Of a DNA stretch of 53,998 bases, positions 1-53,998 are shown in pieces (positions within the stretch are counted from its first letter, which is position 1; the number at the start of each line of letters is the position of its first letter). The stretch is from Escherichia phage vB_EcoM_DE15. The position numbers and the translations under genes are program-made. The notes below the pieces were generated by a model. That model was not told where the DNA came from. It saw only the letters and a list, made by a program, of their open reading frames with translations, and did no database searches. The stretch lies in sequence record NC_079184.1. One strand, written 5' to 3'.

Positions 1-92
1 CGATTATATGCGAGAAGAGATTCGATGCGTTAGCGTCGTTTCTCTTTGAGCTAGAATAAGACAAGTAAATTAAATATTTATTTATTCCCAAT

Positions 93-390
93 ATTGCTAC
101 AATATTAAGAGTAATATTAGGAATGCGTAAAGTTAAAACCAAATGGTACATGGTCGGTCAACTGTATCTCCTTCGGAGAAGGTACTTGGACCAATCTTCG
201 TTCACGGTCGGTCAGCTGTATCTCGCCGAAATTTGTTCGAACAGAAGTCCGACTATGAAATAATTTTTTTATAATTTTTTTTTTATTTTTCAATATTGCT
301 ACAGAATTAATGAGACTAGAATTCGTAACAAAGCTACGAGACTCGAATTGTTTCAATATTAACGAGACTCAATCTGTGACAATATTATAA
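93..390. repeat. Repeat-rich non-coding leader: direct repeats GGTCGGTCA(A/G)CTGTATCTC at 152-170 and 206-224; three GAGACT(A/C)(G/A)AAT copies at 312, 338, 364 with 26-nt spacing; poly-A/T tract 250-290; palindromic CAATATTG octamers
   Basis: Read directly from sequence; no + strand ORF in 1-651. Confidence 0.6.
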
Positions 391-567
391 TTTTATTTTT
401 GGGACGGCGAGGAGGGGAAGCCCAACGTCCTATCGGACTTAAAATACGGTCCCTACCCCAACTTTTTCCTACAGCCTATCGGCTTTCAAACAACACCAAG
501 TTAGGCGCTTCGCTTATGGGTCAAGGTCAAAGTCTCCGTGCTGTTGTAACAATGGCACAGGTTTGTG

Positions 568-588
568 ATATTAGTTGGACGTGAATTG
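568..588 (+). promoter_or_regulatory. Phage promoter-like motif (ATTAGTTGG core) upstream of the RNA polymerase gene
   Basis: Copy of the recurring 20-nt motif ACATTAGTTGGAT(A/T)TGAA; here ATATTAGTTGGACGTGAATTG. Confidence 0.4.
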
Positions 589-651
589 TGTAATGGCTAC
601 GCTATTATAATCCGTTTCAGTTAAATCATACACAATCTTGGAGACTTACAA

Positions 652-2592
652 ATGACTACTATCACCACTCAAACTATCAAATCCGTTGTTCCTGCTATCA
701 CTGCTCTGGTATACCGTGCCAAAGAGAAACAGAACTATATGCAGCCTCAGACTTGTGCTATTGCTGCCTTAGCCATCTTCAAGATGATGACGTCTTTCAC
801 TCGTGATGACGTTGTCCCTGCCATCGCGATGGTTGAACTGGCTTCTGCTTCTATTGCTGATGCCAACCGTTATAACAACGATTTGAAAGCAATGCACTAT
901 GTTGACCCAGCTATCAACCTCATTGGTCTGGCTAAGCACTTTGGCTTCATCACCATGAACGAAGACAAGTCATTCCAACAGACTGACACATGGGTTGAAC
1001 TGGTTACAACCAAAGACACCGCAGTGCCATTCACTGAGCGTGTTACATCTGAATCTCGTCGCAAGCCTTTCGTTAAAGGTGGCAAAGTTAAGCCATCCAA
1101 AACTCTGAAAGCTGCAATCGAATTCCTGCAAGATACTGAGTACCATGTGGAGACTGAGATGGTTCGCATCATCCAGTCCATGCTTGAGCAACGTACTTAT
1201 GGTGGCTTGCAGATGCCAGAAGCAATCCAGACTGAACTTCATGTTTGGAACAATGCTGTAGCAATGATGAATCAGGACACACTGTATTCTGACTACTTTG
1301 CTGACAACCGTGGTCGCCTGTATCATGTAGCATGTGCTGGTCCTAACCCACAATCTTCTGACTTTGCTCGTTGCTTGTATTCTCACAATGTTGAGAACAT
1401 CGTTAAGAAGTTTAACGAAGATGGTTCTACTACCATTGCATACAATATGTTCATGGCAGAACTGGAAGACATTTCCGGTGGTGAATGGTGCACTGCCAAG
1501 CGTTTGACTTATGTTGCTCAGAATCCAGCTGGTTCACTTGCTCGCATGATGAACATGCCTAAAGCTGAACGTCCTTCCAAGCCATTCACTTATGTTCGTC
1601 TGGCTCTGGATTGGTTCAAGTTTGAGACTACAGGTGAATGCGATTCTCGTGTAGGCTTTGGCTTAGATGCTAAATGTTCTGGTACTCAATATCTGGCATT
1701 CATTGCTGGCAATATGGAAATGGCTCGTGCAACAGGTCTGGTTGATTCTGAGACTAAAGCATCTGACCCATACCAGTTGAGTCTTCGTGAACTGTTGAAG
1801 CTGTTGGACAAGTCTTCAATGAAACCATCTCCTGAAATCATGGATGAATTCTTGAATCCGAAAGCTGGTCGTAAGTTTATCAAAACTCCGTACATGGCTA
1901 TTCAATATGGTGGTGGTAAAGCTGCACTAACTGGTTCATCTGACTTCATCAGCTACATGACGGAAGCTCTCCAGATTCCTATGGAGAAAGCTGAGGCATT
2001 TGCTGAACTGTGTGTAGAAGCAATCCATAACGCATTGGGTGCTAAGATTAACATGTTCATTGAGAAAGCTGCTGAGGCTGCATACAACCGTTGTGTTGAA
2101 CTCAACAAAGAGTACATCACATATCGTCACACTGATGGTCAGGTTGTAATGAAGCCTTGCTTCCCATCTCGTGAAATCTGTGAGGCATTCAGCATTCGTG
2201 TTGACAGCCAAACTCGTGTTATCTTTGGTCAGATTCAGGAGAATAAGCCTTGGACCATTCGTGAATCCAACCCAACTAAAGAAGAATTCAAGCGTACTTT
2301 CGTTGTTAACTACATTCAAGGTATTGACGCATTGGTTGCTCGTACTGTTGCAGTTAAAGCTAAAGAAGCTGGTCTTCGTGGTTTCACTTCAATCCACGAT
2401 TGTTTCCGTTGCTGTTTGGCAGATGCTCCACGTATGATGGAAGTTATTCGTGCAGCATATGTTGAAATCTTTGTAACCAACAATCAATTCGAGAATCTGT
2501 CTAAGCAACTTGGTGGCATTCAGATGTATCATGAGAACATCGTAACTGAAGAACTCCTGATGTCTGAACACGCTTACTACTTCTGTCAATAA
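652..2592 (+). CDS. Single-subunit (T7-type) DNA-dependent RNA polymerase, compact 646-aa form
   Basis: Motif A GLDAKCSGTQY (T7 DGSCSGIQH), motif B RKFIKTPYMAIQYGG (T7 RxxxKxxxxxxYG), motif C IHDCF (T7 HDSFG); only ~130 aa precede the palm region. Confidence 0.8.
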   Translation: MTTITTQTIKSVVPAITALVYRAKEKQNYMQPQTCAIAALAIFKMMTSFTRDDVVPAIAMVELASASIADANRYNNDLKAMHYVDPAINLIGLAKHFGFITMNEDKSFQQTDTWVELVTTKDTAVPFTERVTSESRRKPFVKGGKVKPSKTLKAAIEFLQDTEYHVETEMVRIIQSMLEQRTYGGLQMPEAIQTELHVWNNAVAMMNQDTLYSDYFADNRGRLYHVACAGPNPQSSDFARCLYSHNVENIVKKFNEDGSTTIAYNMFMAELEDISGGEWCTAKRLTYVAQNPAGSLARMMNMPKAERPSKPFTYVRLALDWFKFETTGECDSRVGFGLDAKCSGTQYLAFIAGNMEMARATGLVDSETKASDPYQLSLRELLKLLDKSSMKPSPEIMDEFLNPKAGRKFIKTPYMAIQYGGGKAALTGSSDFISYMTEALQIPMEKAEAFAELCVEAIHNALGAKINMFIEKAAEAAYNRCVELNKEYITYRHTDGQVVMKPCFPSREICEAFSIRVDSQTRVIFGQIQENKPWTIRESNPTKEEFKRTFVVNYIQGIDALVARTVAVKAKEAGLRGFTSIHDCFRCCLADAPRMMEVIRAAYVEIFVTNNQFENLSKQLGGIQMYHENIVTEELLMSEHAYYFCQ

Positions 2593-2600
2593 GAGAAACA

Positions 2601-2630
2601 GGGCTGGCAATAGCTGGCCCTATTCTTGTT
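2601..2630 (+). terminator. Hairpin (8-bp stem incl. 2 GU, AATA loop) followed by T-rich run after the RNAP gene
   Basis: GGGCTGGC-AATA-GCTGGCCC then TATTCTTGTT. Confidence 0.4.
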
Positions 2631-2693
2631 CATCAACAACTAAATCCCAATATTCAAGCAATATTGCTGCATGTAATATTGCTCCGATATTCG

Positions 2694-2714
2694 ACATTAG
2701 TTGGATATGAAGTA
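2694..2714 (+). promoter_or_regulatory. Phage promoter-like motif ACATTAGTTGGATATGAAG
   Basis: Member of recurring 20-nt motif family. Confidence 0.4.
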
Positions 2715-3670
2715 AAAGAATACGGAGAAATATTCCGCATGTCATGTTGAATCATTCTAGAAACATTCAGCATGTCAGCTTTGAGTTACAGCGTTGTAAT
2801 GATGTGGCAATCATTGAACTCCCTGGGAAGGCCACCTATAGTTCCAGCAACCATGACTTAGAGTAGGAATATCTATCCGAAACTTGGACTTCATTGTAGT
2901 TTGGTGTGCTTCATCGTGAGAAAGGTTGTGATAACTTTCGTAAGCAGGTGTTGAACTAACAACAGAACATCGTGTTAGCCATCTTGATTAAGTTACAAGA
3001 AAGTCAACAAATCAGCATGTCTATTAGTAACAATCTTGTTCCTTCTCCTATTATCAAGGCCCACCCACAAGCCGGGAGATAACTTTGACAAGACTGGAAC
3101 TTTTGGACATGCTTCTTTCTTTCTACAAGAATTCGAAAGAAGAGAAGAGTCGGAGCAAAGCCGCGAAACTAATCCCGTAGCCCGCCCCCGATTTTGAGCA
3201 ACAAATATTGTGACAATTGCGTCGCAGTATGGCATGTAAATATTGCTACAAATTGGCATGTTGGAATGTGGCAGAATTGTTAGAGGACTAATCACCTCGA
3301 AGATACAATCGTCTACCAATCTGGCATGTTAATTTTGTAACAGTATTTGTGCCAATTTCGCATGTAATAGTTGTATCAGTATTGACCCAATATTCTTGCA
3401 ACCCGCATGAATACTGGCTTCCAGCCAAGCGAAGGCTTTATCATCGCATGTAATATTGTGACAATATTGGGATAAAACCCTTTATTTAAATCATTTAGTT
3501 TATTAATTAAATGGTCGGTTTTCTGTACATAGGTATTCAACTGTTTGTGCCAAATACAAACAAGTTGGCTGCTTCTACAGAACTCCAGTGCTACAAATGT
3601 TCGTGCCAATCTGCTGCAATTTATCTCATTTGGCGGGGTAATATTGTATTAGGTTGGTACGTCATTATTT

Positions 3671-3692
3671 CGATTAGTTGCATGTGAATAAG
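3671..3692 (+). promoter_or_regulatory. Phage promoter-like motif variant GATTAGTTGCATGTGAATAAG
   Basis: Member of recurring motif family, one core substitution. Confidence 0.3.
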
Positions 3693-3964
3693 ACCAAATC
3701 TCTGTAAATTCTGTGACAGATTTTAGAGAGATTATGTCTCCAAGCTAATCATTGTAGTTCTTCGGCACTTAATGTGTCACATATATAGCCTGTGAAAAAC
3801 GTGTGGTTTATTGCTGGATTGCAACGCGCCCACCAGACTAGGGAGTCCGTGATGGCGGCACACAGGAATACTATATAACTCCCTACAACTTTAAGGTGGA
3901 TTGAGGTAAGACAAGACCTCCACAATCGTTCTGTAGGGAGTTTTCTTTAACTTGGGAGAATAAA

Positions 3965-4213
3965 ATGGATACTGTGACTAAAGCTGCTTACTTTAAAGAC
4001 TTGTCAGATGGTCAAATATTTTCTATTCGCTCTGTAAAGTGGATTAAAGTAAATGAATCAGACAAGTACAATGCTGTAAAGTTCTTTGATTCAAGCAAGG
4101 CATGTACTTTTAGTGACAATATTGTTGTAAATATTGAAGTCGAATTAGAGCCAGATGATTCAAATGATGAAATCATTCTGCGTAAAACTGTTGGATACAC
4201 TAAAGGATTCTGA
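3965..4213 (+). CDS. Hypothetical early protein (82 aa)
   Basis: ORF with GGGAG RBS upstream of ATG. Confidence 0.5.
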   Translation: MDTVTKAAYFKDLSDGQIFSIRSVKWIKVNESDKYNAVKFFDSSKACTFSDNIVVNIEVELEPDDSNDEIILRKTVGYTKGF

Positions 4214-4214
4214 A

Positions 4215-4445
4215 ATGGATTATGCACTGTATCACTATATAAGCAGGACTGGGCTTGTTCGTCACGCTTTGGTCAACATTAAAACCAAAGACATACTGTT
4301 GGCTGGCTTGTCAATTTACGAAAACAATTTAGTATGGAAACGTGCTGTACATCCTGGACATGTTTGGGATGTAATTCAGTCTGACAAATACCACAAAATT
4401 GTTGCAATGGCTAACCGACCAGAGCACATCAAGCCGAGGAAATAA
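4215..4445 (+). CDS. Hypothetical early protein (76 aa; ORF track gives 4155 start)
   Basis: ATG at 4215 directly after upstream stop; tight gene packing. Confidence 0.4.
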   Translation: MDYALYHYISRTGLVRHALVNIKTKDILLAGLSIYENNLVWKRAVHPGHVWDVIQSDKYHKIVAMANRPEHIKPRK

Positions 4446-4447
4446 TC

Positions 4448-4636
4448 ATGGACTTCATCGTCTACTTTAAGTTAAATGGTGTAGAGCAAAGTTTGTACTT
4501 CAATTCTTTACTTCGTTTGCAACAGTGGGCGGAGAAGTTTGTTGGTTACGACTTTGATTACATCAATGCATGTACAACTGACGAACATGAGGAAATCGTG
4601 TTCAGTTCTTTAAATCAAATTCTGGAGGCCAAGTGA
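4448..4636 (+). CDS. Hypothetical early protein (62 aa)
   Basis: ORF, ATG start, packed with neighbours. Confidence 0.45.
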   Translation: MDFIVYFKLNGVEQSLYFNSLLRLQQWAEKFVGYDFDYINACTTDEHEEIVFSSLNQILEAK

Positions 4637-4824
4637 AGAGCAAGATTCTTAAGTCAGCAATGTATAATCTGCATTTCGGACTCAGCTACCCTACAGTAAA
4701 GCGTCAAGAGAAACGATTTTCACGACTACCTGCACGGACTGTTGCCAAAGAGGTTAAGAAGGCGAGCGAGATTCTAAAGTTCGTTATGTGGAAACGTGTT
4801 GTATTAACTCCGGAGACCAAATGA
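4633..4824 (+). CDS. Hypothetical early protein (63 aa, GTG start)
   Basis: ORF in track; start uncertain. Confidence 0.35.
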   Translation: MKSKILKSAMYNLHFGLSYPTVKRQEKRFSRLPARTVAKEVKKASEILKFVMWKRVVLTPETK

Positions 4825-5087
4825 GCCAGTTTAAGTTAAAAGCAGATTTAATCGAGTTGGCCTCTTATGAAGAGAAAATCGAATTCATCCAAGAACGTTT
4901 GGTTGTCAACTACGGTGGTTGGATTGATGTTTCTACAAATGAGTTGGTGGTTCGTATCAAGGAAGAGTTTGGTATTGAAATCACTAACAAACAGTTTTAT
5001 GAAGATGTTCTCACAGATAAAGTTATTCGAGGCATCACAAACAATTTCATGTCCAGCTTTATGGAAGGTGGGCCACGTTTAAAATGA
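4821..5087 (+). CDS. Hypothetical early protein (88 aa; ORF track gives 4788 start)
   Basis: ATG 4821 in frame of ORF 4788..5087. Confidence 0.4.
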   Translation: MSQFKLKADLIELASYEEKIEFIQERLVVNYGGWIDVSTNELVVRIKEEFGIEITNKQFYEDVLTDKVIRGITNNFMSSFMEGGPRLK

Positions 5088-5248
5088 AGAAGCTCAAATA
5101 TATGACCAAAACGGTTACATATATGGCTATGTATGGTGCTTCAAAGCGTAAGGCTAAGAAATTGGCAAGAGCTGCAAATCCTCGTATGCCAGCACGTAAA
5201 GTGGCCAAAATCGTTAATCTGGTATTTGGCAATTGGAGTATTAAGTGA
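5084..5248 (+). CDS. Small basic protein (54 aa)
   Basis: ATGA overlap with upstream stop; translation MKKLKYMTKTVTYMAMYGASKRKAKKLARAANPRMPARKVAKIVNLVFGNWSIK. Confidence 0.3.
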   Translation: MKKLKYMTKTVTYMAMYGASKRKAKKLARAANPRMPARKVAKIVNLVFGNWSIK

Positions 5249-5427
5249 ATTATGAGAATCTGCTATTAAGAACTAGTGGTGGGATGCTCATACTGACCAC
5301 ACCTGAGTTTCATTTCACAAGGGTATACTCCGAAGAATTTAAATCCTGGTTCCCAGCAAATCTAAAAACACGATGGCTTAAAGATTGTGTGCCTGTTGGG
5401 AAGAATGTAAAGCTAAGGAGTAAATAA
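5245..5427 (+). CDS. Hypothetical protein (60 aa, GTG start)
   Basis: ORF in track only. Confidence 0.25.
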   Translation: MNYENLLLRTSGGMLILTTPEFHFTRVYSEEFKSWFPANLKTRWLKDCVPVGKNVKLRSK

Positions 5428-5600
5428 TGAACGACCAGCAATTCAACACATTCATGCAGCAAATTAATCATCAAGAACTGATGGATGCCATTAAAGGCAA
5501 GAAGCCAGTCGAACGTCAATATCGTAAAATTGATAATTATATGCCAACAATCATTGCATGTGTTGGTGTTGCTATTGTTCTCTACTTCCTGGTGAAATAA
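5427..5600 (+). CDS. Small protein with C-terminal transmembrane segment (57 aa)
   Basis: AAGGAG RBS 5415-5420; hydrophobic C-terminus TIIACVGVAIVLYFLV. Confidence 0.4.
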   Translation: MNDQQFNTFMQQINHQELMDAIKGKKPVERQYRKIDNYMPTIIACVGVAIVLYFLVK

Positions 5601-5686
5601 TGTCGATTGCTAAGAAACTGTTATTCTGTATCGTAATGTTCCCTATGGTGCTGCTCGTTGTGGGCAGCTTCATGTACTTAAACTAA
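5600..5686 (+). CDS. Very small membrane peptide (28 aa)
   Basis: TAATG overlap; MSIAKKLLFCIVMFPMVLLVVGSFMYLN. Confidence 0.3.
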   Translation: MSIAKKLLFCIVMFPMVLLVVGSFMYLN

Positions 5687-5695
5687 GGTAATTAA

Positions 5696-6004
5696 ATGGC
5701 TTCTTTACTCGAATTCTCAAATATTGCAAATGTTGCTAAGAATTCTATTCCGGAAAATCCGGACGTAATTGCGTACATGCGTGTTGATGTAAGTTTGTTA
5801 GCTTTTGTAATGGACCACATCAACCTTGTTGAAGCGCAGTTATCTCAGTCTTACGAAACAGTTGACACTCTTCGTGGACTTCGTACAGCAGAGCAACAGG
5901 CTTATGCTGACCTCATGGAGCAAAAGAACAAGCTCCAAGAACAACTGGCAGACGCACTTCAACAAATTGAAGACATGAAGCCACCAGCAGAATCAACCAA
6001 ATAA
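5696..6004 (+). CDS. Hypothetical protein with coiled-coil C-terminus (102 aa)
   Basis: ORF with RBS. Confidence 0.5.
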   Translation: MASLLEFSNIANVAKNSIPENPDVIAYMRVDVSLLAFVMDHINLVEAQLSQSYETVDTLRGLRTAEQQAYADLMEQKNKLQEQLADALQQIEDMKPPAESTK

Positions 6005-6022
6005 TCAAACTTAGGAGTTGTT

Positions 6023-6283
6023 ATGGCTACCAAAACAGGCATGATGATTGTCCCAAGCCGTAATAACTCTTTAAGCGGCTTTACACCATATAAAATCTAC
6101 GAAGTGATTTCTGGCACTGGTGAAGCAAACCTGTCAGAAGTTGCTTTGAAGTTGGGCCGTATGGTCCACTCCGAAATCTCCTGTAACGTAGTTGATGATG
6201 AAGGTAAAATCCGTTTTGTAACAATGGATTTCTTTCGTGAATTTAACCTCAAATCTGAATTAGGAGTCCTGTATCATGAATGA
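6023..6283 (+). CDS. Hypothetical protein (86 aa)
   Basis: ORF with GGAG RBS. Confidence 0.5.
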   Translation: MATKTGMMIVPSRNNSLSGFTPYKIYEVISGTGEANLSEVALKLGRMVHSEISCNVVDDEGKIRFVTMDFFREFNLKSELGVLYHE

Positions 6284-6464
6284 GGATGATGATGATGTTG
6301 TTTGCCCGAAGTGTGGCAGCAATAACGTAGACCATGTAGCACACGAAGCAGTGGGAATGTATGGTCCCGTAGTTCTGGACAGTGCATTCTGTGTAGATTG
6401 TGGTTTAAACATTTATCATGGAAAACTTATAGACAATAGTGGGAATATCCCGCCAAAAGGATAA
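6276..6464 (+). CDS. Small zinc-ribbon protein (CPKCG...CVDCG)
   Basis: Two CxxC pairs. Confidence 0.45.
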   Translation: MNEDDDDVVCPKCGSNNVDHVAHEAVGMYGPVVLDSAFCVDCGLNIYHGKLIDNSGNIPPKG

Positions 6465-6466
6465 TC

Positions 6467-6694
6467 ATGAAATTTAAATGTGTTGCTTCAACCAAAGATT
6501 ATGTTCCAGTTGGCTTCATCGTTGAAGGTGAAGCTATCTCACCTTTGGAATTTAAAGTGACCAAATCGGCTGAGAGTGTTTCTCCAGCATTTCGTAAAGG
6601 TGCTGTAGTGCCTATGAATGGTACATTCTGGACATGGCAGCGCGACCATGAAGCAGAATTTGCAGACATTTGTGAACAAGGTTTATTGCAATGA
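6467..6694 (+). CDS. Hypothetical protein, paralog A (75 aa)
   Basis: N-terminus MKFKCVASTK..., shares KFKCV.ST and W.W pattern with next gene. Confidence 0.5.
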   Translation: MKFKCVASTKDYVPVGFIVEGEAISPLEFKVTKSAESVSPAFRKGAVVPMNGTFWTWQRDHEAEFADICEQGLLQ

Positions 6695-6921
6695 CAAAGT
6701 TTAAATGTGTGAAATCAACCTCTTCATCTGAACATACTCCGAAAGTTGGGGATGTGATTGAGGGAGAACTTATCCACATACAGAGAAGACACGGAACAGA
6801 CACTCGAATAGTTATTTCGAATGTTGGAAACCGAATGGCTGCAAACGGAAGGCCATATTGGAACATTGGTGAAAAGGTTCCGCTAAAAGGTAGTGTCTGG
6901 TCCTGGGAAGAAGTTAAATAA
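6691..6921 (+). CDS. Hypothetical protein, paralog B (76 aa)
   Basis: N-terminus MTKFKCVKST...; tandem duplicate of previous gene. Confidence 0.5.
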   Translation: MTKFKCVKSTSSSEHTPKVGDVIEGELIHIQRRHGTDTRIVISNVGNRMAANGRPYWNIGEKVPLKGSVWSWEEVK

Positions 6922-6984
6922 TTTCCTCAACCACTTTTGTAATGAGAGTGGTTGCTGAATATTATTAATTAACTTGGAGCATTT

Positions 6985-7275
6985 ATGAAACAACGTACTC
7001 GTTTACAACGTGACCCAGCCACAGGTCGCATGTTGCCAGCATACTTGAAAGTTGGTGACTTGGTTTACACTCGCGACTTTGCTTTTGACATTTGCCCAAG
7101 CAAAGCATATGAAGTTCTTGCCACCAGCTTGTCTGGTCCTAAAGTAATATTTGGTGCACTTGAGCCAATCCAGTTAACCGGAACTCAGTTTGTCATTAAA
7201 GACGAATCTGGTTGCAACCGAATCTTCAATCTTGAAGGAGGTTTATCCAAATGGGAGAAGGTGAAGCGTGGGTAA
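6985..7275 (+). CDS. Hypothetical protein (96 aa)
   Basis: ORF with RBS. Confidence 0.5.
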   Translation: MKQRTRLQRDPATGRMLPAYLKVGDLVYTRDFAFDICPSKAYEVLATSLSGPKVIFGALEPIQLTGTQFVIKDESGCNRIFNLEGGLSKWEKVKRG

Positions 7276-7501
7276 GAATTATATCGAAATGTTTAAGCGA
7301 TTGTCTGTAAATGGGCAGGAGTTCTTGTTAAACGATGCAAGACAAGATATTGAATTGTCTGACAAGTATTCTTATTTTGCCCAAAAGACAATTGTGAAGT
7401 GGACATTCTCTTACATGTCCGCCAGTATTCCAGGAGAAACGCTCGTAATTAGCGGTTCTGGAGATTCAGTTTTAGCAGCTTTGGAGAAACTAAAGCAATG
7501 A
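7268..7501 (+). CDS. Hypothetical protein (77 aa)
   Basis: ORF. Confidence 0.4.
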   Translation: MGKNYIEMFKRLSVNGQEFLLNDARQDIELSDKYSYFAQKTIVKWTFSYMSASIPGETLVISGSGDSVLAALEKLKQ

Positions 7502-7785
7502 ACAAGAATTCAATTTTGCGTTATGTTGGTAAAACAAACTACAACTTTACCAACGGTAAGAAATACAAAATCGTCGCAGGTCGTGGTGACGGGGTTCCTC
7601 GCAACAACGGTACACTCGGTGCGTATATTCAATCTCCTTTGGGTTTTGTCGTTAATGATGATAACAGCAATTTATGTTATCGTACATTCTCCGATAATTG
7701 GGAACTTGTGAAAGATTCTGGTGAAGTTAGTTGGTATAAACCTGAATCAACAATCGACCCAATTCCTATTTCAAAATCTATGTGA
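7498..7785 (+). CDS. Hypothetical protein (95 aa)
   Basis: ORF. Confidence 0.45.
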   Translation: MNKNSILRYVGKTNYNFTNGKKYKIVAGRGDGVPRNNGTLGAYIQSPLGFVVNDDNSNLCYRTFSDNWELVKDSGEVSWYKPESTIDPIPISKSM

Positions 7786-7826
7786 TTAACAATGGGCATC
7801 TTCTGTAGGTGTCCATGATTAATCCA

Positions 7827-7848
7827 ACATTAGTTGAATGTGAATAAC
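7827..7848 (+). promoter_or_regulatory. Phage promoter-like motif ACATTAGTTGAATGTGAATAAC
   Basis: Motif family member 18 nt upstream of next gene. Confidence 0.45.
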
Positions 7849-7865
7849 AACTACTGGAGCAGATT

Positions 7866-8306
7866 ATGCCAATCGTATTCGAAGGTAAGGCCAACGTATT
7901 TACTGTGGATGCACAAACTGTAACTTGTACTGTGAATGTTGTTGGTGTAATGGGTGCTGGTGTTGCAAAAGAGTACAAACGTCGCTACCCAGAGGCATTT
8001 AAGAACTACAGAACTGCGTGTAATCGTGGGTTCAAAACTGGACAATTGTTGCTGCAACGTCTTAATGATGGGCGTCTTGGACTATGTTTCCCAACAAAGC
8101 AACATTGGCAAAATCCTTCTCAACTTGAATGGATTGAGCAAGGTCTTATTAAGCTGGTGGAAACTTACAAGCGGTGTGGAATCACTTCACTTGCAATAAC
8201 CCCACTTGGTTGTGCAAATGGGCAGTTGGATTATGCTACTCAAGTTCGTCCACTTATGCTTAAATATTTAAATCAGTTGGATATTCCAGTATTCATCTGC
8301 AAATGA
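7866..8306 (+). CDS. Macro-domain protein (ADP-ribose binding/hydrolase-like)
   Basis: NVVGVMGAGVAKEY resembles the macro N-x(5)-G-G-G-V loop; SLAITPLGCANGQLD resembles the second glycine loop. Confidence 0.55.
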   Translation: MPIVFEGKANVFTVDAQTVTCTVNVVGVMGAGVAKEYKRRYPEAFKNYRTACNRGFKTGQLLLQRLNDGRLGLCFPTKQHWQNPSQLEWIEQGLIKLVETYKRCGITSLAITPLGCANGQLDYATQVRPLMLKYLNQLDIPVFICK

Positions 8307-8342
8307 TTATCAGGGTGCATTTACGAGTGTACCCGAATAATC

Positions 8343-8363
8343 CAATTAGTTGGATTTGAAGAG
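8343..8363 (+). promoter_or_regulatory. Phage promoter-like motif CAATTAGTTGGATTTGAAGAG
   Basis: Motif family member. Confidence 0.45.
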
Positions 8364-8432
8364 ACAAAGCTATTCCGTGGTTAGCAATGTCACTGAAACT
8401 TAAACTGTAATTAACTTAAGAGAATCTTAATC

Positions 8433-8810
8433 ATGGCACAATATTCAGATGTAAACACTGGCATTATCGGTCCTAACGGCTTCAAGAAAGACCCAAAACA
8501 TCCTGACATTCGTGGACGTATTAACGTTGACGGAATCTGGTATTGGGTATCTGGCTGGAATAAGCAAGCAAATGGTAATGAGTTTACCTCACTTGCATTG
8601 ACCATCATGACTCAGGAACAGGTTGATGAAATGATGCGTAAGCGTGAAGAGAAAGCTAAAGCCAAAGCTCAACCTCAAGCCGCTGCACAACAGCAACAGC
8701 AACGTCAGCAACCTTCTGCTGCACAGCAACAGCAAGCTCCTGCTCAACAACAGCAGGGTAATTACAATCCGAACGAGCCGAAAGGCTTCGACGACGACAT
8801 TCCATTCTAA
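8433..8810 (+). CDS. Small protein with Q/A-rich linker and C-terminal DDDIPF (host SSB acidic tip); SSB-like or SSB-tail mimic
   Basis: C-terminus NEPKGFDDDIPF matches the E. coli SSB tail; preceding low-complexity Gln-rich linker. Confidence 0.55.
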   Translation: MAQYSDVNTGIIGPNGFKKDPKHPDIRGRINVDGIWYWVSGWNKQANGNEFTSLALTIMTQEQVDEMMRKREEKAKAKAQPQAAAQQQQQRQQPSAAQQQQAPAQQQQGNYNPNEPKGFDDDIPF

Positions 8811-8932
8811 TTGGGGATGCCCTATGAAAATTCTATGTTTTATAGGGCTACATAATTGGGAAATTTCACATGAAAACGATTATGTAACCTTTTGGGTTTG
8901 TAGGCATTGTTCAGCAATGCGTGAGGAATATC

Positions 8933-9829
8933 ATGGCAACTAACGTTATTGAAATACCTGCCAACTTAGTCAAAACTGGCGACGTTGTAATTCATGAAGG
9001 TAAAGAGTATCTGATTGGGTATGTCTTCAGAATGGGTGTAGTTCAACTGCAATATTCTGGTGGATGTTTCAATTTTGAGTGGGACCAGGCAGTCAAAATC
9101 TTGGATAAACGTCCTACTACAGACTCCTTTGCAAAACCGGGCGCAACAACACGCGCAGTATTGGCAAGTCAAGTTCGACCCGGCAACACTTTATCTTATG
9201 GAATCAGGCTCTTTAAGATAAAGGAAGTTAAAGACCTGGGGGAAAGTGAGGTTCGCTTAATCCACGAAACAGGCTACTTTGACTTTTTACACAACCGCGT
9301 AGTCCATATTGTTAACGAGCCACCAGCTTTGGAAACTCCAACAATGGCATTCAACACCGAGATAAAGCCAGTGTTCCTTCCTTACGAGGGAGCAGTGAAA
9401 CCATTCTCAGATGAAGAAGATGTTAAAGGTGCTGATGTTGAAGTTGGCGATGTTATCCGGTATAAAGGTGATTGGGCAACTGTCACAAATGCGTACAAAC
9501 ACCCAAATTCACCATACAATAAAATCAATATTAACTACGGCGACGTAAAAGGTTTGCAAGTACGTCTGATATTAACTGGAACTTATTCGAGAAAGGTAAG
9601 AGCAGTAATGGAAACATTAAATATTCAAAATGCAATCGAAGCACAACGTATTCTTCTGCAAAAGCTGGAGCAAATGCTTGATTTAACCCAGCTTCCTCCA
9701 ACAGAAGATGGCAAGATGGCAATTGGCAATGCATCAATTCGTGTGGACAAGGCAACAGTTGTTAAAGCCGCACGCGATGAAATGAAAGCTGCCGCAAACA
9801 AATCAGCAGAGCTTATCAAGAAGCTGTAA
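8933..9829 (+). CDS. Hypothetical protein (~298 aa; ORF track gives GTG 8921)
   Basis: ATG 8933 with GAGGA RBS. Confidence 0.5.
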   Translation: MATNVIEIPANLVKTGDVVIHEGKEYLIGYVFRMGVVQLQYSGGCFNFEWDQAVKILDKRPTTDSFAKPGATTRAVLASQVRPGNTLSYGIRLFKIKEVKDLGESEVRLIHETGYFDFLHNRVVHIVNEPPALETPTMAFNTEIKPVFLPYEGAVKPFSDEEDVKGADVEVGDVIRYKGDWATVTNAYKHPNSPYNKININYGDVKGLQVRLILTGTYSRKVRAVMETLNIQNAIEAQRILLQKLEQMLDLTQLPPTEDGKMAIGNASIRVDKATVVKAARDEMKAAANKSAELIKKL

Positions 9830-9881
9830 TTAACAGAGGTCATTCCACTTCGAGTGGCCTCGATTAATTATCGGAGGAATT

Positions 9882-10091
9882 ATGGAAATACATATGTCTG
9901 GAGGTTTCTCCGGAGCAAAGATGCAAGGTGTAGTTTGTCCTGATTGTGGTCATGGTGGTGGCTCAAGCTACCCATGTTGGTGCAGTAGATGCTACGACAA
10001 AGGTAATAAAGTTTTAATGCTACCTTCCGTAAACAAATTCACTTATGTTTGCAGTTGGTCTGAATCCTTAAAATTCCAACAGAGTAAATAG
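9882..10091 (+). CDS. Small Cys-rich zinc-binding protein
   Basis: CPDCGHGGGSSYPCWCSRC; GGAGG RBS. Confidence 0.45.
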   Translation: MEIHMSGGFSGAKMQGVVCPDCGHGGGSSYPCWCSRCYDKGNKVLMLPSVNKFTYVCSWSESLKFQQSK

Positions 10092-10227
10092 TATATGTGG
10101 GATATTTATCTTGAAGGTGTTGACGAGCCAATTTCAACACTTAACACACAATTTGTTACGGTTGGGTGTGCAATCCTCTACAAAGGTAAGCTGTACACCG
10201 TATCTAAAATCGTTCAGAGGTTTTAAT

Positions 10228-10578
10228 GTGAAAACTTTATACATTGCACTAACAATCTTATTCGGAGTATTCGCATTCAAATCGGAAGCGTCTGTTCGTA
10301 ACTTCCAATGTGGCGGATACAAAATGTCCGTTGAAACAATTACAATGAACCAGCCACTCATTGCAACAATTTCTTTGCACGAAGGTACTTGGATTGAGAT
10401 TCCAGATAACGGAAATCCTAACCCAATGTCCACAGTGTTCTATAACACACAGAGCAGTAAGCTGGCTTTAGTTGGTGTTGACGCTGAGGAACGTTTAGTG
10501 CTACAGATTTATCGTGACATTGACTTCTTTCATGCCAAATTTCCACTGTTATCCACATATTGTAAGGAAGTTAAATGA
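10228..10578 (+). CDS. Putative secreted protein with N-terminal signal peptide (GTG start)
   Basis: MKTLYIALTILFGVFAFKSEA signal-like N-terminus; ORF track starts it at TTG 10111. Confidence 0.35.
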   Translation: MKTLYIALTILFGVFAFKSEASVRNFQCGGYKMSVETITMNQPLIATISLHEGTWIEIPDNGNPNPMSTVFYNTQSSKLALVGVDAEERLVLQIYRDIDFFHAKFPLLSTYCKEVK

Positions 10579-10808
10579 CGTCATCCGAATTTACCATTGA
10601 TGGAGTACCGTACTTACTTGAATCCAGTTGCGAATATCGTCACTGGTCAGTAATTCGCGACCGAGTAGTCAAATTCTTGGAGCGAGTAGGGAAAGATGCA
10701 GCTATTCTGACTACAGCCACAGTAGAAGGGACAACCGAAATCAATCGGGAGCTTGTATCTTTTAAATTAACCATCAACCCAACAGGGAATCCATTCCGTG
10801 AAAGTTGA
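10575..10808 (+). CDS. Hypothetical protein (77 aa)
   Basis: ORF. Confidence 0.4.
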   Translation: MTSSEFTIDGVPYLLESSCEYRHWSVIRDRVVKFLERVGKDAAILTTATVEGTTEINRELVSFKLTINPTGNPFRES

Positions 10809-11067
10809 AGAACTGGCTGACCAACTTAAGGCAGCAAAACGAGAGTCTGCAAATCAATCAGAACGCGTTGCAAAACTGAAAGGGCAAGGCTCAACGTCTG
10901 AAGAAATCCAGTTATTTACAGATAATGTCTGGTTTTCAATGAATCGTGCACAATTTATCGAGATTCAGGAAGAACGTCTTACTGAACTGGAGAAGCGTGT
11001 AGAAACACTTGAGAGCTTGCTTGTAACACTGCAAGAAACTCTGGACCAGGAACTGAAAAATGTCTAA
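10798..11067 (+). CDS. Hypothetical coiled-coil protein (89 aa, GTG start)
   Basis: ORF. Confidence 0.4.
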   Translation: MKVEELADQLKAAKRESANQSERVAKLKGQGSTSEEIQLFTDNVWFSMNRAQFIEIQEERLTELEKRVETLESLLVTLQETLDQELKNV

Positions 11068-11476
11068 CGTTAAGCTGGGCCAACGCTCCCTTGACCGACT
11101 CAAGGGTGTAAATCCTTCATTGGTGGCAGTTTTCAAGCGTGCATGTGAAACAATGCCGTTTGATGTAACTGTTCTTGAAGGATTGCGTACTTATGAGCGT
11201 CAACAAGAGCTTTTAAAGCAAGGTGCAACCAAAGTTTCAGTTAGCCGACACATGTCAGGCAACGCCTTAGACCTTGCACCATATCCGATTGACTGGAATG
11301 ACCTCGAACGATTTAAAGTTCTAGCTCATCACATGTTCAAAGCTGCAAAAGAGCTTGGAATTACCATTCGTTGGGGTGGAAACTGGAGCCGTATTGATGA
11401 AAATCAGCCGTATCCACCACTTGCACCAGGTAAGAAGAAGCTGATTGATATGCCGCACTTCGAACTTCCAGCATAA
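11060..11476 (+). CDS. Peptidase M15 family (L-alanyl-D-glutamate / D-Ala-D-Ala peptidase-like) peptidoglycan hydrolase
   Basis: SRHMSGNALDL (SxHxxGxAxD) and DMPHFE zinc-ligand motifs. Confidence 0.7.
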   Translation: MSNVKLGQRSLDRLKGVNPSLVAVFKRACETMPFDVTVLEGLRTYERQQELLKQGATKVSVSRHMSGNALDLAPYPIDWNDLERFKVLAHHMFKAAKELGITIRWGGNWSRIDENQPYPPLAPGKKKLIDMPHFELPA

Positions 11477-11484
11477 CTTCATCA

Positions 11485-12042
11485 ATGGAGAATCCGATGG
11501 AAAACCAAATTACTCAAGCAGTAGAACAACTTAAGTCCTGGCGTAGAGACGAAACCTTATTGGTTCGTTTCTACACAGGCGAAACTAATTCTGAATTTGT
11601 AGATGCGTGGATTGATGGCCTGTCTTGGCGTCACTATGATTTCGACATGCGGGAGTATTTGCATGAAGAATACGGCATTGAATACCCAGAAGCCGGTGCA
11701 TATGACGTAATTGAATCAAATGAAGAGGATGTTACCGAAGTTTGCTTTGCCAATGGACTGTTCAGCATTCGCAGATACGACAAATTCAACGAACTGCTTG
11801 TTGATACTGATTTGGATGTAATTCTTGCAGCATTCCGCAGTGGTGAGATTGATATTTTCACTGTGGATGATTTGAACGACATGTTTATTGCACGTTGCGA
11901 CTCAATTACAGAATATTTGAAGCAAAGTGAGGCACTGGATATTCCAGACCGACTTGCACCATATATTGATTGGGATGCAATCACCAGAGATTATGGAAGT
12001 GACTACATTTTCTCTGAGGGAATATTATTCTTAAATGCGTGA
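11485..12042 (+). CDS. Highly acidic protein, possible ArdA-like anti-restriction DNA mimic
   Basis: VRFYTGETNSEFVDAWIDGLSW resembles the ArdA N-terminal pattern as I recall it; strongly D/E-rich throughout. Confidence 0.35.
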   Translation: MENPMENQITQAVEQLKSWRRDETLLVRFYTGETNSEFVDAWIDGLSWRHYDFDMREYLHEEYGIEYPEAGAYDVIESNEEDVTEVCFANGLFSIRRYDKFNELLVDTDLDVILAAFRSGEIDIFTVDDLNDMFIARCDSITEYLKQSEALDIPDRLAPYIDWDAITRDYGSDYIFSEGILFLNA

Positions 12043-12274
12043 TTTAAATATTGCTGAACTTGAGGCTGGATTGATTGTTCACCACCAGCCTCGAAACACT
12101 TTCTATCGTATTCTTGGGCCTACAAAGATTAAAACTCACTGCGGAAGTTGGGTGGATGGGTTTGCTTACCAAGAAGTGAAGAAGTACGGGGACCATACTT
12201 TCTTAAGTATTGATTCCTCTACTATCTACACACGACCGAAAGAGCTATTTGACTCAGACTGGAAAACACTATAG
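12035..12274 (+). CDS. Hypothetical protein (79 aa)
   Basis: ORF. Confidence 0.4.
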   Translation: MRDLNIAELEAGLIVHHQPRNTFYRILGPTKIKTHCGSWVDGFAYQEVKKYGDHTFLSIDSSTIYTRPKELFDSDWKTL

Positions 12275-12343
12275 TTCCAGGCGGGTTTCTTCGAAGTGCC
12301 AAGCGGGTTTTGTACTCGCATTGGCCTTCGGCTTTAGTCTGAA

Positions 12344-12364
12344 ACATTAGTGGGATTTGATTCT
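12344..12364 (+). promoter_or_regulatory. Phage promoter-like motif (first of three in tandem)
   Basis: ACATTAGTGGGATTTGATTC. Confidence 0.4.
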
Positions 12365-12494
12365 GACCACTTAGGGAAGAAAGGCATTATACACTTATCG
12401 CCAAATGGGTGTCAAGCACTTTCTTCATTTATTTTAATTTATTCTTATTATTCTTTTTGTTTGGAATATTGGAATAATTCTGAAACATTAATTG

Positions 12495-12516
12495 GAATTG
12501 AATTAGTGTAATTCTG
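12495..12516 (+). promoter_or_regulatory. Phage promoter-like motif (second of three)
   Basis: ACATTAATTGGAATTGAATTAG, preceded by a 70-nt AT-rich tract. Confidence 0.4.
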
Positions 12517-12621
12517 TCTGTACTCTTTTCCACTAGCAATTGTAGAGGAAGTCCACTGCAATAAGCGCAGCCTCAAACAACCAAGTCTGGACAACTTGGG
12601 AAGAGAGTACAGCACAAAATC

Positions 12622-12642
12622 ACATTAGTTTGAATTGAAACA
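12622..12642 (+). promoter_or_regulatory. Phage promoter-like motif (third of three)
   Basis: ACATTAGTTTGAATTGAAAC. Confidence 0.4.
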
Positions 12643-12651
12643 ACATCAGAT

Positions 12652-12724
12652 AAGAGCTTTGTAACTAGGTAGTCCGTCTGGTACCAAGACGTGTGAGAAC
12701 GTTCGATTCGTTCTACAAAGCTCT
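12652..12724 (+). other. Structured element: perfect 12-bp stem (AAGAGCTTTGTA / TACAAAGCTCTT) closing two internal hairpins, one T-arm-like (GAACG-TTCGATT-CGTTC)
   Basis: Inverted repeats read directly; located just downstream of third tandem promoter. Confidence 0.35.
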
Positions 12725-13273
12725 TTTCGATGGAATGTTTCCATCATATACATTTATCTTTTAACATAGGCCAAAGGGCCGGAATACTTATCCACAGAAA
12801 GCTATTCACTTGTTATAGGCGATGTATTGGGATGAATTGGAACTAAATAAGCAAGCTGTTAGGGCTGAATAATTAGAGGGTAATGCCTCATGCTTATGTT
12901 AGTCATTCGAAAATAGGTTTGTGCCACAAGCTGCTGGTGCTCCGAGGAAGTCGGACAAACAGGGCTTAGAGTGGCATAATCCGCACAAAACCGCGCCACC
13001 AGCTATGCCAAAGCGGGTGGTTTGGGTGAATGTATTGGGAAGGGTTGCAAAGCCTCTGTGACACGCCTGAGCCGCAAGGCGACGACACTCATGTGATTAG
13101 CGTATCGCACCCTAACGGGAGTAACCCTTCGCCAATGCAGTTATCCAGAATTGACACAAACGGTAGGCAGTGGCCCGATTTTCGGCCTTCCTGCGCTACT
13201 CTGTGGCCTGTTTCCTGGGCCAAAAGATGAGAAGAGAAGTCACAAACACTGAATCGAAAATTGGAGAGTTCCT

Positions 13274-13588
13274 ATGATTCGCAAGCATTCTGCTAAAGTT
13301 TTGACGTTAAGAAGGGTAAGGGTCGGTCTTACAGGTAATGAAGAGGAAACAATACACTTCGTCCTGGTTGGAGGTCTTTGGTACTACAATGGTACTAATG
13401 CCTTTTCCGTGAGAATCTCAGAAAAAGATGGGTTCTGGAAGCACACTTTCGAAGAGATACTAGGCACCAGTGCCAAATACACCCTTGCAGAAATTAAGAA
13501 ATATTTCTATATAGGCCCAAACAAGTCCATGCAAATAGCAATCCGCAAATGGACAACAAACCAACCGATTTACGGAGTTCCATTTTGA
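13274..13588 (+). CDS. Hypothetical protein (104 aa)
   Basis: GGAGAG RBS, ATG start. Confidence 0.45.
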   Translation: MIRKHSAKVLTLRRVRVGLTGNEEETIHFVLVGGLWYYNGTNAFSVRISEKDGFWKHTFEEILGTSAKYTLAEIKKYFYIGPNKSMQIAIRKWTTNQPIYGVPF

Positions 13589-13875
13589 ACTTACAAGACA
13601 AATCTAAAGAAGAGTTGATTGAGATTATCCAGAAAGAGCACGAACTCGCTGGCATCACAATTAACTTTGAACTCCAGGCAATGCAAGCTGTTGCTTTGGG
13701 TCATGGTCTAATGGCTACACTCATTCATGCCAAGAATGTGTTAGGCGTTGACAACGAAAAATACCAAATTCTGGAGAAAGCTGCGCAAGAGCGGATTTCG
13801 CAGTGCTTGGTGACATTAGTTGATTTGGGAATCGACGCAGAAACTGCGAACAAACGTATCCTACAAGGCCACTAA
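13549..13875 (+). CDS. Hypothetical protein (108 aa)
   Basis: ORF; overlaps upstream gene by 40 nt, start uncertain. Confidence 0.35.
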   Translation: MDNKPTDLRSSILNLQDKSKEELIEIIQKEHELAGITINFELQAMQAVALGHGLMATLIHAKNVLGVDNEKYQILEKAAQERISQCLVTLVDLGIDAETANKRILQGH

Positions 13876-13876
13876 A

Positions 13877-14551
13877 ATGTCTTATCATGATGATGACAAA
13901 GAGATTGCACTATCAACGTGTAAGCAATGGCTCAATGATAATGATGCCGTCTATCTTGCCAAGGAAGATGTTATCATTATGTGGGTCCATTTTAATCCAG
14001 AATCGAAGCGCGGTGAGTGGCAACGCTACAAGATGAAAGAGGCTTGTCGCATAATTAAAGCCACACGCGCTGGCTTCTCTGCTATGAAGTATATTAAGCC
14101 AGAGATGCTGATGCTTGCTGCACAGGAAGAAGAACGTGCATATAAGCAAGCTGTTAAATCTCGTTCAACTGTTCCTCCAGAGTTCTTTAATTTGGAGCGC
14201 GCTGGACACTTCAACAATTTAGAAATGTTGACACTGTGCCTGTTGCAAGAATTAGTTGGAAGAGGACAAAACATTGAAGCTGTTTGTCTTGGGGAACTCA
14301 TGAAAGAGTTGTTCTCGGCAAAGGGCTTTGCTGTGCCAAATCGAACTTTACGCTGGAAATTGTTGCGAGCAGTCGCGCAAGAAGCTGGTGTAGTTGTTCG
14401 TGACAGAACAAACCGACTCACTGTAACTGGAGTTGGGCGTTTTGTAGCAATCCAGATTGAGGGTTATGACGAATCAATCATCACTGAACTCACTGTCGCT
14501 GAGACAAAGGATTTAGTAAATAAAACATTAGAACGATTCAATAGATATTGA
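13877..14551 (+). CDS. Hypothetical protein (224 aa; ORF track gives 13820)
   Basis: ATG 13877 immediately after upstream stop. Confidence 0.45.
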   Translation: MSYHDDDKEIALSTCKQWLNDNDAVYLAKEDVIIMWVHFNPESKRGEWQRYKMKEACRIIKATRAGFSAMKYIKPEMLMLAAQEEERAYKQAVKSRSTVPPEFFNLERAGHFNNLEMLTLCLLQELVGRGQNIEAVCLGELMKELFSAKGFAVPNRTLRWKLLRAVAQEAGVVVRDRTNRLTVTGVGRFVAIQIEGYDESIITELTVAETKDLVNKTLERFNRY

Positions 14552-14580
14552 GTCGTTTGTCGAATCAGAGCAGTTCTGAA

Positions 14581-14601
14581 ACATTAGTTGGATGTGGAAA
14601 G
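14581..14601 (+). promoter_or_regulatory. Phage promoter-like motif ACATTAGTTGGATGTGGAAAG
   Basis: Motif family member. Confidence 0.45.
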
Positions 14602-14675
14602 AGAAAGGCTCTTTAATTTTTATCTAAGTCACGTCACCGTGGCGTGCAAAACTATTCAATATAAGGTATATACAA

Positions 14676-15014
14676 ATGGCTAAGATTGTAACCGTAACTC
14701 AGTACGAAGCTAACGATGGTTCCCTGTTCCTGACCGAAGCAGAGTGTAATGCACATGACTTCAAACTGGAAAACGGTGCTAAAATTGAGAAAGCTGCCGA
14801 AGCGTACCTGAACACCGTTGGCGCTATCGACCGTTCTCGCTCCATGCAGAAGAACACCATCGAGCAGTTCCTGGCATTCTACCTGCCGTGGGTTGAAGCT
14901 GGTGAGCCGGAAGTTGAGCGTACTAAGTTCGATACTCCGAAAGAAGCTAAAGTTGCTGACGCAAGTGTTGCCGAAGCTGCCGAAGCTGCTGTTGAAGAAG
15001 CTCCGGTATTCTAA
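14676..15014 (+). CDS. Acidic protein (112 aa) with host-like high-expression codon usage
   Basis: CTG/CCG/CGT-rich codons unlike neighbours; Ala/Glu-rich C-terminus. Confidence 0.5.
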   Translation: MAKIVTVTQYEANDGSLFLTEAECNAHDFKLENGAKIEKAAEAYLNTVGAIDRSRSMQKNTIEQFLAFYLPWVEAGEPEVERTKFDTPKEAKVADASVAEAAEAAVEEAPVF

Positions 15015-16104
15015 GTTGCCGATGGCAAACTTGAGAGACTAAGCTAAATCGATCTGGCATGCACTGGAAGATTTCCGGTGCTGCCTTGAACCCATTCTGA
15101 AAGGAAGAGTGGGCTTCAATGAGCATTCTTGTGATTAGAGTTGGGAGGTAGGCCGATGCCCAAGCTCATGGCCCAGACAAGAGTGTTCATTGAAGTTACT
15201 TCAATATGGATTGTCGCCAAGTTGTGGAAGGACGTGCACACAGATTTAACGAAGAAAAGTAACAGCCTGAGAACTGTGAAAATTTCCCGTTATGTCGTGG
15301 GGAAGTGCACCATAGCTTGGGTTCTTCACGTAGATATTACTCAGATATTTGCGGCTCGCTGAATGTGAGCATCCATATTGAAGTAGTTTTCTGAGTCTTA
15401 CGACGGGCCTAAACTGCCTGAAGTTATTGCGACTGTTTTATTCATTTAAAATAAATGCAAATGATTCTGAAATGCGAGTTGCGGCTTAATTAAATTTAAG
15501 TCCTCTCCGTGGTCTTCCAATCCCACGTAACCAAATTTGGCGCATTGTGGCTTCGAGATGTGATTAATAAATCGGAGCAATAATTAATTTGTATTCTGCG
15601 ATGCAATGCAGGCTTAAGTCCCTCAGTGCGCGTGGGGATGTGACAGAGTACAAACTTAATTATGCAGTTGGATATTTCTAGAGGACGGACGAGCACACTG
15701 GAATGTCTTCAATTGGTTTAGTGTGAGAAGCTATGCCAATATGAAACGTAACTCCTTGGGGAAGTGCTCCTCTGGATTTCCCTCCACACAGGAATCTCAA
15801 GCCTGTGGCAGCGACTTCGAAGCTGCACTGCGTAACCTAAATTCACCCTAAAGTGAGTTGCCCTGAGTATGGAAATAAACTGCTCATAACCGATGGTATC
15901 TACAAAGGTAGATTAAATCAGGTTGCCTGTTGGTACTTGGGTTCAACACCTGCTTGCACTCGCAAAGTAGTGCCTCGTACCTGAGATGAAGTGAGTCGGG
16001 ACCATCAATCCCACGTTATGTCAAAACACAGTAGGCGGCTCACGGATTCTACAAGCCTCGCAGTTCGGGAAAACCTGCGTTATCAAAACCCCCCTCTTTT
16101 ATTT

Positions 16105-16196
16105 GGACGAGTAGCTCAGAAGGTTTGCATTGTGCTCAGTCAGGTAGAGCAATCTGTTCGACAGATGTGTCGTTGGTTCGAATCCAACCTCGTCCA
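16105..16196 (+). tRNA. tRNA-like gene (anticodon loop GUUCGAC, anticodon UCG, Arg) carrying a 20-nt insertion in the D-loop; possibly pseudo-tRNA
   Basis: Acceptor GGACGAG/CTCGTCC, TA at 8-9, D-stem GCTC/GAGC, T-arm GTTGG-TTCGAAT-CCAAC, discriminator A; D-loop 29 nt with duplicated GCTCAG. Confidence 0.4.
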
Positions 16197-16228
16197 CCCA
16201 CTTTAATAATAGCAATACTGGAGTCCTT

Positions 16229-16369
16229 ATGGATTTTGATGCACTTGATAATTTAGACTTCGGTGCTGCCGAAGAAGCAATTGAAGAACTTAAGAAGAAA
16301 CAGGACGAAGAAGCAATCGTTCCTGGTGAGGGCGATAACGACTGCTCAAGTGGTGCGTGCGCCATCTAA
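16229..16369 (+). CDS. Small acidic peptide (46 aa) ending CSSGACAI
   Basis: GGAG RBS; MDFDALDNLDFGAAEEAIEELKKKQDEEAIVPGEGDNDCSSGACAI. Confidence 0.3.
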   Translation: MDFDALDNLDFGAAEEAIEELKKKQDEEAIVPGEGDNDCSSGACAI

Positions 16370-16377
16370 GGTGATTC

Positions 16378-16614
16378 ATGCAACAGCTTAAGTCAATCTT
16401 TCTTGGCGTCTTGACTGCATTGGGTATTCTCCTTGCAGTGTTCCTCAAAGGCAAAAGCTCAGGCAAAGCCGAGGAGCGCCAGGAAGCCAAAGAGAAGCAA
16501 TTCGATTCCATTAAAGAATCTATCGAGATTAAAACGCATGTTCAGAAAGAAGTGTCTAGCAGTTCTGATAGCAATGTCGATAGTGAGTTGCTCTCAAAGT
16601 GGGTTCGTAAGTGA
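16378..16614 (+). CDS. Small membrane protein, i-spanin-like (N-terminal TM helix plus charged coiled-coil)
   Basis: AAGGTGA RBS; MQQLKSIFLGVLTALGILLAVFLKG then K/E-rich region. Confidence 0.35.
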   Translation: MQQLKSIFLGVLTALGILLAVFLKGKSSGKAEERQEAKEKQFDSIKESIEIKTHVQKEVSSSSDSNVDSELLSKWVRK

Positions 16615-16738
16615 TTACTGCATGATTGCACAACCAATCTATTTGGATGTTGCAGAAGTGAAAGTTTTATCACGCGAAACCAAAACACAGATTTTAGTCC
16701 ACAATGAAACGTGGGCACAAAAGTGTTCGAAACGATGA
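16538..16738 (+). CDS. Lipoprotein in alternate frame overlapping the previous gene, o-spanin-like
   Basis: MFRKKCLAVLIAMSIVSC: signal peptide with lipobox-like IVSC. Confidence 0.3.
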   Translation: MFRKKCLAVLIAMSIVSCSQSGFVSDYCMIAQPIYLDVAEVKVLSRETKTQILVHNETWAQKCSKR

Positions 16739-17181
16739 AATTATCAAAGCAGTATATTTACGACAGAGTTTCTAAGCGTCAGGAACCTACTTGGCAAGTA
16801 GACACAGATGGGTATTTATCTGCTTCGATTACTTTGCCAGAAGGCACTTTCAACGTAAGAAAACACATCTTGGTGTTCTACAAAACAAACGGATACATTC
16901 CAGATTTTGTGGACCATAAAGACAACAACAAATTAAACAATGCTCCAGACAACTTGCGAGAAGCAAGCAAGTGCCAGAATCAACAGAACTCCAAACGACC
17001 AAAGAATAACTCTTCTGGCGTTAAGGGTGTGTCACTAACCAAACACGGTAAATGGCAAGTTCGTATTATGGCAAATGGTGTGAAGCATTACGGTGGATTG
17101 TTTGACTCTCTCGAAGATGCCAAACAACACATAGAATCATTACGATTGAAATTACATAGTGATTTTGCTCGTAGTGTGTAG
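16735..17181 (+). CDS. HNH homing endonuclease with AP2-like DNA-binding domain
   Basis: DHKDNNKLNNAPDNLREASKCQNQQN (HNH) and GVKGVSLTKHGKWQVRIMANGVKHYGGLF (AP2-like). Confidence 0.65.
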   Translation: MKLSKQYIYDRVSKRQEPTWQVDTDGYLSASITLPEGTFNVRKHILVFYKTNGYIPDFVDHKDNNKLNNAPDNLREASKCQNQQNSKRPKNNSSGVKGVSLTKHGKWQVRIMANGVKHYGGLFDSLEDAKQHIESLRLKLHSDFARSV

Positions 17182-18097
17182 AGTTAGCTTACCCGACAGT
17201 GAGTGAACAAGACGGACGTCTATAACTTCCCACATGGCCTAGCTAGTTGGTGGTGTAAAAGACTGACCAAGGTGACGACAGCCAAAGTCGAGGGAGTGCG
17301 CGACTTTAAATAACGAGACTCTAGCAACTTGTTGCGATGATGGTGTAAGCCCATGCGTTTGGAAGCAGGACTCCAACTCAAACAAACCTGCAAGTTGCTC
17401 TGGGCATAACAATTGAAATTGCTGCCTCGCATTGAACGCGAGAAAGTTCAGGTAGTCACTTCCTAGAACAGTGTCCGAGAACACCCTCGCCAAAGTGCTT
17501 GAGAACGTTAGCTCTGTCTTGCCAGCATTAATGGCACGTTGGCCGCGTAAAGGCCACAGCGTCTGACCAACGTATCGGTCACCAAATTCAATGGATTCGT
17601 AGAGTTAATTAAACCTGCACGATGGGATAGGGATGAAGCATCCGAGGCCGACTGTGTAATTGTGAACTTATCGTTCGCCGAATCCGCCAATTTACCTCCA
17701 ACAGTTATGCCTCTGTTCAAAAGGCTCAAGAGAGCGTCTGGCATACCGTAGCGATACGGCTTAGTTGCGCTGATTGTGTTGTGCAGAAAGAAAGTTCAGG
17801 CTTTCGTTTGGGTTACTCCTCATCCCGAAGTTAGCTGGATTCAAAATCCAGACTATGTTCCTATACACATGAAATATGCAAGTCGAGGGTTCTTAATGTT
17901 CAAACATGATGCGAGCATTAAGCGGGTTTATACTTTTCCCCGATGGTCCCCATAAACAAGGCTGATTCACTTGGGCGGTTCGAATCAAATTTAATAAGTG
18001 TCTTGGCCGCAGTGGAAACATCATTTAAGCCAATGTTTTGTAATGTTCGTAATAGTCCACGTCAGGACACTTAATTAAATTTTAACTGGAGAGAGAC

Positions 18098-18319
18098 ATG
18101 AAAACTGCTGAAATTGCCGAAGAGATTTATAAGGCCGTAATAGCCAGCCAAATCACAAGTGAAGTCCTGCACATGGATATTGAAGAAGTTCGCAATGCCT
18201 TTGGTGGTTTTGCAATCTTGTCAATAGAAGCTGCGGAAGCACTGACAAACACGTACAATCAACGCGAATATGAAAAGCGTTCTGTACTAAATGCGTCATT
18301 ACAGGCGTCATTAAAATAA
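18098..18319 (+). CDS. Hypothetical protein (73 aa)
   Basis: GGAGAG RBS. Confidence 0.45.
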   Translation: MKTAEIAEEIYKAVIASQITSEVLHMDIEEVRNAFGGFAILSIEAAEALTNTYNQREYEKRSVLNASLQASLK

Positions 18320-18375
18320 TACCATTATCATGGTGCGGAGCTAATTAATCTCCCACCATATGAACCGGAGAGCAA

Positions 18376-19026
18376 ATGATTACTGCAACACTCGTTGACC
18401 ACATGGGCAGCGACCTCACAACTGTTAATGCTGCACGAGTTTCCTATGGTGCAGAGTCGCATGAAATATCTTTACGTGACGAGAAGCTGATTGAGTTTCT
18501 TGCAAAGCATAAGCACATTACGCCGTTTCGCCACGCACAGGTAACATTGCGTTGCAAAGCTCCAATCTTCATTGCACGTCAGCTTGGCAAACATCAAACT
18601 GGCTTTAGTTGGAATGAGGTTAGCCGTCGTTACAAAGATGGTGAAGCAATCTCTATTGAATGCTTTGTACCAGATGTTGTATTTGGTCGTCCTGAAAAGT
18701 TGATGACTCAGACTGCACAACCGTTGCCGCAAGATTTTGCTGACGATATTCATTATCGCATGGAAAGCCATAACAAGGCTTGCATCGCTGAGTATGAAAC
18801 GTTAATTGGTTTGGGGATTGCCCCAGAGCAAGCTCGCATGGTTCTTCCACAATCCATGACGACTGAATGGATTTGGACTGGCTCACTTTATGGCTGGGCA
18901 TCTATGTATAATCAACGTTCCTCCGAACATGCGCAATATGAAGTTCGCTTGTTTGCGGAAGAAGTGAATAAAATCATGTCAGAACTGTTCCCAATTTGTT
19001 GGAAGGCTCTGACCAACCAGGAATAA
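18376..19026 (+). CDS. thyX: ThyX-like flavin-dependent thymidylate synthase homolog with altered RHR motif
   Basis: AARVSYG, PFRHA, SRRY align to ThyX signature regions; canonical RHR position reads KHQ. Confidence 0.5.
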   Translation: MITATLVDHMGSDLTTVNAARVSYGAESHEISLRDEKLIEFLAKHKHITPFRHAQVTLRCKAPIFIARQLGKHQTGFSWNEVSRRYKDGEAISIECFVPDVVFGRPEKLMTQTAQPLPQDFADDIHYRMESHNKACIAEYETLIGLGIAPEQARMVLPQSMTTEWIWTGSLYGWASMYNQRSSEHAQYEVRLFAEEVNKIMSELFPICWKALTNQE

Positions 19027-19030
19027 ATAA

Positions 19031-20794
19031 ATGAACGTCAAGCAATGTGTGGCTAAGATTAAGCACGATGTACCAGACTGTAAATCCACATCTGGCAAGT
19101 CTTTACAGGTTTGGTTGAATGTCGATGAAGCTGGTAATAAGAACTTCTCTGGTTACTGCTTTGCGTGTGGCGTTCTAGTACCAAATCCTTATGGCAATAA
19201 TCCGGAGAACATTCCAGAGATTAAAGTCAAAACTCCAGAAGAAATTCAGGAAGAAGTTGATGAAATCACTGCTTGTCCTCCGTTTGATTTAACCCATCGC
19301 AGCATTGAGCCGGAGTTCTGGAAAGCTGCTGGTGTTCGACTTCTGTATTCAGAGTATGATGGTAAGACTCCAAATGCTCTGGCACATGGCTACACCAAAA
19401 ATGGTAAACTTGTTCGTTGGAAGATTAAACTTCTGAACAAGAAAGTTATGTGGTCCGTTGGCGACACCCAGGGTAACGACCCTTACAACTGGATGGCTGC
19501 AAAAGCAATTGGCGGTAAGACACTGTTCATCACAGAAGGTGAAGAAGACTGTATCGCATTGCGTCAAATCCTCAAAACCATGAACCGTGGTGGTGCATAT
19601 GAAGATTTGGATTTTGCTGTAATTAGTTTGAGTGACGGGAGTGATTCCGTACACAAATGTTTGTCACCAGTTGCAGAAGAAATTAAGCAACGTTGGGAGC
19701 AGGTTGTTATTGTATTTGATGACGATGAACCTGGACGTAAAGCTGCAAAAGAAGCATGCCGATTGTTGCCTGGTGCAATGATTGCAACTCTTCCGGCTAA
19801 CGATGCCAACGATTGTTTGAAGCGTGGCTTGCTCAAAGCTACTCAATCTGCTGTTGTATTCCGTGCTGCTCGTCCTCTACCTACAGCACTTGTCAATAAA
19901 GAACTTCTTATGGAAGAACTTGATGATGAGGTTGAACAAGGTGTGGACTATCCTTGGCCCAAGTTAACCGACTTAATGTTTGGTCAACGTCGAGCCGAAG
20001 TTATTACAATCGGTGGTGCAGAAGGTGGTGGTAAAACTACGCTGTCCCGTCAGATTGTGCATCACAACATTACCAAGCATGATTGGGGAGTGTTTACTGC
20101 ATACATGGAGGAAACTCCTACAGAAACATTGCGCCGAATGGCTGGCCTCAATGACAACTTGCCATATTGGGAGCCTGCGTTTACTCGTGAAGACCCTCGA
20201 TATGATGAAGCTAAGTTCCGTCAAACTGCTGCGAAGATGCTTCGTAACATGGAGATTTGGGACCGCAAGCAAGCTGGAGAAGACCCTTATGAAACCTGGG
20301 ATGGGTTAAAGACGATTCTTCGTCAGATTGGACCAGACATTGATATGTTTGTCCTTGATAACTTAACCTACTTATCGGAAGGGATTTCTGCCTCAGAGAA
20401 GAACGACTTCTTAGGTAAGCTGTATGCAGATATTACTAAGCTGGCAGACCAATATCAGTTCCATGTAAATATTCTGTCGCACCTTAACCCTGTGGCAAAA
20501 GGTCAACGACCTCATGAGGATGGTGGACGTATTAAGAAGTCAGACTTTACTGGCTCCCGTGCTGCTGCTAAGTATTCTCATGGTATGTTCGGCTTTGAGC
20601 GTAATAGCCAGGCAGTTGACCCAAACTGTTCTATCATTCGTTCTATTAAGGCTCGTAAGAGTGGTAAAACAGAAGGCTTCAAAACGTACTACGACACCGA
20701 ATCTGGTCGAATCATTCAACGTTCTTGGGATGACTCGCTGTTCGAAACTAAAGAGATTGTTCAACTTACCAAGAAGAACGGTCCTCATCAATAA
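19031..20794 (+). CDS. DNA primase/helicase (T7 gp4-like)
   Basis: N-terminal Cys zinc finger, TOPRIM FITEGEEDCIAL, Walker A GGAEGGGKTT. Confidence 0.85.
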   Translation: MNVKQCVAKIKHDVPDCKSTSGKSLQVWLNVDEAGNKNFSGYCFACGVLVPNPYGNNPENIPEIKVKTPEEIQEEVDEITACPPFDLTHRSIEPEFWKAAGVRLLYSEYDGKTPNALAHGYTKNGKLVRWKIKLLNKKVMWSVGDTQGNDPYNWMAAKAIGGKTLFITEGEEDCIALRQILKTMNRGGAYEDLDFAVISLSDGSDSVHKCLSPVAEEIKQRWEQVVIVFDDDEPGRKAAKEACRLLPGAMIATLPANDANDCLKRGLLKATQSAVVFRAARPLPTALVNKELLMEELDDEVEQGVDYPWPKLTDLMFGQRRAEVITIGGAEGGGKTTLSRQIVHHNITKHDWGVFTAYMEETPTETLRRMAGLNDNLPYWEPAFTREDPRYDEAKFRQTAAKMLRNMEIWDRKQAGEDPYETWDGLKTILRQIGPDIDMFVLDNLTYLSEGISASEKNDFLGKLYADITKLADQYQFHVNILSHLNPVAKGQRPHEDGGRIKKSDFTGSRAAAKYSHGMFGFERNSQAVDPNCSIIRSIKARKSGKTEGFKTYYDTESGRIIQRSWDDSLFETKEIVQLTKKNGPHQ

Positions 20795-20859
20795 CAGAGC
20801 TGCTACGCTGCATGGTTCGCCCACCAGCGTAGCCCTCACCAATCCATTGGAGCCATACT

Positions 20860-22794
20860 GTGTTGTATCCTTGGGAAAACATGTACGCCAGTGACATTGA
20901 AACAACTGGCCTGTTGGAGCAAATGCGTAAGCAAGCTGCACCACGTCTTCACAACATTGGATATATTGATGTTCTGACTCGTGAAGAAACTGTAATAGAG
21001 TGGACCGACAGAAAATCTATCCAAGCATTTCTGGATACAGGCCCAACATTAATCATGCACAACGGCGCAACCTTTGACTTTGAAGCACTGAGGTTCCTAG
21101 GCTACGACGTTTCAAAATGTACACTAATTGATACTTTGTTTATCAGTTGGTATCTGCAACCTCGTCGTGTTAAGCACGGCTTAGAAGGTTACGGCGAAGA
21201 GTTTGGTGTGCCAAAACCAGTCATTGAAGATTGGGAAAATCAAACTCAAGAAGAGTACAACCATCGTGTGATGGAAGACTGCAAGATTCAGTTGAAGCTG
21301 TGGGAACAGCAATACATTCAACTCTTGAAGATTTATAAATCTCCTAGCGAAGTTAAGCGCTTCGTTGAATATCTGATGACAAAAGCTCGTCAACAAGTTA
21401 TTCAACAACGTACTCGCTGGAAGCTGAACATTGAGAAGGCATTGGCGTTTAAGGCCAAGCTGGAGCCAATGATTAAAGAGAAGACGGACGCATTGGAAGC
21501 ATCAATGCCGCGTGTTCCGGAATACGTTATCAAAACCCGTCCAGCTAAATGCCACAAGATGAACGGGCAACTGTCTGCCACTGGAATTAAGTGGAAGGCC
21601 ATTTGTGATGCAAACGGTTTGGACTGGAAAGACCCAGACTTAGCTATCAAGGTTCTTAAAGGCTATAAGAAGCCTAATGCTGGTTCACATGTTCAAATTA
21701 AAGATTGGTTGTTCAGCTTAGGCTGGGAACCAGAAACCTTTAAGTTTGACCGTAATAAGGAAACAGGTGAAACTCGCCAGATTCCACAAATCACTGTGAA
21801 GGATGAGGATGGCAATCCTGAAATATGTCCGAGCTTGCATAAGCTGGCGGAAAGAAACCCCGACTCTGGTATTCAACATCTTATTGGGATGGGCGTGTAT
21901 AAACACCGTCTGTCTGTTGTTAATGGCTTCCTTCGCGACGTCGATGAAGATGGGTTCCTTACTGCACGATGCGGTGGCCTTACCAATACTTTACGCCTTA
22001 AACATCGCGAACTTGTTAACCTCCCTTCTATTCGTGTATTTGGCGGTGAAGAACTGCGTTCAATGTTGGAAGCGTGGCGCGAAGACTACGAACAGTTAGG
22101 CTCTGACTTGTGTTCTCTGGAAGACCGCTGTAAGCACCACTTCCAGTGGATGTATGACCCTGAATACGTTAAGAAGCAGTTGGCACCAGACTATGATGCT
22201 CACCTTGCAATTGGCGTGATTGGTGGATTCATTACTGAACAAGAATCCCAGGACCACAAGGACGGAATTAAGAAGTGTAAACAACGTCCAATGTTTAAGA
22301 CCACAAACTATGCTTGTCAGTATGGTGCTGGTGTACCAACTGTAGCTCGTTCTGCTGGCTGTGACCAGACTACTGCTGCACGACTGCATAAAGCATATTG
22401 GGACTTGAACTGGTCTATTAAAGAGATTGCTGCAAACACTAAAGTGGTAACAATTGATGGTCAGATGTGGCAACAGAATCCAGTAAACAAATTCTGGTAT
22501 TCACTGCGTACAGAGAAAGACCGCTTCTCCACATTGTGTCAGGGTACTGGTGCATATGTGTTTGATGTTTGGTGCAACAACATCATTGCAATTTGTAATG
22601 AACGTTGGGGCTGTGACCCACTTCTGTCCGGACAATTCCACGACGAATTGATTCTCCAAGTTAAGAAAGGTTTCCGTGATTTGTGGACGGACTTGCTTAA
22701 TGAGGCAATGGACCGAACCAACAAAGAACTTAAACTTAACCGTGATTGTGCATGTGATGTGCAGTTCGGTGATAACTACGCGGAGATTCACTGA
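20860..22794 (+). CDS. Family A DNA polymerase with 3'-5' exonuclease domain (644 aa)
   Basis: Exo I DIETTGL; motif B KQRPMFKTTNYACQYGAG; motif C QFHDELIL. Confidence 0.8.
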   Translation: MLYPWENMYASDIETTGLLEQMRKQAAPRLHNIGYIDVLTREETVIEWTDRKSIQAFLDTGPTLIMHNGATFDFEALRFLGYDVSKCTLIDTLFISWYLQPRRVKHGLEGYGEEFGVPKPVIEDWENQTQEEYNHRVMEDCKIQLKLWEQQYIQLLKIYKSPSEVKRFVEYLMTKARQQVIQQRTRWKLNIEKALAFKAKLEPMIKEKTDALEASMPRVPEYVIKTRPAKCHKMNGQLSATGIKWKAICDANGLDWKDPDLAIKVLKGYKKPNAGSHVQIKDWLFSLGWEPETFKFDRNKETGETRQIPQITVKDEDGNPEICPSLHKLAERNPDSGIQHLIGMGVYKHRLSVVNGFLRDVDEDGFLTARCGGLTNTLRLKHRELVNLPSIRVFGGEELRSMLEAWREDYEQLGSDLCSLEDRCKHHFQWMYDPEYVKKQLAPDYDAHLAIGVIGGFITEQESQDHKDGIKKCKQRPMFKTTNYACQYGAGVPTVARSAGCDQTTAARLHKAYWDLNWSIKEIAANTKVVTIDGQMWQQNPVNKFWYSLRTEKDRFSTLCQGTGAYVFDVWCNNIIAICNERWGCDPLLSGQFHDELILQVKKGFRDLWTDLLNEAMDRTNKELKLNRDCACDVQFGDNYAEIH

Positions 22795-23039
22795 TGCGTG
22801 TTCTGGCAGTATACGACCTTCATGGTCAACAACTTTATCAAGCGGCTGGAGATGTTCCGGCCACAGAATTGGCGTTGTCTTTAGTTGAGATGCACGCTTT
22901 GGCATTATTTGGTGATGGGTTTACAGACAACTCTGTCTATAAAGCCACAATTAAATCGTTGAAGGAATCAAAAGATTTCTCCGACACTCAATCAATCCTG
23001 TCCAGCGTGGATATGGATTCTCACATTATTGAAATTTAA
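22794..23039 (+). CDS. Hypothetical protein (81 aa)
   Basis: ORF overlapping polymerase stop (TGATG). Confidence 0.45.
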   Translation: MRVLAVYDLHGQQLYQAAGDVPATELALSLVEMHALALFGDGFTDNSVYKATIKSLKESKDFSDTQSILSSVDMDSHIIEI

Positions 23040-23050
23040 AGGTACTCAAA

Positions 23051-23917
23051 ATGGCATTTGCTGCTCCTACACTGGCCTCGAACAAGACTCCTTCTGCTGC
23101 ACCATTACTGGAAGCGGGTGGTTATCCTGCTCGTGTTTGCCGTATTATCGACCTGGGCTTACAGCCTGGTTCTGCTAAATATCCTACTCCGTCCCTGAAA
23201 CTTCTGGTGACTTTCGAACTGCTCGACGAGTACATGAAAGAAGTTGACGGTGAGGGCAAAATGGTCATGGTTCAAGACCCAGACGAAGATGACGGCATCA
23301 TGATGGCGAAGAATCTTGAAGACAAGCCGCGTTGGTTTGACTTTGAGTTTACCTATAATGCTGACGGCTTCATGGGTGAGAACTCCCACATCTACAAATT
23401 CGCTAAGGCGATTGATGCACTGGAAGTTAAACCTAACCTGGAACAAGGCATTCAGGGCCATCCTGCCAAGAACCTGCCGGACTGGTTGGGCGAACCTCTG
23501 ATTGTTGGCATTGTTCAATATACCAAGCAGTCAGGTAAGAATGCTGGTCAGGTTGCGAACAAAGTTGCTACCTTCTCCCCGATGAAGTCTAAAGAGAAGA
23601 AAGAAGCTAAAGCCCTGGTTAACCCGACTGTCTTCTTTGACATGTCCGAGCCGGACTTAGAAGTATTCAACAAACTGCCAGGTGGCGAATCTCCGTATGC
23701 AATCAAGAACCGTATTACTTCCGGTGTTGATTTCTACAAGACTAAGCTGTCTGCACTGTTAGGCGGTAAACCTGCCGATGAAGGTGCTGTACCGAATCAG
23801 GCCTCTGATGAAGAAGTTGATGCAGCTATGAAAGCTGAACTGGAAGCACAGGCTGCTGCAAAAGCACAGCGTGAAGCGGAAGGTGGTGCTGCTGGCGGTA
23901 CGGGTATGCCGTTCTAA
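23051..23917 (+). CDS. Highly expressed 288-aa protein of replication module; possible ssDNA-binding protein
   Basis: Host-like codon usage; acidic Ala-rich C-terminal region ending in Phe; position between polymerase and exonuclease. Confidence 0.3.
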   Translation: MAFAAPTLASNKTPSAAPLLEAGGYPARVCRIIDLGLQPGSAKYPTPSLKLLVTFELLDEYMKEVDGEGKMVMVQDPDEDDGIMMAKNLEDKPRWFDFEFTYNADGFMGENSHIYKFAKAIDALEVKPNLEQGIQGHPAKNLPDWLGEPLIVGIVQYTKQSGKNAGQVANKVATFSPMKSKEKKEAKALVNPTVFFDMSEPDLEVFNKLPGGESPYAIKNRITSGVDFYKTKLSALLGGKPADEGAVPNQASDEEVDAAMKAELEAQAAAKAQREAEGGAAGGTGMPF

Positions 23918-23927
23918 TTATAAATAT

Positions 23928-23951
23928 GGCTCCTTCGGGAGCCTTTAATTT
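23928..23951 (+). terminator. Perfect UUCG-tetraloop hairpin (GGCTCC-TTCG-GGAGCC) followed by TTTAATTT
   Basis: Read directly from sequence; sits 11 nt after the upstream stop. Confidence 0.55.
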
Positions 23952-23964
23952 GGAGCTTACCAAA

Positions 23965-24987
23965 GTGAGTAAGAAACGAGTTTTGTTGCTGGTTGACGGC
24001 GACATGGTTGCATTCAGTCACTGTGCTGCTGAGGAATACGGCAAAGATTCAGAAGATATTAACTTTGCTAAGATTCAAATGTCAATGGATTCCAAGATGG
24101 AATTCCTTGCGAAACGTGTAGGAGCTACAGAAGTAGTTACCTGCATTTCACCATCCAAAACATTCCGTAACGTTCTCGCCGAGAATTACAAAGGCAATCG
24201 TGATGACGTATGGCGACCAGAAAACTTGAAGAATGCGAAAGCACATCTTATGGTTGCCTGGAACGGTGTATGGATGAAAGGTCTGGAAGCAGATGACCTT
24301 CTTGCTGTATTCGCACGTCATGAATACGAAATGACAATGGGTAAACGTAATGAGATTAAGAGCCTCAAGCGCATTGGTCCTTGCACATATGATGAAGTCT
24401 GGATTGCGTCGTTGGACAAAGACTTGCGACAAATCGGGCAGAACGGTAGTGTTGGTCCAGTAATTAAACATTATCAATGGGAACGAGAAACCCAGGGTAT
24501 TGGTGAGAAGGTTGTAACTCCGAAGGATTACGGCGAACTCAAACTAATCATCAAGGACAATGGCAAGTCGAAGAAGAAAGAAGTTAAGGGCAATGGCCCT
24601 AAATTCTTCTTGCATCAATTGCTTATTGGCGACTCAACGGATAACGTTATGGGTTGCGGAGTTCTTGAAGAAAGAATTTACAAAACTGGTGCCAAAGCCG
24701 GAGAAACTTATTTCCGTCGTGATGGCATTGGTGCAGTTGCTTCATTCGAAATGCTGGATGGTACAACATCCTATGCAGAAGGTTTGAAGAAAGTTATTGG
24801 TGCATACATTATGCGCTTCGGAGATGGTTGGGAACAAGAGCTGCTCAAAGTGGGCCGTCTTGTTTACATGCACCATCAAATTGAAAAGGGTAATTGTGTT
24901 CGCTTGTGGCATTACAAGAACATTAACGAATACTTTGACCTTAAAGAGAATCGTATCCTCACTCAAGAAGAGTACCTCCAGAAATAA
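23965..24987 (+). CDS. 5'-3' exonuclease (FEN / T7 gp6-like); GTG start after hairpin (ORF track ATG 23926)
   Basis: LLLVDGDMVAF N-terminal acidic motif; GGAG RBS before GTG 23965. Confidence 0.7.
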   Translation: MSKKRVLLLVDGDMVAFSHCAAEEYGKDSEDINFAKIQMSMDSKMEFLAKRVGATEVVTCISPSKTFRNVLAENYKGNRDDVWRPENLKNAKAHLMVAWNGVWMKGLEADDLLAVFARHEYEMTMGKRNEIKSLKRIGPCTYDEVWIASLDKDLRQIGQNGSVGPVIKHYQWERETQGIGEKVVTPKDYGELKLIIKDNGKSKKKEVKGNGPKFFLHQLLIGDSTDNVMGCGVLEERIYKTGAKAGETYFRRDGIGAVASFEMLDGTTSYAEGLKKVIGAYIMRFGDGWEQELLKVGRLVYMHHQIEKGNCVRLWHYKNINEYFDLKENRILTQEEYLQK

Positions 24988-24998
24988 TTGGAGTTGGA

Positions 24999-25523
24999 AT
25001 GGCTTACGGTTATTGTGGAACGGAAGCCAAGTTTGTATCTTGGCTCCAATCTGCTATTCGAAGTGTTTGGTCTAAACACCCAAGCAAACTTGCGCTAATA
25101 CAATCTCGACGCATTGCATTGAAGGTCGGTGACTCAAAGAAACCAATCTTCCACATTCAATGTTACCATTGCAAGAAGTTGTATAAGCTCAAAGAGATTG
25201 AAGTAAACCACAAAGTTCAAGTTGGTGGCCTCCTTAAATTGGAAGACCTGCACCGCTTTGTGGACAACCTTCTACTGGTTCAGCCAGAAGATTTGGAATT
25301 GCTGTGTAAAGATTGTCACGGCATTATCACATACATGGAACGATATGGTGTATCACGTCGTGATGCAGTCATTGAGAAGAAGTGTATTGCGTTTGCCAAA
25401 TTGTCTGACGAAGAGCAAATTGCCAAGTGCAATCTTGCTAAAATAGAGCCAGTTCCTAAAACCAAAATCGGACGCAAGAATGCTGTTCGAGAATACCTGA
25501 GAAAGAATCTTAATGTCTATTAA
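24999..25523 (+). CDS. HNH endonuclease
   Basis: CYHCKK...EVNHKV...LLCKDCHG. Confidence 0.6.
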   Translation: MAYGYCGTEAKFVSWLQSAIRSVWSKHPSKLALIQSRRIALKVGDSKKPIFHIQCYHCKKLYKLKEIEVNHKVQVGGLLKLEDLHRFVDNLLLVQPEDLELLCKDCHGIITYMERYGVSRRDAVIEKKCIAFAKLSDEEQIAKCNLAKIEPVPKTKIGRKNAVREYLRKNLNVY

Positions 25524-26268
25524 GCTCCTCGATGATGGTACAAAATACACAAAGGCTCACGCACATGATTGGGAAGACCCAGACTGCCGTATCAAAGGGC
25601 GCTGTGAACTCTTCATCAAGATTGACGGAATTCGAGCTATCCGTAATAAATCAGGTAGTGTCTGGAGTCGTAATTCCAAACCCCTACCTCATTTGGACCA
25701 CTTACAGTTCAGAGATGCTGAGATATTCCGTAATAGTTGGAATGAGACTTCTAGCATCCTCGGACGTATTGACCCGCCAAGCATCCCTCTAACCCAGGAC
25801 AATGTGTATGAGCTTAGTGATGGTGCTGTTGACCCACGCTTGTACATCGGCTGGTGCAAAGACCCAAGCAATGAAAACCTTAAGGCATTGATGGATAAAT
25901 ATCTGGCGCTTGGTCATGAAGGTATCATTGTCCGTGATGCAAAAGGTAAATGGTGGAAGATTGTACCATATAAATATGCCGATGTGAAGATTACTGGCAT
26001 GAAAGAAGGTACTGGTGCTCTTAAAGGTATGTGTGGTTCTATCTCCTCGAACTACGGCAGTGCTGGCTCAATGGTGAAAGATTGTCTGGCAGACCACGGT
26101 ATTCCAGAATCTAACACATTGATTCGTAAGTGGTTGTGGGAACATCGCCACGAGCTAATTGGTTCGATTATGCAAGTTCGATATCGTGAGAAGACAGAAG
26201 CTGGCAAGTTCCGGTTCCCGTCACTCGTTCGTTTACGTGCAGACAAAAGTGAGGAAAGTTTTGATTAA
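25513..26268 (+). CDS. ATP-dependent DNA ligase (small)
   Basis: Motif I KIDGIRA (KxDGxR). Confidence 0.7.
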   Translation: MSIKLLDDGTKYTKAHAHDWEDPDCRIKGRCELFIKIDGIRAIRNKSGSVWSRNSKPLPHLDHLQFRDAEIFRNSWNETSSILGRIDPPSIPLTQDNVYELSDGAVDPRLYIGWCKDPSNENLKALMDKYLALGHEGIIVRDAKGKWWKIVPYKYADVKITGMKEGTGALKGMCGSISSNYGSAGSMVKDCLADHGIPESNTLIRKWLWEHRHELIGSIMQVRYREKTEAGKFRFPSLVRLRADKSEESFD

Positions 26269-26887
26269 GCGATTAGCTGTTATTCTCAATGGACCTCCTG
26301 GCTGCGGTAAAGACACCATTGCAAATAAGATTGTTGCTGCCGAGGAACCTTACTTTCTTGGCAGACGCAAATTCATTAAACACCAGTTTAAGGATGCACT
26401 GTATGAGCATACTGCCAAACACTTTCAAGTTGATGTGGACAAGTTTATCCACTACGCTTCGGACCGTGACCTCAAAGACTCTATCTCCCTTGCAGGTCTT
26501 GGTGGCAGAACACCTCGTCAGGCTCTTATTCACGTTAGCGAAGATGTGTATAAACCTCGCCACGGACAAGACTACTTCGGTAAGGTTGAAGCTGCTCGTG
26601 TTGAAGAACTCGCGGGGCGTATGGGTGGCATTATTAATGTCATTTATCCCGATGGCGGTTTTGGTGATGAAGTCGTTGCCATTGAGTCTGCTTATGATTT
26701 TGTCCTCATTGTGCGTTTGCATCGTGATGGTTTTGATTTCAAGGGCGATTCTCGCAGATACATCGAACTCCCAAACACACCTACCCGCGTAACAGTGGAT
26801 GAACATCTAATTGATGGTAAAGTGGGTGATTCTGTATTCAAAGTGTTCAACTGGATTGAGCGCGTAACTCATCAAGTAGAGAAATAA
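26261..26887 (+). CDS. Deoxynucleoside monophosphate kinase-like P-loop protein (TTG start)
   Basis: VILNGPPGCGKDT Walker A; FKDAL; resembles T4 gp1 as recalled; GAGGAAAG RBS. Confidence 0.55.
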   Translation: MIKRLAVILNGPPGCGKDTIANKIVAAEEPYFLGRRKFIKHQFKDALYEHTAKHFQVDVDKFIHYASDRDLKDSISLAGLGGRTPRQALIHVSEDVYKPRHGQDYFGKVEAARVEELAGRMGGIINVIYPDGGFGDEVVAIESAYDFVLIVRLHRDGFDFKGDSRRYIELPNTPTRVTVDEHLIDGKVGDSVFKVFNWIERVTHQVEK

Positions 26888-26889
26888 TC

Positions 26890-27495
26890 ATGTCTTGTAT
26901 GACTCAAGTTGTTGCTGTAAAGCGAGTGCATCCTAATGCGAAATTACCTGTGTACGCTACTGCTGGCGCTGCTGCTGCTGACGTTTGCACTATCTCCAAC
27001 AGCACTGTTGTTATCAATCCCGGCTGCTCTGCTGTTTTCGATACTGGCCTCCAGTTCGAGGTTCCAATTGGATACGAACTCAAAGTGCATAGCCGTTCTG
27101 GTCATGGCTTTAAGTCTGGTATTCGCCTGGCAAACTGTACAGGGATTCTGGACTCCGATTATCGTGGTAATCTTATGGTTAAGCTGCACAACGATTCGGA
27201 CACAGCCTTTGTGGTTCAGCCAGGTGAACGTATTTGTCAGGTGCAAGTTAGTAAAGCTACTCAACACCATTTCGTCGAAGTTGACCGCCTGAATGCAACT
27301 GGTCGTGGTGAAGGTGGATTTGGTTCTACTGGACGTGTAGAAGTTGGTGAGCATGGCAACAGTCGTGTAGCACCTGGCAGCTACGACCCAAGTATTACTG
27401 TGCCGTCGAATGGTTCACACTCACACATCATCACTGGCCCAAGTGGAGTCTACGACGTAGGAACTCCAACCCACAACCCCAACATTACCAAGTAA
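26890..27495 (+). CDS. dut: dUTPase with ~50-aa C-terminal extension
   Basis: GILDSDYRGNLMV (motif III) and RGEGGFGSTG (motif V). Confidence 0.75.
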   Translation: MSCMTQVVAVKRVHPNAKLPVYATAGAAAADVCTISNSTVVINPGCSAVFDTGLQFEVPIGYELKVHSRSGHGFKSGIRLANCTGILDSDYRGNLMVKLHNDSDTAFVVQPGERICQVQVSKATQHHFVEVDRLNATGRGEGGFGSTGRVEVGEHGNSRVAPGSYDPSITVPSNGSHSHIITGPSGVYDVGTPTHNPNITK

Positions 27496-27514
27496 TGTAC
27501 CTCATGGAGCATCC

Positions 27515-27721
27515 ATGTTAGAACAGTTGGAAGAACTTCTTTCACATCTTAATGCGGAAGATAACGAAATGGCCTTAGAGTTTAAGGCCAAGTTGAAACA
27601 ACTCCAGGATAAAGCAGACAAAGATGCCTTGTGGCGTGAGTGTCTGGTATCCGGTGGAGTTGATAATTGGTCCTGGTATTCCGAATCCCTTCAGGAGTAT
27701 TGGGACACCTACGGCTATTAA
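27515..27721 (+). CDS. Hypothetical protein (68 aa)
   Basis: ORF. Confidence 0.4.
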   Translation: MLEQLEELLSHLNAEDNEMALEFKAKLKQLQDKADKDALWRECLVSGGVDNWSWYSESLQEYWDTYGY

Positions 27722-27738
27722 TCTGGAACCTATCTGAA

Positions 27739-28068
27739 ATGAAACTGTCCTCACCTGTTGTAGTAAATAACCGCAAAGTTAAGTTTGCATATCTCAAGTC
27801 CAACGTTACCTCCACTGGTGGCGGGACTTATCTCACCCGTGCACTTGCAGTTCGCAATGAAACAGGTGCGGATGTTATCGTTTTCATGCTTCCTCATGGT
27901 GAGAACACAATCAAGAACGTCGAACGTATCAAGCGTGGGCGCGAAGATTTAATGTCGGCTGTTAAGCCGCTGATACTGCCATTTAAGATTGTGGTGGTTG
28001 TTGGTTCTACCCAAGCATATCTTGAAGATTTCTATAAAGATATGGCCTGGAGCGATATTAAATATTAA
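27739..28068 (+). CDS. Hypothetical protein (109 aa); possible small terminase subunit by position
   Basis: ATG 27739; upstream of large terminase. Confidence 0.3.
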   Translation: MKLSSPVVVNNRKVKFAYLKSNVTSTGGGTYLTRALAVRNETGADVIVFMLPHGENTIKNVERIKRGREDLMSAVKPLILPFKIVVVVGSTQAYLEDFYKDMAWSDIKY

Positions 28069-28123
28069 GCGACACGCATAATTAGGGAGGCTATCTGGCC
28101 TCCTATCTTATTCGGAGTCGCTT

Positions 28124-28309
28124 ATGCGCACAATACAATGTCCTAACTGCCATTATGAAATTGCAGAAGATGATTTCATAACGCAACAATGTCCTATCTG
28201 TGATTCATATATGCCACTAAACCGCCTGTATTTAAAGGCCGATTCTGGTTTAGGCAGCATCATTCGCATCAATCCCGTGCAAACTCAGCCATTAGTGGAT
28301 TGTGATTAA
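28124..28309 (+). CDS. Small zinc-ribbon protein
   Basis: CPNCHYEI...CPICDSYMP. Confidence 0.4.
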   Translation: MRTIQCPNCHYEIAEDDFITQQCPICDSYMPLNRLYLKADSGLGSIIRINPVQTQPLVDCD

Positions 28310-30347
28310 AAACAAAGAGAACGAATCAATGTCAAAGACTGATGACCTCGGACCGGAGTTTAATGATACAGTAGCCTCGTATCTTGCCAAGCACTACGGT
28401 GACGTATTAAAAGTCTCAAGAGAAAGATTCTGTATTCTATCTTTGCCATTGCTCCGTCGATATATTTCAGAAAATACTGCAATAGTTGACAGCTATGAAG
28501 AACAAATTCAAGCAGAGTTAGAAGGCCAGGGTCTTGAAAACGATGCTGTATTGCGTTCCGTTTTCAGAGCACAACTTGAGCGTCTTCGCTCTGGCGACAA
28601 GAAAGACTCAACTGCCTATGCAGACGAGTTGAAGAAAGGTATTCAAGCTGGTGTTACTGACCGTGTTGTGGGTTCTACTTTGGAAGAGCCAAACTCGGAA
28701 TACGATAACACCGATGAACTCGTAGACAAGATTCTGCACGACCCACATAACGTGGACCCAACTGTAATCCCTGCCAAGGTTGCAGAACGTGTTCGCAAAA
28801 TCTTGATGAAAAGTTTCGAAGCCTTTGGTAAATGGCAGTTCCATATCCAGATGGGATTTCCATTTCAAGCACAAGACTTTCACGATGTGATATTTAACGT
28901 TGGGCAAAAGGTTGTTGATGGTGAGATTGACCGCTTAATAGTGACCATTCCTCCACGACACTCTAAGACCCAGCTTATGAGTATTGCATTGCCCTTGTAT
29001 TCATTTTGCCACAATGAATCAAGTCACAACATTATCACCTCGTATGCAGAAGACGTTGTTCTTGAATCGAGTGGTTACATCCGTGCTGTAATGATGGACC
29101 CACTGTTCCAACGCATATTTCCGAAGGTGAGAATCGACCCCAACAAACGTTCACTTGAGCGTTGGGGTACAACCAAAGCTGGAGTTATGCACGCAGTACC
29201 TACTGGTGGTAAGCTAACTGGTAAAGGTGCTGGTCTTCTTGTTGCAAAATACTCCGGCTGTTTCGTGGTGGATGACGTTATCAAACCGAAAGATGCTTAC
29301 TCTGACACAGTTCGAGCAGAAATCAACGACCGATTTGATAACACCTTTATGTCCCGTCTTGCCAACGATGGTTGCATAACTGATTCATACGGAAACCAAA
29401 TTAAGTGTGCCCGTACACCAATGGTTATCATCATGCAGCGAGTTCATGACCAGGATTTAGTTGGTTACATACTCCGTGGTGGCTCTTCCGACAAATACCA
29501 TTATCTCAATATCCCAGCGATTATTGAGAAAGGTGTTGGAAGTGCTGAGTGGTATGATAAGTTAATCAAGAAGCAGAACTACACTCATGCTATTCCCATT
29601 CTGTATAATTTGAACAGGAAGGAAGAGAAGTCTGCATTATGGCCTTCACGTAAGAGTTTAGAATCTCTGGAGGCAATGAAAGAGTCTAACCCATACACAT
29701 ACAATTCACAGTATGCTGGCGACCCATCTGCACAAGGCCACGGCCTTATCAAAGAAGATTGGTGGCAAGAGTATGAACCAGACGTTTTCGACAGAAGTCG
29801 CATAGTCAGAAGTTTTATCACAGCGGATACGGCATCAACTGCCAAATCTTATTCTGATTATTCGGTCCTTAAGCATTGGGGCGTGACTAAAGAGCGTGAT
29901 GTTTATTGTTTAGATATTATGCTCGGTAAGTTTGAAACTCCAGAACTCAAGACTGCTATTATCGACTTCTGGAACAAATGCAACAAGTTGGACTTGAAAT
30001 GTGTAGGTTGTATTCCTCGTGCATTGTACATGGAAGACAAGTCTGCTGGACAATTCTTGAACCAACAATTCATTAGAGATGGGAGTGTCCGAGTTTTACC
30101 ACTGCCTCGTGATGGCATTAATGGTAATGACAAGGTAACTCGATTCCTTAACGCAATCCCATATTTCTCGCAAAAGAGAATATTCTTCCCTGCTGGTCAT
30201 GAACACATTGACCACGTTAGACGTGAAATACTTGGATTCACTTCTTTGGGTAGTGGTACTGGACACGACGATTGCGTCGATAACGTTTCAGATATGGTTG
30301 CAATCGAATTCTCTGGCCCAAGTGCCAACTACTCCGCATGGATGTAA
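28302..30347 (+). CDS. Terminase large subunit (alternative ATG start 28329)
   Basis: Size 681 aa, position before portal, ATPase/nuclease-like layout. Confidence 0.7.
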   Translation: MIKNKENESMSKTDDLGPEFNDTVASYLAKHYGDVLKVSRERFCILSLPLLRRYISENTAIVDSYEEQIQAELEGQGLENDAVLRSVFRAQLERLRSGDKKDSTAYADELKKGIQAGVTDRVVGSTLEEPNSEYDNTDELVDKILHDPHNVDPTVIPAKVAERVRKILMKSFEAFGKWQFHIQMGFPFQAQDFHDVIFNVGQKVVDGEIDRLIVTIPPRHSKTQLMSIALPLYSFCHNESSHNIITSYAEDVVLESSGYIRAVMMDPLFQRIFPKVRIDPNKRSLERWGTTKAGVMHAVPTGGKLTGKGAGLLVAKYSGCFVVDDVIKPKDAYSDTVRAEINDRFDNTFMSRLANDGCITDSYGNQIKCARTPMVIIMQRVHDQDLVGYILRGGSSDKYHYLNIPAIIEKGVGSAEWYDKLIKKQNYTHAIPILYNLNRKEEKSALWPSRKSLESLEAMKESNPYTYNSQYAGDPSAQGHGLIKEDWWQEYEPDVFDRSRIVRSFITADTASTAKSYSDYSVLKHWGVTKERDVYCLDIMLGKFETPELKTAIIDFWNKCNKLDLKCVGCIPRALYMEDKSAGQFLNQQFIRDGSVRVLPLPRDGINGNDKVTRFLNAIPYFSQKRIFFPAGHEHIDHVRREILGFTSLGSGTGHDDCVDNVSDMVAIEFSGPSANYSAWM

Positions 30348-30349
30348 AT

Positions 30350-30562
30350 ATGGCGGTTATCACTCGATTAGATGCCCGCTCACGCAAGAACAATTCCTTC
30401 CAGATTCAAGATTTGGAAGGAAACATTTTGTGTGTGATTGAGGCAGTTTCTACCACAGAGAGCGACTGTGTTAAGTTAAAGCACGAGTCAAATCTGCGAC
30501 TCCACACCTCCGACAACATTCAAATTGTTAAGGGTAATGGAACTATTCTAAGGAAGAAATAA
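30350..30562 (+). CDS. Hypothetical protein (70 aa)
   Basis: ATG after terminase stop. Confidence 0.35.
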   Translation: MAVITRLDARSRKNNSFQIQDLEGNILCVIEAVSTTESDCVKLKHESNLRLHTSDNIQIVKGNGTILRKK

Positions 30563-31878
30563 TGACTTCCAAGAAGAAAAACAATCTTTCTGTTAAAGTT
30601 GCAGATGGGTTAGAAAACCTTGTAACGGGGTTGGGCGGTCAGGCAGATAAGTCCACTTTTAACCAGTGGACTTTCTCAAACAAGAACGCGAACTATCGCG
30701 AACTTATGAACCGCTTCCGTGAGGATTGGGTGGCACAGAAAGTGTGTACCGTTATTCCTCAAGATATGACGCGTAAGTGGCGACATATTGATAGTGAAGA
30801 AGGACGCAAAGCGGATAAGAAACTTCGTATTCGTAAGCTGTTCCGTGAAGCATATCAATGGGCCAGATTGTATGGTACTTCATTTGTTCTGCTCGACCTG
30901 AAAGGTACGGGTAAACTCGATACGCCGTTGCGACTGGATAACTTGAAGACTGGATGTATTAAATCCATGAGAGTTATTGACCGCTCACGCCTATTTGCCG
31001 CAGGGACTATGGTTCTGGACCCTTTGAGTCCTCACTATGGTTTGCCAGAGTATTACACTTTGGCTGGGTATCCCGGCTATATCCATTACACTCGTTTCCT
31101 TCGGTTCGAGGGTACTGAACTACCGCTGTTCGAATTCCAACGTAACATGTGGTATTCCGATTCGGTACTTATTCCACTGCTGAAAACGATTGACCAATTC
31201 TATACAACTGCTGCTGCTGCTGCCAGCCTTGCCCAAGAAGCCACCATTGATGTGGTAACTGTTGAAGGCTTGCAATCTTTGCTTACATCACCGGAAGGTG
31301 AAGCTGCTGTGATGAAGCGCTTCAAACTTATGAAGCTGGCAAAGAGTATTTATAACGTCTTAATTCTCGATAACACTGAGAAGTATGACACCAAGTCAAT
31401 TGCACTATCTGGTGTGAAAGATTTGATTTGGGAATACTTGAAGATAGTTGCTGCCGCAGTTGGTATTCCGGCTACACGTTTCCTTTCTGCATCTCCAGAC
31501 GGTATGAATGCTACGGGCGAATCTGACCTCGTAAACTATATCGACTTGTTGACTGGCTTGCAGACTTCTGTGTTCGACCCTCGTTTAGATGTGGTAGACA
31601 AGATTGTCCAGGCGCACTTTGGCATTGAAGAATATAACTACGAATGGTTAGATATCTTCCCTGAATCCAATGTTGAGAAAGCGAAGCGAGCTAAAGATTT
31701 GGCATTTGCTGTTGACCTGCTGGTTAACAACGGTACTATCACTACCGAAGTTGCAAACGAAGTCATGTTCCATTCGGGCGTGTTCGGAACTTGTGACCTT
31801 GGCAAACCAAATCCTAATCCTCCTAACATCCAAAAGGGTAACGCAAGTGAAGCAAAACCAAAACCTGGTTCAGCTTAA
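30562..31878 (+). CDS. Portal protein (putative)
   Basis: Position after terminase, 438 aa. Confidence 0.5.
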   Translation: MTSKKKNNLSVKVADGLENLVTGLGGQADKSTFNQWTFSNKNANYRELMNRFREDWVAQKVCTVIPQDMTRKWRHIDSEEGRKADKKLRIRKLFREAYQWARLYGTSFVLLDLKGTGKLDTPLRLDNLKTGCIKSMRVIDRSRLFAAGTMVLDPLSPHYGLPEYYTLAGYPGYIHYTRFLRFEGTELPLFEFQRNMWYSDSVLIPLLKTIDQFYTTAAAAASLAQEATIDVVTVEGLQSLLTSPEGEAAVMKRFKLMKLAKSIYNVLILDNTEKYDTKSIALSGVKDLIWEYLKIVAAAVGIPATRFLSASPDGMNATGESDLVNYIDLLTGLQTSVFDPRLDVVDKIVQAHFGIEEYNYEWLDIFPESNVEKAKRAKDLAFAVDLLVNNGTITTEVANEVMFHSGVFGTCDLGKPNPNPPNIQKGNASEAKPKPGSA

Positions 31879-32911
31879 CGACGAAGATACCGTGAATGAA
31901 GTAGTTTTGTTGAACGACAAGGCTACTTTAACGACCCGTCGTTTACGTGACTCTGGCGAAATGATTGCAGAATGCACCATCGCTCGTACTGGCATTATGC
32001 TGTACAAGGCGAAAGAACTTGGTGAAATTGCAAAACATCTGGACCCAGAATCTATTTGCCGTGTTCGTACCAAGCCGGAAGTATTATTTGACGAAGCAAC
32101 CATCGAAGGCTGTCGTTCAATCCCGGTTACTATCGGCCATCCGAAAAATGATGTTAACATCAAGAACAACAAAGAACTCCAGAAAGGGTTCATCGAAGGG
32201 CGTCCAGTTGCAGACGGTTCTTTCTTAGCTGCATCAATCGTTTTGAATGACGAGCAAGCTATTCGATTAGTTGATTCTGGTGTTGACCAAATCTCCTTGG
32301 GCCATAATGCTGAACTGGCTGTATCAGAAGATGATGAAGCCGACTTCGATAAAGTTCGCATTATCCCTAACCATGCTGCAATTGTTGTTCGTGGTCGTGC
32401 TCAGACTACTCGCATTGGTGACTCTGGTGAAGAGATTGCCATTGTTGATAAGGCAACCTTTGACGTTGTTGAAGCAGAGCGTGATGCAGCGCTTGACAAG
32501 ATTAGTGTCCTTGAGCAGAAACTTGCTGATGCAGAAACTGCACGACTATCCGATGAAGCCATTCAGGCTGAGGTAGACAAACGTGTAATTGCTCGTACAG
32601 CACTGCTTGTTGATGTGGCACGTCTTGGCGACGAGTTCTCCAACCTCGATTTCTCCGGCAAAACCGATGCAGAAATTAAGTTGGCTGTAGTTAATAAATT
32701 GCATGACAAGGATTTCAGCGATAAGAGCGAAGACTATATCTCCGCCCGTTTCGATGCGGCTCTTGAAGATTGCGATTCCATTACTTTGGGAGATGCCCTG
32801 AATCAGTCTATGCAATTCTCTGCTAAGAAAGATTCAGAAGCTCGTAAACCTAAAGTTTCTATTTCCGAAGAAGCTAACAAACGTCGTTTAGAACGCTTCA
32901 ACTCTTTATAA
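31847..32911 (+). CDS. Putative prohead protease / scaffolding protein (GTG start; ORF track 31670)
   Basis: Coiled-coil acidic C-terminal half; position between portal and capsid. Confidence 0.45.
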   Translation: MKQNQNLVQLNDEDTVNEVVLLNDKATLTTRRLRDSGEMIAECTIARTGIMLYKAKELGEIAKHLDPESICRVRTKPEVLFDEATIEGCRSIPVTIGHPKNDVNIKNNKELQKGFIEGRPVADGSFLAASIVLNDEQAIRLVDSGVDQISLGHNAELAVSEDDEADFDKVRIIPNHAAIVVRGRAQTTRIGDSGEEIAIVDKATFDVVEAERDAALDKISVLEQKLADAETARLSDEAIQAEVDKRVIARTALLVDVARLGDEFSNLDFSGKTDAEIKLAVVNKLHDKDFSDKSEDYISARFDAALEDCDSITLGDALNQSMQFSAKKDSEARKPKVSISEEANKRRLERFNSL

Positions 32912-32920
32912 GGTAAGACA

Positions 32921-33394
32921 ATGCCAAAGCAAGATTGGTCTATTAATACTGGTGAAGCATATGCAGGTGAACAATATGGCCTGGCTACCACCAACTCCCA
33001 GCGCCTGACCTACGTTGCCGAAGAAGAAATGGCAAACTTTGGTCTGGCTGTTGTTCAGGGCACGGCCTCTAATCAGGTTAAACCTGGTATTGAAGCAGAC
33101 GGCACTGTTCTGGGCATTACCATGCGCCAGATTAACATCGAATCAGCCACTCGTCCTGGTGACGGTACTGTTGCTATTAAAGTTGGCTGGCCTCTGGGCG
33201 TTATGCTGTCTGGCCCAATCATGGTCAAACTGAAAACCGCAATCACCGATAAAGACATTGGCGTATCTGACACTGGTCAATTTGGTGGCGTTGGTGCTGG
33301 CTATACTAAAGCAACCAACCTGACTGCACTTCGTTATCCGGCTGCTGCTGGTGATGTTGTTCCGGTAATGATTAACGTAGTCCCAAAGCCGTAA
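32921..33394 (+). CDS. Head structural / decoration-like protein (157 aa), highly expressed
   Basis: Host-like codon usage; slippery CCCAAAG 6 codons before stop. Confidence 0.5.
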   Translation: MPKQDWSINTGEAYAGEQYGLATTNSQRLTYVAEEEMANFGLAVVQGTASNQVKPGIEADGTVLGITMRQINIESATRPGDGTVAIKVGWPLGVMLSGPIMVKLKTAITDKDIGVSDTGQFGGVGAGYTKATNLTALRYPAAAGDVVPVMINVVPKP

Positions 33395-33969
33395 CGCCAC
33401 CTCCAGCTCCTGCGGTGTCTGCTGTAGCAGGGACTGTAACTGCGGACGCATCTGCATCTGATGCCACTGTAACTGTAGACAAACTGTTTACGTTTGAGAA
33501 CTCTACAGCAACAGATTACAACTTCGCCGTTACTCCTGCTGTAGCTGGTGTTTCTGTGGCGGCAAACGGCACTGTGACTGTACTAAGTGCAACGACTACA
33601 GCCACTTCTGCGACAATCAAGGCAACGAATAAAACAGAGCCTGGTGTAACTGCATCTAAAGTGATTACGATTAAGCCTAAACCTCCTGCACCTACGGTGT
33701 CTGCTGTAGCTGGAGTTGTAACGGCTGATGCGTCTTCTACTGATGCCACTGTAACTGTAGACAAACTGTTCAAGTTTGGTAACTCTGCAGCAACAGACTA
33801 CACCTACGCTATTACGCCTCCTGTGATTGGCGTTTCTGTGGCTGCAAACGGTACTGTAACCGTCTTGAATGAGACAACTACCGATACCTCTGCCACGGTT
33901 AAGGCAACAAACAAAACAACCTCCAGCGTGACTGCAACTAAAGAAATTGCTATTACGCCGAAGTCTTAA
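33382..33969 (+). CDS. -1 frameshift extension of the previous gene adding two tandem ~95-aa Ig-like repeats
   Basis: No start codon or RBS; -1 frame opens at 33376; repeats share SAVAG..TADAS..DATVTVDKLF..GVSVAANGTVTVL..KATNKT. Confidence 0.5.
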   Translation, partial: PKAVTPPPAPAVSAVAGTVTADASASDATVTVDKLFTFENSTATDYNFAVTPAVAGVSVAANGTVTVLSATTTATSATIKATNKTEPGVTASKVITIKPKPPAPTVSAVAGVVTADASSTDATVTVDKLFKFGNSAATDYTYAITPPVIGVSVAANGTVTVLNETTTDTSATVKATNKTTSSVTATKEIAITPKS

Positions 33970-33977
33970 GTTGTGAT

Positions 33978-33998
33978 GGCGCAATTAATAGTTGCGCC
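33978..33998 (+). other. 7-bp stem-loop GGCGCAA-TTAATAG-TTGCGCC between Ig-like extension and capsid gene
   Basis: Read from sequence. Confidence 0.4.
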
Positions 33999-34024
33999 TC
34001 ACCAAACAAAACGGATTAATTTAC

Positions 34025-35032
34025 ATGCCTAAGATGATTAAACTGGCGGACGGTTCTGAATTCGAACTGAACGACGCTATCACCCGTATTCAGGATTCTG
34101 GCACTGTTGTCCTGAATGACGACGATGCAGTATTCTTTCAACGCCAGCTTGAGTACATTGAAGCTCAAACTTACGACACTCTGTATCCAGAACTGGAAGC
34201 TCGTGCTGCTTTCGGTGTGGACACTACTGGTGGTGCTGGCGTAAACACTCTGACCTACCGTTCTTACAACCATGTTGGTAAAGCTCAGGTAATTAACGCC
34301 CGTGCAACCGACCTGCCTAAATCCAGCATTTCTGGTAAAGAATACAGTATCCCTGTTAAATCTGTTGGTACTGCATTCGACTACGATATTGATGAAGTGG
34401 CATCCGCTGCTGTTACTGGCCTCCCGCTGGAAACTCGTAAAGCAAATGCTGCTATTCGTGGTTACGAACAGTATGTTAACTCTGCTGCATGGTACGGCGA
34501 TAAAGCTAACGGCTTTGTTGGCTTCTTCGAAAACCCAGACATTACCAAAGCAACTGTTGCTCAGGGTGCTGGCGGTTCTACCAAGTGGGCCGAAAAGACC
34601 CCGACCGAAGTTATTGCTGACCTGACTGCTGCTGTGTCTGCAATGTATGCTTCTACTCTGAAAATCATGCGCCCGGACGAAATCTGGATGCCTGTCGAGC
34701 ATGAGCAGTACATCTTCAACACTGCACGTTCTGAGCAGTCTGACAAGACGATTGGTCAATTCTTCATTGACAACAACCAGTTCATCAACTCCCGCGATAA
34801 AATCAAGGGTCTGAACGCAATCAAAGGCCATGGCGATTCTGGTTCTGATTGCTTCGTCGTTGTTTGCCGCAATGCAATGGGCAACCGTACTTTCCGTCTG
34901 CGTGAGCCTCTGCCGCTGACCTGGCAACCAGTACAGCTTCATGGCCTGGTTTATGAAGTTCCTGGCCGTGGTCGTTTCGCTGGCTTCCAAGCGATGTATC
35001 CGGCAGCAATCTCCATCAACTCCGGCATCTGA
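34025..35032 (+). CDS. Major capsid protein (putative)
   Basis: 335 aa, host-like codon usage, position after scaffold; ATG 34025 preferred over TTG 33992. Confidence 0.65.
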   Translation: MPKMIKLADGSEFELNDAITRIQDSGTVVLNDDDAVFFQRQLEYIEAQTYDTLYPELEARAAFGVDTTGGAGVNTLTYRSYNHVGKAQVINARATDLPKSSISGKEYSIPVKSVGTAFDYDIDEVASAAVTGLPLETRKANAAIRGYEQYVNSAAWYGDKANGFVGFFENPDITKATVAQGAGGSTKWAEKTPTEVIADLTAAVSAMYASTLKIMRPDEIWMPVEHEQYIFNTARSEQSDKTIGQFFIDNNQFINSRDKIKGLNAIKGHGDSGSDCFVVVCRNAMGNRTFRLREPLPLTWQPVQLHGLVYEVPGRGRFAGFQAMYPAAISINSGI

Positions 35033-35038
35033 TAAATA

Positions 35039-35058
35039 GGGCGGGACTATTCTCGCCC
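35039..35058 (+). terminator. Strong hairpin GGGCGGGA-CTAT-TCTCGCCC after capsid gene
   Basis: Read from sequence; no clear U-tract. Confidence 0.4.
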
Positions 35059-35078
35059 ATAACTTAAGAGAAATAGTA

Positions 35079-35519
35079 ATGCAGATTAAGAACAACGAAT
35101 CACGCAACCTTCAATTCTTCTTCTACAAGAAGGGAAAGTCTGGCAAAGCTGAACTGGACTTTGTTCACATTCCTGGTGGCGCAACTGTAGAAATCGACGA
35201 TGAAATCTACAAATCTCTTACGGCATCTCTGACGGAAGTTGAAGAACTGCGCGAAGAAGTGGTTCCGCTTGATGACGAGAATATCGGTGCTTCTGTTAAG
35301 ACCGGTAAAGAAGCTCTTGTCATTAAAGAGTATTACAGCACTGGCAAAACTCGCAAAGTCAACCTGGTTAAAGAGGCAATCAAAGCTGGCTCTCTTACCA
35401 TTGTTGAACGTGTGAAAGTTGGTATGCCTGACATTGATGCTATTCTGACTAAGAATGGTATTGATATTAAGGGTATGCCGGAAGACGTTAAACTGGCACT
35501 CTACGATAAGTTGGCGTAA
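35079..35519 (+). CDS. Virion protein (head-tail joining region)
   Basis: ORF, position. Confidence 0.4.
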   Translation: MQIKNNESRNLQFFFYKKGKSGKAELDFVHIPGGATVEIDDEIYKSLTASLTEVEELREEVVPLDDENIGASVKTGKEALVIKEYYSTGKTRKVNLVKEAIKAGSLTIVERVKVGMPDIDAILTKNGIDIKGMPEDVKLALYDKLA

Positions 35520-35909
35520 ATGATAACACTGACCGATTTGGTTAAACGTTATCCGGCAATGGCTGACATGACCTCAGAGCGTTTTGATATTCTAGTTGAA
35601 GATGCAAAACTTATCATGGGGACAATCGAATCGCGTTGGTGTGGGTTTTATGACCCAGCTATGGCATCACTTATAGCGCATTGGTCTGCAACAATTGATG
35701 ACCTAATGCCTGGTGATGCCGCAATGCCAGCTATGCCTGTTAGTCGTACCGATGTGGACGATGTTCAGGTAGAGTTTAGCGACCGAATCATTTCAACAAT
35801 TCCTTATGTTGAAGCTGATTTCATGTCTACTGTGTACGGTCAACGTTACTTGCAATGGCGGCGAATGGCATTTGCTGGGCCGAGGGTTAGCCCTGGGTCG
35901 CAGTTTTGA
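35520..35909 (+). CDS. Head-tail connector/completion protein (putative)
   Basis: ORF, position. Confidence 0.4.
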   Translation: MITLTDLVKRYPAMADMTSERFDILVEDAKLIMGTIESRWCGFYDPAMASLIAHWSATIDDLMPGDAAMPAMPVSRTDVDDVQVEFSDRIISTIPYVEADFMSTVYGQRYLQWRRMAFAGPRVSPGSQF

Positions 35910-36268
35910 TTAACCAGCGTCGGGCATTTAACCGCTACACAACCACTCGTATGTATCTTGAGGTATATCAAGAAGGTTACTACGATGACAAAAATAATTG
36001 GGTTGGTGATTCATATGCTCCAAAGAAACCCATCCGATGTACTCCCATACCTTATGGTGACAGGGATTCTGGCGTAAGCGGTCAATCGCTTAAAGCTACA
36101 GAAGTCGGAGAGCGCCAACCTGCATTCATGCAAGTACATTCCCGAACTGAAATGCCGATGAAGTCTATCCTAACTATCTACGGCCTTCGTTATAAAGTTA
36201 TTTCTGTTTCTGACTACAAGGCAGCTGGATTCTTTGAAGTCATTGCTGCAAAGGAGCTAGAGAAATGA
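35906..36268 (+). CDS. Head-tail connector/completion protein (putative)
   Basis: ORF, position. Confidence 0.4.
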   Translation: MINQRRAFNRYTTTRMYLEVYQEGYYDDKNNWVGDSYAPKKPIRCTPIPYGDRDSGVSGQSLKATEVGERQPAFMQVHSRTEMPMKSILTIYGLRYKVISVSDYKAAGFFEVIAAKELEK

Positions 36269-36777
36269 TTTATGATGAAGATATTCAGGCGATGAAGGAT
36301 ATTGTGGACGTCTGTGTTGGCGTCCCACGCTTCTCTTATGAGATGCAGATAAACGCACCTCGACCATCTGATAACTATGCCGCAATAAAATGTGTGTCGT
36401 CAGTTAATCCAGGCTTTGATGAAACTCGAATCGAAGTACGCGATGGTGAGGAGGTATTTGTTACGAGAGGGATTCGAATCTTAACCTTCTATATTCTCTT
36501 CTCACGTCGTGGGAGTGAATATGTTAAGTTTGATAATTCCTTCTTCCGTCCAGATGTTCAGGCCATGCTTAAGAGCAAGGGCTTTGCAACACTTGACAAA
36601 AATCCACTGAATCTTGCCTCGTTAACTCTTGAGACGAATTGGGAATTCCGAGAAGGAATCCAAATCAAATTCAATGTTCTACGTGAAGACGTAATGAGCA
36701 TTGGAACAATGTCTGACGCCAGTGTTGGCGGCAAATTCTACGACGGTGGTGAACCCATCCTAATTAAGGGAATCTAA
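36265..36777 (+). CDS. Tail completion protein (putative)
   Basis: ORF, position. Confidence 0.4.
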   Translation: MIYDEDIQAMKDIVDVCVGVPRFSYEMQINAPRPSDNYAAIKCVSSVNPGFDETRIEVRDGEEVFVTRGIRILTFYILFSRRGSEYVKFDNSFFRPDVQAMLKSKGFATLDKNPLNLASLTLETNWEFREGIQIKFNVLREDVMSIGTMSDASVGGKFYDGGEPILIKGI

Positions 36778-38226
36778 ATGGCAATTCCAATTTCCGACAT
36801 CATCCAGGTCAACATTGCGGTAAGTCCTAACGCTGTTGCCGTGGAAGGTTTTGGTCCTCTTCTGTTTCTGAGCAAGGAGTTTACTCCAGCCCCAGGCGAA
36901 GCTGTTCCTGTTCGTCAGTATACCAGCATGGCTGCTGTATCTGCTGATTTCCCATCTGGTGAAATTTATCAAGCTGCTCTGGCATGGTATTCTCAGAAAC
37001 CAACTCCAAAGTATTTCCTCGTAGGTGCTATCACCCATGAAGATGTTACTCTGGCAACTCCTGGTACTGTAACCGCATCTTCTGCTGCGACTCTGGAAAC
37101 CATTACTGCGTTAACTAATGGTGTTCTGTCCATTAATATTAACGGCGTTGATAAGTCTACTGCACCAATCAATTTCTCGTCCGCAGACGATTTTGCTGCT
37201 GCTGCATCAATGCTTAATGCTGCATTTGTTGCTGCCGATATTCCTGCAACTGTTACGCAGACCACAGGCACTTTCAAAATCACTACCAACGAAACTGGCG
37301 TAAATTCCATCATTGGTAACGTGTACGGTTCTGCTGCTGCGGCATTTAAACTTGATTCTGCTTCAAGCCCTGTGCATGTTCAAGGTACTGATGAAGTATC
37401 TATCGGCACCGACTTGAATGCAATCTTGAACTCTACGTTCGACTTCTTCTTTGTTGCTATTGACCGCAAATATCGTGGCAGTGCTGATGGTAATAACCAG
37501 ATGACTGTTGCCAAATGGGCAGAAGCAAACGGCAAAGTATTTGGTTGGGCTGATAGCGACCCGCAGATTCTGGTTCCTGGTGCTGAGTCTAGCTTTAAGC
37601 GTGCCAAAGAGCAGAACCTCCAACGCACTCTGTTGGTGTATGATGCGTCTGATAATGGCGACGAGTATCCAGAAGTTTCTATCCTGGGCCGTGCATCGAC
37701 TGTTAACTTCAACGTTGCAAACTCTTCGCTCGTTCTGGCATTTAAACAAGGTCCAGCTATCAAGACTGCTGACTTGTCCCCGAACCAGCTTGCTGCACTT
37801 GAGCGTGTGAATGGTAACGCATTCATCAACGTCGGCGGGAACACTATGTTCTACAACGGCAAGATGGCTGACGGTACTTGGTTCGATACCGTGCAGGGTG
37901 TTTCTTGGTTAACCTCCAAGATTCGTGCTAACGTGTTCAACCTGTTCTACACCTCCACTACCAAGATTCCTTGGACGGACACTGGTGTTGCTCTGGTGAA
38001 CCAGCAAGTAACCCTGGCTCTGGAACTGGCAGTGACCAATGGTCTGATTGCTCCAGGTTACGACAATGAAGGCAACTTCTATCCAGATGGCTACAAAGTC
38101 TTGGCTACCGACTTGGCTCTGATGCAATCTCAGAAAGGTGCTCGTATCTGGGAAGGCACTTCCTTCATTGCAATTGGCTCTGGCGCATTGCAGGGTGCAG
38201 TTATCTCTGGCAACTTCGTTCAGTAA
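36778..38226 (+). CDS. Tail sheath protein (putative)
   Basis: 482 aa followed by ~150-aa tube-like gene, chaperone and tape measure. Confidence 0.5.
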   Translation: MAIPISDIIQVNIAVSPNAVAVEGFGPLLFLSKEFTPAPGEAVPVRQYTSMAAVSADFPSGEIYQAALAWYSQKPTPKYFLVGAITHEDVTLATPGTVTASSAATLETITALTNGVLSININGVDKSTAPINFSSADDFAAAASMLNAAFVAADIPATVTQTTGTFKITTNETGVNSIIGNVYGSAAAAFKLDSASSPVHVQGTDEVSIGTDLNAILNSTFDFFFVAIDRKYRGSADGNNQMTVAKWAEANGKVFGWADSDPQILVPGAESSFKRAKEQNLQRTLLVYDASDNGDEYPEVSILGRASTVNFNVANSSLVLAFKQGPAIKTADLSPNQLAALERVNGNAFINVGGNTMFYNGKMADGTWFDTVQGVSWLTSKIRANVFNLFYTSTTKIPWTDTGVALVNQQVTLALELAVTNGLIAPGYDNEGNFYPDGYKVLATDLALMQSQKGARIWEGTSFIAIGSGALQGAVISGNFVQ

Positions 38227-38236
38227 GGTGCGATAA

Positions 38237-38692
38237 GTGAAACAATATTCTTTCTATAATACCGACCTCATTATCGACGGTGCTCGTGTAGATGGTTTTA
38301 CCTCTGGTAATTCCATCATCACTGCTCGTCGTAACGCACCTCAACACCTGCCTGTTATTGACGCGTATGGTAAGTTGGCTGTAGCTACTACGGCTGACTT
38401 ATCTGGTACTATTACTTTCCCGCTTCTGCAAACCGCAGACTGGAACGAAATCTTGTACAGCCGTGCTCAGTTAACTCAGGCAACTGGTCTGTCTGGCAAC
38501 AAATCTCTGTGGCAACCGCTCCAGATTCAGATTGTTGACAAGATGGGTGATGTGCTGGTCAATGGTGTAAACGGCGCTATCTTGCAGCAACCTGCAATTC
38601 AGCGTGGTGTGTCCTTCACGTCTAACGTGTGGTCTATCTTTGTAGAGCGCCTCCAGATTAAGACTGGTTCTTATCCGGAAATTGGCGTTTAA
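38237..38692 (+). CDS. Tail tube protein (putative)
   Basis: 151 aa, position. Confidence 0.45.
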   Translation: MKQYSFYNTDLIIDGARVDGFTSGNSIITARRNAPQHLPVIDAYGKLAVATTADLSGTITFPLLQTADWNEILYSRAQLTQATGLSGNKSLWQPLQIQIVDKMGDVLVNGVNGAILQQPAIQRGVSFTSNVWSIFVERLQIKTGSYPEIGV

Positions 38693-38703
38693 TTGGAGTA
38701 AGT

Positions 38704-39162
38704 ATGGCTTGTGAATTGCTTCAACGTGAATTCACAAACTCCAAAGGCGAAACAGTGTTAGTCGTTGTTCGACAATTGTCGGCTTCGGCTGCACTGTCTC
38801 TTCACGCGGAGTTGGTAAGCAAGTTAGGCTCACGAGTATTCCCATTCATCGAAGGTAAATATAACTTCGCTGATATTATATACTTGATGCAGCAAGTAGA
38901 GCATACCGTATTCACAGAATTGTTTAAGCGTGTTATCAGCATGCACTCGTCCATAGATGGACAAGAAATCAAACCTGCATTATATGATATGCAGTTCAAT
39001 GGCGAATTGATGTTGTCTTGCCATGTCTTTGCTTTCGTGCTCGAAGCAAACTTCCTTGATTTTTTCAAGCAAGGGCTCGAAATCAACGAACAGAGACGAT
39101 TGGAGGCGGAGGAAGCATCCAAGCTGGCAGAGCAGAAGAATTCGAGTCCGGAGACAGTTTAG
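38704..39162 (+). CDS. Tail assembly chaperone (G-like)
   Basis: Acidic C-terminus; TTTTTTC slippery site at 39060; position before tape measure. Confidence 0.55.
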   Translation: MACELLQREFTNSKGETVLVVVRQLSASAALSLHAELVSKLGSRVFPFIEGKYNFADIIYLMQQVEHTVFTELFKRVISMHSSIDGQEIKPALYDMQFNGELMLSCHVFAFVLEANFLDFFKQGLEINEQRRLEAEEASKLAEQKNSSPETV

Positions 39163-39338
39163 TATCCCTGTTCCCCGACATAAAATATTTTCTGCATCGT
39201 CCTATAATCGAAGATAGTTCTCTCTGCAAGTTACGTGAATTGCAAGATGGAACCTATTCGATTATGGACTTATTGCTATTCCACGACATTCTCGATTTGC
39301 GTAAGAAACTCGAACCAGTAGATGAAGACAATGGCTAA
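39060..39338 (+). CDS. -1 frameshift extension of tail assembly chaperone (GT-like product)
   Basis: -1 frame opens exactly at the slippery heptamer (stop TGA 39057-39059) and runs 92 codons to 39338. Confidence 0.5.
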   Translation, partial: FFQARARNQRTETIGGGGSIQAGRAEEFESGDSLVSLFPDIKYFLHRPIIEDSSLCKLRELQDGTYSIMDLLLFHDILDLRKKLEPVDEDNG

Positions 39339-42300
39339 TCAAAAAGATTTAATGAAGTTGAGCGTTAATGAGTTAATTGCATTAGGCTCTCAAAGCGGTC
39401 TGACTTTCCATGCTGGTATGAAGAAGTCGCACATGGTTCAACAACTTAGTGCGAGCGCTGCTTCGGGATGGCTGGATACAAATGCAGAATTAATGGGTGG
39501 GTCGTTCGAAGATGACAGTTTGATTACTGAATCTTTGGGTGACTCTTCCATGATTTCAGACGCTGCCCACATTGCACAAGTGCTTTCAAGTGCTGGCTAC
39601 ACAGAAGCATTTCATGCAGCAATGAATGGCCCATCACACCATGTAGAAGCTGTTCACGCATACATGGAAAGGCTTGGCGTTAGCACAGATGATGTGTGGA
39701 TGCACATGCCAAAGCCAAATCCGAACCTACCGCAAGGTAGCTTCAACATGCTTAATGCCTATATGCGAGATACTTTGCAAGGGCATCAAGATATTATGCC
39801 GGAAATCCCAGGCCATTATGCTGGGGATATTATGGCTGAATACTCCACCAACCGTGGAAACATTGCTGACTCCTACAACTACATGGCCCACATGTATGTT
39901 GACCGTGAGCAATATAGCAATCATGAACAATACGCAAGAGACATTAGTCGAGTTGCCAAACGTCTGGAACGAGAGTTACCCTCAGCCTTTAAGGAAGTTG
40001 GGTATACATCCGCATCTAATGTAGGAAATAAATCGGCCCCACATATTTCTTACATGGATGCACTCCCTCAGATTGGTTCTCCTTCGATTGTTTCTGGCAT
40101 TGCACATCCTCGTGCACCTCTTAACGCATCTGGACTTCCTCTTGGTTCTTATGGTTCTGGCATAAATCCAGAATACTCCCTCACTGCCTCGCTAACTGGT
40201 GGCACTGGTTGGAGTGAACCAAGCAAGGCTTTATATTCCTCTATTAGCGAAGCTGTTAAATCTGCTGCCAAAGTTTATTCTGGTTCCAAAGGGATGATGA
40301 ATACTCGTCACGAAGTATCTGACCGTGACATGATTATGGACAGTGCAACTCGCTACACAGATTTGGAAGAAGCCAGAAGCGGATACGAAAACCTTCGTTC
40401 TGAACTTGCAGATGAACCAGCTTATTCTGCATCAAGTGTTCGAGCTATTCTCGAAAACACTTACGATAGAATGGATGCCGAACCTGTTCGCATTCCAAAG
40501 ATGAAGGGAGCTTCACAGCGAGTCGATAAAGATTCACTGTCAACATCTACAGATTTTACAGCACAACTTGGAGAGGCCACCAATTGGAACTCTGCAAGAA
40601 TGCGTCGTGAGGAACTTGCGATTGCAAATATGGATAGTGCTGGATTCCGTGATGTATCAGACTATGGTACAGGACGTTCCGAGTCCCCCGTCCGATTCCA
40701 TGACTTAGAACAGGGCAGCCAAGAGTGGCTGGACTTCCGTAAAAATTATGACATAACTGGCTCAACTGTTGGAACTTTCTTAGGAAACAACCCATACACC
40801 CGACCTTGGGCTGGTATGATTGATAAGATTGGCTTATCTCGTAGTAAAGAGCACAGCGATTTCACCAAAAAGATGTTCGCTGATGGTCACAGGACGGAAG
40901 AAGAAGCACGCGCTCGTGTTGGTAAGGAATTTGGATTCGATATCAAACAAATTGGCGCTATAACAAATGACAACTATCCCGCCTTCATGTATTCTCCTGA
41001 TGGTCTTATTGGGGATGATGCCATTTGGGAGCACAAGAATCCGCAAAGGGCTGGTAAGTTTGCTGACCTTCTTAAAGGCGACCATCCAGACTACATGGAC
41101 CAAATTCAATTTGGTATGCACGTTTCTGGCCGTTCTCGTGCTTTGTTCTCACAAACCATCAACGACGAAACACGTTCGCAGTGGATTGAGAAGGACGAAG
41201 GATGGTACGAAAGAAACCGAAATCGCCTTGATTCTGTGCTTGGCCGTCTTGATGCTGGGCGAGAGTTTGTTAGAAACAATGCTGGATTAGAACGAGAAGA
41301 GCTGATTGCTGGTGCAAGAAGTGCAATGACTGGTGATGGAATCTGGAAAGATATTCGTCAAAGGTCTACTCGTGGCTATTCTGCTGCTGCTGGTACTCCA
41401 GAAGACCCGTTTATTGGTTCACGTTCTTCGTACAATCCAGAAGCATCCTACTCTGACTACAAGCCAAACTTTGTAATGCACGAGCAAAACTTTCCGGCAA
41501 CTACTGGAAATGGTGACACCGGAAATGACTCGATGGCATTGTCTGTTAAGAAAGGTATTCTTGCTGCTCAGGAAGAAAACAGGCAGAAAGGTATTGGTGC
41601 AGATGCAGACTTTGATGGCAAAGCCGATTCAATGGGCTGGAACCGTGAAAGATTTGATGCTGCCAATGGCGGTGGATATTCTGGCGGTGGTGGTGGTCGT
41701 GGCGGCAACTTCACAAGTGGTGGCAACTACTATGATGACTACGGTCGCATGGGTGGTTCGTTAGCTGCTGGCATTGCTGGTGGCAGTATTGGTTCAGCAA
41801 CCAACGGAGTTATGCAAGCATTGATGGCAACTCCTGCTGGACGTATGGCTGCTGTAGGCATTGGTGCTATTCAGATTGGCAATGAAGCTGCTGAATACAT
41901 GAATGACTTTATCGGCAACTCGCTTGATGCTGGTGTGATAAATCCTAATGAATATTCTTCCATGTCGCAAGGCTTGGAGATGTTAGGACTCAACTCACAA
42001 CAAGCGGCACGTCTGAATCAAACCACACATAGTGCCTATAACACCATGCTTAACGGCGACCCCAGCGCCGCTGTGAACATCGTTCGCGGCAGTAGGGGAT
42101 TGCTCACCATAGGTGATATTCGTGCGACAGGCGGCGACCCTGTGGCCCTGGCTCGCATCATGCAGGAAAGGGGCAAGGAGCGTGGCTGGAGTCAGGCCCG
42201 TATCGCAGGTGCTGCCGAAATGGCTGGCCTACAGGGTATGGCGCGAGCATACGACCGCACGGAATACAGCCATGAGCAAGCTGGCTCGGTGGTAGAAGCG

Positions 42301-43047
42301 GGTAGAAACTCCGACTTTGCCGAAGGTATGGCCCAATCGGAAATGTTGCAGGGAAGCCGCGCACGGATGCTGCCGAGCTACAACGTGCCACAAAGTGTCC
42401 TATCTAATGGCGCTTCTGTATTTGAGGCTGGCAGTGATGCACTTGACAGTGTACGCACTGGATTCAACAGGACACGAGAGTTTGCTGGAAGTGTTTACGA
42501 CTTTATTGCTCAGGAAGAATCTGGCGGTCGTGAATACAACAAAGATGGTTCTCGTGTAACAAGTCCAACTGGCGCTCGTGGGATAATGCAGATTCTCCCT
42601 TCGACTGCCCGTGACCCAGGATTTGGAATCAGGCCGTCTGATGGAACTCCAGAAGATGATGCACGAGTTGGTCGTGAATACTATGACGCAATGTACAAGC
42701 GTTATGGCGACCACGAGAAAGCAATGGCTGCTTACACCGATGGTCCTGGCACTGTTGACAAAGCTGTTGATAAGAATGGGTTGGATTGGCTTACTGCTGT
42801 TCCTGCACAGGCACAGAATCGCGTCAAAGCATTCCGTGAATGGTCCAAGTCTTCTCAATCTTTGGAAGAAGGTGCTACAGGGTTTACTCGTAATGGAATG
42901 TCATACGGTCAAACCCAAACTGTTGTTAATGTTAAGATTGATGCTAAGGTCAACAACCAGACTGCTTCTGCTACAGTTGCAATTCCTGGTGGTCAGACTG
43001 TGACTCAACAAATGAACATGAACAACGGTGCGCAACAAAGACGTTAA
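39322..43047 (+). CDS. Tape measure protein (1241 aa) with internal YqaJ-like PD-(D/E)xK nuclease domain and C-terminal lytic transglycosylase (SLT) domain
   Basis: QGSQEWLDFRKNYDITGSTVGTFLG and YSPDGLIGDDAIWEHKNP (YqaJ-like); EESGGREY...GARGIMQILPSTA (SLT); Gly-rich hydrophobic stretch. Confidence 0.65.
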   Translation: MKTMANQKDLMKLSVNELIALGSQSGLTFHAGMKKSHMVQQLSASAASGWLDTNAELMGGSFEDDSLITESLGDSSMISDAAHIAQVLSSAGYTEAFHAAMNGPSHHVEAVHAYMERLGVSTDDVWMHMPKPNPNLPQGSFNMLNAYMRDTLQGHQDIMPEIPGHYAGDIMAEYSTNRGNIADSYNYMAHMYVDREQYSNHEQYARDISRVAKRLERELPSAFKEVGYTSASNVGNKSAPHISYMDALPQIGSPSIVSGIAHPRAPLNASGLPLGSYGSGINPEYSLTASLTGGTGWSEPSKALYSSISEAVKSAAKVYSGSKGMMNTRHEVSDRDMIMDSATRYTDLEEARSGYENLRSELADEPAYSASSVRAILENTYDRMDAEPVRIPKMKGASQRVDKDSLSTSTDFTAQLGEATNWNSARMRREELAIANMDSAGFRDVSDYGTGRSESPVRFHDLEQGSQEWLDFRKNYDITGSTVGTFLGNNPYTRPWAGMIDKIGLSRSKEHSDFTKKMFADGHRTEEEARARVGKEFGFDIKQIGAITNDNYPAFMYSPDGLIGDDAIWEHKNPQRAGKFADLLKGDHPDYMDQIQFGMHVSGRSRALFSQTINDETRSQWIEKDEGWYERNRNRLDSVLGRLDAGREFVRNNAGLEREELIAGARSAMTGDGIWKDIRQRSTRGYSAAAGTPEDPFIGSRSSYNPEASYSDYKPNFVMHEQNFPATTGNGDTGNDSMALSVKKGILAAQEENRQKGIGADADFDGKADSMGWNRERFDAANGGGYSGGGGGRGGNFTSGGNYYDDYGRMGGSLAAGIAGGSIGSATNGVMQALMATPAGRMAAVGIGAIQIGNEAAEYMNDFIGNSLDAGVINPNEYSSMSQGLEMLGLNSQQAARLNQTTHSAYNTMLNGDPSAAVNIVRGSRGLLTIGDIRATGGDPVALARIMQERGKERGWSQARIAGAAEMAGLQGMARAYDRTEYSHEQAGSVVEAGRNSDFAEGMAQSEMLQGSRARMLPSYNVPQSVLSNGASVFEAGSDALDSVRTGFNRTREFAGSVYDFIAQEESGGREYNKDGSRVTSPTGARGIMQILPSTARDPGFGIRPSDGTPEDDARVGREYYDAMYKRYGDHEKAMAAYTDGPGTVDKAVDKNGLDWLTAVPAQAQNRVKAFREWSKSSQSLEEGATGFTRNGMSYGQTQTVVNVKIDAKVNNQTASATVAIPGGQTVTQQMNMNNGAQQRR

Positions 43048-43052
43048 TGAGT

Positions 43053-43068
43053 TGGGGAGAAATCCCCA
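43053..43068 (+). terminator. Hairpin TGGGGA-GAAA-TCCCCA after tape measure gene
   Basis: Read from sequence. Confidence 0.4.
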
Positions 43069-43078
43069 GCTTACTTTA

Positions 43079-43099
43079 ACATTAGTTGAATATGTATTA
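43079..43099 (+). promoter_or_regulatory. Phage promoter-like motif ACATTAGTTGAATATGTATT upstream of baseplate genes
   Basis: Motif family member. Confidence 0.45.
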
Positions 43100-43119
43100 A
43101 TTTCAATAGGTATATTGCA

Positions 43120-44229
43120 ATGCCGTGGCTACGCAGAGTTGAGGTAATAGTTTCACGTAAAGAAGACCCAAGCATTCGAACAATATTTAAATCACATCGT
43201 ATTGATTTTGAAGTTCGTTCTACTGTTGGGTGGCCCGCCGATACAGCAAACATAACTCTGTTTAACTTGTCATTAGAAGAAGTTAAGTTCCTCCAGGACA
43301 AGACCTACGGAGATATGTATATTGAAATTCGTGCAGGGTATGCAGAAGATGAACGTTCGGACTCTGGTGGTGGAACCTCTAGTGGCGGTGTTAAGAAGTT
43401 TGGTCAAAAGGCCGAACAGAGCGACCGCGTAACAGTGTCCACATCACTACCAACCATCTTCTCTGGAATTATTACAAACGCAGTTGGCTACAGAAAGCCT
43501 CCTGAACATGTAACACAATTGTTTTGTATTTCCAAGGCATATGGTGCATCCACTGATTTCAAACAGTTGACTGCAATCAAGCCTGGAACCAAGCTCATTG
43601 ATGCAATGCGCTCAATGTGTTCTGACTATGGATTCAATACCATCTCCACATTTGGTGTTGAAGATTCGGTCCTTGAAACAGTGATGCCTCGTGGGCGTGT
43701 GTTTCATGACACATTCTTAAACGAATTTCGTAACATGCTTGGCGAGTATAACTTGCTATACACTGTTACAACTGGTGAAGTGCAAATCTTCCCAGACACC
43801 TTTGGTGATAAAGATGCAGTAAACAGAATGTCCAAAGACAGAGAGCCAGTTAAGCTGGATGCCAACTCAGTCATTGGAAACCCTGTTGCTGGAATCTGCA
43901 CCTACACTTTAAACACATTCCTAAACCCATCTTTCCAACCAGGGATGATTCTTGATGTATCTCCTTTGCTTGGAGACAAGCTACTTGCCAATGGTGTGAC
44001 CTCTGTTTCAGGGGAAGGTATTGTACTCAATACAGACCAGTCCGTATTCCGGTGGGCTGTTGAAGACAAATACTTTATCATGGAAGTTGTGCATAAAGGT
44101 TCGACTCACACAACCACTTATCAAACATCAATCACTGCAATATTGGGTGGCAATACAATGATGGGTGGTAAGGAAGCTGCGTGGCAGGAAATGTATGCTA
44201 ACAGTGGAATGGCAATGGAGTCATTTTAA
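43120..44229 (+). CDS. Baseplate-proximal virion protein (Mu gp43-like by position)
   Basis: Position after tape measure. Confidence 0.35.
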   Translation: MPWLRRVEVIVSRKEDPSIRTIFKSHRIDFEVRSTVGWPADTANITLFNLSLEEVKFLQDKTYGDMYIEIRAGYAEDERSDSGGGTSSGGVKKFGQKAEQSDRVTVSTSLPTIFSGIITNAVGYRKPPEHVTQLFCISKAYGASTDFKQLTAIKPGTKLIDAMRSMCSDYGFNTISTFGVEDSVLETVMPRGRVFHDTFLNEFRNMLGEYNLLYTVTTGEVQIFPDTFGDKDAVNRMSKDREPVKLDANSVIGNPVAGICTYTLNTFLNPSFQPGMILDVSPLLGDKLLANGVTSVSGEGIVLNTDQSVFRWAVEDKYFIMEVVHKGSTHTTTYQTSITAILGGNTMMGGKEAAWQEMYANSGMAMESF

Positions 44230-45116
44230 TGTCTATCTTTGATACCGACCTCATTGGTGGTGTGTCCTCTGGCTTGAAGAATTTCAGTTACGGGCATCAT
44301 CCATCTATTGTTATGTGGTCCAATGGACCTGCATCCCAGAAAGAAGAAGAGTCAGGACTGTTTGGTGGGTTTGCGAAATCTCTTGAGAGCTTGCCTGTTG
44401 TTGGCGAATCTGCCGTCGAAAGTTTTAACTCTTTTAAATTCGATGCTATGGTCAGTGAAGAGCACGCATCGGAAACAACTGTAACCAAGTTCCCCGTTAG
44501 TTCTGGGTTCATGGTTAGCGACCATGTTATTAATCAGAACAGGGTACTTAAGTTAACCGCTGTTGCTGTCAACATGCAGAACTCCTCCATGTGGACTGCA
44601 TCTGTACAAGGTTTGTCTGTTGCTTCTGGTGCAATCTTCAATAGTCCTGTTATCCCAATTCTTGGTGGAATTGCTGGTGGCGTTGCTTCTGCATTTGAGA
44701 CAAGCAACCGAATCCAGTCCACTTATGATTTGTTTAACAGCTTCCGTGTTACGGGGCAGAAGTTATACATCTCCACCATTCTGGGACCCTATTTGAATTG
44801 TGTAGTAACCTCAATCAAAACCAAACATGATAAGATGACTTCCGCAATGTTGTCAGTTGAAATCTTGTTTGAAGAGCTGCAAACAATAGGAGAAGATGTT
44901 CTTGCTAGCGAGGCTCGCAAGGCGATGGAATCAATGTCCGACTACTCTGAATTTGCAAAGGTTGCTCAAAGTTTGGGGATGGGTGTTCTTGGAGGTGTTC
45001 CGCTTCCTGGACTTGGTGCTCTTGGCACTCTTCCGACCAAACAGTTATCTAACTTGAAAGGTAAGTTGAGTAAACTGGCTTCTCCACTTTCTTCCATCAA
45101 GGGGCGTATCCTATGA
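44229..45116 (+). CDS. Baseplate hub-like protein (by position)
   Basis: TAATG overlap with upstream gene. Confidence 0.35.
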   Translation: MSIFDTDLIGGVSSGLKNFSYGHHPSIVMWSNGPASQKEEESGLFGGFAKSLESLPVVGESAVESFNSFKFDAMVSEEHASETTVTKFPVSSGFMVSDHVINQNRVLKLTAVAVNMQNSSMWTASVQGLSVASGAIFNSPVIPILGGIAGGVASAFETSNRIQSTYDLFNSFRVTGQKLYISTILGPYLNCVVTSIKTKHDKMTSAMLSVEILFEELQTIGEDVLASEARKAMESMSDYSEFAKVAQSLGMGVLGGVPLPGLGALGTLPTKQLSNLKGKLSKLASPLSSIKGRIL

Positions 45117-45475
45117 TTGAGCAGGAACATCAAGCTCTAAAGCAAATTGCTGAACTTCTGCCAACCGGATACGTGAAGAGTGTGCCTTACAGCATAAGGA
45201 AGGATGTATCGTTTGAGTTTAATGGTGTGACAGTTAAAATGTCTGCACTGTACTTAAACGAACCTTTAAACTGTTACATGTTTGACTTAGCGTGGGGAGC
45301 CACGAATAAAATATTCGGAATCCCTATTCGATGTGGTATTGATATTCTTAAGCAATACAAGACTCCGCTTCCAAACATGTATGCAGCTAACACAGTATTC
45401 CCTGGTGAAGAAATAACAAGCTACCGACAACTCTACCTATTCATTATTGACGAGAGTGTACTCGAACGTGGCTAG
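45113..45475 (+). CDS. Baseplate assembly protein (hypothetical)
   Basis: ORF. Confidence 0.35.
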   Translation: MIEQEHQALKQIAELLPTGYVKSVPYSIRKDVSFEFNGVTVKMSALYLNEPLNCYMFDLAWGATNKIFGIPIRCGIDILKQYKTPLPNMYAANTVFPGEEITSYRQLYLFIIDESVLERG

Positions 45476-46262
45476 TCATAACAATAACCAAAATGCTCCT
45501 GACATTAACACAAGTTATCCAGGGCACATTTACAACTTCGATGCAGCAACCCAAACTTGTGAGGTCCAGCTTGCAATCGAAAACTTGTTCGTGGGTTATG
45601 CCGAAGCCTACACCTTGCAGCCAAAACAAAGGTTGCAGGGTGTTCCTGTTCAGTTTATTCAGGGTGGCGGCTGGAGTTTAACTCATCCGGTTCCAGATGG
45701 AACCCCATGCTACGTCCATTTCTCCCAGCGAGGAATAGACCATTGGTTGTCGGAGAACAAGAGTAGTGCTGGCTTAGTAAACGGGCGACCTGCCCCAGAG
45801 TTCAGCCAACTGTTCTCCCACAATGCTGCCGTATGTACTATCGGGACTCAGCCTTTGACCAAAGTTATTCCAGGATTTAATGGTGGAGTAACAGAGCTGC
45901 GTAATGCGGACAGGAGCCAAAGACTAACATTGCATGGTGATGGTTTAATTGAAATCATTACTGGTGCTGCGAAGATTCAAATCACAAAAGATTCGGAGAT
46001 TCTCGTTGAAGTTACGTCGCAAGCTACAGTTAAAGCGCCGCAGATTACATTGGATGGCGATACGACCGTTACAAAATCTTTAACAGTGTTAGGTGGCATG
46101 GCTGTATCTGGGACCAAAGATGGCTCTACTGCAACGTTCACTGGTGACTTCAAGATGGACGGCAACATGGTTCAAACTGGCTCCCTCACTCTTAATGGTA
46201 TTAAGGTTGATGGTCATACTCACACTAACCCAGAAGGCGGCGATGTTGGGCCGATGAAATAA
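45447..46262 (+). CDS. Baseplate spike-like protein (start uncertain, TTG 45447 or GTG 45468)
   Basis: ORF, position. Confidence 0.35.
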   Translation: MTRVYSNVASHNNNQNAPDINTSYPGHIYNFDAATQTCEVQLAIENLFVGYAEAYTLQPKQRLQGVPVQFIQGGGWSLTHPVPDGTPCYVHFSQRGIDHWLSENKSSAGLVNGRPAPEFSQLFSHNAAVCTIGTQPLTKVIPGFNGGVTELRNADRSQRLTLHGDGLIEIITGAAKIQITKDSEILVEVTSQATVKAPQITLDGDTTVTKSLTVLGGMAVSGTKDGSTATFTGDFKMDGNMVQTGSLTLNGIKVDGHTHTNPEGGDVGPMK

Positions 46263-46633
46263 TGGCTGGAAATTTAGCTCTTGATTCAAACCACGACATT
46301 ATTATCGGTCGTGGAACAACTCGTATTTCAGGTGCTGCTCAAGTCGCTCAATTGGTTAAGTGCAGATTGCTGACAATCTTCGGAGAATGGAAGCTCGACA
46401 ATTCGTTGGGCTTGCCTTGGTTCGAAGCAATCTTCACAAAGCAAGTGCGTCCCTCGGATATTGAGGCGGCAATAGCCAACATTATTCGTGGAACTGCTGG
46501 TGTTCAGCAACTTATATCCATAGATATTGATGCAGACTACCGAGCAAGAAGCCTTGGAATCTCCTTTACTGCATTGTCTGATTATGGCAACATCACGGAA
46601 TTCTTAACATGGCAACAATCAAATACGGCGTAA
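46262..46633 (+). CDS. Baseplate wedge protein (GPW/gp25-like)
   Basis: ~120 aa, position before J-like gene. Confidence 0.45.
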   Translation: MAGNLALDSNHDIIIGRGTTRISGAAQVAQLVKCRLLTIFGEWKLDNSLGLPWFEAIFTKQVRPSDIEAAIANIIRGTAGVQQLISIDIDADYRARSLGISFTALSDYGNITEFLTWQQSNTA

Positions 46634-47766
46634 CAGAGAACGGTTTTGTTCGCAAGCCTGTGGCCGACGTTGTATCAAGTCTTAATAACAAATTCATTGC
46701 TGCATTTGGTTCCAACTTTGATATAAGTCCGGAATCTCCTGACGGGCAATATATTGGAATTATGGCCGATGAAATCGCCTCGTGCTGGGAACAGGCTGAA
46801 CAAGTATTTAACGCATTCCGTCCAGGTGCTGTATCAGGCATTGGACTAGACAACGTTTGCGAATTAACAAATACTGTTCGATATGTTGACAAGCCTTCTC
46901 AAGCAACTGTCTTGTGCGATGGTGATATGGGAACTACTGTTCCTGCTGGTTCTATCGTAACGGATGGCACCATGCGCTTTATTCTCGACACAGATGTAAC
47001 ACTTCCAGGTGACGTAACTGTTATTGCAGAAGAGCCTGGTGAGTATTATATTGCACCGAGAACAATCAACCAAATCGTAACTCCTGTTGCCGGATGGAAT
47101 TCTGTAATTAACGAAACAGTTGGCGAGACTGGTATTAACTATGAATCAGACCCACAACTCCGAGCACGTCGAGAAAAGACTACGGCAGTCAGCAGCACAG
47201 CCACAGTCGAAGCCATCTATGCTTCACTCGCTGACCTCGATATTGATTACATTCGTGTTCGTGATAATGATACCGGCTCTCCTATTGGCAATCAGCCTTC
47301 GGGCACTGTATTTGTTGTAGTTGATGGCGGTACGAGTAATGATATTGCACGTCGAATCTACAATGCCAAAACTGGCGGAGTTCCGACATATGGCGATATC
47401 ACAATTACTGTAGCAGACTCGAAAGGCTACCCACACGATATTCATTTCAGCCGACCAACTTACACCGACATTTATGTCAAAGGTACGTTCCGTCGTCGTG
47501 CAAATGCCAACATAAGTTCGAACGATGCTATTCGTCAGCTTACAGATGCAACCATTGAATATCTCAACTCCCTGCAACCAGGGCAGAGTGTGGTATGGTC
47601 CAACATGTTTGCTCCTATCATGGCTGCAACACAGTATCTTGAGATTGATTCACTGTTTATTGGTATTGCACCAAACCCAACTGGCATAGCAACGATAGAA
47701 TTGGATATCGACAAACGTGCTCGTGGGGTTGCTGCTAACATAACTTACACTGATGTGACGGTATAA
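46609..47766 (+). CDS. Baseplate J-like protein
   Basis: 385 aa, position in P2/Mu-like order. Confidence 0.5.
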   Translation: MATIKYGVTENGFVRKPVADVVSSLNNKFIAAFGSNFDISPESPDGQYIGIMADEIASCWEQAEQVFNAFRPGAVSGIGLDNVCELTNTVRYVDKPSQATVLCDGDMGTTVPAGSIVTDGTMRFILDTDVTLPGDVTVIAEEPGEYYIAPRTINQIVTPVAGWNSVINETVGETGINYESDPQLRARREKTTAVSSTATVEAIYASLADLDIDYIRVRDNDTGSPIGNQPSGTVFVVVDGGTSNDIARRIYNAKTGGVPTYGDITITVADSKGYPHDIHFSRPTYTDIYVKGTFRRRANANISSNDAIRQLTDATIEYLNSLQPGQSVVWSNMFAPIMAATQYLEIDSLFIGIAPNPTGIATIELDIDKRARGVAANITYTDVTV

Positions 47767-47767
47767 T

Positions 47768-48409
47768 ATGGCTGGTAAACATGGCTTAGATATGCTGCTT
47801 TCACAGTATGCACTGTCGCCAAACCTTCGTAAGTATATTTCAATCTTCTTAGAAGAGTTTGCAGAAGTTAAACAGGCCATGACTGACTCAGTTAAGTACA
47901 GATACTTAGCAGATTCGTTCGGAGTCATGGTTGACGACCTTGCGTATATTGTGGGAGCTTCTCGTGTAATACAAGGTGCTGCGGCACTTGGGTATTTTGG
48001 CTTCTACGCCAACCCAGGTGCATTTCCTGCTGGTGATGACAACGACCCAGGTATTGGTGGTATTCTGAAATCAGATTACGACAAAGACTCTGGAGACTTT
48101 GTTCGAACAGATGGTCAGTTAAAGGATGCAATACGTGCCAGAATCATTAAGATAACTGGCAACTGCACCATTGAACAGCTTATCATGTATATCGAGTTGG
48201 TCGTAGGAAGGGAACTGAAACTCCAAATCGTAGAGGGGTTTCAGACAATGGACTACATTATTCATGAAGAGTTGTCTGTGGCCGAGAAAGTTCTCATGGC
48301 CTACATGCTCCCGAACTTTAAGCCTGTTGGAGTTAAGATTACCCTAAGAGATACTAAAGGTAACATCGCTCTGGTTTATGGTTCCAAAGATTATCCTCCG
48401 GAGAAATAA
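47768..48409 (+). CDS. Baseplate gpI-like protein
   Basis: Position. Confidence 0.4.
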   Translation: MAGKHGLDMLLSQYALSPNLRKYISIFLEEFAEVKQAMTDSVKYRYLADSFGVMVDDLAYIVGASRVIQGAAALGYFGFYANPGAFPAGDDNDPGIGGILKSDYDKDSGDFVRTDGQLKDAIRARIIKITGNCTIEQLIMYIELVVGRELKLQIVEGFQTMDYIIHEELSVAEKVLMAYMLPNFKPVGVKITLRDTKGNIALVYGSKDYPPEK

Positions 48410-49554
48410 TGACTCAACGTCTTAAGTTTAATTTTCCCTGGGCGCAAGATGGTGAAGTTAAAGACCCGGACTTGGATACCACTGCGCCAAGTTTTATCGA
48501 AAACAGGTACGCCAATCTGGGCTGGGAAGCTGAAAAGCCTCCCAATGAGTGGCAGAACTTCTTATCCCAAATTAGTGATTTGAAGATTATATCTCTGCTG
48601 TTCAGTGGCATTGCTGAGTTTGATTCAAGTGTGACTTATCAAGTTGGTGCAGTATCTTCTCTCAATGGTGTTGTTCGTGTATACACACCCACAGGTTGGG
48701 AAGAGGTGATGGACCTCAAGAGGGTCGACTACCTTAATGACGTCAGTAACTTGAAGTCCCTCTACGATAATCACTTGGCTGCAACCAATCCACATAAAGA
48801 AACTGTGGATACCATTACAGATAAAACTTATAGCAAAACTGATATAGATGATGCCTTTGGAAGCCCTACAGACCCAAGGACCATCGTGTATCATAAGCTA
48901 CAAACTGGCCGCGTACACCAAGAAACTCCACAACAGCTTGGAACACTTCCAACATCTGGTGGCAAGTTTTCCGGACCTGTGTCACTGTTGGGTGGTATGA
49001 AGTTTGGAACAAACATCACAATTCAAATGAACCCAGGAAATGGGAGAATTGAGATGCGAGCAGGTAATAGGATTCTATCCATTGATGCACTTGGCAATGT
49101 TCTGTGGAGCATAGTTGGTGGTGCAGAATATCCAGTGATGACAGAGCTGAATTACTCAGAATTTCAGATTCGCTGGGGAAACAGGTTTGCACTCCCTACA
49201 CCATATTTGCAAATGGACTTTGCGAGAAGCATTAATGATGGTTCATCTGTTCGTGACTGGACAATCACAACCACAGAAACACCAGTGTTTCACCCTAGCG
49301 GTGGGTTGAAGATAGATGACAACACTGTCACGTTTTCAGGATTTAATATCACTATTCCGACAACCATAGTTGCACTCACCAGAAACTCTGCTGGCGCACT
49401 TGGGAGGGGCAACTCAGATGCTCCATCTGGAGGATATACGAGCCTAAACACCCTGCTTACAAACTTGGGTGTATCAGATGCTGCATACATTGTCAGTATT
49501 ACTTGTTACCCAACACTTACCGCTTATCAGAAATCAATGTTAGTGAGGCCATAA
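48409..49554 (+). CDS. Tail fiber protein (proximal)
   Basis: Position; fiber-like composition. Confidence 0.45.
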   Translation: MTQRLKFNFPWAQDGEVKDPDLDTTAPSFIENRYANLGWEAEKPPNEWQNFLSQISDLKIISLLFSGIAEFDSSVTYQVGAVSSLNGVVRVYTPTGWEEVMDLKRVDYLNDVSNLKSLYDNHLAATNPHKETVDTITDKTYSKTDIDDAFGSPTDPRTIVYHKLQTGRVHQETPQQLGTLPTSGGKFSGPVSLLGGMKFGTNITIQMNPGNGRIEMRAGNRILSIDALGNVLWSIVGGAEYPVMTELNYSEFQIRWGNRFALPTPYLQMDFARSINDGSSVRDWTITTTETPVFHPSGGLKIDDNTVTFSGFNITIPTTIVALTRNSAGALGRGNSDAPSGGYTSLNTLLTNLGVSDAAYIVSITCYPTLTAYQKSMLVRP

Positions 49555-50939
49555 TGGCAATTCGTCCTAAACTGAACCGAGTCTGGACTTCAAACAACTC
49601 TGTCGCAAGACGTGACCCAGGGGATGAAAAATACCTCAAGGGTTGGGTTGCGGAGATTCCGACCTATCAGGTTCTTAACTACCTGCAATACAAGATTGAC
49701 ACCACAATGCTTGCACAAGCAGAGCGTGGAATCTTTGAGTGGGGAAATGATGTAAGTTATGGCGTTGGTAGTTTGGCTTGGGACGAAACAGACAAGACTA
49801 TCTATGTTTGTACTGTCACCAACCCTAACAAAACACTACGCCCAAGTGCAAACTCTGCACAGTGGAGTCCAAGCTCCATCCAAGTTCCTCGTGCAAATTA
49901 TGACTCAATTGTGGCAGCAATCAATGCACACATTGCAGACATAACCTCAAACCCGCACAAAGTAACTGCTGCACAAATTGGTGCATACAACAAGTCCGAA
50001 CTTGATTCGATTGTTGCCAACTATCGTGCAATGGTACAGGCACACGTAACGGACTACAACAACCCGCACCAACTTACTGCAACTCAGGTTGGTGCTGTTC
50101 CTGTAACTGGTGGCGCATATACTGGTGAAGTAACTTTCACAACTGTGTATCTGAATGATTCCAAAACTGCACAGATTGTAAATGACGGTGGATTGTATCT
50201 TCGTAATGGAAGCTACTACCTTGGAGTCAATGGAACCACAGGAAATCCAGAGGCAGGCACTGCTTCAAGTAAGTCGCGTATTGTAACGGAACTAAACTTC
50301 CCAGATGTTAAGGCAGCACAAGAGCCTGGGTATGCTCACCTGGAACCAACATTCCAAATGAACTTTATAAACTCACTTAACATAGTGAGGGGTTCTGGAA
50401 CAGTGTCTTCTACAGAAGGCATGGATATTCGATACGACCAAGCTAATGGTGGTGTGTTCCTGTTTGACCAGGGTGGCATTGGACATTCGATAAGCGGTAG
50501 CGACGAACTTGTAGCAACTGGTGAAAACGTGCCATTTACGATTGCATTTGACTACTACCCAAACAATCCGATAGATTCTACATCTTGGCAGTTTACCATA
50601 GGACTACTTGGGTATAAGGTACTGTTCCGAGTAAACAACAACATGTACTTGGAGATTAGAAACTCTTCTGGCTCCAATGTGCAGAGATGCGCCAACCCCT
50701 ACGTTGTAGCTCCATATACATGGAGCAGGATTGTCGCAACATACGACGGAACTACATATCGTCTATATGTAAATGGCGTACAGATTGCTGAAGAGGCTGG
50801 TGGGTTTGCAACACATAACAACTCTGCCAGTCGCAAATTCATGTTGAACCTTGCAGCAAATGTTCAGAAGGCTGTTAGATTCCGTGGATTTAGGCTCTGG
50901 CCTTACTCGCTTAATGCCAAGCAAATTTCAACTTTATAG
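49554..50939 (+). CDS. Tail fiber protein with NPH-type repeats and C-terminal concanavalin A-like lectin domain
   Basis: NPHKVTAAQIGAY / NPHQLTATQVGAV repeats; C-terminal YRLYVNGV-type jelly-roll pattern; ATG 49554 with GAGG RBS. Confidence 0.5.
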   Translation: MAIRPKLNRVWTSNNSVARRDPGDEKYLKGWVAEIPTYQVLNYLQYKIDTTMLAQAERGIFEWGNDVSYGVGSLAWDETDKTIYVCTVTNPNKTLRPSANSAQWSPSSIQVPRANYDSIVAAINAHIADITSNPHKVTAAQIGAYNKSELDSIVANYRAMVQAHVTDYNNPHQLTATQVGAVPVTGGAYTGEVTFTTVYLNDSKTAQIVNDGGLYLRNGSYYLGVNGTTGNPEAGTASSKSRIVTELNFPDVKAAQEPGYAHLEPTFQMNFINSLNIVRGSGTVSSTEGMDIRYDQANGGVFLFDQGGIGHSISGSDELVATGENVPFTIAFDYYPNNPIDSTSWQFTIGLLGYKVLFRVNNNMYLEIRNSSGSNVQRCANPYVVAPYTWSRIVATYDGTTYRLYVNGVQIAEEAGGFATHNNSASRKFMLNLAANVQKAVRFRGFRLWPYSLNAKQISTL

Positions 50940-50947
50940 GATTCAAA

Positions 50948-51976
50948 ATGGCTAAAGGTTATTCTTTAGATGCGTTGGTTAAGGAGAAGTGGTCGAGATA
51001 TGCCGAATCCTTAACCAGTGGGTTGGACTTTAATGACTTCTACGGTGTGGAAAAGTCCGGCATATACATGGTTGCTGCCAATAATATAGCCACTACACTG
51101 CTAAACATGCCAGAAAAGGTTGCTGGTGTACTCGAGGTAATGCCCTGGACATCAACGGGGCTAAGCATCCAAAGGTACACTACATACAACCTTGCCAGAC
51201 TATATGTTCGCACAAAGGAGTCCCCAAATGTGGACTGGGGTCCGTGGAAGCTTCAGATAGACGCATCAAACATATTTAATACCATATACCCAATTGGTAT
51301 TGTATTGCAGTTTGATAACGCCACCAACCCAAACAATTCATTCCCAGGCACAGTTTGGGAACAAATCCTAGACGGTCGCTCTGCTCGTTCTGCAACTTCT
51401 GCTGAAGCTGGTACAACTGCTGGTCAAATTGGTTCCACTGGTGGCTCTGATACCGCATCTCTTGCTGTGGCAAACATTCCTGGACACACTCACGGAATGC
51501 AAAACCACACGCACAGTATTGCAGCACACACCCACACGATGGCCCACACCCACTCCATCAACCACGACCACGGTGCCGTGACGTCAAGTTCCAGTGGTGC
51601 ACATACACACAGTGTGTCCGGTACTGCCGCAAGCAACGGTGCTCACACGCACACAGCCGGAACTGGTTACACTGGTGCAGGTAACTACATTGGTGCAGGT
51701 ACTGGGACTGGCCTGGGTACGATGACCACTAACTCTGCTGGTGCGCACACACACAGTGTAAGCGGAACTGCTGCGTCTGCTGGTGCACACACCCACTCTG
51801 TAGACTTACCTAACTACACAGGTACAAGTGGTGGCTCCAGTGCTGCCAATACGGGCGGTACGGCGTTAACCACTGGTGGGCCAAGCAACAATGAAACAAC
51901 CTCAACCGGAAGCGGCACAGCCTTCACTGTGACCAACGCCGTTCACTACTATGCCTTCTGGAAACGGGTGGCTTAA
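50948..51976 (+). CDS. Tail fiber / receptor-binding protein with His-x-His repeats
   Basis: GHTHGMQNHTHSIAAHTHTMAHTHS and three GAHTHSVSGTAAS-like units. Confidence 0.55.
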   Translation: MAKGYSLDALVKEKWSRYAESLTSGLDFNDFYGVEKSGIYMVAANNIATTLLNMPEKVAGVLEVMPWTSTGLSIQRYTTYNLARLYVRTKESPNVDWGPWKLQIDASNIFNTIYPIGIVLQFDNATNPNNSFPGTVWEQILDGRSARSATSAEAGTTAGQIGSTGGSDTASLAVANIPGHTHGMQNHTHSIAAHTHTMAHTHSINHDHGAVTSSSSGAHTHSVSGTAASNGAHTHTAGTGYTGAGNYIGAGTGTGLGTMTTNSAGAHTHSVSGTAASAGAHTHSVDLPNYTGTSGGSSAANTGGTALTTGGPSNNETTSTGSGTAFTVTNAVHYYAFWKRVA

Positions 51977-51984
51977 GGAAAACA

Positions 51985-52326
51985 ATGGAACGATTATCCA
52001 TTCAGATGTTTCTGGACCTCATGCACCAATATGGCGTATGGCACGGCTTGCTCGCTGGTCTGACGGCTTTAATCCGTGGGGCATATGAGAGTGAGGGTTT
52101 AAGCAAGGCGTTGCTAGATGCGACGCTGTGCAGCTTAATCGGCCTGTTTGCATTTCAGGTCGCTGGCACATTTGAGACTTTCACGACTAACGTCACTATG
52201 CAGTTAGTTTTGGCTATCGTGATTGGTGTCATCGGTGCTAACCTCATTATCACAACTGTCAGAGAAAGTTTCTCTGGCGCAATCAAACAACTTAATCCTT
52301 TGACGTGGTTCAAGAAGGCACGATGA
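51985..52326 (+). CDS. Holin (putative, 3 TM segments)
   Basis: Three hydrophobic stretches in 113 aa; directly upstream of lysin. Confidence 0.5.
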   Translation: MERLSIQMFLDLMHQYGVWHGLLAGLTALIRGAYESEGLSKALLDATLCSLIGLFAFQVAGTFETFTTNVTMQLVLAIVIGVIGANLIITTVRESFSGAIKQLNPLTWFKKAR

Positions 52327-52343
52327 AATGATAAGGAACTCGG

Positions 52344-52898
52344 ATGCTATCATTCAAAGTTCTTGCACTTCTGACAGCTTTAGTTCACATCAACGCCCCA
52401 GCTTCGGTTGGGGCAGTGAATTCTGCTATTACAGATTTTGCAAGTCATTCCTATTTAAATGGAAGTCTGAAATTATCTTCTTCACAACGCAAAGAGCTAG
52501 AATGCTACACTAAAGTAATCTGGTACGAAGCTCGCGGAGAAGACAAACATGGAAAGATTCTGGTAGCTAATGTCGTCCGTAATAGAACAGAGTTCGGGAA
52601 GCCATTCGCTAACACCGTTTGTAATGTTGTCTATCAACGCAATCAATTTGCATGGACACGAGAAGCAAAGAAGAAGAATGCTCAATGGAAGCATGTAGCA
52701 AAGATTAATTATGCCACAGAACAACAACAAGTTCTGGACACCATTAATGTTGCAATCTCTTTTGTACTATTTAATCAACCCTCTGTCACCAAAGCAACTC
52801 ACTTTTGTACAGCATCGGAGAAGTGCAACTTCAAGAATGTCAAAGGTCTGGGACGTTATGGTGGCCATAAATTCTATGAGTATCTAGGAAATCTGTAA
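52344..52898 (+). CDS. SleB-type cell wall hydrolase with N-terminal signal/SAR-like segment (endolysin candidate)
   Basis: [21 protein letters not shown] matches the SleB/Hydrolase_2 core; N-terminal [25 protein letters not shown]. Confidence 0.65.
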
Positions 52899-53998
52899 TG
52901 GCTTACACTACCTTTTCACAAACCAAGAATAACCAACTATTAGAACCAATGTTCTTTGGTCAGAACGTTAACGTTGCTCGATATGACCAACAGAAGTACA
53001 GCGTCTTCGAGAAGTTAATCGAGAAGCAGTTATCTTTCTTTTGGCGACCTGAAGAGGTTGATGTTAGCCAGGACCGAATTGACTATGCTGGTCTGCCTGA
53101 ATGCGAGAAGCACATCTTTACCAGCAATTTACGATACCAAATCCTGCTTGATTCCATTCAGGGACGTGGACCAACCACAGTTTTGCTGCCAATTGTGAGC
53201 ATTCCTGAACTGGAAACTTGGATTGAAACTTGGTCTTTCTCAGAGACAATTCACTCCCGTTCTTACACGCATATTATTCGTAATATCGTGACAGACCCAA
53301 GTGTAATTTTCGATGAAATTGTGGAGAATGAGCACATTAAAATGCGTGCAATCGGCATCTCCCAATATTATGACGAGCTTCAACATCTAACTTCCATGTG
53401 GCATCTGCATGAAGATAAAGTTTCCCTTCGTGAGCTTAAGAAGAAGCTGTATTTATGCCTCATGTCCATCAATGCACTAGAAGCAATCCGCTTTTATGTC
53501 AGCTTTGCTTGCTCATTTGCCTTCGCTGAACGCAAGTTGATGGAAGGAAATGCCAAGATTATTCGCTTAATTGCTCGTGATGAAGCACTCCATTTGACCG
53601 GAACTCAACACATGCTGAACCTTCTTGCAAGTGGTGTTGATGACCCAGAAATGGCAGAAATTGCTAAAGAATGCCGTCAAGAATGCCAACTCATGTTCGA
53701 AAATGTGGCCCAACAAGAGAAAGATTGGGCTGATTATTTGTTCAAAGATGGCTCAATGATTGGCTTAAATAAGCAAATTCTGTGCGGATATGTGGAATAT
53801 ATCACGAATATTCGTATGCAAGCAGTTGGATTGGATGCTCCATTCAAAGGTGCTACTAACCCGATTCCTTGGATTAACGCATGGTTGAATTCGGATGCTG
53901 TACAGGTTGCTCCACAAGAAACGGAGATTAGTTCGTACCTTGTCGGGCAGATTGATTCCGAAGTTGACACCAATGCTCTGGGCGGATTTGAGCTTTAA
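52898..53998 (+). CDS. nrdB: Class Ia ribonucleotide reductase beta subunit (NrdB), host-like
   Basis: [11 protein letters not shown]...[18 protein letters not shown]...[18 protein letters not shown] strongly resembles enterobacterial NrdB as recalled. Confidence 0.85.

Follow-up and report, generated by a model that had tools for sequence, protein, structure and literature searches.

Why would a phage tail protein carry a DNA exonuclease within its chain? An open reading frame of Escherichia phage vB_EcoM_DE15 (Carltongylesvirus, Chaseviridae, phiEcoM-GJ1-like) raises this question. We analysed it in a window of 53,998 nucleotides, the whole stretch of DNA taken from record NC_079184.1. The preliminary description of this DNA proposed a tape measure protein with an embedded YqaJ-like nuclease and a lytic transglycosylase (SLT) domain, the nuclease possibly acting on host nucleic acids or defence components at entry. 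The gene and its closest neighbours are as follows.

38704..39162, + strand: tail assembly chaperone, 152 aa, directly 5′ of the big gene (phrog_11820 'tail assembly chaperone', E=2.5e-75)
39060..39338, + strand: slippery heptamer T TTT TTC (39060-39066) and the −1 frame extension, with the correct X XXY YYZ phase
39322..43047, + strand: tape measure protein ORF from the ORF list, 1241 aa, ATG start, without cysteine (full-length match to phrog_19855 'virion structural protein')
43120..44229, + strand: baseplate hub protein, the downstream neighbour (phrog_196 'baseplate hub', E=5e-52)

The coordinates and length first given for the gene were right, and its tape measure position was upheld by the surroundings. 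The tail genes run from sheath through tube, tail assembly chaperone and the 1241-aa ORF to the baseplate hub, in a Mu-like tail module. After the heptamer, the −1 frame stays open for 90 codons up to a stop ending at 39338. Frameshifting is thus predicted to yield a 211-aa chaperone fusion of the G/GT type that ends within the start of the big gene. The heptamer is conserved with identical offset and phase in Mangalitsa (L001:5737) and in L007 (L007:9730), whose chaperone orthologue matches Pfam Phage_TAC_15. The gene slot is the same in five other contigs, distant ones included, and four distant long relatives were confirmed in the equivalent tape measure slot. The orthologue is abundant in 4HA13 virions, as detected by LC-MS/MS (PMC9699118).

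Could the product instead belong to the tail fibres or have some other structural role? GenBank names such as 'tail fiber', 'putative tail fiber' and 'tail tube initiator protein' would suggest so, the protein has no match to a Pfam tape-measure family, and AlphaFold predicts no long coiled coil. However, the gene has a frameshifting chaperone on one side and the baseplate hub on the other, while the fibre genes, encoding Laminin_G_3 and Gp10_C-type proteins, sit downstream at 48.4-52 kb. It is the sole tail-module ORF above 500 aa, the others being too short for the 110-130 nm tails of the family (PMC8472413). The protein shares its SLT domain with an ejected core protein of T7, and homologues are annotated as tape measure in Mangalitsa, PP101, 4HA13 and PYps23T. 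We consider a fibre or other structural role barely credible, and the 1241-aa protein is very probably the tape measure protein of this Chaseviridae myovirus.

The predicted architecture is a set of globular modules on long linkers rather than a classical long coiled-coil ruler. From N- to C-terminus, helical modules are followed by the nuclease, a Gly-rich moderately hydrophobic segment, a second helical module and the SLT domain. The first half of the chain contains the following features.

39322..40461, + strand: conserved N-terminal helical modules, aa 1-380 (AlphaFold pLDDT 55-85 for aa ~80-380), with no Pfam match and no PDB fold match
40462..40683, + strand: low-confidence linker, aa ~381-454 (pLDDT 29-45), holding the upstream breakpoint of the nuclease cassette
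40684..41331, + strand: YqaJ/lambda-Exo-like PD-(D/E)xK exonuclease domain, aa 455-670 (Pfam, phmmer, AlphaFold, Foldseek and hhalign)
40711..40764, + strand: N-terminal signature Q464-G465...W469...R473...T479-G-S481, aa 464-481, aligned to lambda Exo; sequence QGSQEWLDFRKNYDITGS
40993..41043, + strand: catalytic motif S-P-D560-G-L...E570-H-K572, aa 558-574, aligned to lambda Exo; sequence SPDGLIGDDAIWEHKNP

The profile search and structure prediction suggested in the preliminary description both matched PD-(D/E)xK nucleases (PF09588; lambda Exo). Pfam YqaJ PF09588 covers aa 468-604 with E=2.3e-13 (51 bits; cut-off 22), PHROG families of RecE-like exonucleases match with E down to 1e-19, and phmmer against the PDB finds 3SYY with E=6e-8. 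The AlphaFold model of the domain (pLDDT 87.5, pTM 0.84) is bounded by low-confidence linkers on both sides. Performing Foldseek with this model, we retrieved lambda Exo (3SLP/1AVQ, E~1e-10, probability 1.0) and LHK-Exo (3SYY, E~1e-10, target-normalised TM 0.79); hhalign against lambda Exo gave a probability of 95% and E=2e-8. The fold is thus that of the lambda Exo/RecE/YqaJ exonucleases (PF09588; 1AVQ, 3SLP, 3SM4; LHK-Exo 3SYY), with target-normalised TM up to 0.79-0.80. The sequence profile, the fold and the mapped residues together bear out the proposed domain.

Both proposed motifs are present. D560, E570 and K572 correspond to lambda Exo D119, E129 and K131, and R473 aligns with R28, a residue of the 5′-phosphate pocket. 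Beyond the catalytic-motif span, E526 corresponds to lambda E85, and Q594/Q596 to Q157/Q159. The domain therefore has in common with the lambda Exo family the D...E-x-K triad, the extra metal-binding Glu, the Q-x-Q and the pocket Arg. We found 88 homologues and scored conservation on the 87 full-length ones (39-94% identity): the N-terminal signature and the catalytic and pocket residues, including those outside the motif span, are invariant. The catalytic and pocket residues are also kept in 11 distant long proteins with a domain identity of ~33-41%, so the expected conservation held, and in the homologue alignment the nuclease core ranks with the more conserved regions of the protein. These patterns suggest that the nuclease is probably catalytically active.

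Such conservation bears on two other explanations. One is that a captured recombinase domain survives as an inactive relic and gives only bulk or length in the tail tube. Other tape measure proteins tolerate inserted domains. A chain of 1241 residues is also long relative to tails of 110-130 nm (PMC8472413), which means that some of it has no ruler function. A relic would not be expected to keep its active site and 5′-phosphate pocket invariant across 39-94% identity and three cassette types, and still at the domain identity of the distant proteins, within a well-conserved core; we regard it as very improbable. The other is that the domain holds or gates the DNA end in the virion, binding it in the neck or tail and coupling DNA release to tape-measure exit, or capping it against RecBCD like Mu N or T4 gp2, with catalysis secondary or tightly restrained. 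The DNA-end-binding residues are conserved (R473), a tape measure protein adjoins the genome end inside the virion, and the Mu-like tail module recalls Mu's injected end-binding protein. Against this, E526, D560, E570 and K572 are no less invariant than the residues for binding, a sign that selection maintains catalysis in addition to end binding, and the domain spans the stretch from 37% to 54% of the chain, away from the N-terminal tip nearest the head. Mu N and T4 gp2, virion proteins that guard genome ends from RecBCD at entry (Mu's also joins the ends), are non-catalytic binders of unrelated folds; with its active site fully conserved, the DE15 domain, unlike them, would be expected to resect besides binding ends. 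We judge the holding or gating role improbable.

The domain also differs from its enzymatic relatives. Lambda Exo, RecE and YqaJ enzymes stand alone, have about 200-300 aa and are produced after infection, whereas the DE15 domain is embedded in a virion protein of 1241 aa, cysteine-free and swapped as a cassette. None of the embedded nuclease versions (0 of 99) has a cysteine, while stand-alone YqaJ homologues (n=101) average 3.6 Cys, or 1.4 Cys per 100 aa. We infer that the lack of cysteine and the flanking flexible linkers may be adaptations to a virion and ejection role.

Comparing protein and DNA identities between relatives, we delimited the swapped unit.

40660..41480, + strand: exchangeable nuclease cassette, which appears to recombine as a unit between tape measure backbones

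Against P0006, the backbone protein is 98% identical and the nuclease module 60%. Conversely, P0006 and P0008 have modules 97% and backbones 85% identical, and GJ1 and MLP1 have modules 93% and backbones 70% identical. DNA identity to L007 drops from 97% to 60% at nt ~40660, and the cassette is 66% identical inside versus ~96-97% in the adjoining flanks. Judged by these comparisons, the nuclease module is an exchangeable cassette with breakpoints in flexible linkers. Three cassette types differ by about 40%, all with the invariant active site, and the divergence of the module equals that of tail-fibre genes.

The suggestion in the preliminary description leads to the rival of an offensive or anti-defence effector, which would attack non-phage DNA before phage gene expression: broken or replicating host DNA, linear plasmids, prophage intermediates, co-infecting phage DNA or the DNA component of a defence system. 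Exchange between near-identical backbones and tail-fibre-like divergence with the active site kept form a typical arms-race signature, and for this cassette-like diversification the attack on host or defence remains the main rival. The enzyme would be synthesised in advance and enter together with the DNA, as known anti-defence proteins carried in virions do (PMC5512222). In addition, we found no single-strand annealing protein among the ORFs scanned. Lambda Exo and RecE have Red-beta or RecT encoded alongside (bet adjoins exo in the lambda genome), so the DE15 nuclease does not look like a recombination module. However, lambda-Exo-type enzymes need free double-stranded ends, favoured here by the fold and the conserved pocket Arg, and intact circular chromosomes and plasmids lack them; the enzyme class thus disfavours this action. 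There are also few copies per virion, and Carltongylesvirus infection shows gradual nucleoid condensation over 20-40 min, with immediate DNA loss not reported (PMC13340011). Escape from host sensors or inhibitors recognising an exposed globular module would explain the diversification equally well. We therefore hold the effector reading, with its candidate targets, to be unlikely.

The C-terminal half provides the entry modules.

41662..41886, + strand: poly-Gly run and Gly/Ala-rich, moderately hydrophobic segment, aa 781-855 (composition, hydropathy; low pLDDT)
41887..42366, + strand: conserved helical module, aa 856-1015 (pLDDT 77-90)
42484..42861, + strand: SLT lytic transglycosylase domain, aa 1055-1180 (PF01464 E=1e-12; catalytic E1066-S1067 at nt 42517-42522)

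A Gly-rich hydrophobic stretch had been claimed. The segment at aa ~781-855 is indeed Gly-rich, but its hydrophobicity is only moderate (maximum Kyte-Doolittle 1.2 over 19 residues), so there is no clear transmembrane helix; it is a candidate membrane-interacting segment. Within the backbone, conservation peaks in the module at aa 856-1015 (mean identity 0.75-0.78), and long alignments to Slt-type transglycosylases cover it together with the SLT domain. Pfam SLT PF01464 matches aa 1061-1152 with E=1e-12 (48 bits; cut-off 21.3). The transglycosylase motif noted earlier, E1066-S1067...GIMQI...AYTDG, is present with the catalytic Glu, and at least 99% of homologues keep E1066/S1067, Q1090, Y1138 and G1141. 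Foldseek of this region matches Slt enzymes and the phage core-protein chain 7EYB_I (entry title 'core proteins'), which we take to be T7 gp16; the two superpose at 2.7 Å over 120 columns.

If the C-terminus leaves the tail first, as is general for tape measure proteins, the order nuclease, Gly-rich segment, SLT mirrors the layering cytoplasm, membrane, periplasm. As the best explanation, to which we assign a probability of roughly 0.45, we propose that during entry the ejected tape measure nuclease acts at double-stranded ends of DNA, with the terminal repeats of the phage itself as the most plausible substrate. The few tape measure copies would be stored inside the tail tube, free of cysteine and not natively folded. 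Upon sheath contraction they would exit C-terminus first, the SLT module cleaving periplasmic peptidoglycan and the Gly-rich segment helping to form or line an inner-membrane passage. The N-terminal half with the nuclease would come out last, just before the DNA, and refold on the cytoplasmic side; delivery into the cell is slightly favoured. Lambda Exo is a toroid acting on 5′-phosphorylated duplex ends (PDB entry titles), and the nuclease, probably an oligomeric ring likewise, would grip such ends and resect the 5′ strand. The sole end reliably there at that time would be that of the phage genome, inside a direct terminal repeat of ~3.1-3.2 kb, a figure reported for relatives (3,234 bp in the Mangalitsa record; 3,120 bp in 4HA13). 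No terminal repeat was seen within the window, because the window is a single-copy representation. Resection would give a 3′-tailed end in place of a blunt one sensitive to RecBCD, and the exposed complementary repeat strands could anneal into circles or concatemers, finished by the phage SSB, polymerase and ligase, all of which the genome encodes.

That the phage's own ends are the main substrate is a tentative view. The phage already encodes a separate FEN/T7-gp6-like 5′-3′ exonuclease for replication and recombination, so an entry-stage resection enzyme is not obviously needed. Unless it were controlled, resection of the leading end would reduce the early RNA polymerase gene, which lies in the terminal repeat, to single-stranded DNA, and a housekeeping role alone does not account for the cassette swapping and tail-fibre-like divergence. 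The missing annealing partner among the ORFs scanned, the weakly hydrophobic Gly-rich segment and the lack of a predicted coiled-coil ruler also speak against the proposed explanation as a whole.

Where does such a protein stand among known systems? T5 pb2 is a tape measure with a C-terminal peptidase, and the tape measure of mycobacteriophage TM4 has peptidoglycan-hydrolase motifs. Like the DE15 protein, they are tail-lumen proteins expelled before DNA with catalytic entry modules, and the DE15 SLT domain is of that kind; to our knowledge, the known enzymatic domains embedded in tape measure proteins act on cell wall or membrane. The MAC effector Pne1 and T6SS nuclease effectors are nucleases in or on a contractile tail tube, delivered by contraction. 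They are separate cargo toxins against target-cell DNA with no genome following, whereas the DE15 nuclease is part of the tape measure of a replicating phage. The T7 ejectosome has an SLT domain in gp16, as does the DE15 tape measure. P1 DarB, N4 virion RNA polymerase, T4 Alt and T7 gp14-16 are pre-made multidomain proteins that enter with the DNA and act before phage expression (PMC5512222). Polyvalent and internal proteins are capsid-internal or portal/MuF-associated cargo, whereas the DE15 nuclease sits in the tape measure; the 2017 survey of polyvalent proteins mentions neither YqaJ nor tape measure proteins (PMC5512222). In the literature we found no publication describing a nuclease domain in a tape measure protein, nor a described tape measure protein with a nucleic-acid enzyme. 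If true, action of the ejected nuclease on DNA ends at entry would point to an unstudied step when the virus genome enters the cell.

The window is an essentially complete Carltongylesvirus genome (Chaseviridae; phiEcoM-GJ1-like myoviruses with a T7-like RNA polymerase). The reading frame singled out in the preliminary description is present in it, with an ATG start and 1241 codons, and its DNA is 97.6% identical to the counterpart in vB_EcoM_SA91KD. Records name this gene in many ways ('tail fiber', 'putative endonuclease', 'tape measure protein', 'tail tube initiator', 'virion structural protein' and 'hypothetical protein'). Searching PHROGs, we find that phrog_19855 ('virion structural protein') matches the protein end to end. 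The neighbours of the gene are tail genes.

Tail genes around the tape measure gene (window coordinates)
36778-38226, tail sheath, upstream of the large gene
38237-38692, tail tube, upstream of the large gene
38704-39162, tail assembly chaperone, upstream of the large gene
39322-43047, + strand, the large gene (1241 aa)
downstream of the large gene, baseplate hub and wedge genes

The proposed tape-measure position was borne out by the tube gene and a frameshifting chaperone gene upstream and the baseplate genes downstream. The gene order is identical in the contigs of five relatives (L005, L006, L007, L008 and L009). At 39060-39066, in the correct phase, the chaperone gene has the heptamer T TTT TTC, a canonical -1 slippery site. 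After it, the -1 frame stays open for 90 codons, giving a predicted 211-aa G/GT-type fusion that ends at 39338, inside the start of the large gene. The offset and phase of the heptamer are the same in the related phage Mangalitsa and in L007, which is metagenomic. This kind of G/GT chaperone arrangement precedes tape measure genes. The -1 frameshift (39060-39338) is without annotation in the relatives' records that we examined.

Besides the large gene, the tail module has no second ORF above 500 aa. Tape measure proteins usually account for ~1.5 Å of tail length per residue. At this ratio, 1241 residues predict a tail of ~186 nm, whereas 110-130 nm is reported for Chaseviridae (PMC8472413), that is, 0.9-1.05 Å per residue. 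The low ratio fits several hundred residues being globular, and the surplus over the family tail length corresponds roughly to the two enzymatic modules. An AlphaFold model of aa 1-1200 (pLDDT 65) shows folded modules joined by long low-confidence linkers; it has no long coiled coil, its helices being ~30 aa or shorter. Pfam finds neither a tape-measure family nor any other domain in aa 1-433 or 687-1060. In the related phage 4HA13, the orthologue ranks among the most abundant virion proteins by LC-MS/MS (PMC9699118). Weighing the conserved position against the absence of a Pfam tape-measure match, we hold with high confidence that the gene encodes the tape measure protein, and we find it scarcely credible that it is not one. 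We also suspected an HeH/Rho_N-like DNA-binding motif at aa ~8-45 from the sequence pattern. It was rejected, since Pfam returned nothing at E<=10 for aa 1-73 or 1-433 and that region of the long model gave no fold match.

The C-terminal part of the protein had been described as a lytic transglycosylase, and we located the E-S...GIMQI...AYTDG motifs near the C-terminus. The SLT family (PF01464) matches aa 1061-1152 with E=1e-12 (48 bits against a cut-off of 21.3). The E-S motif with its catalytic Glu, E1066-S1067, is 99% conserved, and conservation extends to Q1090, Y1138 and G1141. Using Foldseek, we obtained Slt-type matches for this module, which also superposes on chain 7EYB_I from an entry entitled 'core proteins' (2.7 Å over 120 columns). 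This chain is presumably the ejected protein gp16 of T7. The Gly-rich hydrophobic stretch of the preliminary description stood in part. A poly-Gly and Gly/Ala-rich segment does lie at aa ~781-855; its hydrophobicity, in contrast to the description, peaks at only 1.2 on the Kyte-Doolittle scale. A clear transmembrane helix was rejected on this value, so a membrane role of the segment is something that we only infer.

The central claim concerned an embedded YqaJ-like nuclease. The signature QGSQEWLDFRKNYDITGS is found at aa 464-481 and the catalytic-like motif SPDGLIGDDAIWEHKNP at aa 558-574. Pfam YqaJ (PF09588) matches aa 468-604 with E=2.3e-13 (51 bits against a cut-off of 22), spanning profile positions 1-149 of 150. 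The RecE-like exonuclease families of PHROG match aa 454-647 (E=1e-18 to 1e-19). Performing phmmer against PDB sequences, we find the Laribacter alkaline exonuclease LHK-Exo (3SYY, E=6e-8) with its SPDGL...E-x-K aligned. The AlphaFold model of aa 431-693, built with 35 homologues, reached a pLDDT of 87.5 and a pTM of 0.84. Searched against the PDB by Foldseek, this model retrieved lambda exonuclease (3SLP, 1AVQ and 3SM4) at E~1e-10 and probability 1.0. LHK-Exo was matched with a target-normalised TM of 0.79-0.80 and an rmsd of 3.5-3.6 Å, and the mimivirus Cas4-like R354 and Cas4/MGME1 nucleases came lower.

To place the active site, we aligned the family profile with lambda Exo (sequence from NC_001416) by hhalign, which gave a probability of 95% and E=2e-8.

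Residues of the nuclease domain and their lambda Exo equivalents (hhalign)
Q464, G465: Q19, G20
W469: W24
R473: R28
T479, S481: T33, S35
E526: E85
D560: D119
E570: E129
K572: K131 (mutated in 3SM4)
Q594, Q596: Q157, Q159

We take R28 of lambda Exo to be the 5'-phosphate pocket residue of the 3SM4 work, specifying 5'-phosphorylated duplex ends. All mapped residues are 100% conserved in 87 full-length homologues (MAFFT, 39-94% identity), whose alignment also shows the nuclease core as one of the better-conserved regions. The triad D560/E570/K572, together with E526 and Q594, is also kept in 11 distant long proteins. Profile, fold and residues all place the domain in the YqaJ/lambda-Exo family. 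The structural interpretation in the preliminary description is supported, and every outcome that it named as refuting the nuclease (no profile hit or fold match, catalytic residues not conserved) was contradicted. With these three lines in agreement, the domain very probably works as a 5'-3' exonuclease on double-stranded ends. Against such invariance of the active site, we consider it very improbable that the domain serves as an inactive spacer.

We checked how widely the fusion occurs. By tblastn against 50,697 phage records, the domain is found at full length in 82, always within the tape measure gene. All 82 are Chaseviridae-type phages of Escherichia, Yersinia, Erwinia, Pantoea, Proteus and Pectobacterium, and the weaker matches were all stand-alone RecE/YqaJ/Cas4-type exonucleases. 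Searching 1.84 billion cluster representatives exhaustively by phmmer, we obtained about a dozen further, more distant proteins of 962-1534 aa that carry the domain in mid-chain. Five of the seven scanned exceed the Pfam YqaJ threshold, and two of these five also score for SLT. Four distant proteins and one close relative could be placed in contigs. In each, the order is terminator, sheath, tube, chaperone, giant protein and baseplate, and the catalytic set is kept in all five. A BFVD fold search adds a 925-aa protein of Aeromonas phage pAh6.2TG and a 1229-aa protein, at only 15-16% identity. Because it spreads across Chaseviridae-type phages and distant relatives in the same slot, the fusion of nuclease and tape measure protein is an old, family-wide trait and no accident of one genome.

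Further observations concern individual relatives. PP952070.1 ('Staphylococcus phage Pel53', encoding P0011) has a tape measure gene with ~90% DNA identity to that of the window and a nuclease cassette of the GJ1 type; its listed host, Staphylococcus hyicus, looks a doubtful assignment. In L009, a distant relative, 2.7 kb without called genes (3909-6669) separates the chaperone gene from that of the 962-aa protein with the YqaJ domain; this stretch may represent an N-terminal portion of the protein that was split off or mis-called. The same contig has a PAAR-motif gene within its baseplate cluster (13239-13535). In L005, another distant relative, the baseplate cluster includes a gene for a RelA_SpoT-domain protein of 348 aa (17583-18629), flanked by those for a baseplate protein and the sheath initiator; the protein may be another virion-associated enzyme.

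Comparing close relatives, we find that the nuclease region is exchanged as a cassette. The homologue P0006 shares a backbone 98% identical to that of the window protein, but aa ~432-714 are only 60% identical, and 113 of the 134 differences fall within this region. P0006 and another homologue, P0008, have modules 97% identical on backbones 85% identical; GJ1 and MLP1 have modules 93% identical on backbones 70% identical. At least three nuclease module types circulate in the genus, represented by the window, by P0006 and P0008, and by GJ1 and MLP1. At the DNA level, identity to the contig of P0006 (L007) falls from ~96-97% to ~66% across nt ~40660-~41480 and recovers afterwards. Over the 24 kb compared, the only other similarly diverged spots are a patch in the sheath gene and the tail-fibre genes. 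The sheath patch (37122-37700) has 68-86% identity to L007 in a sequence otherwise ~96-98% identical, and the tail-fibre genes have 44-77% identity (49122-49500 and 50322-51900). Both cassette breakpoints lie in predicted flexible linkers on either side of the folded nuclease domain. An intein or homing element was rejected as the origin of the cassette, as the protein gives no Hint, LAGLIDADG or HNH signal and the module has the lambda-Exo fold, is in frame and is found in every homologue.

The arms-race-like shuffling of the cassette supports an offensive or anti-defence nuclease, in line with the action on host nucleic acids or defence proposed at the outset. This is the main rival to the reading that we prefer, in which the nuclease acts on the phage's own genome ends. 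It is weakened by the need of the enzyme for free DNA ends and by the change of the nucleoid in one Carltongylesvirus infection, which is gradual and not immediate (PMC13340011). We regard this rival as rather unlikely. The phage also has a conventional, expressed anti-defence gene, as ORF 11485-12042 matches the anti-restriction protein family phrog_14321 (E=8e-52).

The composition of the protein points to its life in the virion. Cysteine is absent from all 86 full-length homologues and from 13 distant long proteins. In comparison, the stand-alone YqaJ-like proteins that the same search returned (n=101) have on average 3.6 Cys (1.39 per 100 aa), with only two of them lacking it, and the cytoplasmic (replication) enzymes of the phage contain 1.4-2.6% Cys. 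At the level of sequence, this absence indicates a long adaptation of the nuclease to the virion and to ejection, and it would fit the crossing of an oxidising periplasm in a non-native state. The sheath (482 aa) and tube (151 aa) proteins (36778-38692) and one fibre protein (342 aa, 50948-51976) are also without Cys.

A lambda-Exo-like enzyme may work with an annealing protein, as in the two-component recombinases Exo/Bet, RecE/RecT and YqaJ/YqaK. The Mangalitsa regions examined have no annotated annealing protein of the RecT, Red-beta, Erf or Sak type, and a PHROG scan of ten early/middle window ORFs (seven unassigned) detected none; its matches were limited to an SSB, an anti-restriction protein, an HNH endonuclease and a FEN-type exonuclease. 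A second lambda-Exo-like gene was not found in the same regions and ORFs either. Taken together, they provide an SSB, a FEN/T7-gp6-type 5'-3' exonuclease, endonuclease VII and ligase. As no annealing partner was found, we rejected membership of the large protein in a two-component recombinase. The HNH endonuclease match is strong (ORF 16711-17181, phrog_99, E=9e-46), and this early/middle gene may encode a homing endonuclease.

The window itself has no direct terminal repeat, being a single-copy representation, so we took the repeat from the records and papers of relatives. The Mangalitsa record has a 3,234-bp direct terminal repeat (a PhageTerm prediction) containing the RNA polymerase gene, and that of 4HA13 is 3,120 bp. 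The only long direct repeat in the window is a 282-nt tandem duplication at 33399-33962, in two copies 77% identical. It falls within ORF 33415-33969, which has the cement/minor-capsid gene on one side and the major capsid gene on the other, and it may represent a duplicated domain of a head protein.

Tape measure proteins are known to be oriented such that the C-terminus exits first. The protein would lie in a non-native state in the lumen of the tail tube, which is ~4 nm wide (PMC9022992), and would leave it C-terminus first. Given this exit, the modules that follow one another from the N- to the C-terminus (nuclease, Gly-rich segment, helical module, SLT) would come to lie from the cytoplasmic side through the membrane to the periplasm. 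The nuclease would exit last, beside the DNA, then refold and probably oligomerise like lambda Exo, a ring-shaped trimer whose toroid (1AVQ) was matched by Foldseek. Oligomerisation would be plausible in that tape measure proteins are oligomeric. Once refolded, it would engage 5'-phosphorylated duplex ends. No end of this kind other than the phage's own would be certain to be there, and the information in its repeat is duplicated at the other end. Resection would leave a 3'-tailed end and complementary repeat strands that may anneal into circles or concatemers. RecBCD handles 3'-tailed ends poorly. We give a probability of roughly 40% to the phage's own genome ends being the target of the nuclease.

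Two other roles at the same DNA end were considered. With a complete active site kept throughout the family, we judge a role in holding or gating the end improbable. Improbable too is a motor for DNA entry, a phage counterpart of the strand-degrading DNA uptake of natural transformation. Here a membrane-tethered, processive exonuclease ring would thread the leading genome end and degrade its 5' strand, while the remaining parts of the ejected protein would anchor the ring at the inner-membrane passage. The energy of hydrolysis would reel the first ~3 kb, the redundant terminal repeat, into the cell, leaving a RecBCD-proof 3' tail for later annealing with the other repeat. On this reading, the shuffled cassettes would reflect evasion of host factors able to sense or block the exposed machine.

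Among known systems, the large protein resembles tape measure proteins with wall-degrading domains. Its architecture also fits the concept of polyvalent virion-delivered proteins (2017 survey), in which several domains target the wall and nucleic acids; unlike those, it lacks the anchors of that survey (MuF, portal, relaxase, DarB and others). The survey mentions neither YqaJ nor tape measure proteins (Iyer et al.). Performing full-text literature searches and targeted reading, we found no description of a nuclease or nucleic-acid enzyme inside a tape measure protein. Databases already show the Pfam domain on homologous proteins and one GenBank record reads 'putative endonuclease', so the domain has been visible but unexamined. 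The finding gains weight because the active site is invariant across the family, the modules are exchanged and cysteine has been purged. On the practical side, gene naming is inconsistent in phages proposed for the biocontrol of STEC, APEC, Erwinia and Yersinia. With natural cassette variants, no cysteine and clear catalytic residues, the system is directly testable in an easy E. coli phage.

In summary, Chaseviridae and more distant relatives keep a complete lambda-exonuclease active site in a protein that exits the tail just before the DNA. This bears on the fate of genome ends in the first seconds after entry and on the fate of the myovirus tape measure protein, both poorly understood. If active in the cell, the nuclease may be a pre-made tool for the phage's own terminally repeated ends, serving RecBCD evasion or the formation of circles or concatemers; it may represent a new class of injected anti-host nuclease; or it may be part of the DNA-entry machinery itself.

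Follow-up and report, generated by a model that had tools for sequence, protein, structure and literature searches.

The third fibre gene of phiEcoM-GJ1-like phages, TF3, encodes in Escherichia phage vB_EcoM_DE15 what is very probably a short homotrimeric tail fibre, the C-terminal two-thirds of which is a receptor-binding tip of the T4 gp37 type. Tips of this type are already known from T4-like phages, from the Felixounavirus Bas63, and from cyanophage A-1(L). The new elements are the presence of such a tip in the Chaseviridae, the arrangement of its nine histidine sites as seven plus two, and its two independently shuffled variable modules. No description of a gp37-type needle tip in Chaseviridae was found in the searchable literature, and the literature searched contained no mention of vB_EcoM_DE15. 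For the most part these results confirm that the metal-stapled needle tip of gp37 type is a widely shared and exchangeable module.

vB_EcoM_DE15 is a phiEcoM-GJ1-like myovirus (Chaseviridae, Cleopatravirinae, Carltongylesvirus). The stretch of DNA analysed here, the window, is 53,998 bp long and is the complete genome of this phage. The TF3 ORF lies on the plus strand at 50948-51976, with the stop codon included in these coordinates. It starts with ATG, has AGGA ten bases upstream of the start, and encodes 342 aa. Its product matches the annotated "tail fiber protein" of vB_EcoM_DE15 at 100% identity and belongs with the tail-fibre families of PHROGs (phrog_2097, E 2.4e-40), which bears out the original prediction of a tail fibre; the "distal" position that it also assigned to the protein is unproven. 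By tblastn, the nearest fibre homologues are those of JL1 (81% protein identity), SA91KD (67%), ST32 (60%), and GJ1 (55%). Orthologues with 100% coverage, 54-82% identity, and the same gene order are present in at least 12 Carltongylesvirus genomes. Conservation was assessed across 120 homologous sequences, of which the most distant has 56% identity, and divides the gene into the following parts, where identities are pairwise means.

50948..51976, plus strand: whole gene, TF3; ORF with 100% match to DE15, PHROG 2097
50978..51262, plus strand: knob, the second hypervariable module, aa 11-105; identity 44%
50948..50977, plus strand: N-terminal peptide MAKGYSLDAL, aa 1-10; invariant in the 120 homologues
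51263..51481, plus strand: collar (gp10/gp12/gp37 type), aa 106-178; identity 80%, Pfam Gp10_C
51482..51658, plus strand: ascending needle with seven HxH, aa 179-237; identity 72%, equivalent to T4 gp37 879-931
51659..51733, plus strand: hypervariable tip, aa 238-262; identity 23%, at the position of the T4 gp37 head (934-959)
51734..51922, plus strand: descending needle with two HxH (267, 281), aa 263-325; identity 77%, equivalent to T4 gp37 960-992
51923..51976, plus strand: C-terminal strand (..HYYAFWKRVA), aa 326-342 and stop; identity 84%

The needle is marked by nine H-x-H motifs, at aa 180, 187, 194, 200, 206, 219, 233, 267, and 281. Eight of these are HTH and one is HDH, and together they take in 18 of the 19 histidines of the protein. 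None of 20,000 composition-preserving shuffles of the fibre reached nine motifs, the maximum being six. All 120 homologues have exactly nine. The 18 motif histidines are invariant among them, as against 14% of the other needle positions, while the middle residue of the motif and the positions around it vary. The repeated HTH units that had been noticed in the sequence are thus real. Less exact was the "~170-residue stretch" given for them, which describes the wider Gly/Ser/Thr/Ala/His-rich region (about 180 residues, ~aa 145-325) but not the motifs proper, which extend over 104 residues (aa 180-283, nt 51485-51796). The count of three GAHTHSVSGTAAS-like units was a fair one. GAHTH opens four units, at aa 217, 231, 265, and 279; those at 217 and 265 are exact copies of GAHTHSVSGTAAS, the one at 279 starts GAHTHSV, and the one at 231 reads GAHTHTAGTGY.

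Among all PDB sequences the only significant match of the DE15 fibre is 2XGF, the receptor-binding tip of T4 gp37, which comprises domains D10-D11. It was found by phmmer (E 3.6e-8, aa 148-318), with a profile of 72 sequences (E 8.3e-9), and by pairwise BLASTP with composition adjustment (6e-10), although these sequence E-values may be inflated by the biased composition (Gly/Ser/Thr/Ala/His) of the needle. Alignment with hhalign gave a probability of 97.4% and an E-value of 1.6e-11, with DE15 183-293 equivalent to gp37 879-992 and the HDH at 206-208 aligned to FDY of T4. The T4 protein has HxH motifs at 883, 915, and 929 ahead of its head (934-959), and at 966, 980, 989, and 998 after it. The DE15 pairs 219/233 and 267/281 correspond to the T4 pairs 915/929 and 966/980, with a spacing of 14 residues within each pair in both proteins. 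Between the two pairs, which flank the tip, lies a spacer of 31 residues in DE15 and of 34 in T4, the tip itself accounting for ~25-30 residues. In a seven-way alignment that bridges DE15 and T4, collinearity extends over the whole stretch between the collar motif YPIG...NP and the C-terminal ...R-x-A, and the two HxH that flank the tip are invariant throughout. The same succession of parts can be recognised in both proteins, the collar leading into the HxH needle and a short head, then a putative return strand and a strand at the C-terminus. The likeness to the tip of a T4-type long tail fibre, until now a resemblance in the histidine repeats, is therefore both significant and collinear.

In the T4 tip, the collar (D10) comprises residues 811-881 and 1010-1026, and the HxH histidine triads hold seven Fe; neither H929 nor H931 is dispensable, and LPS and OmpC are bound through tip residues 933-949 (PMC6957217). 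The collar of the DE15 fibre is recognised by Pfam PF21939, Gp10_C (aa 109-231, 33.2 bits against a cutoff of 27). Its motif IYPIG..NPNN aligns with T4 gp10, YPIG..NPN is also present in gp37, and Y114, P115, G117, and P128 are invariant even when compared with T4 gp37. The C-terminal ending W-[KV]-R-x-A / RLA is common to the Felixounavirus fibre and T4 gp37 (WKRVA / WVRTA / RLA). This part of the sequence would fit a C-terminal strand that returns into the collar.

Despite the shared tip, the DE15 fibre is not a T4 gp37 orthologue. It is 342 aa long and shaftless, whereas T4 gp37 has 1026 aa. The shaft (D3-D9) that characterises a gp37 orthologue of ~1000 aa is missing, since only the 10-residue peptide and one knob precede the DE15 collar. 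The knob sits directly ahead of the collar, a layout that T4 gp37 does not have, no gp38 homologue was found in the DE15 window, and the gp35 and gp36 of T4 are absent. The motifs are also differently placed. Seven of the nine in DE15 are on the ascending side and two on the descending, compared with three and four of the seven in T4. On its outgoing strand DE15 has five that are close together, at intervals of 6-7 residues, in a stretch where T4 is free of histidine. Conversely, the proximal returning strand has no HxH in DE15, but in T4 carries 989 and 998; a conserved Gly/Ser/Thr-rich segment lacking histidine follows HxH 281, within aa 263-325. Because of this difference in distribution the proximal needle may be built differently from that of T4. 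Since T4-like gp37 proteins have been reported to carry 7-9 HxH (PMC6563267), nine is not an exceptional number, and the peculiarity of the DE15 type is the distribution of the motifs rather than their count.

We infer that the protein forms a trimer, that it binds metal and which metal this is, that its chain reverses at the head, that it contacts the receptor, and how it is attached. In the proposed arrangement the chain would run from a docking peptide through the knob and collar into an outward strand with seven HxH, form a head of ~25 residues, come back as a return strand with two HxH, and end in a C-terminal strand that re-enters the collar. Each HxH would supply, from three chains, six imidazoles to a single axial metal (Fe2+ in T4), so that nine metal sites are predicted on the three-fold axis. 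The metals would staple a six-stranded needle and set its register and rigidity, and the histidines would be structural, making no contact with the receptor. The seat of specificity would be the hypervariable head and perhaps the knob as well, which is variable too and has a fold common in sugar-binding fibres. Head and knob are swapped between related phages by recombination, each without regard to the other. Against this stands the AlphaFold2 (AF2) monomer made from the 72-sequence alignment (mean pLDDT 61), which is unreliable over the collar and needle (36-66) and has pLDDT values of 44-53 for the C-terminal strand and returning chain.

The tip lies between HxH 7 and HxH 8 and has 25 residues in DE15. 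In the 120 homologues it takes the form of 77 distinct sequences of 28-42 aa, which fall into many dissimilar types, between conserved flanks (72-77%). This is the pattern to be expected of a receptor-binding head, and would follow if the tip corresponded to the head of T4. The DNA of DE15 and JL1 is 90-100% identical up to about codon 120, and falls to 33% in a 45-nt window from codon 241, which indicates mosaic recombination. At the protein level these two phages have knobs that are 97% identical and tips that are 17% identical. Variation in tip and knob is essentially uncoupled (Spearman 0.09 for the 120 sequences; Mantel r=0.18 for 12 genomes). Natural swap points are provided by the N-terminal knob and by the cassette of 25 residues that separates HxH 7 from HxH 8, both of which have highly conserved flanks and are already shuffled in nature; they offer a map for host-range engineering of therapeutic phiEcoM-GJ1-like coliphages.

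Fibres of related phages present the same parts in other combinations. phiEcoM-GJ1 gp72, ST32 gp76, and the fibres of JL1 and SA91KD agree with DE15 in length, in having nine HxH, and in being encoded by the last tail gene before the holin. The Carltongylesvirus orthologues, annotated 'tail fiber protein', differ from DE15 in their tip cassettes and knob variants. Versions with other numbers of knobs and other HxH splits (ascending plus descending) are as follows.

Pel53 fibre: 351 aa, one knob, HxH 7+2
4HA13 (Sabourvirus) fibre: 212 aa, no knob, the peptide being followed directly by the collar, HxH 4+2
Myduc, two paralogues: 437 and 451 aa, two knobs, HxH 2+1 in gp076 (gp077 not counted)
VSe11 (Felixounavirus) fibre: 781 aa, one knob behind a long shaft, HxH 3+3
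T4 gp37: 1026 aa, no knob-collar layout, HxH 3+4

The VSe11 fibre ends with a knob, collar, needle, and head like those of DE15, of which aa 16-182 align. The fibres of Felixounavirus have a long shaft at the N-terminus as well as a domain for binding the baseplate; in DE15 the terminal module stands behind a peptide of 10 residues. In Bas63, gp27 (LTF) and gp26 (STF) have gp37-like tips of collar, needle, and head, with 7 HxH in one and 6 in the other, and the fibre chain doubles back to form a six-stranded needle (PMC12609058). DE15, with nine HxH, has more than either of these fibres.

The part of the protein ahead of the collar consists of a knob and a short peptide. In the AF2 model the only confident domain is that at aa ~20-100 (pLDDT 85-93), and the fold of this modelled N-terminal domain matches the Knob type of the R-pyocin fibre. 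Similar knobs are present in the R-type pyocin fibre (PDB 6CL6, 6CU2), Mu gpS, Pa193 gp47, and the phi812 RBP, and the region of the Felixounavirus fibre equivalent to the DE15 knob matches Mu gpS by sequence (E 8.6e-22). In the pyocin and Mu fibres the chain terminates in a lectin-like foot and a downstream chaperone is required, whereas the DE15 knob precedes a gp37-type needle. Knobs are common in saccharide-binding fibres, and Knob2 of the pyocin fibres, which varies, may take part in binding (PMC11871291). The N-terminus of TF3, MAKGYSLDAL, is the same start in every homologue, and the motif MA[KR]G[YW]S[LF]..L is kept in all Chaseviridae versions of the fibre. This includes those of Myducvirus and Sabourvirus, although everything else up to the collar differs in them. 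Because it is so widely kept, we regard the peptide as a conserved docking element, and aa 1-10 would dock on the baseplate or on another fibre.

TF3 is preceded by two other fibre genes, and lies between baseplate and lysis genes.

46609-47766: baseplate J-like wedge
47768-48409: DUF2612 baseplate protein
48409..49554, plus strand: fibre gene 1, 381 aa; PHROG 8147, last ~120 aa variable, 80% to GJ1
49554..50939, plus strand: fibre gene 2, 461 aa; Pfam Laminin_G_3, 63% to GJ1
51985-52326: holin
52344-52898: SleB-type endolysin, followed by NrdB

Fibres 1 and 2 have an N-terminal module of ~100 aa in common and vary in their C-terminal parts. Fibre 1 has no match among PDB sequences. The N-terminal part of fibre 2 resembles gp92, the short tail fibre of Pakpunavirus P7-1 (PDB 9zd7, E 7.9e-9), and its C-terminal part is a hypervariable LamG/ConA-like domain (mean identity 36%). 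A protein of 1241 aa that is labelled 'tail fiber' in relatives was considered as a fibre part and rejected, as it is the tape measure protein.

How is TF3 placed on the virion? Is it the outer segment of a longer fibre? Or is it a fibre in its own right? It is possible, and we put it forward tentatively, that TF3 belongs, as the distal segment, to a long fibre of T4-like, composite build in which fibres 1 and 2 make up the proximal part and the knee, with the N-terminal peptide as the point of docking. A composite fibre of three proteins, the third of which contacts the receptor, was hypothesised for the orthologues by the authors of the PP101 study, who also cite electron microscopy of Erwinia phage Y2, in which the fibres consist of two parts joined at a globular junction; they did not, however, obtain active protein (PMC6989608). 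Consistent with such a fibre, TF3 has no recognisable baseplate-binding domain, just the invariant 10-residue peptide; fibres 1 and 2 share their N-terminal module; and the half of fibre 2 that matches gp92 is matched to a baseplate-attached protein. Other features argue against it. In 12 genomes the knob does not co-vary with the variable C-terminus of fibre 1 (r=-0.06), nor with that of fibre 2 (r=0.19); a proximal segment would not usually end in a binding domain of its own, as fibre 2 does with its LamG-type domain; and no hinge proteins of the gp35/gp36 type are annotated in a relative. The match between fibre 2 and gp92 has also been weighed as counting against a "distal" TF3, or as being at least neutral to it.

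TF3 could also, and here too we remain short of favouring it outright, be a self-contained short fibre that stands on the baseplate wedge beside two independent fibres. By analogy with A-1(L) its length would be, very roughly, ~20-30 nm. The A-1(L) fibre gp34 (PDB 8KEC) is like that of DE15 a short single-protein fibre, with a 'shoulder' and an HxH-rich gp37-like arm. It has 379 aa and is a receptor-binding protein by experiment (PMC10966104), and, at a length of 274 A, it is anchored straight on the insertion domain of a wedge protein. The profile match of the DE15 fibre to the 8KEC chain is weak, and marginal at E 0.014; the HxH spacing is 9 in A-1(L) compared with 6-7 in DE15, and its host and baseplate are not related to those of DE15. 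In Bas63 and P7-1 each wedge as a rule carries several independent fibres, and the 4HA13 fibre, in which the peptide leads straight to the collar, has just 212 aa. On the other hand, TF3 has nothing equivalent to the N-terminal baseplate-binding domain of the Bas63 fibres or to the knob with which the P7-1 short tail fibre begins, and ten residues are few for a baseplate anchor.

In either placement, TF3 is a probable determinant of host range that shares this role with two other variable fibres. When compared with GJ1, identity is 91-100% for most other tail, baseplate, and lysis proteins examined, 75% for the tape measure protein, and 61% for DE15 TF3; among close relatives, TF3 and fibre 2 diverge more than any other gene of the tail module. 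The divergence of the TF3 ORF is also recorded in the description of ST32 (PMC6266442). From the GJ1 identities it follows that TF3 is one of three diversifying fibre genes. The original prediction had named it the likely receptor-binding protein and host-range determinant. Its divergence and the variability at the position of the T4 head agree with such a function, but the definite article has to be given up.

The equal variability of the two neighbouring genes means that TF3 may not be the main determinant. TF3 would then be a real fibre in which the needle tip acts on a secondary receptor, first contact being made by fibre 2 with its LamG domain, by fibre 1, or by both. LamG/ConA-like domains are typical carbohydrate binders, and that of fibre 2, at 36% mean identity, is as variable as the variable parts of TF3. 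The TF3 tip co-varies with it (Mantel r=0.56, p=0.002, 12 genomes), which suggests that the tip and the fibre 2 LamG part work as a set. A tip directed at a conserved secondary receptor should not be hypervariable, yet the identity of this one is 23%, and we consider a merely secondary role rather unlikely. The Mantel values for the knob, with the DUF2612 baseplate protein as well as with fibres 1 and 2, range from -0.06 to 0.19 in the 12 genomes, showing no co-variation and pointing to no docking partner for it. On the DNA the knob lies between the TF3 tip and the fibre 2 LamG part, yet it co-varies with nothing.

The reading of TF3 as a fibre with a gp37-type tip has a further difficulty in that T4 gp37 needs gp38 and gp57A (PMC6957217), and a gp38-like or Tfa-like gene was not found near TF3. 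The holin gene starts 9 bases past the TF3 stop. A tblastn search of the DE15 window with T4 gp38 found nothing (best E 0.2), remote homologues or host chaperones being possible, and no Tfa-like or fibre-assembly gene is annotated in the relative Mangalitsa. In relatives that infect Yersinia the place of TF3 is taken by another protein, a "tail fiber repeat protein", and these phages have an extra assembly-protein gene, which the E. coli phages lack (PMC8762354). This contrast implies that the HxH-needle version travels without a dedicated chaperone gene. Could TF3 then be a minimal fibre with two determinants that is independent of chaperones? In that case the knob would be a second exchangeable glycan site, and the dense, one-sided ladder of nine histidine sites would let the needle fold and find its register in the absence of gp38 or Tfa. 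We think this improbable. Were it true, TF3 would be a compact scaffold for re-targeting phages, and if the independence from chaperones is real the module would be easier to express than T4 gp37.

That the HxH array is a low-complexity, histidine-rich region with some other role (pH sensing, surface metal scavenging) or none, and not an axial metal ladder, is highly improbable, for although the region is compositionally biased and AF2 gives no confident structure over it, its histidines are fixed in all homologues amid varying neighbours, its spacing and flanks fit a solved structure where Fe is bound by these very motifs (PMC6957217), and the pair of motifs flanking the tip persists as far as T4. 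At the DNA level the copies of the HxH repeat are 78-85% identical to one another, and because they are no closer than this, the repeats are old ones at the protein level. With this divergence between copies, and with the pattern kept in the 120 homologues, a recent tandem duplication or an assembly artefact was ruled out as the source of the repeats.

Two tail-fibre genes lie directly upstream of the gene for the third fibre, a 342-residue protein with a T4 gp37-type tip, and both are encoded on the plus strand:

48409-49554, plus strand, fibre gene 1 (381 aa)
49554-50939, plus strand, fibre gene 2 (461 aa)

The products of these genes, fibre 1 and fibre 2, have an N-terminal module in common (phrog_8147). 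Fibre 1 has no sequence relative in the PDB, and its variation is confined to the last ~120 residues. The N-terminal half of fibre 2 is homologous to gp92, the short tail fibre of Pakpunavirus P7-1 (PDB 9zd7; E 7.9e-9), and its C-terminal ~200 aa make up a LamG/ConA-like domain of hypervariable sequence, with a mean identity of 36% among relatives. For fibre gene 2 the ORF lister places a TTG start at 49503, which is an artefact; the homologues begin with MAIRPKLN, at 49554.

Among 12 Carltongylesvirus genomes, the hypervariable tip cassette of the third fibre (51659-51733) and the LamG part of fibre 2 (50319-50936) co-vary (Mantel r = 0.56, p = 0.002). In the same 12 genomes, the hypervariable knob of the third fibre, which lies between the two on the DNA, shows no co-variation. 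The pattern hints that the two binding modules, the tip cassette and the LamG part, are functionally coupled.

The tip is flanked by two GAHTHSVSGTAAS units (51590-51802): the outgoing strand of the fibre carries the first and the returning strand the second. The two are identical as protein but only about 78% identical as DNA, which suggests that this 14-residue HxH unit was duplicated internally and that the duplication would be ancient. The unit is also recognisable in T4 gp37.

The same fibre, with seven HxH motifs on the outgoing and two on the returning strand, is present in the Chaseviridae phage Pel53 (PP952070.1, 2501-3556). In tblastn it has 51% identity to the DE15 fibre, the alignment being limited to aa 1-186. 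Downstream, Pel53 has the DE15 gene order of a holin-sized ORF, a lysis enzyme and then NrdB. The record is labelled 'Staphylococcus phage Pel53' with Staphylococcus hyicus as host; this host label looks doubtful. Proteus phage Myduc has two paralogues of the fibre in tandem (1931-4599). Each begins with the conserved peptide and has a pair of knob domains and a needle that is short, with a 2+1 HxH count for gp076. The tandem arrangement implies that the two paralogues either have a docking site each or compete for a single one.

Directly after the third fibre gene is the lysis cassette (51985-52898, plus strand), with a lambda S-type holin (Pfam Phage_holin_3_1) and an endolysin of the SleB/Hydrolase_2 type. 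The N-terminus of the endolysin is hydrophobic, and relatives' annotations call it a SAR endolysin.

The records of GJ1, ST32 and JL1 wrongly label one further gene product 'putative tail fiber':

39322-43047, plus strand, tape measure protein (1241 aa)

It comes after the tail chaperone gene; its Mangalitsa counterpart is annotated as tape measure protein, and a transglycosylase is noted in that of GJ1. The protein shares 75% identity with that of GJ1, which makes it unusually divergent beside the products of neighbouring genes.

Follow-up and report, generated by a model that had tools for sequence, protein, structure and literature searches.

A class Ia ribonucleotide reductase small-subunit gene without a large subunit in a Carltongylesvirus genome, and its possible partnership with host NrdA

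Location and surroundings of nrdB

The window (the whole stretch of DNA analyzed, 53,998 nucleotides, from Escherichia phage vB_EcoM_DE15) is an entire Carltongylesvirus genome (Chaseviridae, Cleopatravirinae; phiEcoM-GJ1/ST32 group) whose end is joined to its start. Its last gene is nrdB, a complete ORF of 366 codons that begins with ATG and closes with a TAA stop exactly at the window end (Table 1). The gene follows those for a holin and an endolysin, and in the motif TAATG its start codon (52898-52900) shares a base with the endolysin stop TAA (52896-52898). The Shine-Dalgarno-like sequence ahead of it is identical to the one given for ORF79 of phage ST32 (PMC6266442). No sigma-70 promoter above shuffle expectation was identified 5' of nrdB.

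More than 20 deposited records match nrdB at 95-97% DNA identity, and protein identity reaches 99.7%. The same gene occupies the same place, last and after the endolysin gene, in phiEcoM-GJ1 (gp75) and ST32 (ORF79), at 91-99.7% protein identity. Several related records likewise terminate at the nrdB stop. The records of Bp10, flopper, and Pel53 have other start points; in these the nrdB stop is followed by bases 1-120 of the window and, about 650-700 bp 3' of the stop, by the RNA polymerase gene. Thus, no new sequence lies beyond the window end. A large-subunit gene past that end is ruled out, given that the genome end joins the start and that the RNA polymerase gene follows nrdB in the relatives.

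In the joined genome, a conserved stem-loop starts 9 nt past the nrdB stop. It folds at -23.8 kcal/mol (z = -5.0; 0 of 200 shuffles fold equally well) and includes a terminator-like match at 23-38. Its sequence is also present 3' of nrdB in Bp10, flopper, Pel53, Mangalitsa, and PYps3T, and it is likely to be the transcript end or a 3' stabilizer of the late operon. An earlier note on this DNA had named nrdA immediately downstream as the observation that would count against its reading. We looked for the gene there and found instead the stem-loop, a spacer of about 650 bp, and the RNA polymerase gene, so nrdB closes a holin-endolysin-nrdB block with no nrdA behind it.

Table 1. Features of the nrdB locus and other genes discussed in the text (window coordinates)
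Feature	Position	Strand	Basis
Stem-loop, conserved, past the nrdB stop in the joined genome	8..52	+	Fold energy, conservation
Single-subunit (T7-like) RNA polymerase, next gene past nrdB in the joined genome	652..2592	+	PF00940; annotated so in Bp10, flopper, Pel53
ThyX (flavin-dependent thymidylate synthase), dNTP-supply gene	18376..19026	+	PF02511, E = 3.5e-43
dUTPase, dNTP-supply gene	26890..27495	+	PF00692, E = 6.5e-23
Holin, first gene of the lysis cassette, 5' of nrdB	51985..52326	+	Holin annotation in relatives, syntenic position
Endolysin (Hydrolase_2 / SleB-like)	52344..52898	+	PF07486, E = 2.5e-15; endolysin annotation in relatives
Shine-Dalgarno-like AGGAAAT, 5 nt 5' of the nrdB ATG	52886..52892	+	Sequence reading
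nrdB, class Ia ribonucleotide reductase small (beta, R2) subunit, 366 aa	52898..53998	+	ORF, E. coli NrdB match, PF00268, NF006576
Deletion junction H171-E-D173 / K174-V-S176; 10 residues gone between nt 53416 and 53417	53408..53425	+	Alignments
C-terminal tail, residues 332-366 (E. coli S341-L375), inserts into NrdA; has E350, Y356, L370, F373, L375	53891..53995	+	Alignment, contact tables

The predicted small subunit

In a pairwise alignment with NrdB of E. coli ML35, 299 of 366 residues are identical (81.7%), which at the protein level bears out the host-like character described in the earlier note. E. coli NrdB is also the best match in a phmmer search against PDB chains, over the full length (E = 1.9e-199). 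NF006576, the NCBIfam equivalog for class Ia beta subunits, is matched at 697.8 bits (cut-off, 346), and the Pfam family PF00268 is detected with E = 1.8e-48.

The functional residues known from E. coli NrdB (PDB 1MXR, 6W4X, 9DB2) are retained. All six metal ligands (D84, E115, H118, E204, E238, and H241) are identical to those of the E. coli protein, and the same six are identical in every phage homologue examined. Alignment places the radical tyrosine Y122 in the phage protein, along with the radical-transfer residues W48, D237, E52, E350, and Y356, as well as F208, F212, and I234. On the other hand, 14 positions that are invariant in 21 bacterial homologues differ in the window NrdB, including N131T, N343A, D369A, and Q306G.

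An AF2 model of the protein has a mean pLDDT of 63 and was used solely for the fold match and for a local helix-linker-helix call described below. Foldseek returned E. coli R2 chains as its top structural matches, with a TM of about 0.70 for this mid-confidence model. By its R2 fold and family, metal ligands, radical pathway, and R1-binding tail, the predicted protein is a class Ia beta subunit. The best reading of these features is a putative catalytically competent beta2 with a diferric-tyrosyl radical cofactor.

Lack of a large subunit

As the earlier note had stated for the large ORFs, the window encodes no recognizable partner for this subunit. Searches of the window by tblastn with E. 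coli NrdA and YfaE gave no match (best E = 1.2). The eight other scanned ORFs of at least 400 aa lack an RNR large-subunit domain by Pfam and have other functions: RNA polymerase, primase-helicase, family A DNA polymerase, terminase, portal, DUF2213, sheath-like DUF3383, and a 1241-aa tail protein. Neither these eight nor 20 mid-size ORFs contain Ribonuc_red_lgC, NRDD, redoxin, or ferredoxin domains by Pfam, which rules out a hidden R1 of another class; ThyX and dUTPase were found in the mid-size set. Overall, the window genome has an R2 without an R1 of any class, and this is also true of its relatives. The phage gene does not form part of an nrdAB operon, which is a trait of its genomic context and not of the protein.

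The solitary nrdB is already known. The orphan gene of phiEcoM-GJ1 has been in print since 2013, and it is an annotated auxiliary metabolic gene of a known genus. Dwivedi et al. entered phiEcoM-GJ1 as "nrdB" only, one of two phages with nrdB alone, and called it unknown whether incomplete sets work; the other is apparently Campylobacter phage Cpt10, which has an interrupted nrdA remnant (PMC3653736). Similarly, the beta subunit is the sole RNR subunit given in the ST32 genome paper (PMC6266442).

Residues that contact NrdA

We took the beta residues that contact alpha in E. coli alpha2beta2, as tabulated from its cryo-EM structure at 2.6 A (PMC11551348, SI Tables S9-S12), and scored them across aligned NrdB sequences, 9 of phage and 21 of bacterial origin. 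Direct alpha-contact residues are identical to those of E. coli at 29 of 32 positions; the exceptions (N131T, N343A, and D368N) are all phage-specific. Among residues with water-bridged contacts, 14 of 15 are identical, and the substitution at the remaining one, R57Q, is shared with Vibrio. With 9% changed, versus 18% protein-wide, the contact residues are thus better conserved than NrdB as a whole.

The earlier note had drawn attention to the extreme C terminus, which it considered divergent in the very region that normally contacts NrdA. Its reading of the final ten residues was correct, and five of the ten do differ from E. coli, but the divergence was overstated. The tail is full length, matches E. 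coli at every residue from Y356 to T367, and retains L370, F373, and L375 as hydrophobic anchors. Among its 13 direct-contact residues, 11 are identical, with N343A and D368N the exceptions. Two of the terminal substitutions, N372G and Q374E, are states seen in other bacteria; D368N, D369A, and S371G are phage-specific, and the residue replaced by D369A does not vary among the 21 bacterial homologues sampled. Comparison with these 21 homologues rules out a strongly divergent C terminus. N131T, N343A, D368N, and D369A could weaken NrdA binding.

A shortened hairpin between alphaD and alphaE

The alignment to E. coli NrdB contains a single gap, in which the phage protein lacks exactly 10 residues (about 172-181 of mature E. 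coli NrdB). The internal deletion of about 10 aa reported in the earlier note is thus precise. The gap lies between helices alphaD and alphaE, which we take to be the site of the only beta-hairpin in the E. coli R2 crystal structure. A single-sequence model of a host-type NrdB places strands at 174-178 and 181-185, a weak hint of the hairpin at a pLDDT of 35. The AF2 model of the window NrdB has a helix at 145-170, a short linker, and a helix at 177-210, and the blocks over 161-190 average pLDDT 83-88.

The length of the hairpin region is constant in 118 other close homologues, almost all of them bacterial. Within Carltongylesvirus, the GJ1/PYps/Pel53 clade lacks 4 residues of the region, FXie-2024a lacks 7, and the ST32 clade, which includes the window (366 aa), lacks 10; the order of trimming follows the nrdB tree. 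Accordingly, NrdB of the GJ1 clade (372 aa) has 6 more hairpin residues than the window protein, and that of FXie-2024a (369 aa) has 3 more. The Serratia jumbo phage PCH45 encodes an NrdB that is 82% identical to the E. coli protein and 74% identical to that of the window. The same hairpin is shortened by 8 residues in PCH45, with deletion boundaries unlike those in the window. This is an independent acquisition, in another type of phage and another genomic context. Two NrdA queries run by tblastn over the entire 212.8-kb PCH45 genome gave no match.

The hairpin has been trimmed stepwise in Carltongylesvirus and, independently, in the nrdB-only phage PCH45, a suggestive parallel in an element whose length is otherwise constant. 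The trimming is the sole new element of this analysis, and it comprises two cases only. No alphaD-alphaE hairpin residues occur in the alpha-contact tables of the active E. coli complex (PMC11551348), and a literature search returned no function for the hairpin. The series of deletions (-4, -7, and -10, and -8 in PCH45) provides natural variants for probing the hairpin of E. coli beta2, in a protein with 82% identity to the most thoroughly studied RNR.

Origin, distribution, and selection

The earlier note's term "host-like" fails if it is read as recent capture from E. coli. Every one of 5426 complete E. coli genomes matches the phage nrdB at only about 70% DNA identity, and dS between the phage and E. 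coli genes is saturated. The phage gene has a GC content of 0.425 and a GC3 of 0.42, with a phage-like codon composition; the window GC is 0.441, and E. coli nrdB has a GC3 of 0.63. Unlike its E. coli counterpart, it lies in a phage late operon with neither nrdA nor yfaE. A neighbor-joining tree places the phage NrdB clade outside both the sampled Enterobacterales and Vibrio, and the protein has a flat 75-78% identity to homologues from the two groups. The DNA identity, GC3, saturated dS, and tree position rule out recent capture from E. coli. On this sequence evidence, nrdB is an old acquisition, not a recent one from the current host.

The gene was not found in the fetched loci of Sabourvirus 4HA13, Faunusvirus, Suwonvirus PM1, or Loessnervirus Y2 and Mauresque. 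In these sister genera of the same subfamily, the endolysin gene is directly followed by the spacer and the RNA polymerase gene, so nrdB is an insertion specific to its genus, at a cargo position 3' of the lysis genes. It is kept in all of the 40-odd Carltongylesvirus-type records that were matched. In comparisons of nine nrdB genes from Carltongylesvirus, dN/dS values of 0.007-0.11, at dS as high as 0.78, indicate strong purifying selection.

Proposed role and alternatives

We propose that the phage beta2 is active and would form a hybrid RNR with host NrdA, supporting dNTP supply during replication, and we give this reading a probability of roughly 0.7. It draws on the retention of cofactor, PCET, and alpha-contact residues, on the purifying selection, and on the lack of a phage R1. 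Of the ideas in the earlier note, which also considered altered regulation and competition, pairing with host NrdA is the most plausible and the best supported.

In outline, the phage would make NrdB during infection, probably late to judge from the place of the gene behind the lysis genes. The phage beta2 would dock onto host NrdA (alpha2) to give a hybrid ribonucleotide reductase, and by adding to or replacing the radical-generating subunit of the host it would allow dNDP/dNTP output to continue. It may work beside the ThyX and dUTPase of the phage, and it would depend on the host for NrdA, iron loading, YfaE, and thioredoxin or glutaredoxin. The hybrid would presumably bring a fitness benefit to the phage. 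As the sister genera do without nrdB, that benefit is not essential. Also counting against the hybrid is the place of the gene at the end of the lysis operon, which is unusual for a gene that supports replication.

Such hybrids have a precedent in eukaryotic viruses. Most chordopoxviruses encode R2 alone, and their hybrids with host R1 are functional (PMC2900304). Vaccinia needs hybrids of F4 with cellular R1 to replicate efficiently, and F4 made radical-dead acts as a dominant-negative (PMC2900304). Like the phage protein, F4 is a solitary, host-like R2 with its C-terminal R1-binding motif kept (PMC2900304). The acquisitions are unrelated, and the hybrid has been demonstrated for the poxviruses but is inferred for the phage; searchable literature contained no biochemical or genetic test of a hybrid enzyme in Carltongylesvirus. 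If real, the hybrid would give bacterial viruses an equivalent of the poxvirus R2-only strategy, and would imply that dNTP supply in infected E. coli is limited by the radical-generating subunit and not by the catalytic one.

The hybrid with host NrdA might also have adapted regulation, escaping the dATP-induced alpha4beta4 ring or some other host control and so raising dNTP pools above the host set point. In the dATP-inhibited ring, I297 of beta packs on I47 of alpha, across a small interface of about 525 A2, and single alpha-side substitutions abolish ring formation (PMC11447812). Our check of the ring interface on the beta side covered I297 alone, and this residue is unchanged, as are S295, M296, and N300. 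Just past it in the sequence are two phage-specific substitutions, D302Q and Q306G, at positions that are acidic (D/E) and invariant, respectively, in the sampled bacteria. They adjoin I297 and N300, which touch the cone domain, and they are presumably near I297 on the protein surface. The hairpin could be a second sign of adaptation, as it has been trimmed in Carltongylesvirus and independently in PCH45 yet keeps its length in 118 close homologues. Its residues are absent from the alpha contacts of the active complex, however, and the trimming could reflect mere relaxed constraint on a surface hairpin. Altered regulation, which the earlier note had raised, is a possibility only, and we consider it unlikely.

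A related and more general idea, which we regard as doubtful, is that orphan phage NrdBs are adapted to hijack host NrdA. Here, hairpin loss together with D302Q and Q306G would alter control, through escape from dATP feedback or from a host factor that recognizes the hairpin. If this were true, one small gene would deregulate the dNTP supply of the host.

It is less probable still that nrdB, lying behind the lysis genes, is a passenger (moron-like cargo) whose role is slight or nil, or that it moonlights outside RNR. Within the subfamily the gene is confined to a single genus, and it sits in a typical cargo place, between the endolysin gene and the transcript end. Against this, dN/dS remains at 0.007-0.11 over lineages with dS up to 0.78, no matched Carltongylesvirus-type record has lost the gene, and the pattern of conservation, NrdA-contact residues included, is that of an RNR subunit.

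The earlier note's suggestion of a competitor, in which phage NrdB would occupy host NrdA without turnover and shut down host dNTP synthesis, has very little in its favor. The NrdA-binding tail is kept, and the radical-dead poxvirus R2 illustrates a dominant-negative effect (PMC2900304). But the radical tyrosine, the iron ligands, and the full PCET pathway are all retained under strong purifying selection; this intact machinery makes such a role unlikely. It also fits poorly with a phage that has no alternative RNR yet must supply dNTPs for the copying of about 54 kb of genome. Least credible is an unrecognized, highly divergent phage-encoded large subunit as partner, since several window ORFs do lack a Pfam match but none is both long enough and unassigned (each other scanned ORF of at least 400 aa has a different assignment) and NrdA found no tblastn match in the window.

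NrdB in other phages

Other phages supply RNR capacity together with their own NrdA. Examples are T4, with NrdA and NrdB, and Cronobacter phage vB_CsaP_009, in which nrdA adjoins nrdB. Like the window protein, to which it is 76% identical, the vB_CsaP_009 NrdB is of the gammaproteobacterial-type subfamily; its hairpin is full length. Among phage records with an NrdA at least 56% identical to that of E. coli, none was from Survivor, PCH45, pEt-SU, or SXP01. In Pantoea phage Survivor, the host-like NrdB has its hairpin intact, and a YfaE-like ferredoxin is encoded next.

Host-like nrdB in other phages

A second phage lineage with nrdB only is represented by the Serratia jumbo phage PCH45. Its NrdB shares 82% identity with that of E. 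coli and has lost 8 aa in the alphaD-alphaE hairpin, the same hairpin from which 10 residues are missing in the NrdB of phage vB_EcoM_DE15; the two deletions arose independently. No NrdA homologue was found in a tblastn search of the whole 212.8-kb PCH45 genome (E <= 1). We also identified a host-like nrdB in Pantoea phage Survivor. Here the hairpin of the encoded protein is intact, and the gene is directly followed by one for a YfaE-like ferredoxin with 64% identity to E. coli YfaE. No nrdA adjoins nrdB at this locus; the genome is 271 kb long, and further inspection was confined to its first 50 kb.

The record 'Staphylococcus phage Pel53' (PP952070.1, from which stretch L008 was taken) holds a Carltongylesvirus-type genome with 85-87% nucleotide identity to vB_EcoM_DE15. 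Staphylococcus hyicus is named as the host in this record, a label that looks doubtful.

Features identified in vB_EcoM_DE15 and in other phage records
Feature	Source	Position	Details
Host-like nrdB and YfaE-like ferredoxin gene	Pantoea phage Survivor, PP885733.1 (stretch L010)	3995-5379	
Host-like NrdB	Serratia phage PCH45, MN334766.1 (stretch L012; also stretches L018-L022)	4001-5107	
AT-rich spacer, nrdB to RNA polymerase gene	vB_EcoM_DE15	1-651	Short repeats inside
Macro domain ORF, early region	vB_EcoM_DE15	7866-8306	PF01661, E = 1.5e-08
HNH_3 endonuclease ORF, replication region	vB_EcoM_DE15	16711-17181	PF13392, E = 3.4e-13
1241-aa tail protein	vB_EcoM_DE15	39322-43047	YqaJ-like nuclease/recombinase domain, residues 468-604; SLT lytic transglycosylase domain, residues 1061-1152

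nrdB in public bacterial records

In the E. coli genome search, nrdB-like matches turned up not only on the chromosome but also in 202 E. coli plasmid records. These plasmids probably represent SSU5-type phage-plasmids, which carry nrdA. One bacterial NrdB from NCBI (P0004, 494 aa) is broken up by repeats of 'PVSYTHLDVYKRQ', which is a translated Nextera adapter; the interruption is an assembly artefact in the public record.

Other features of the phage genome

The spacer is probably the early promoter or genome-end region; in phage flopper, the annotation of the syntenic position includes repeat_region features. The Macro domain product may bind or remove ADP-ribose, and the HNH_3 ORF may encode a homing endonuclease.
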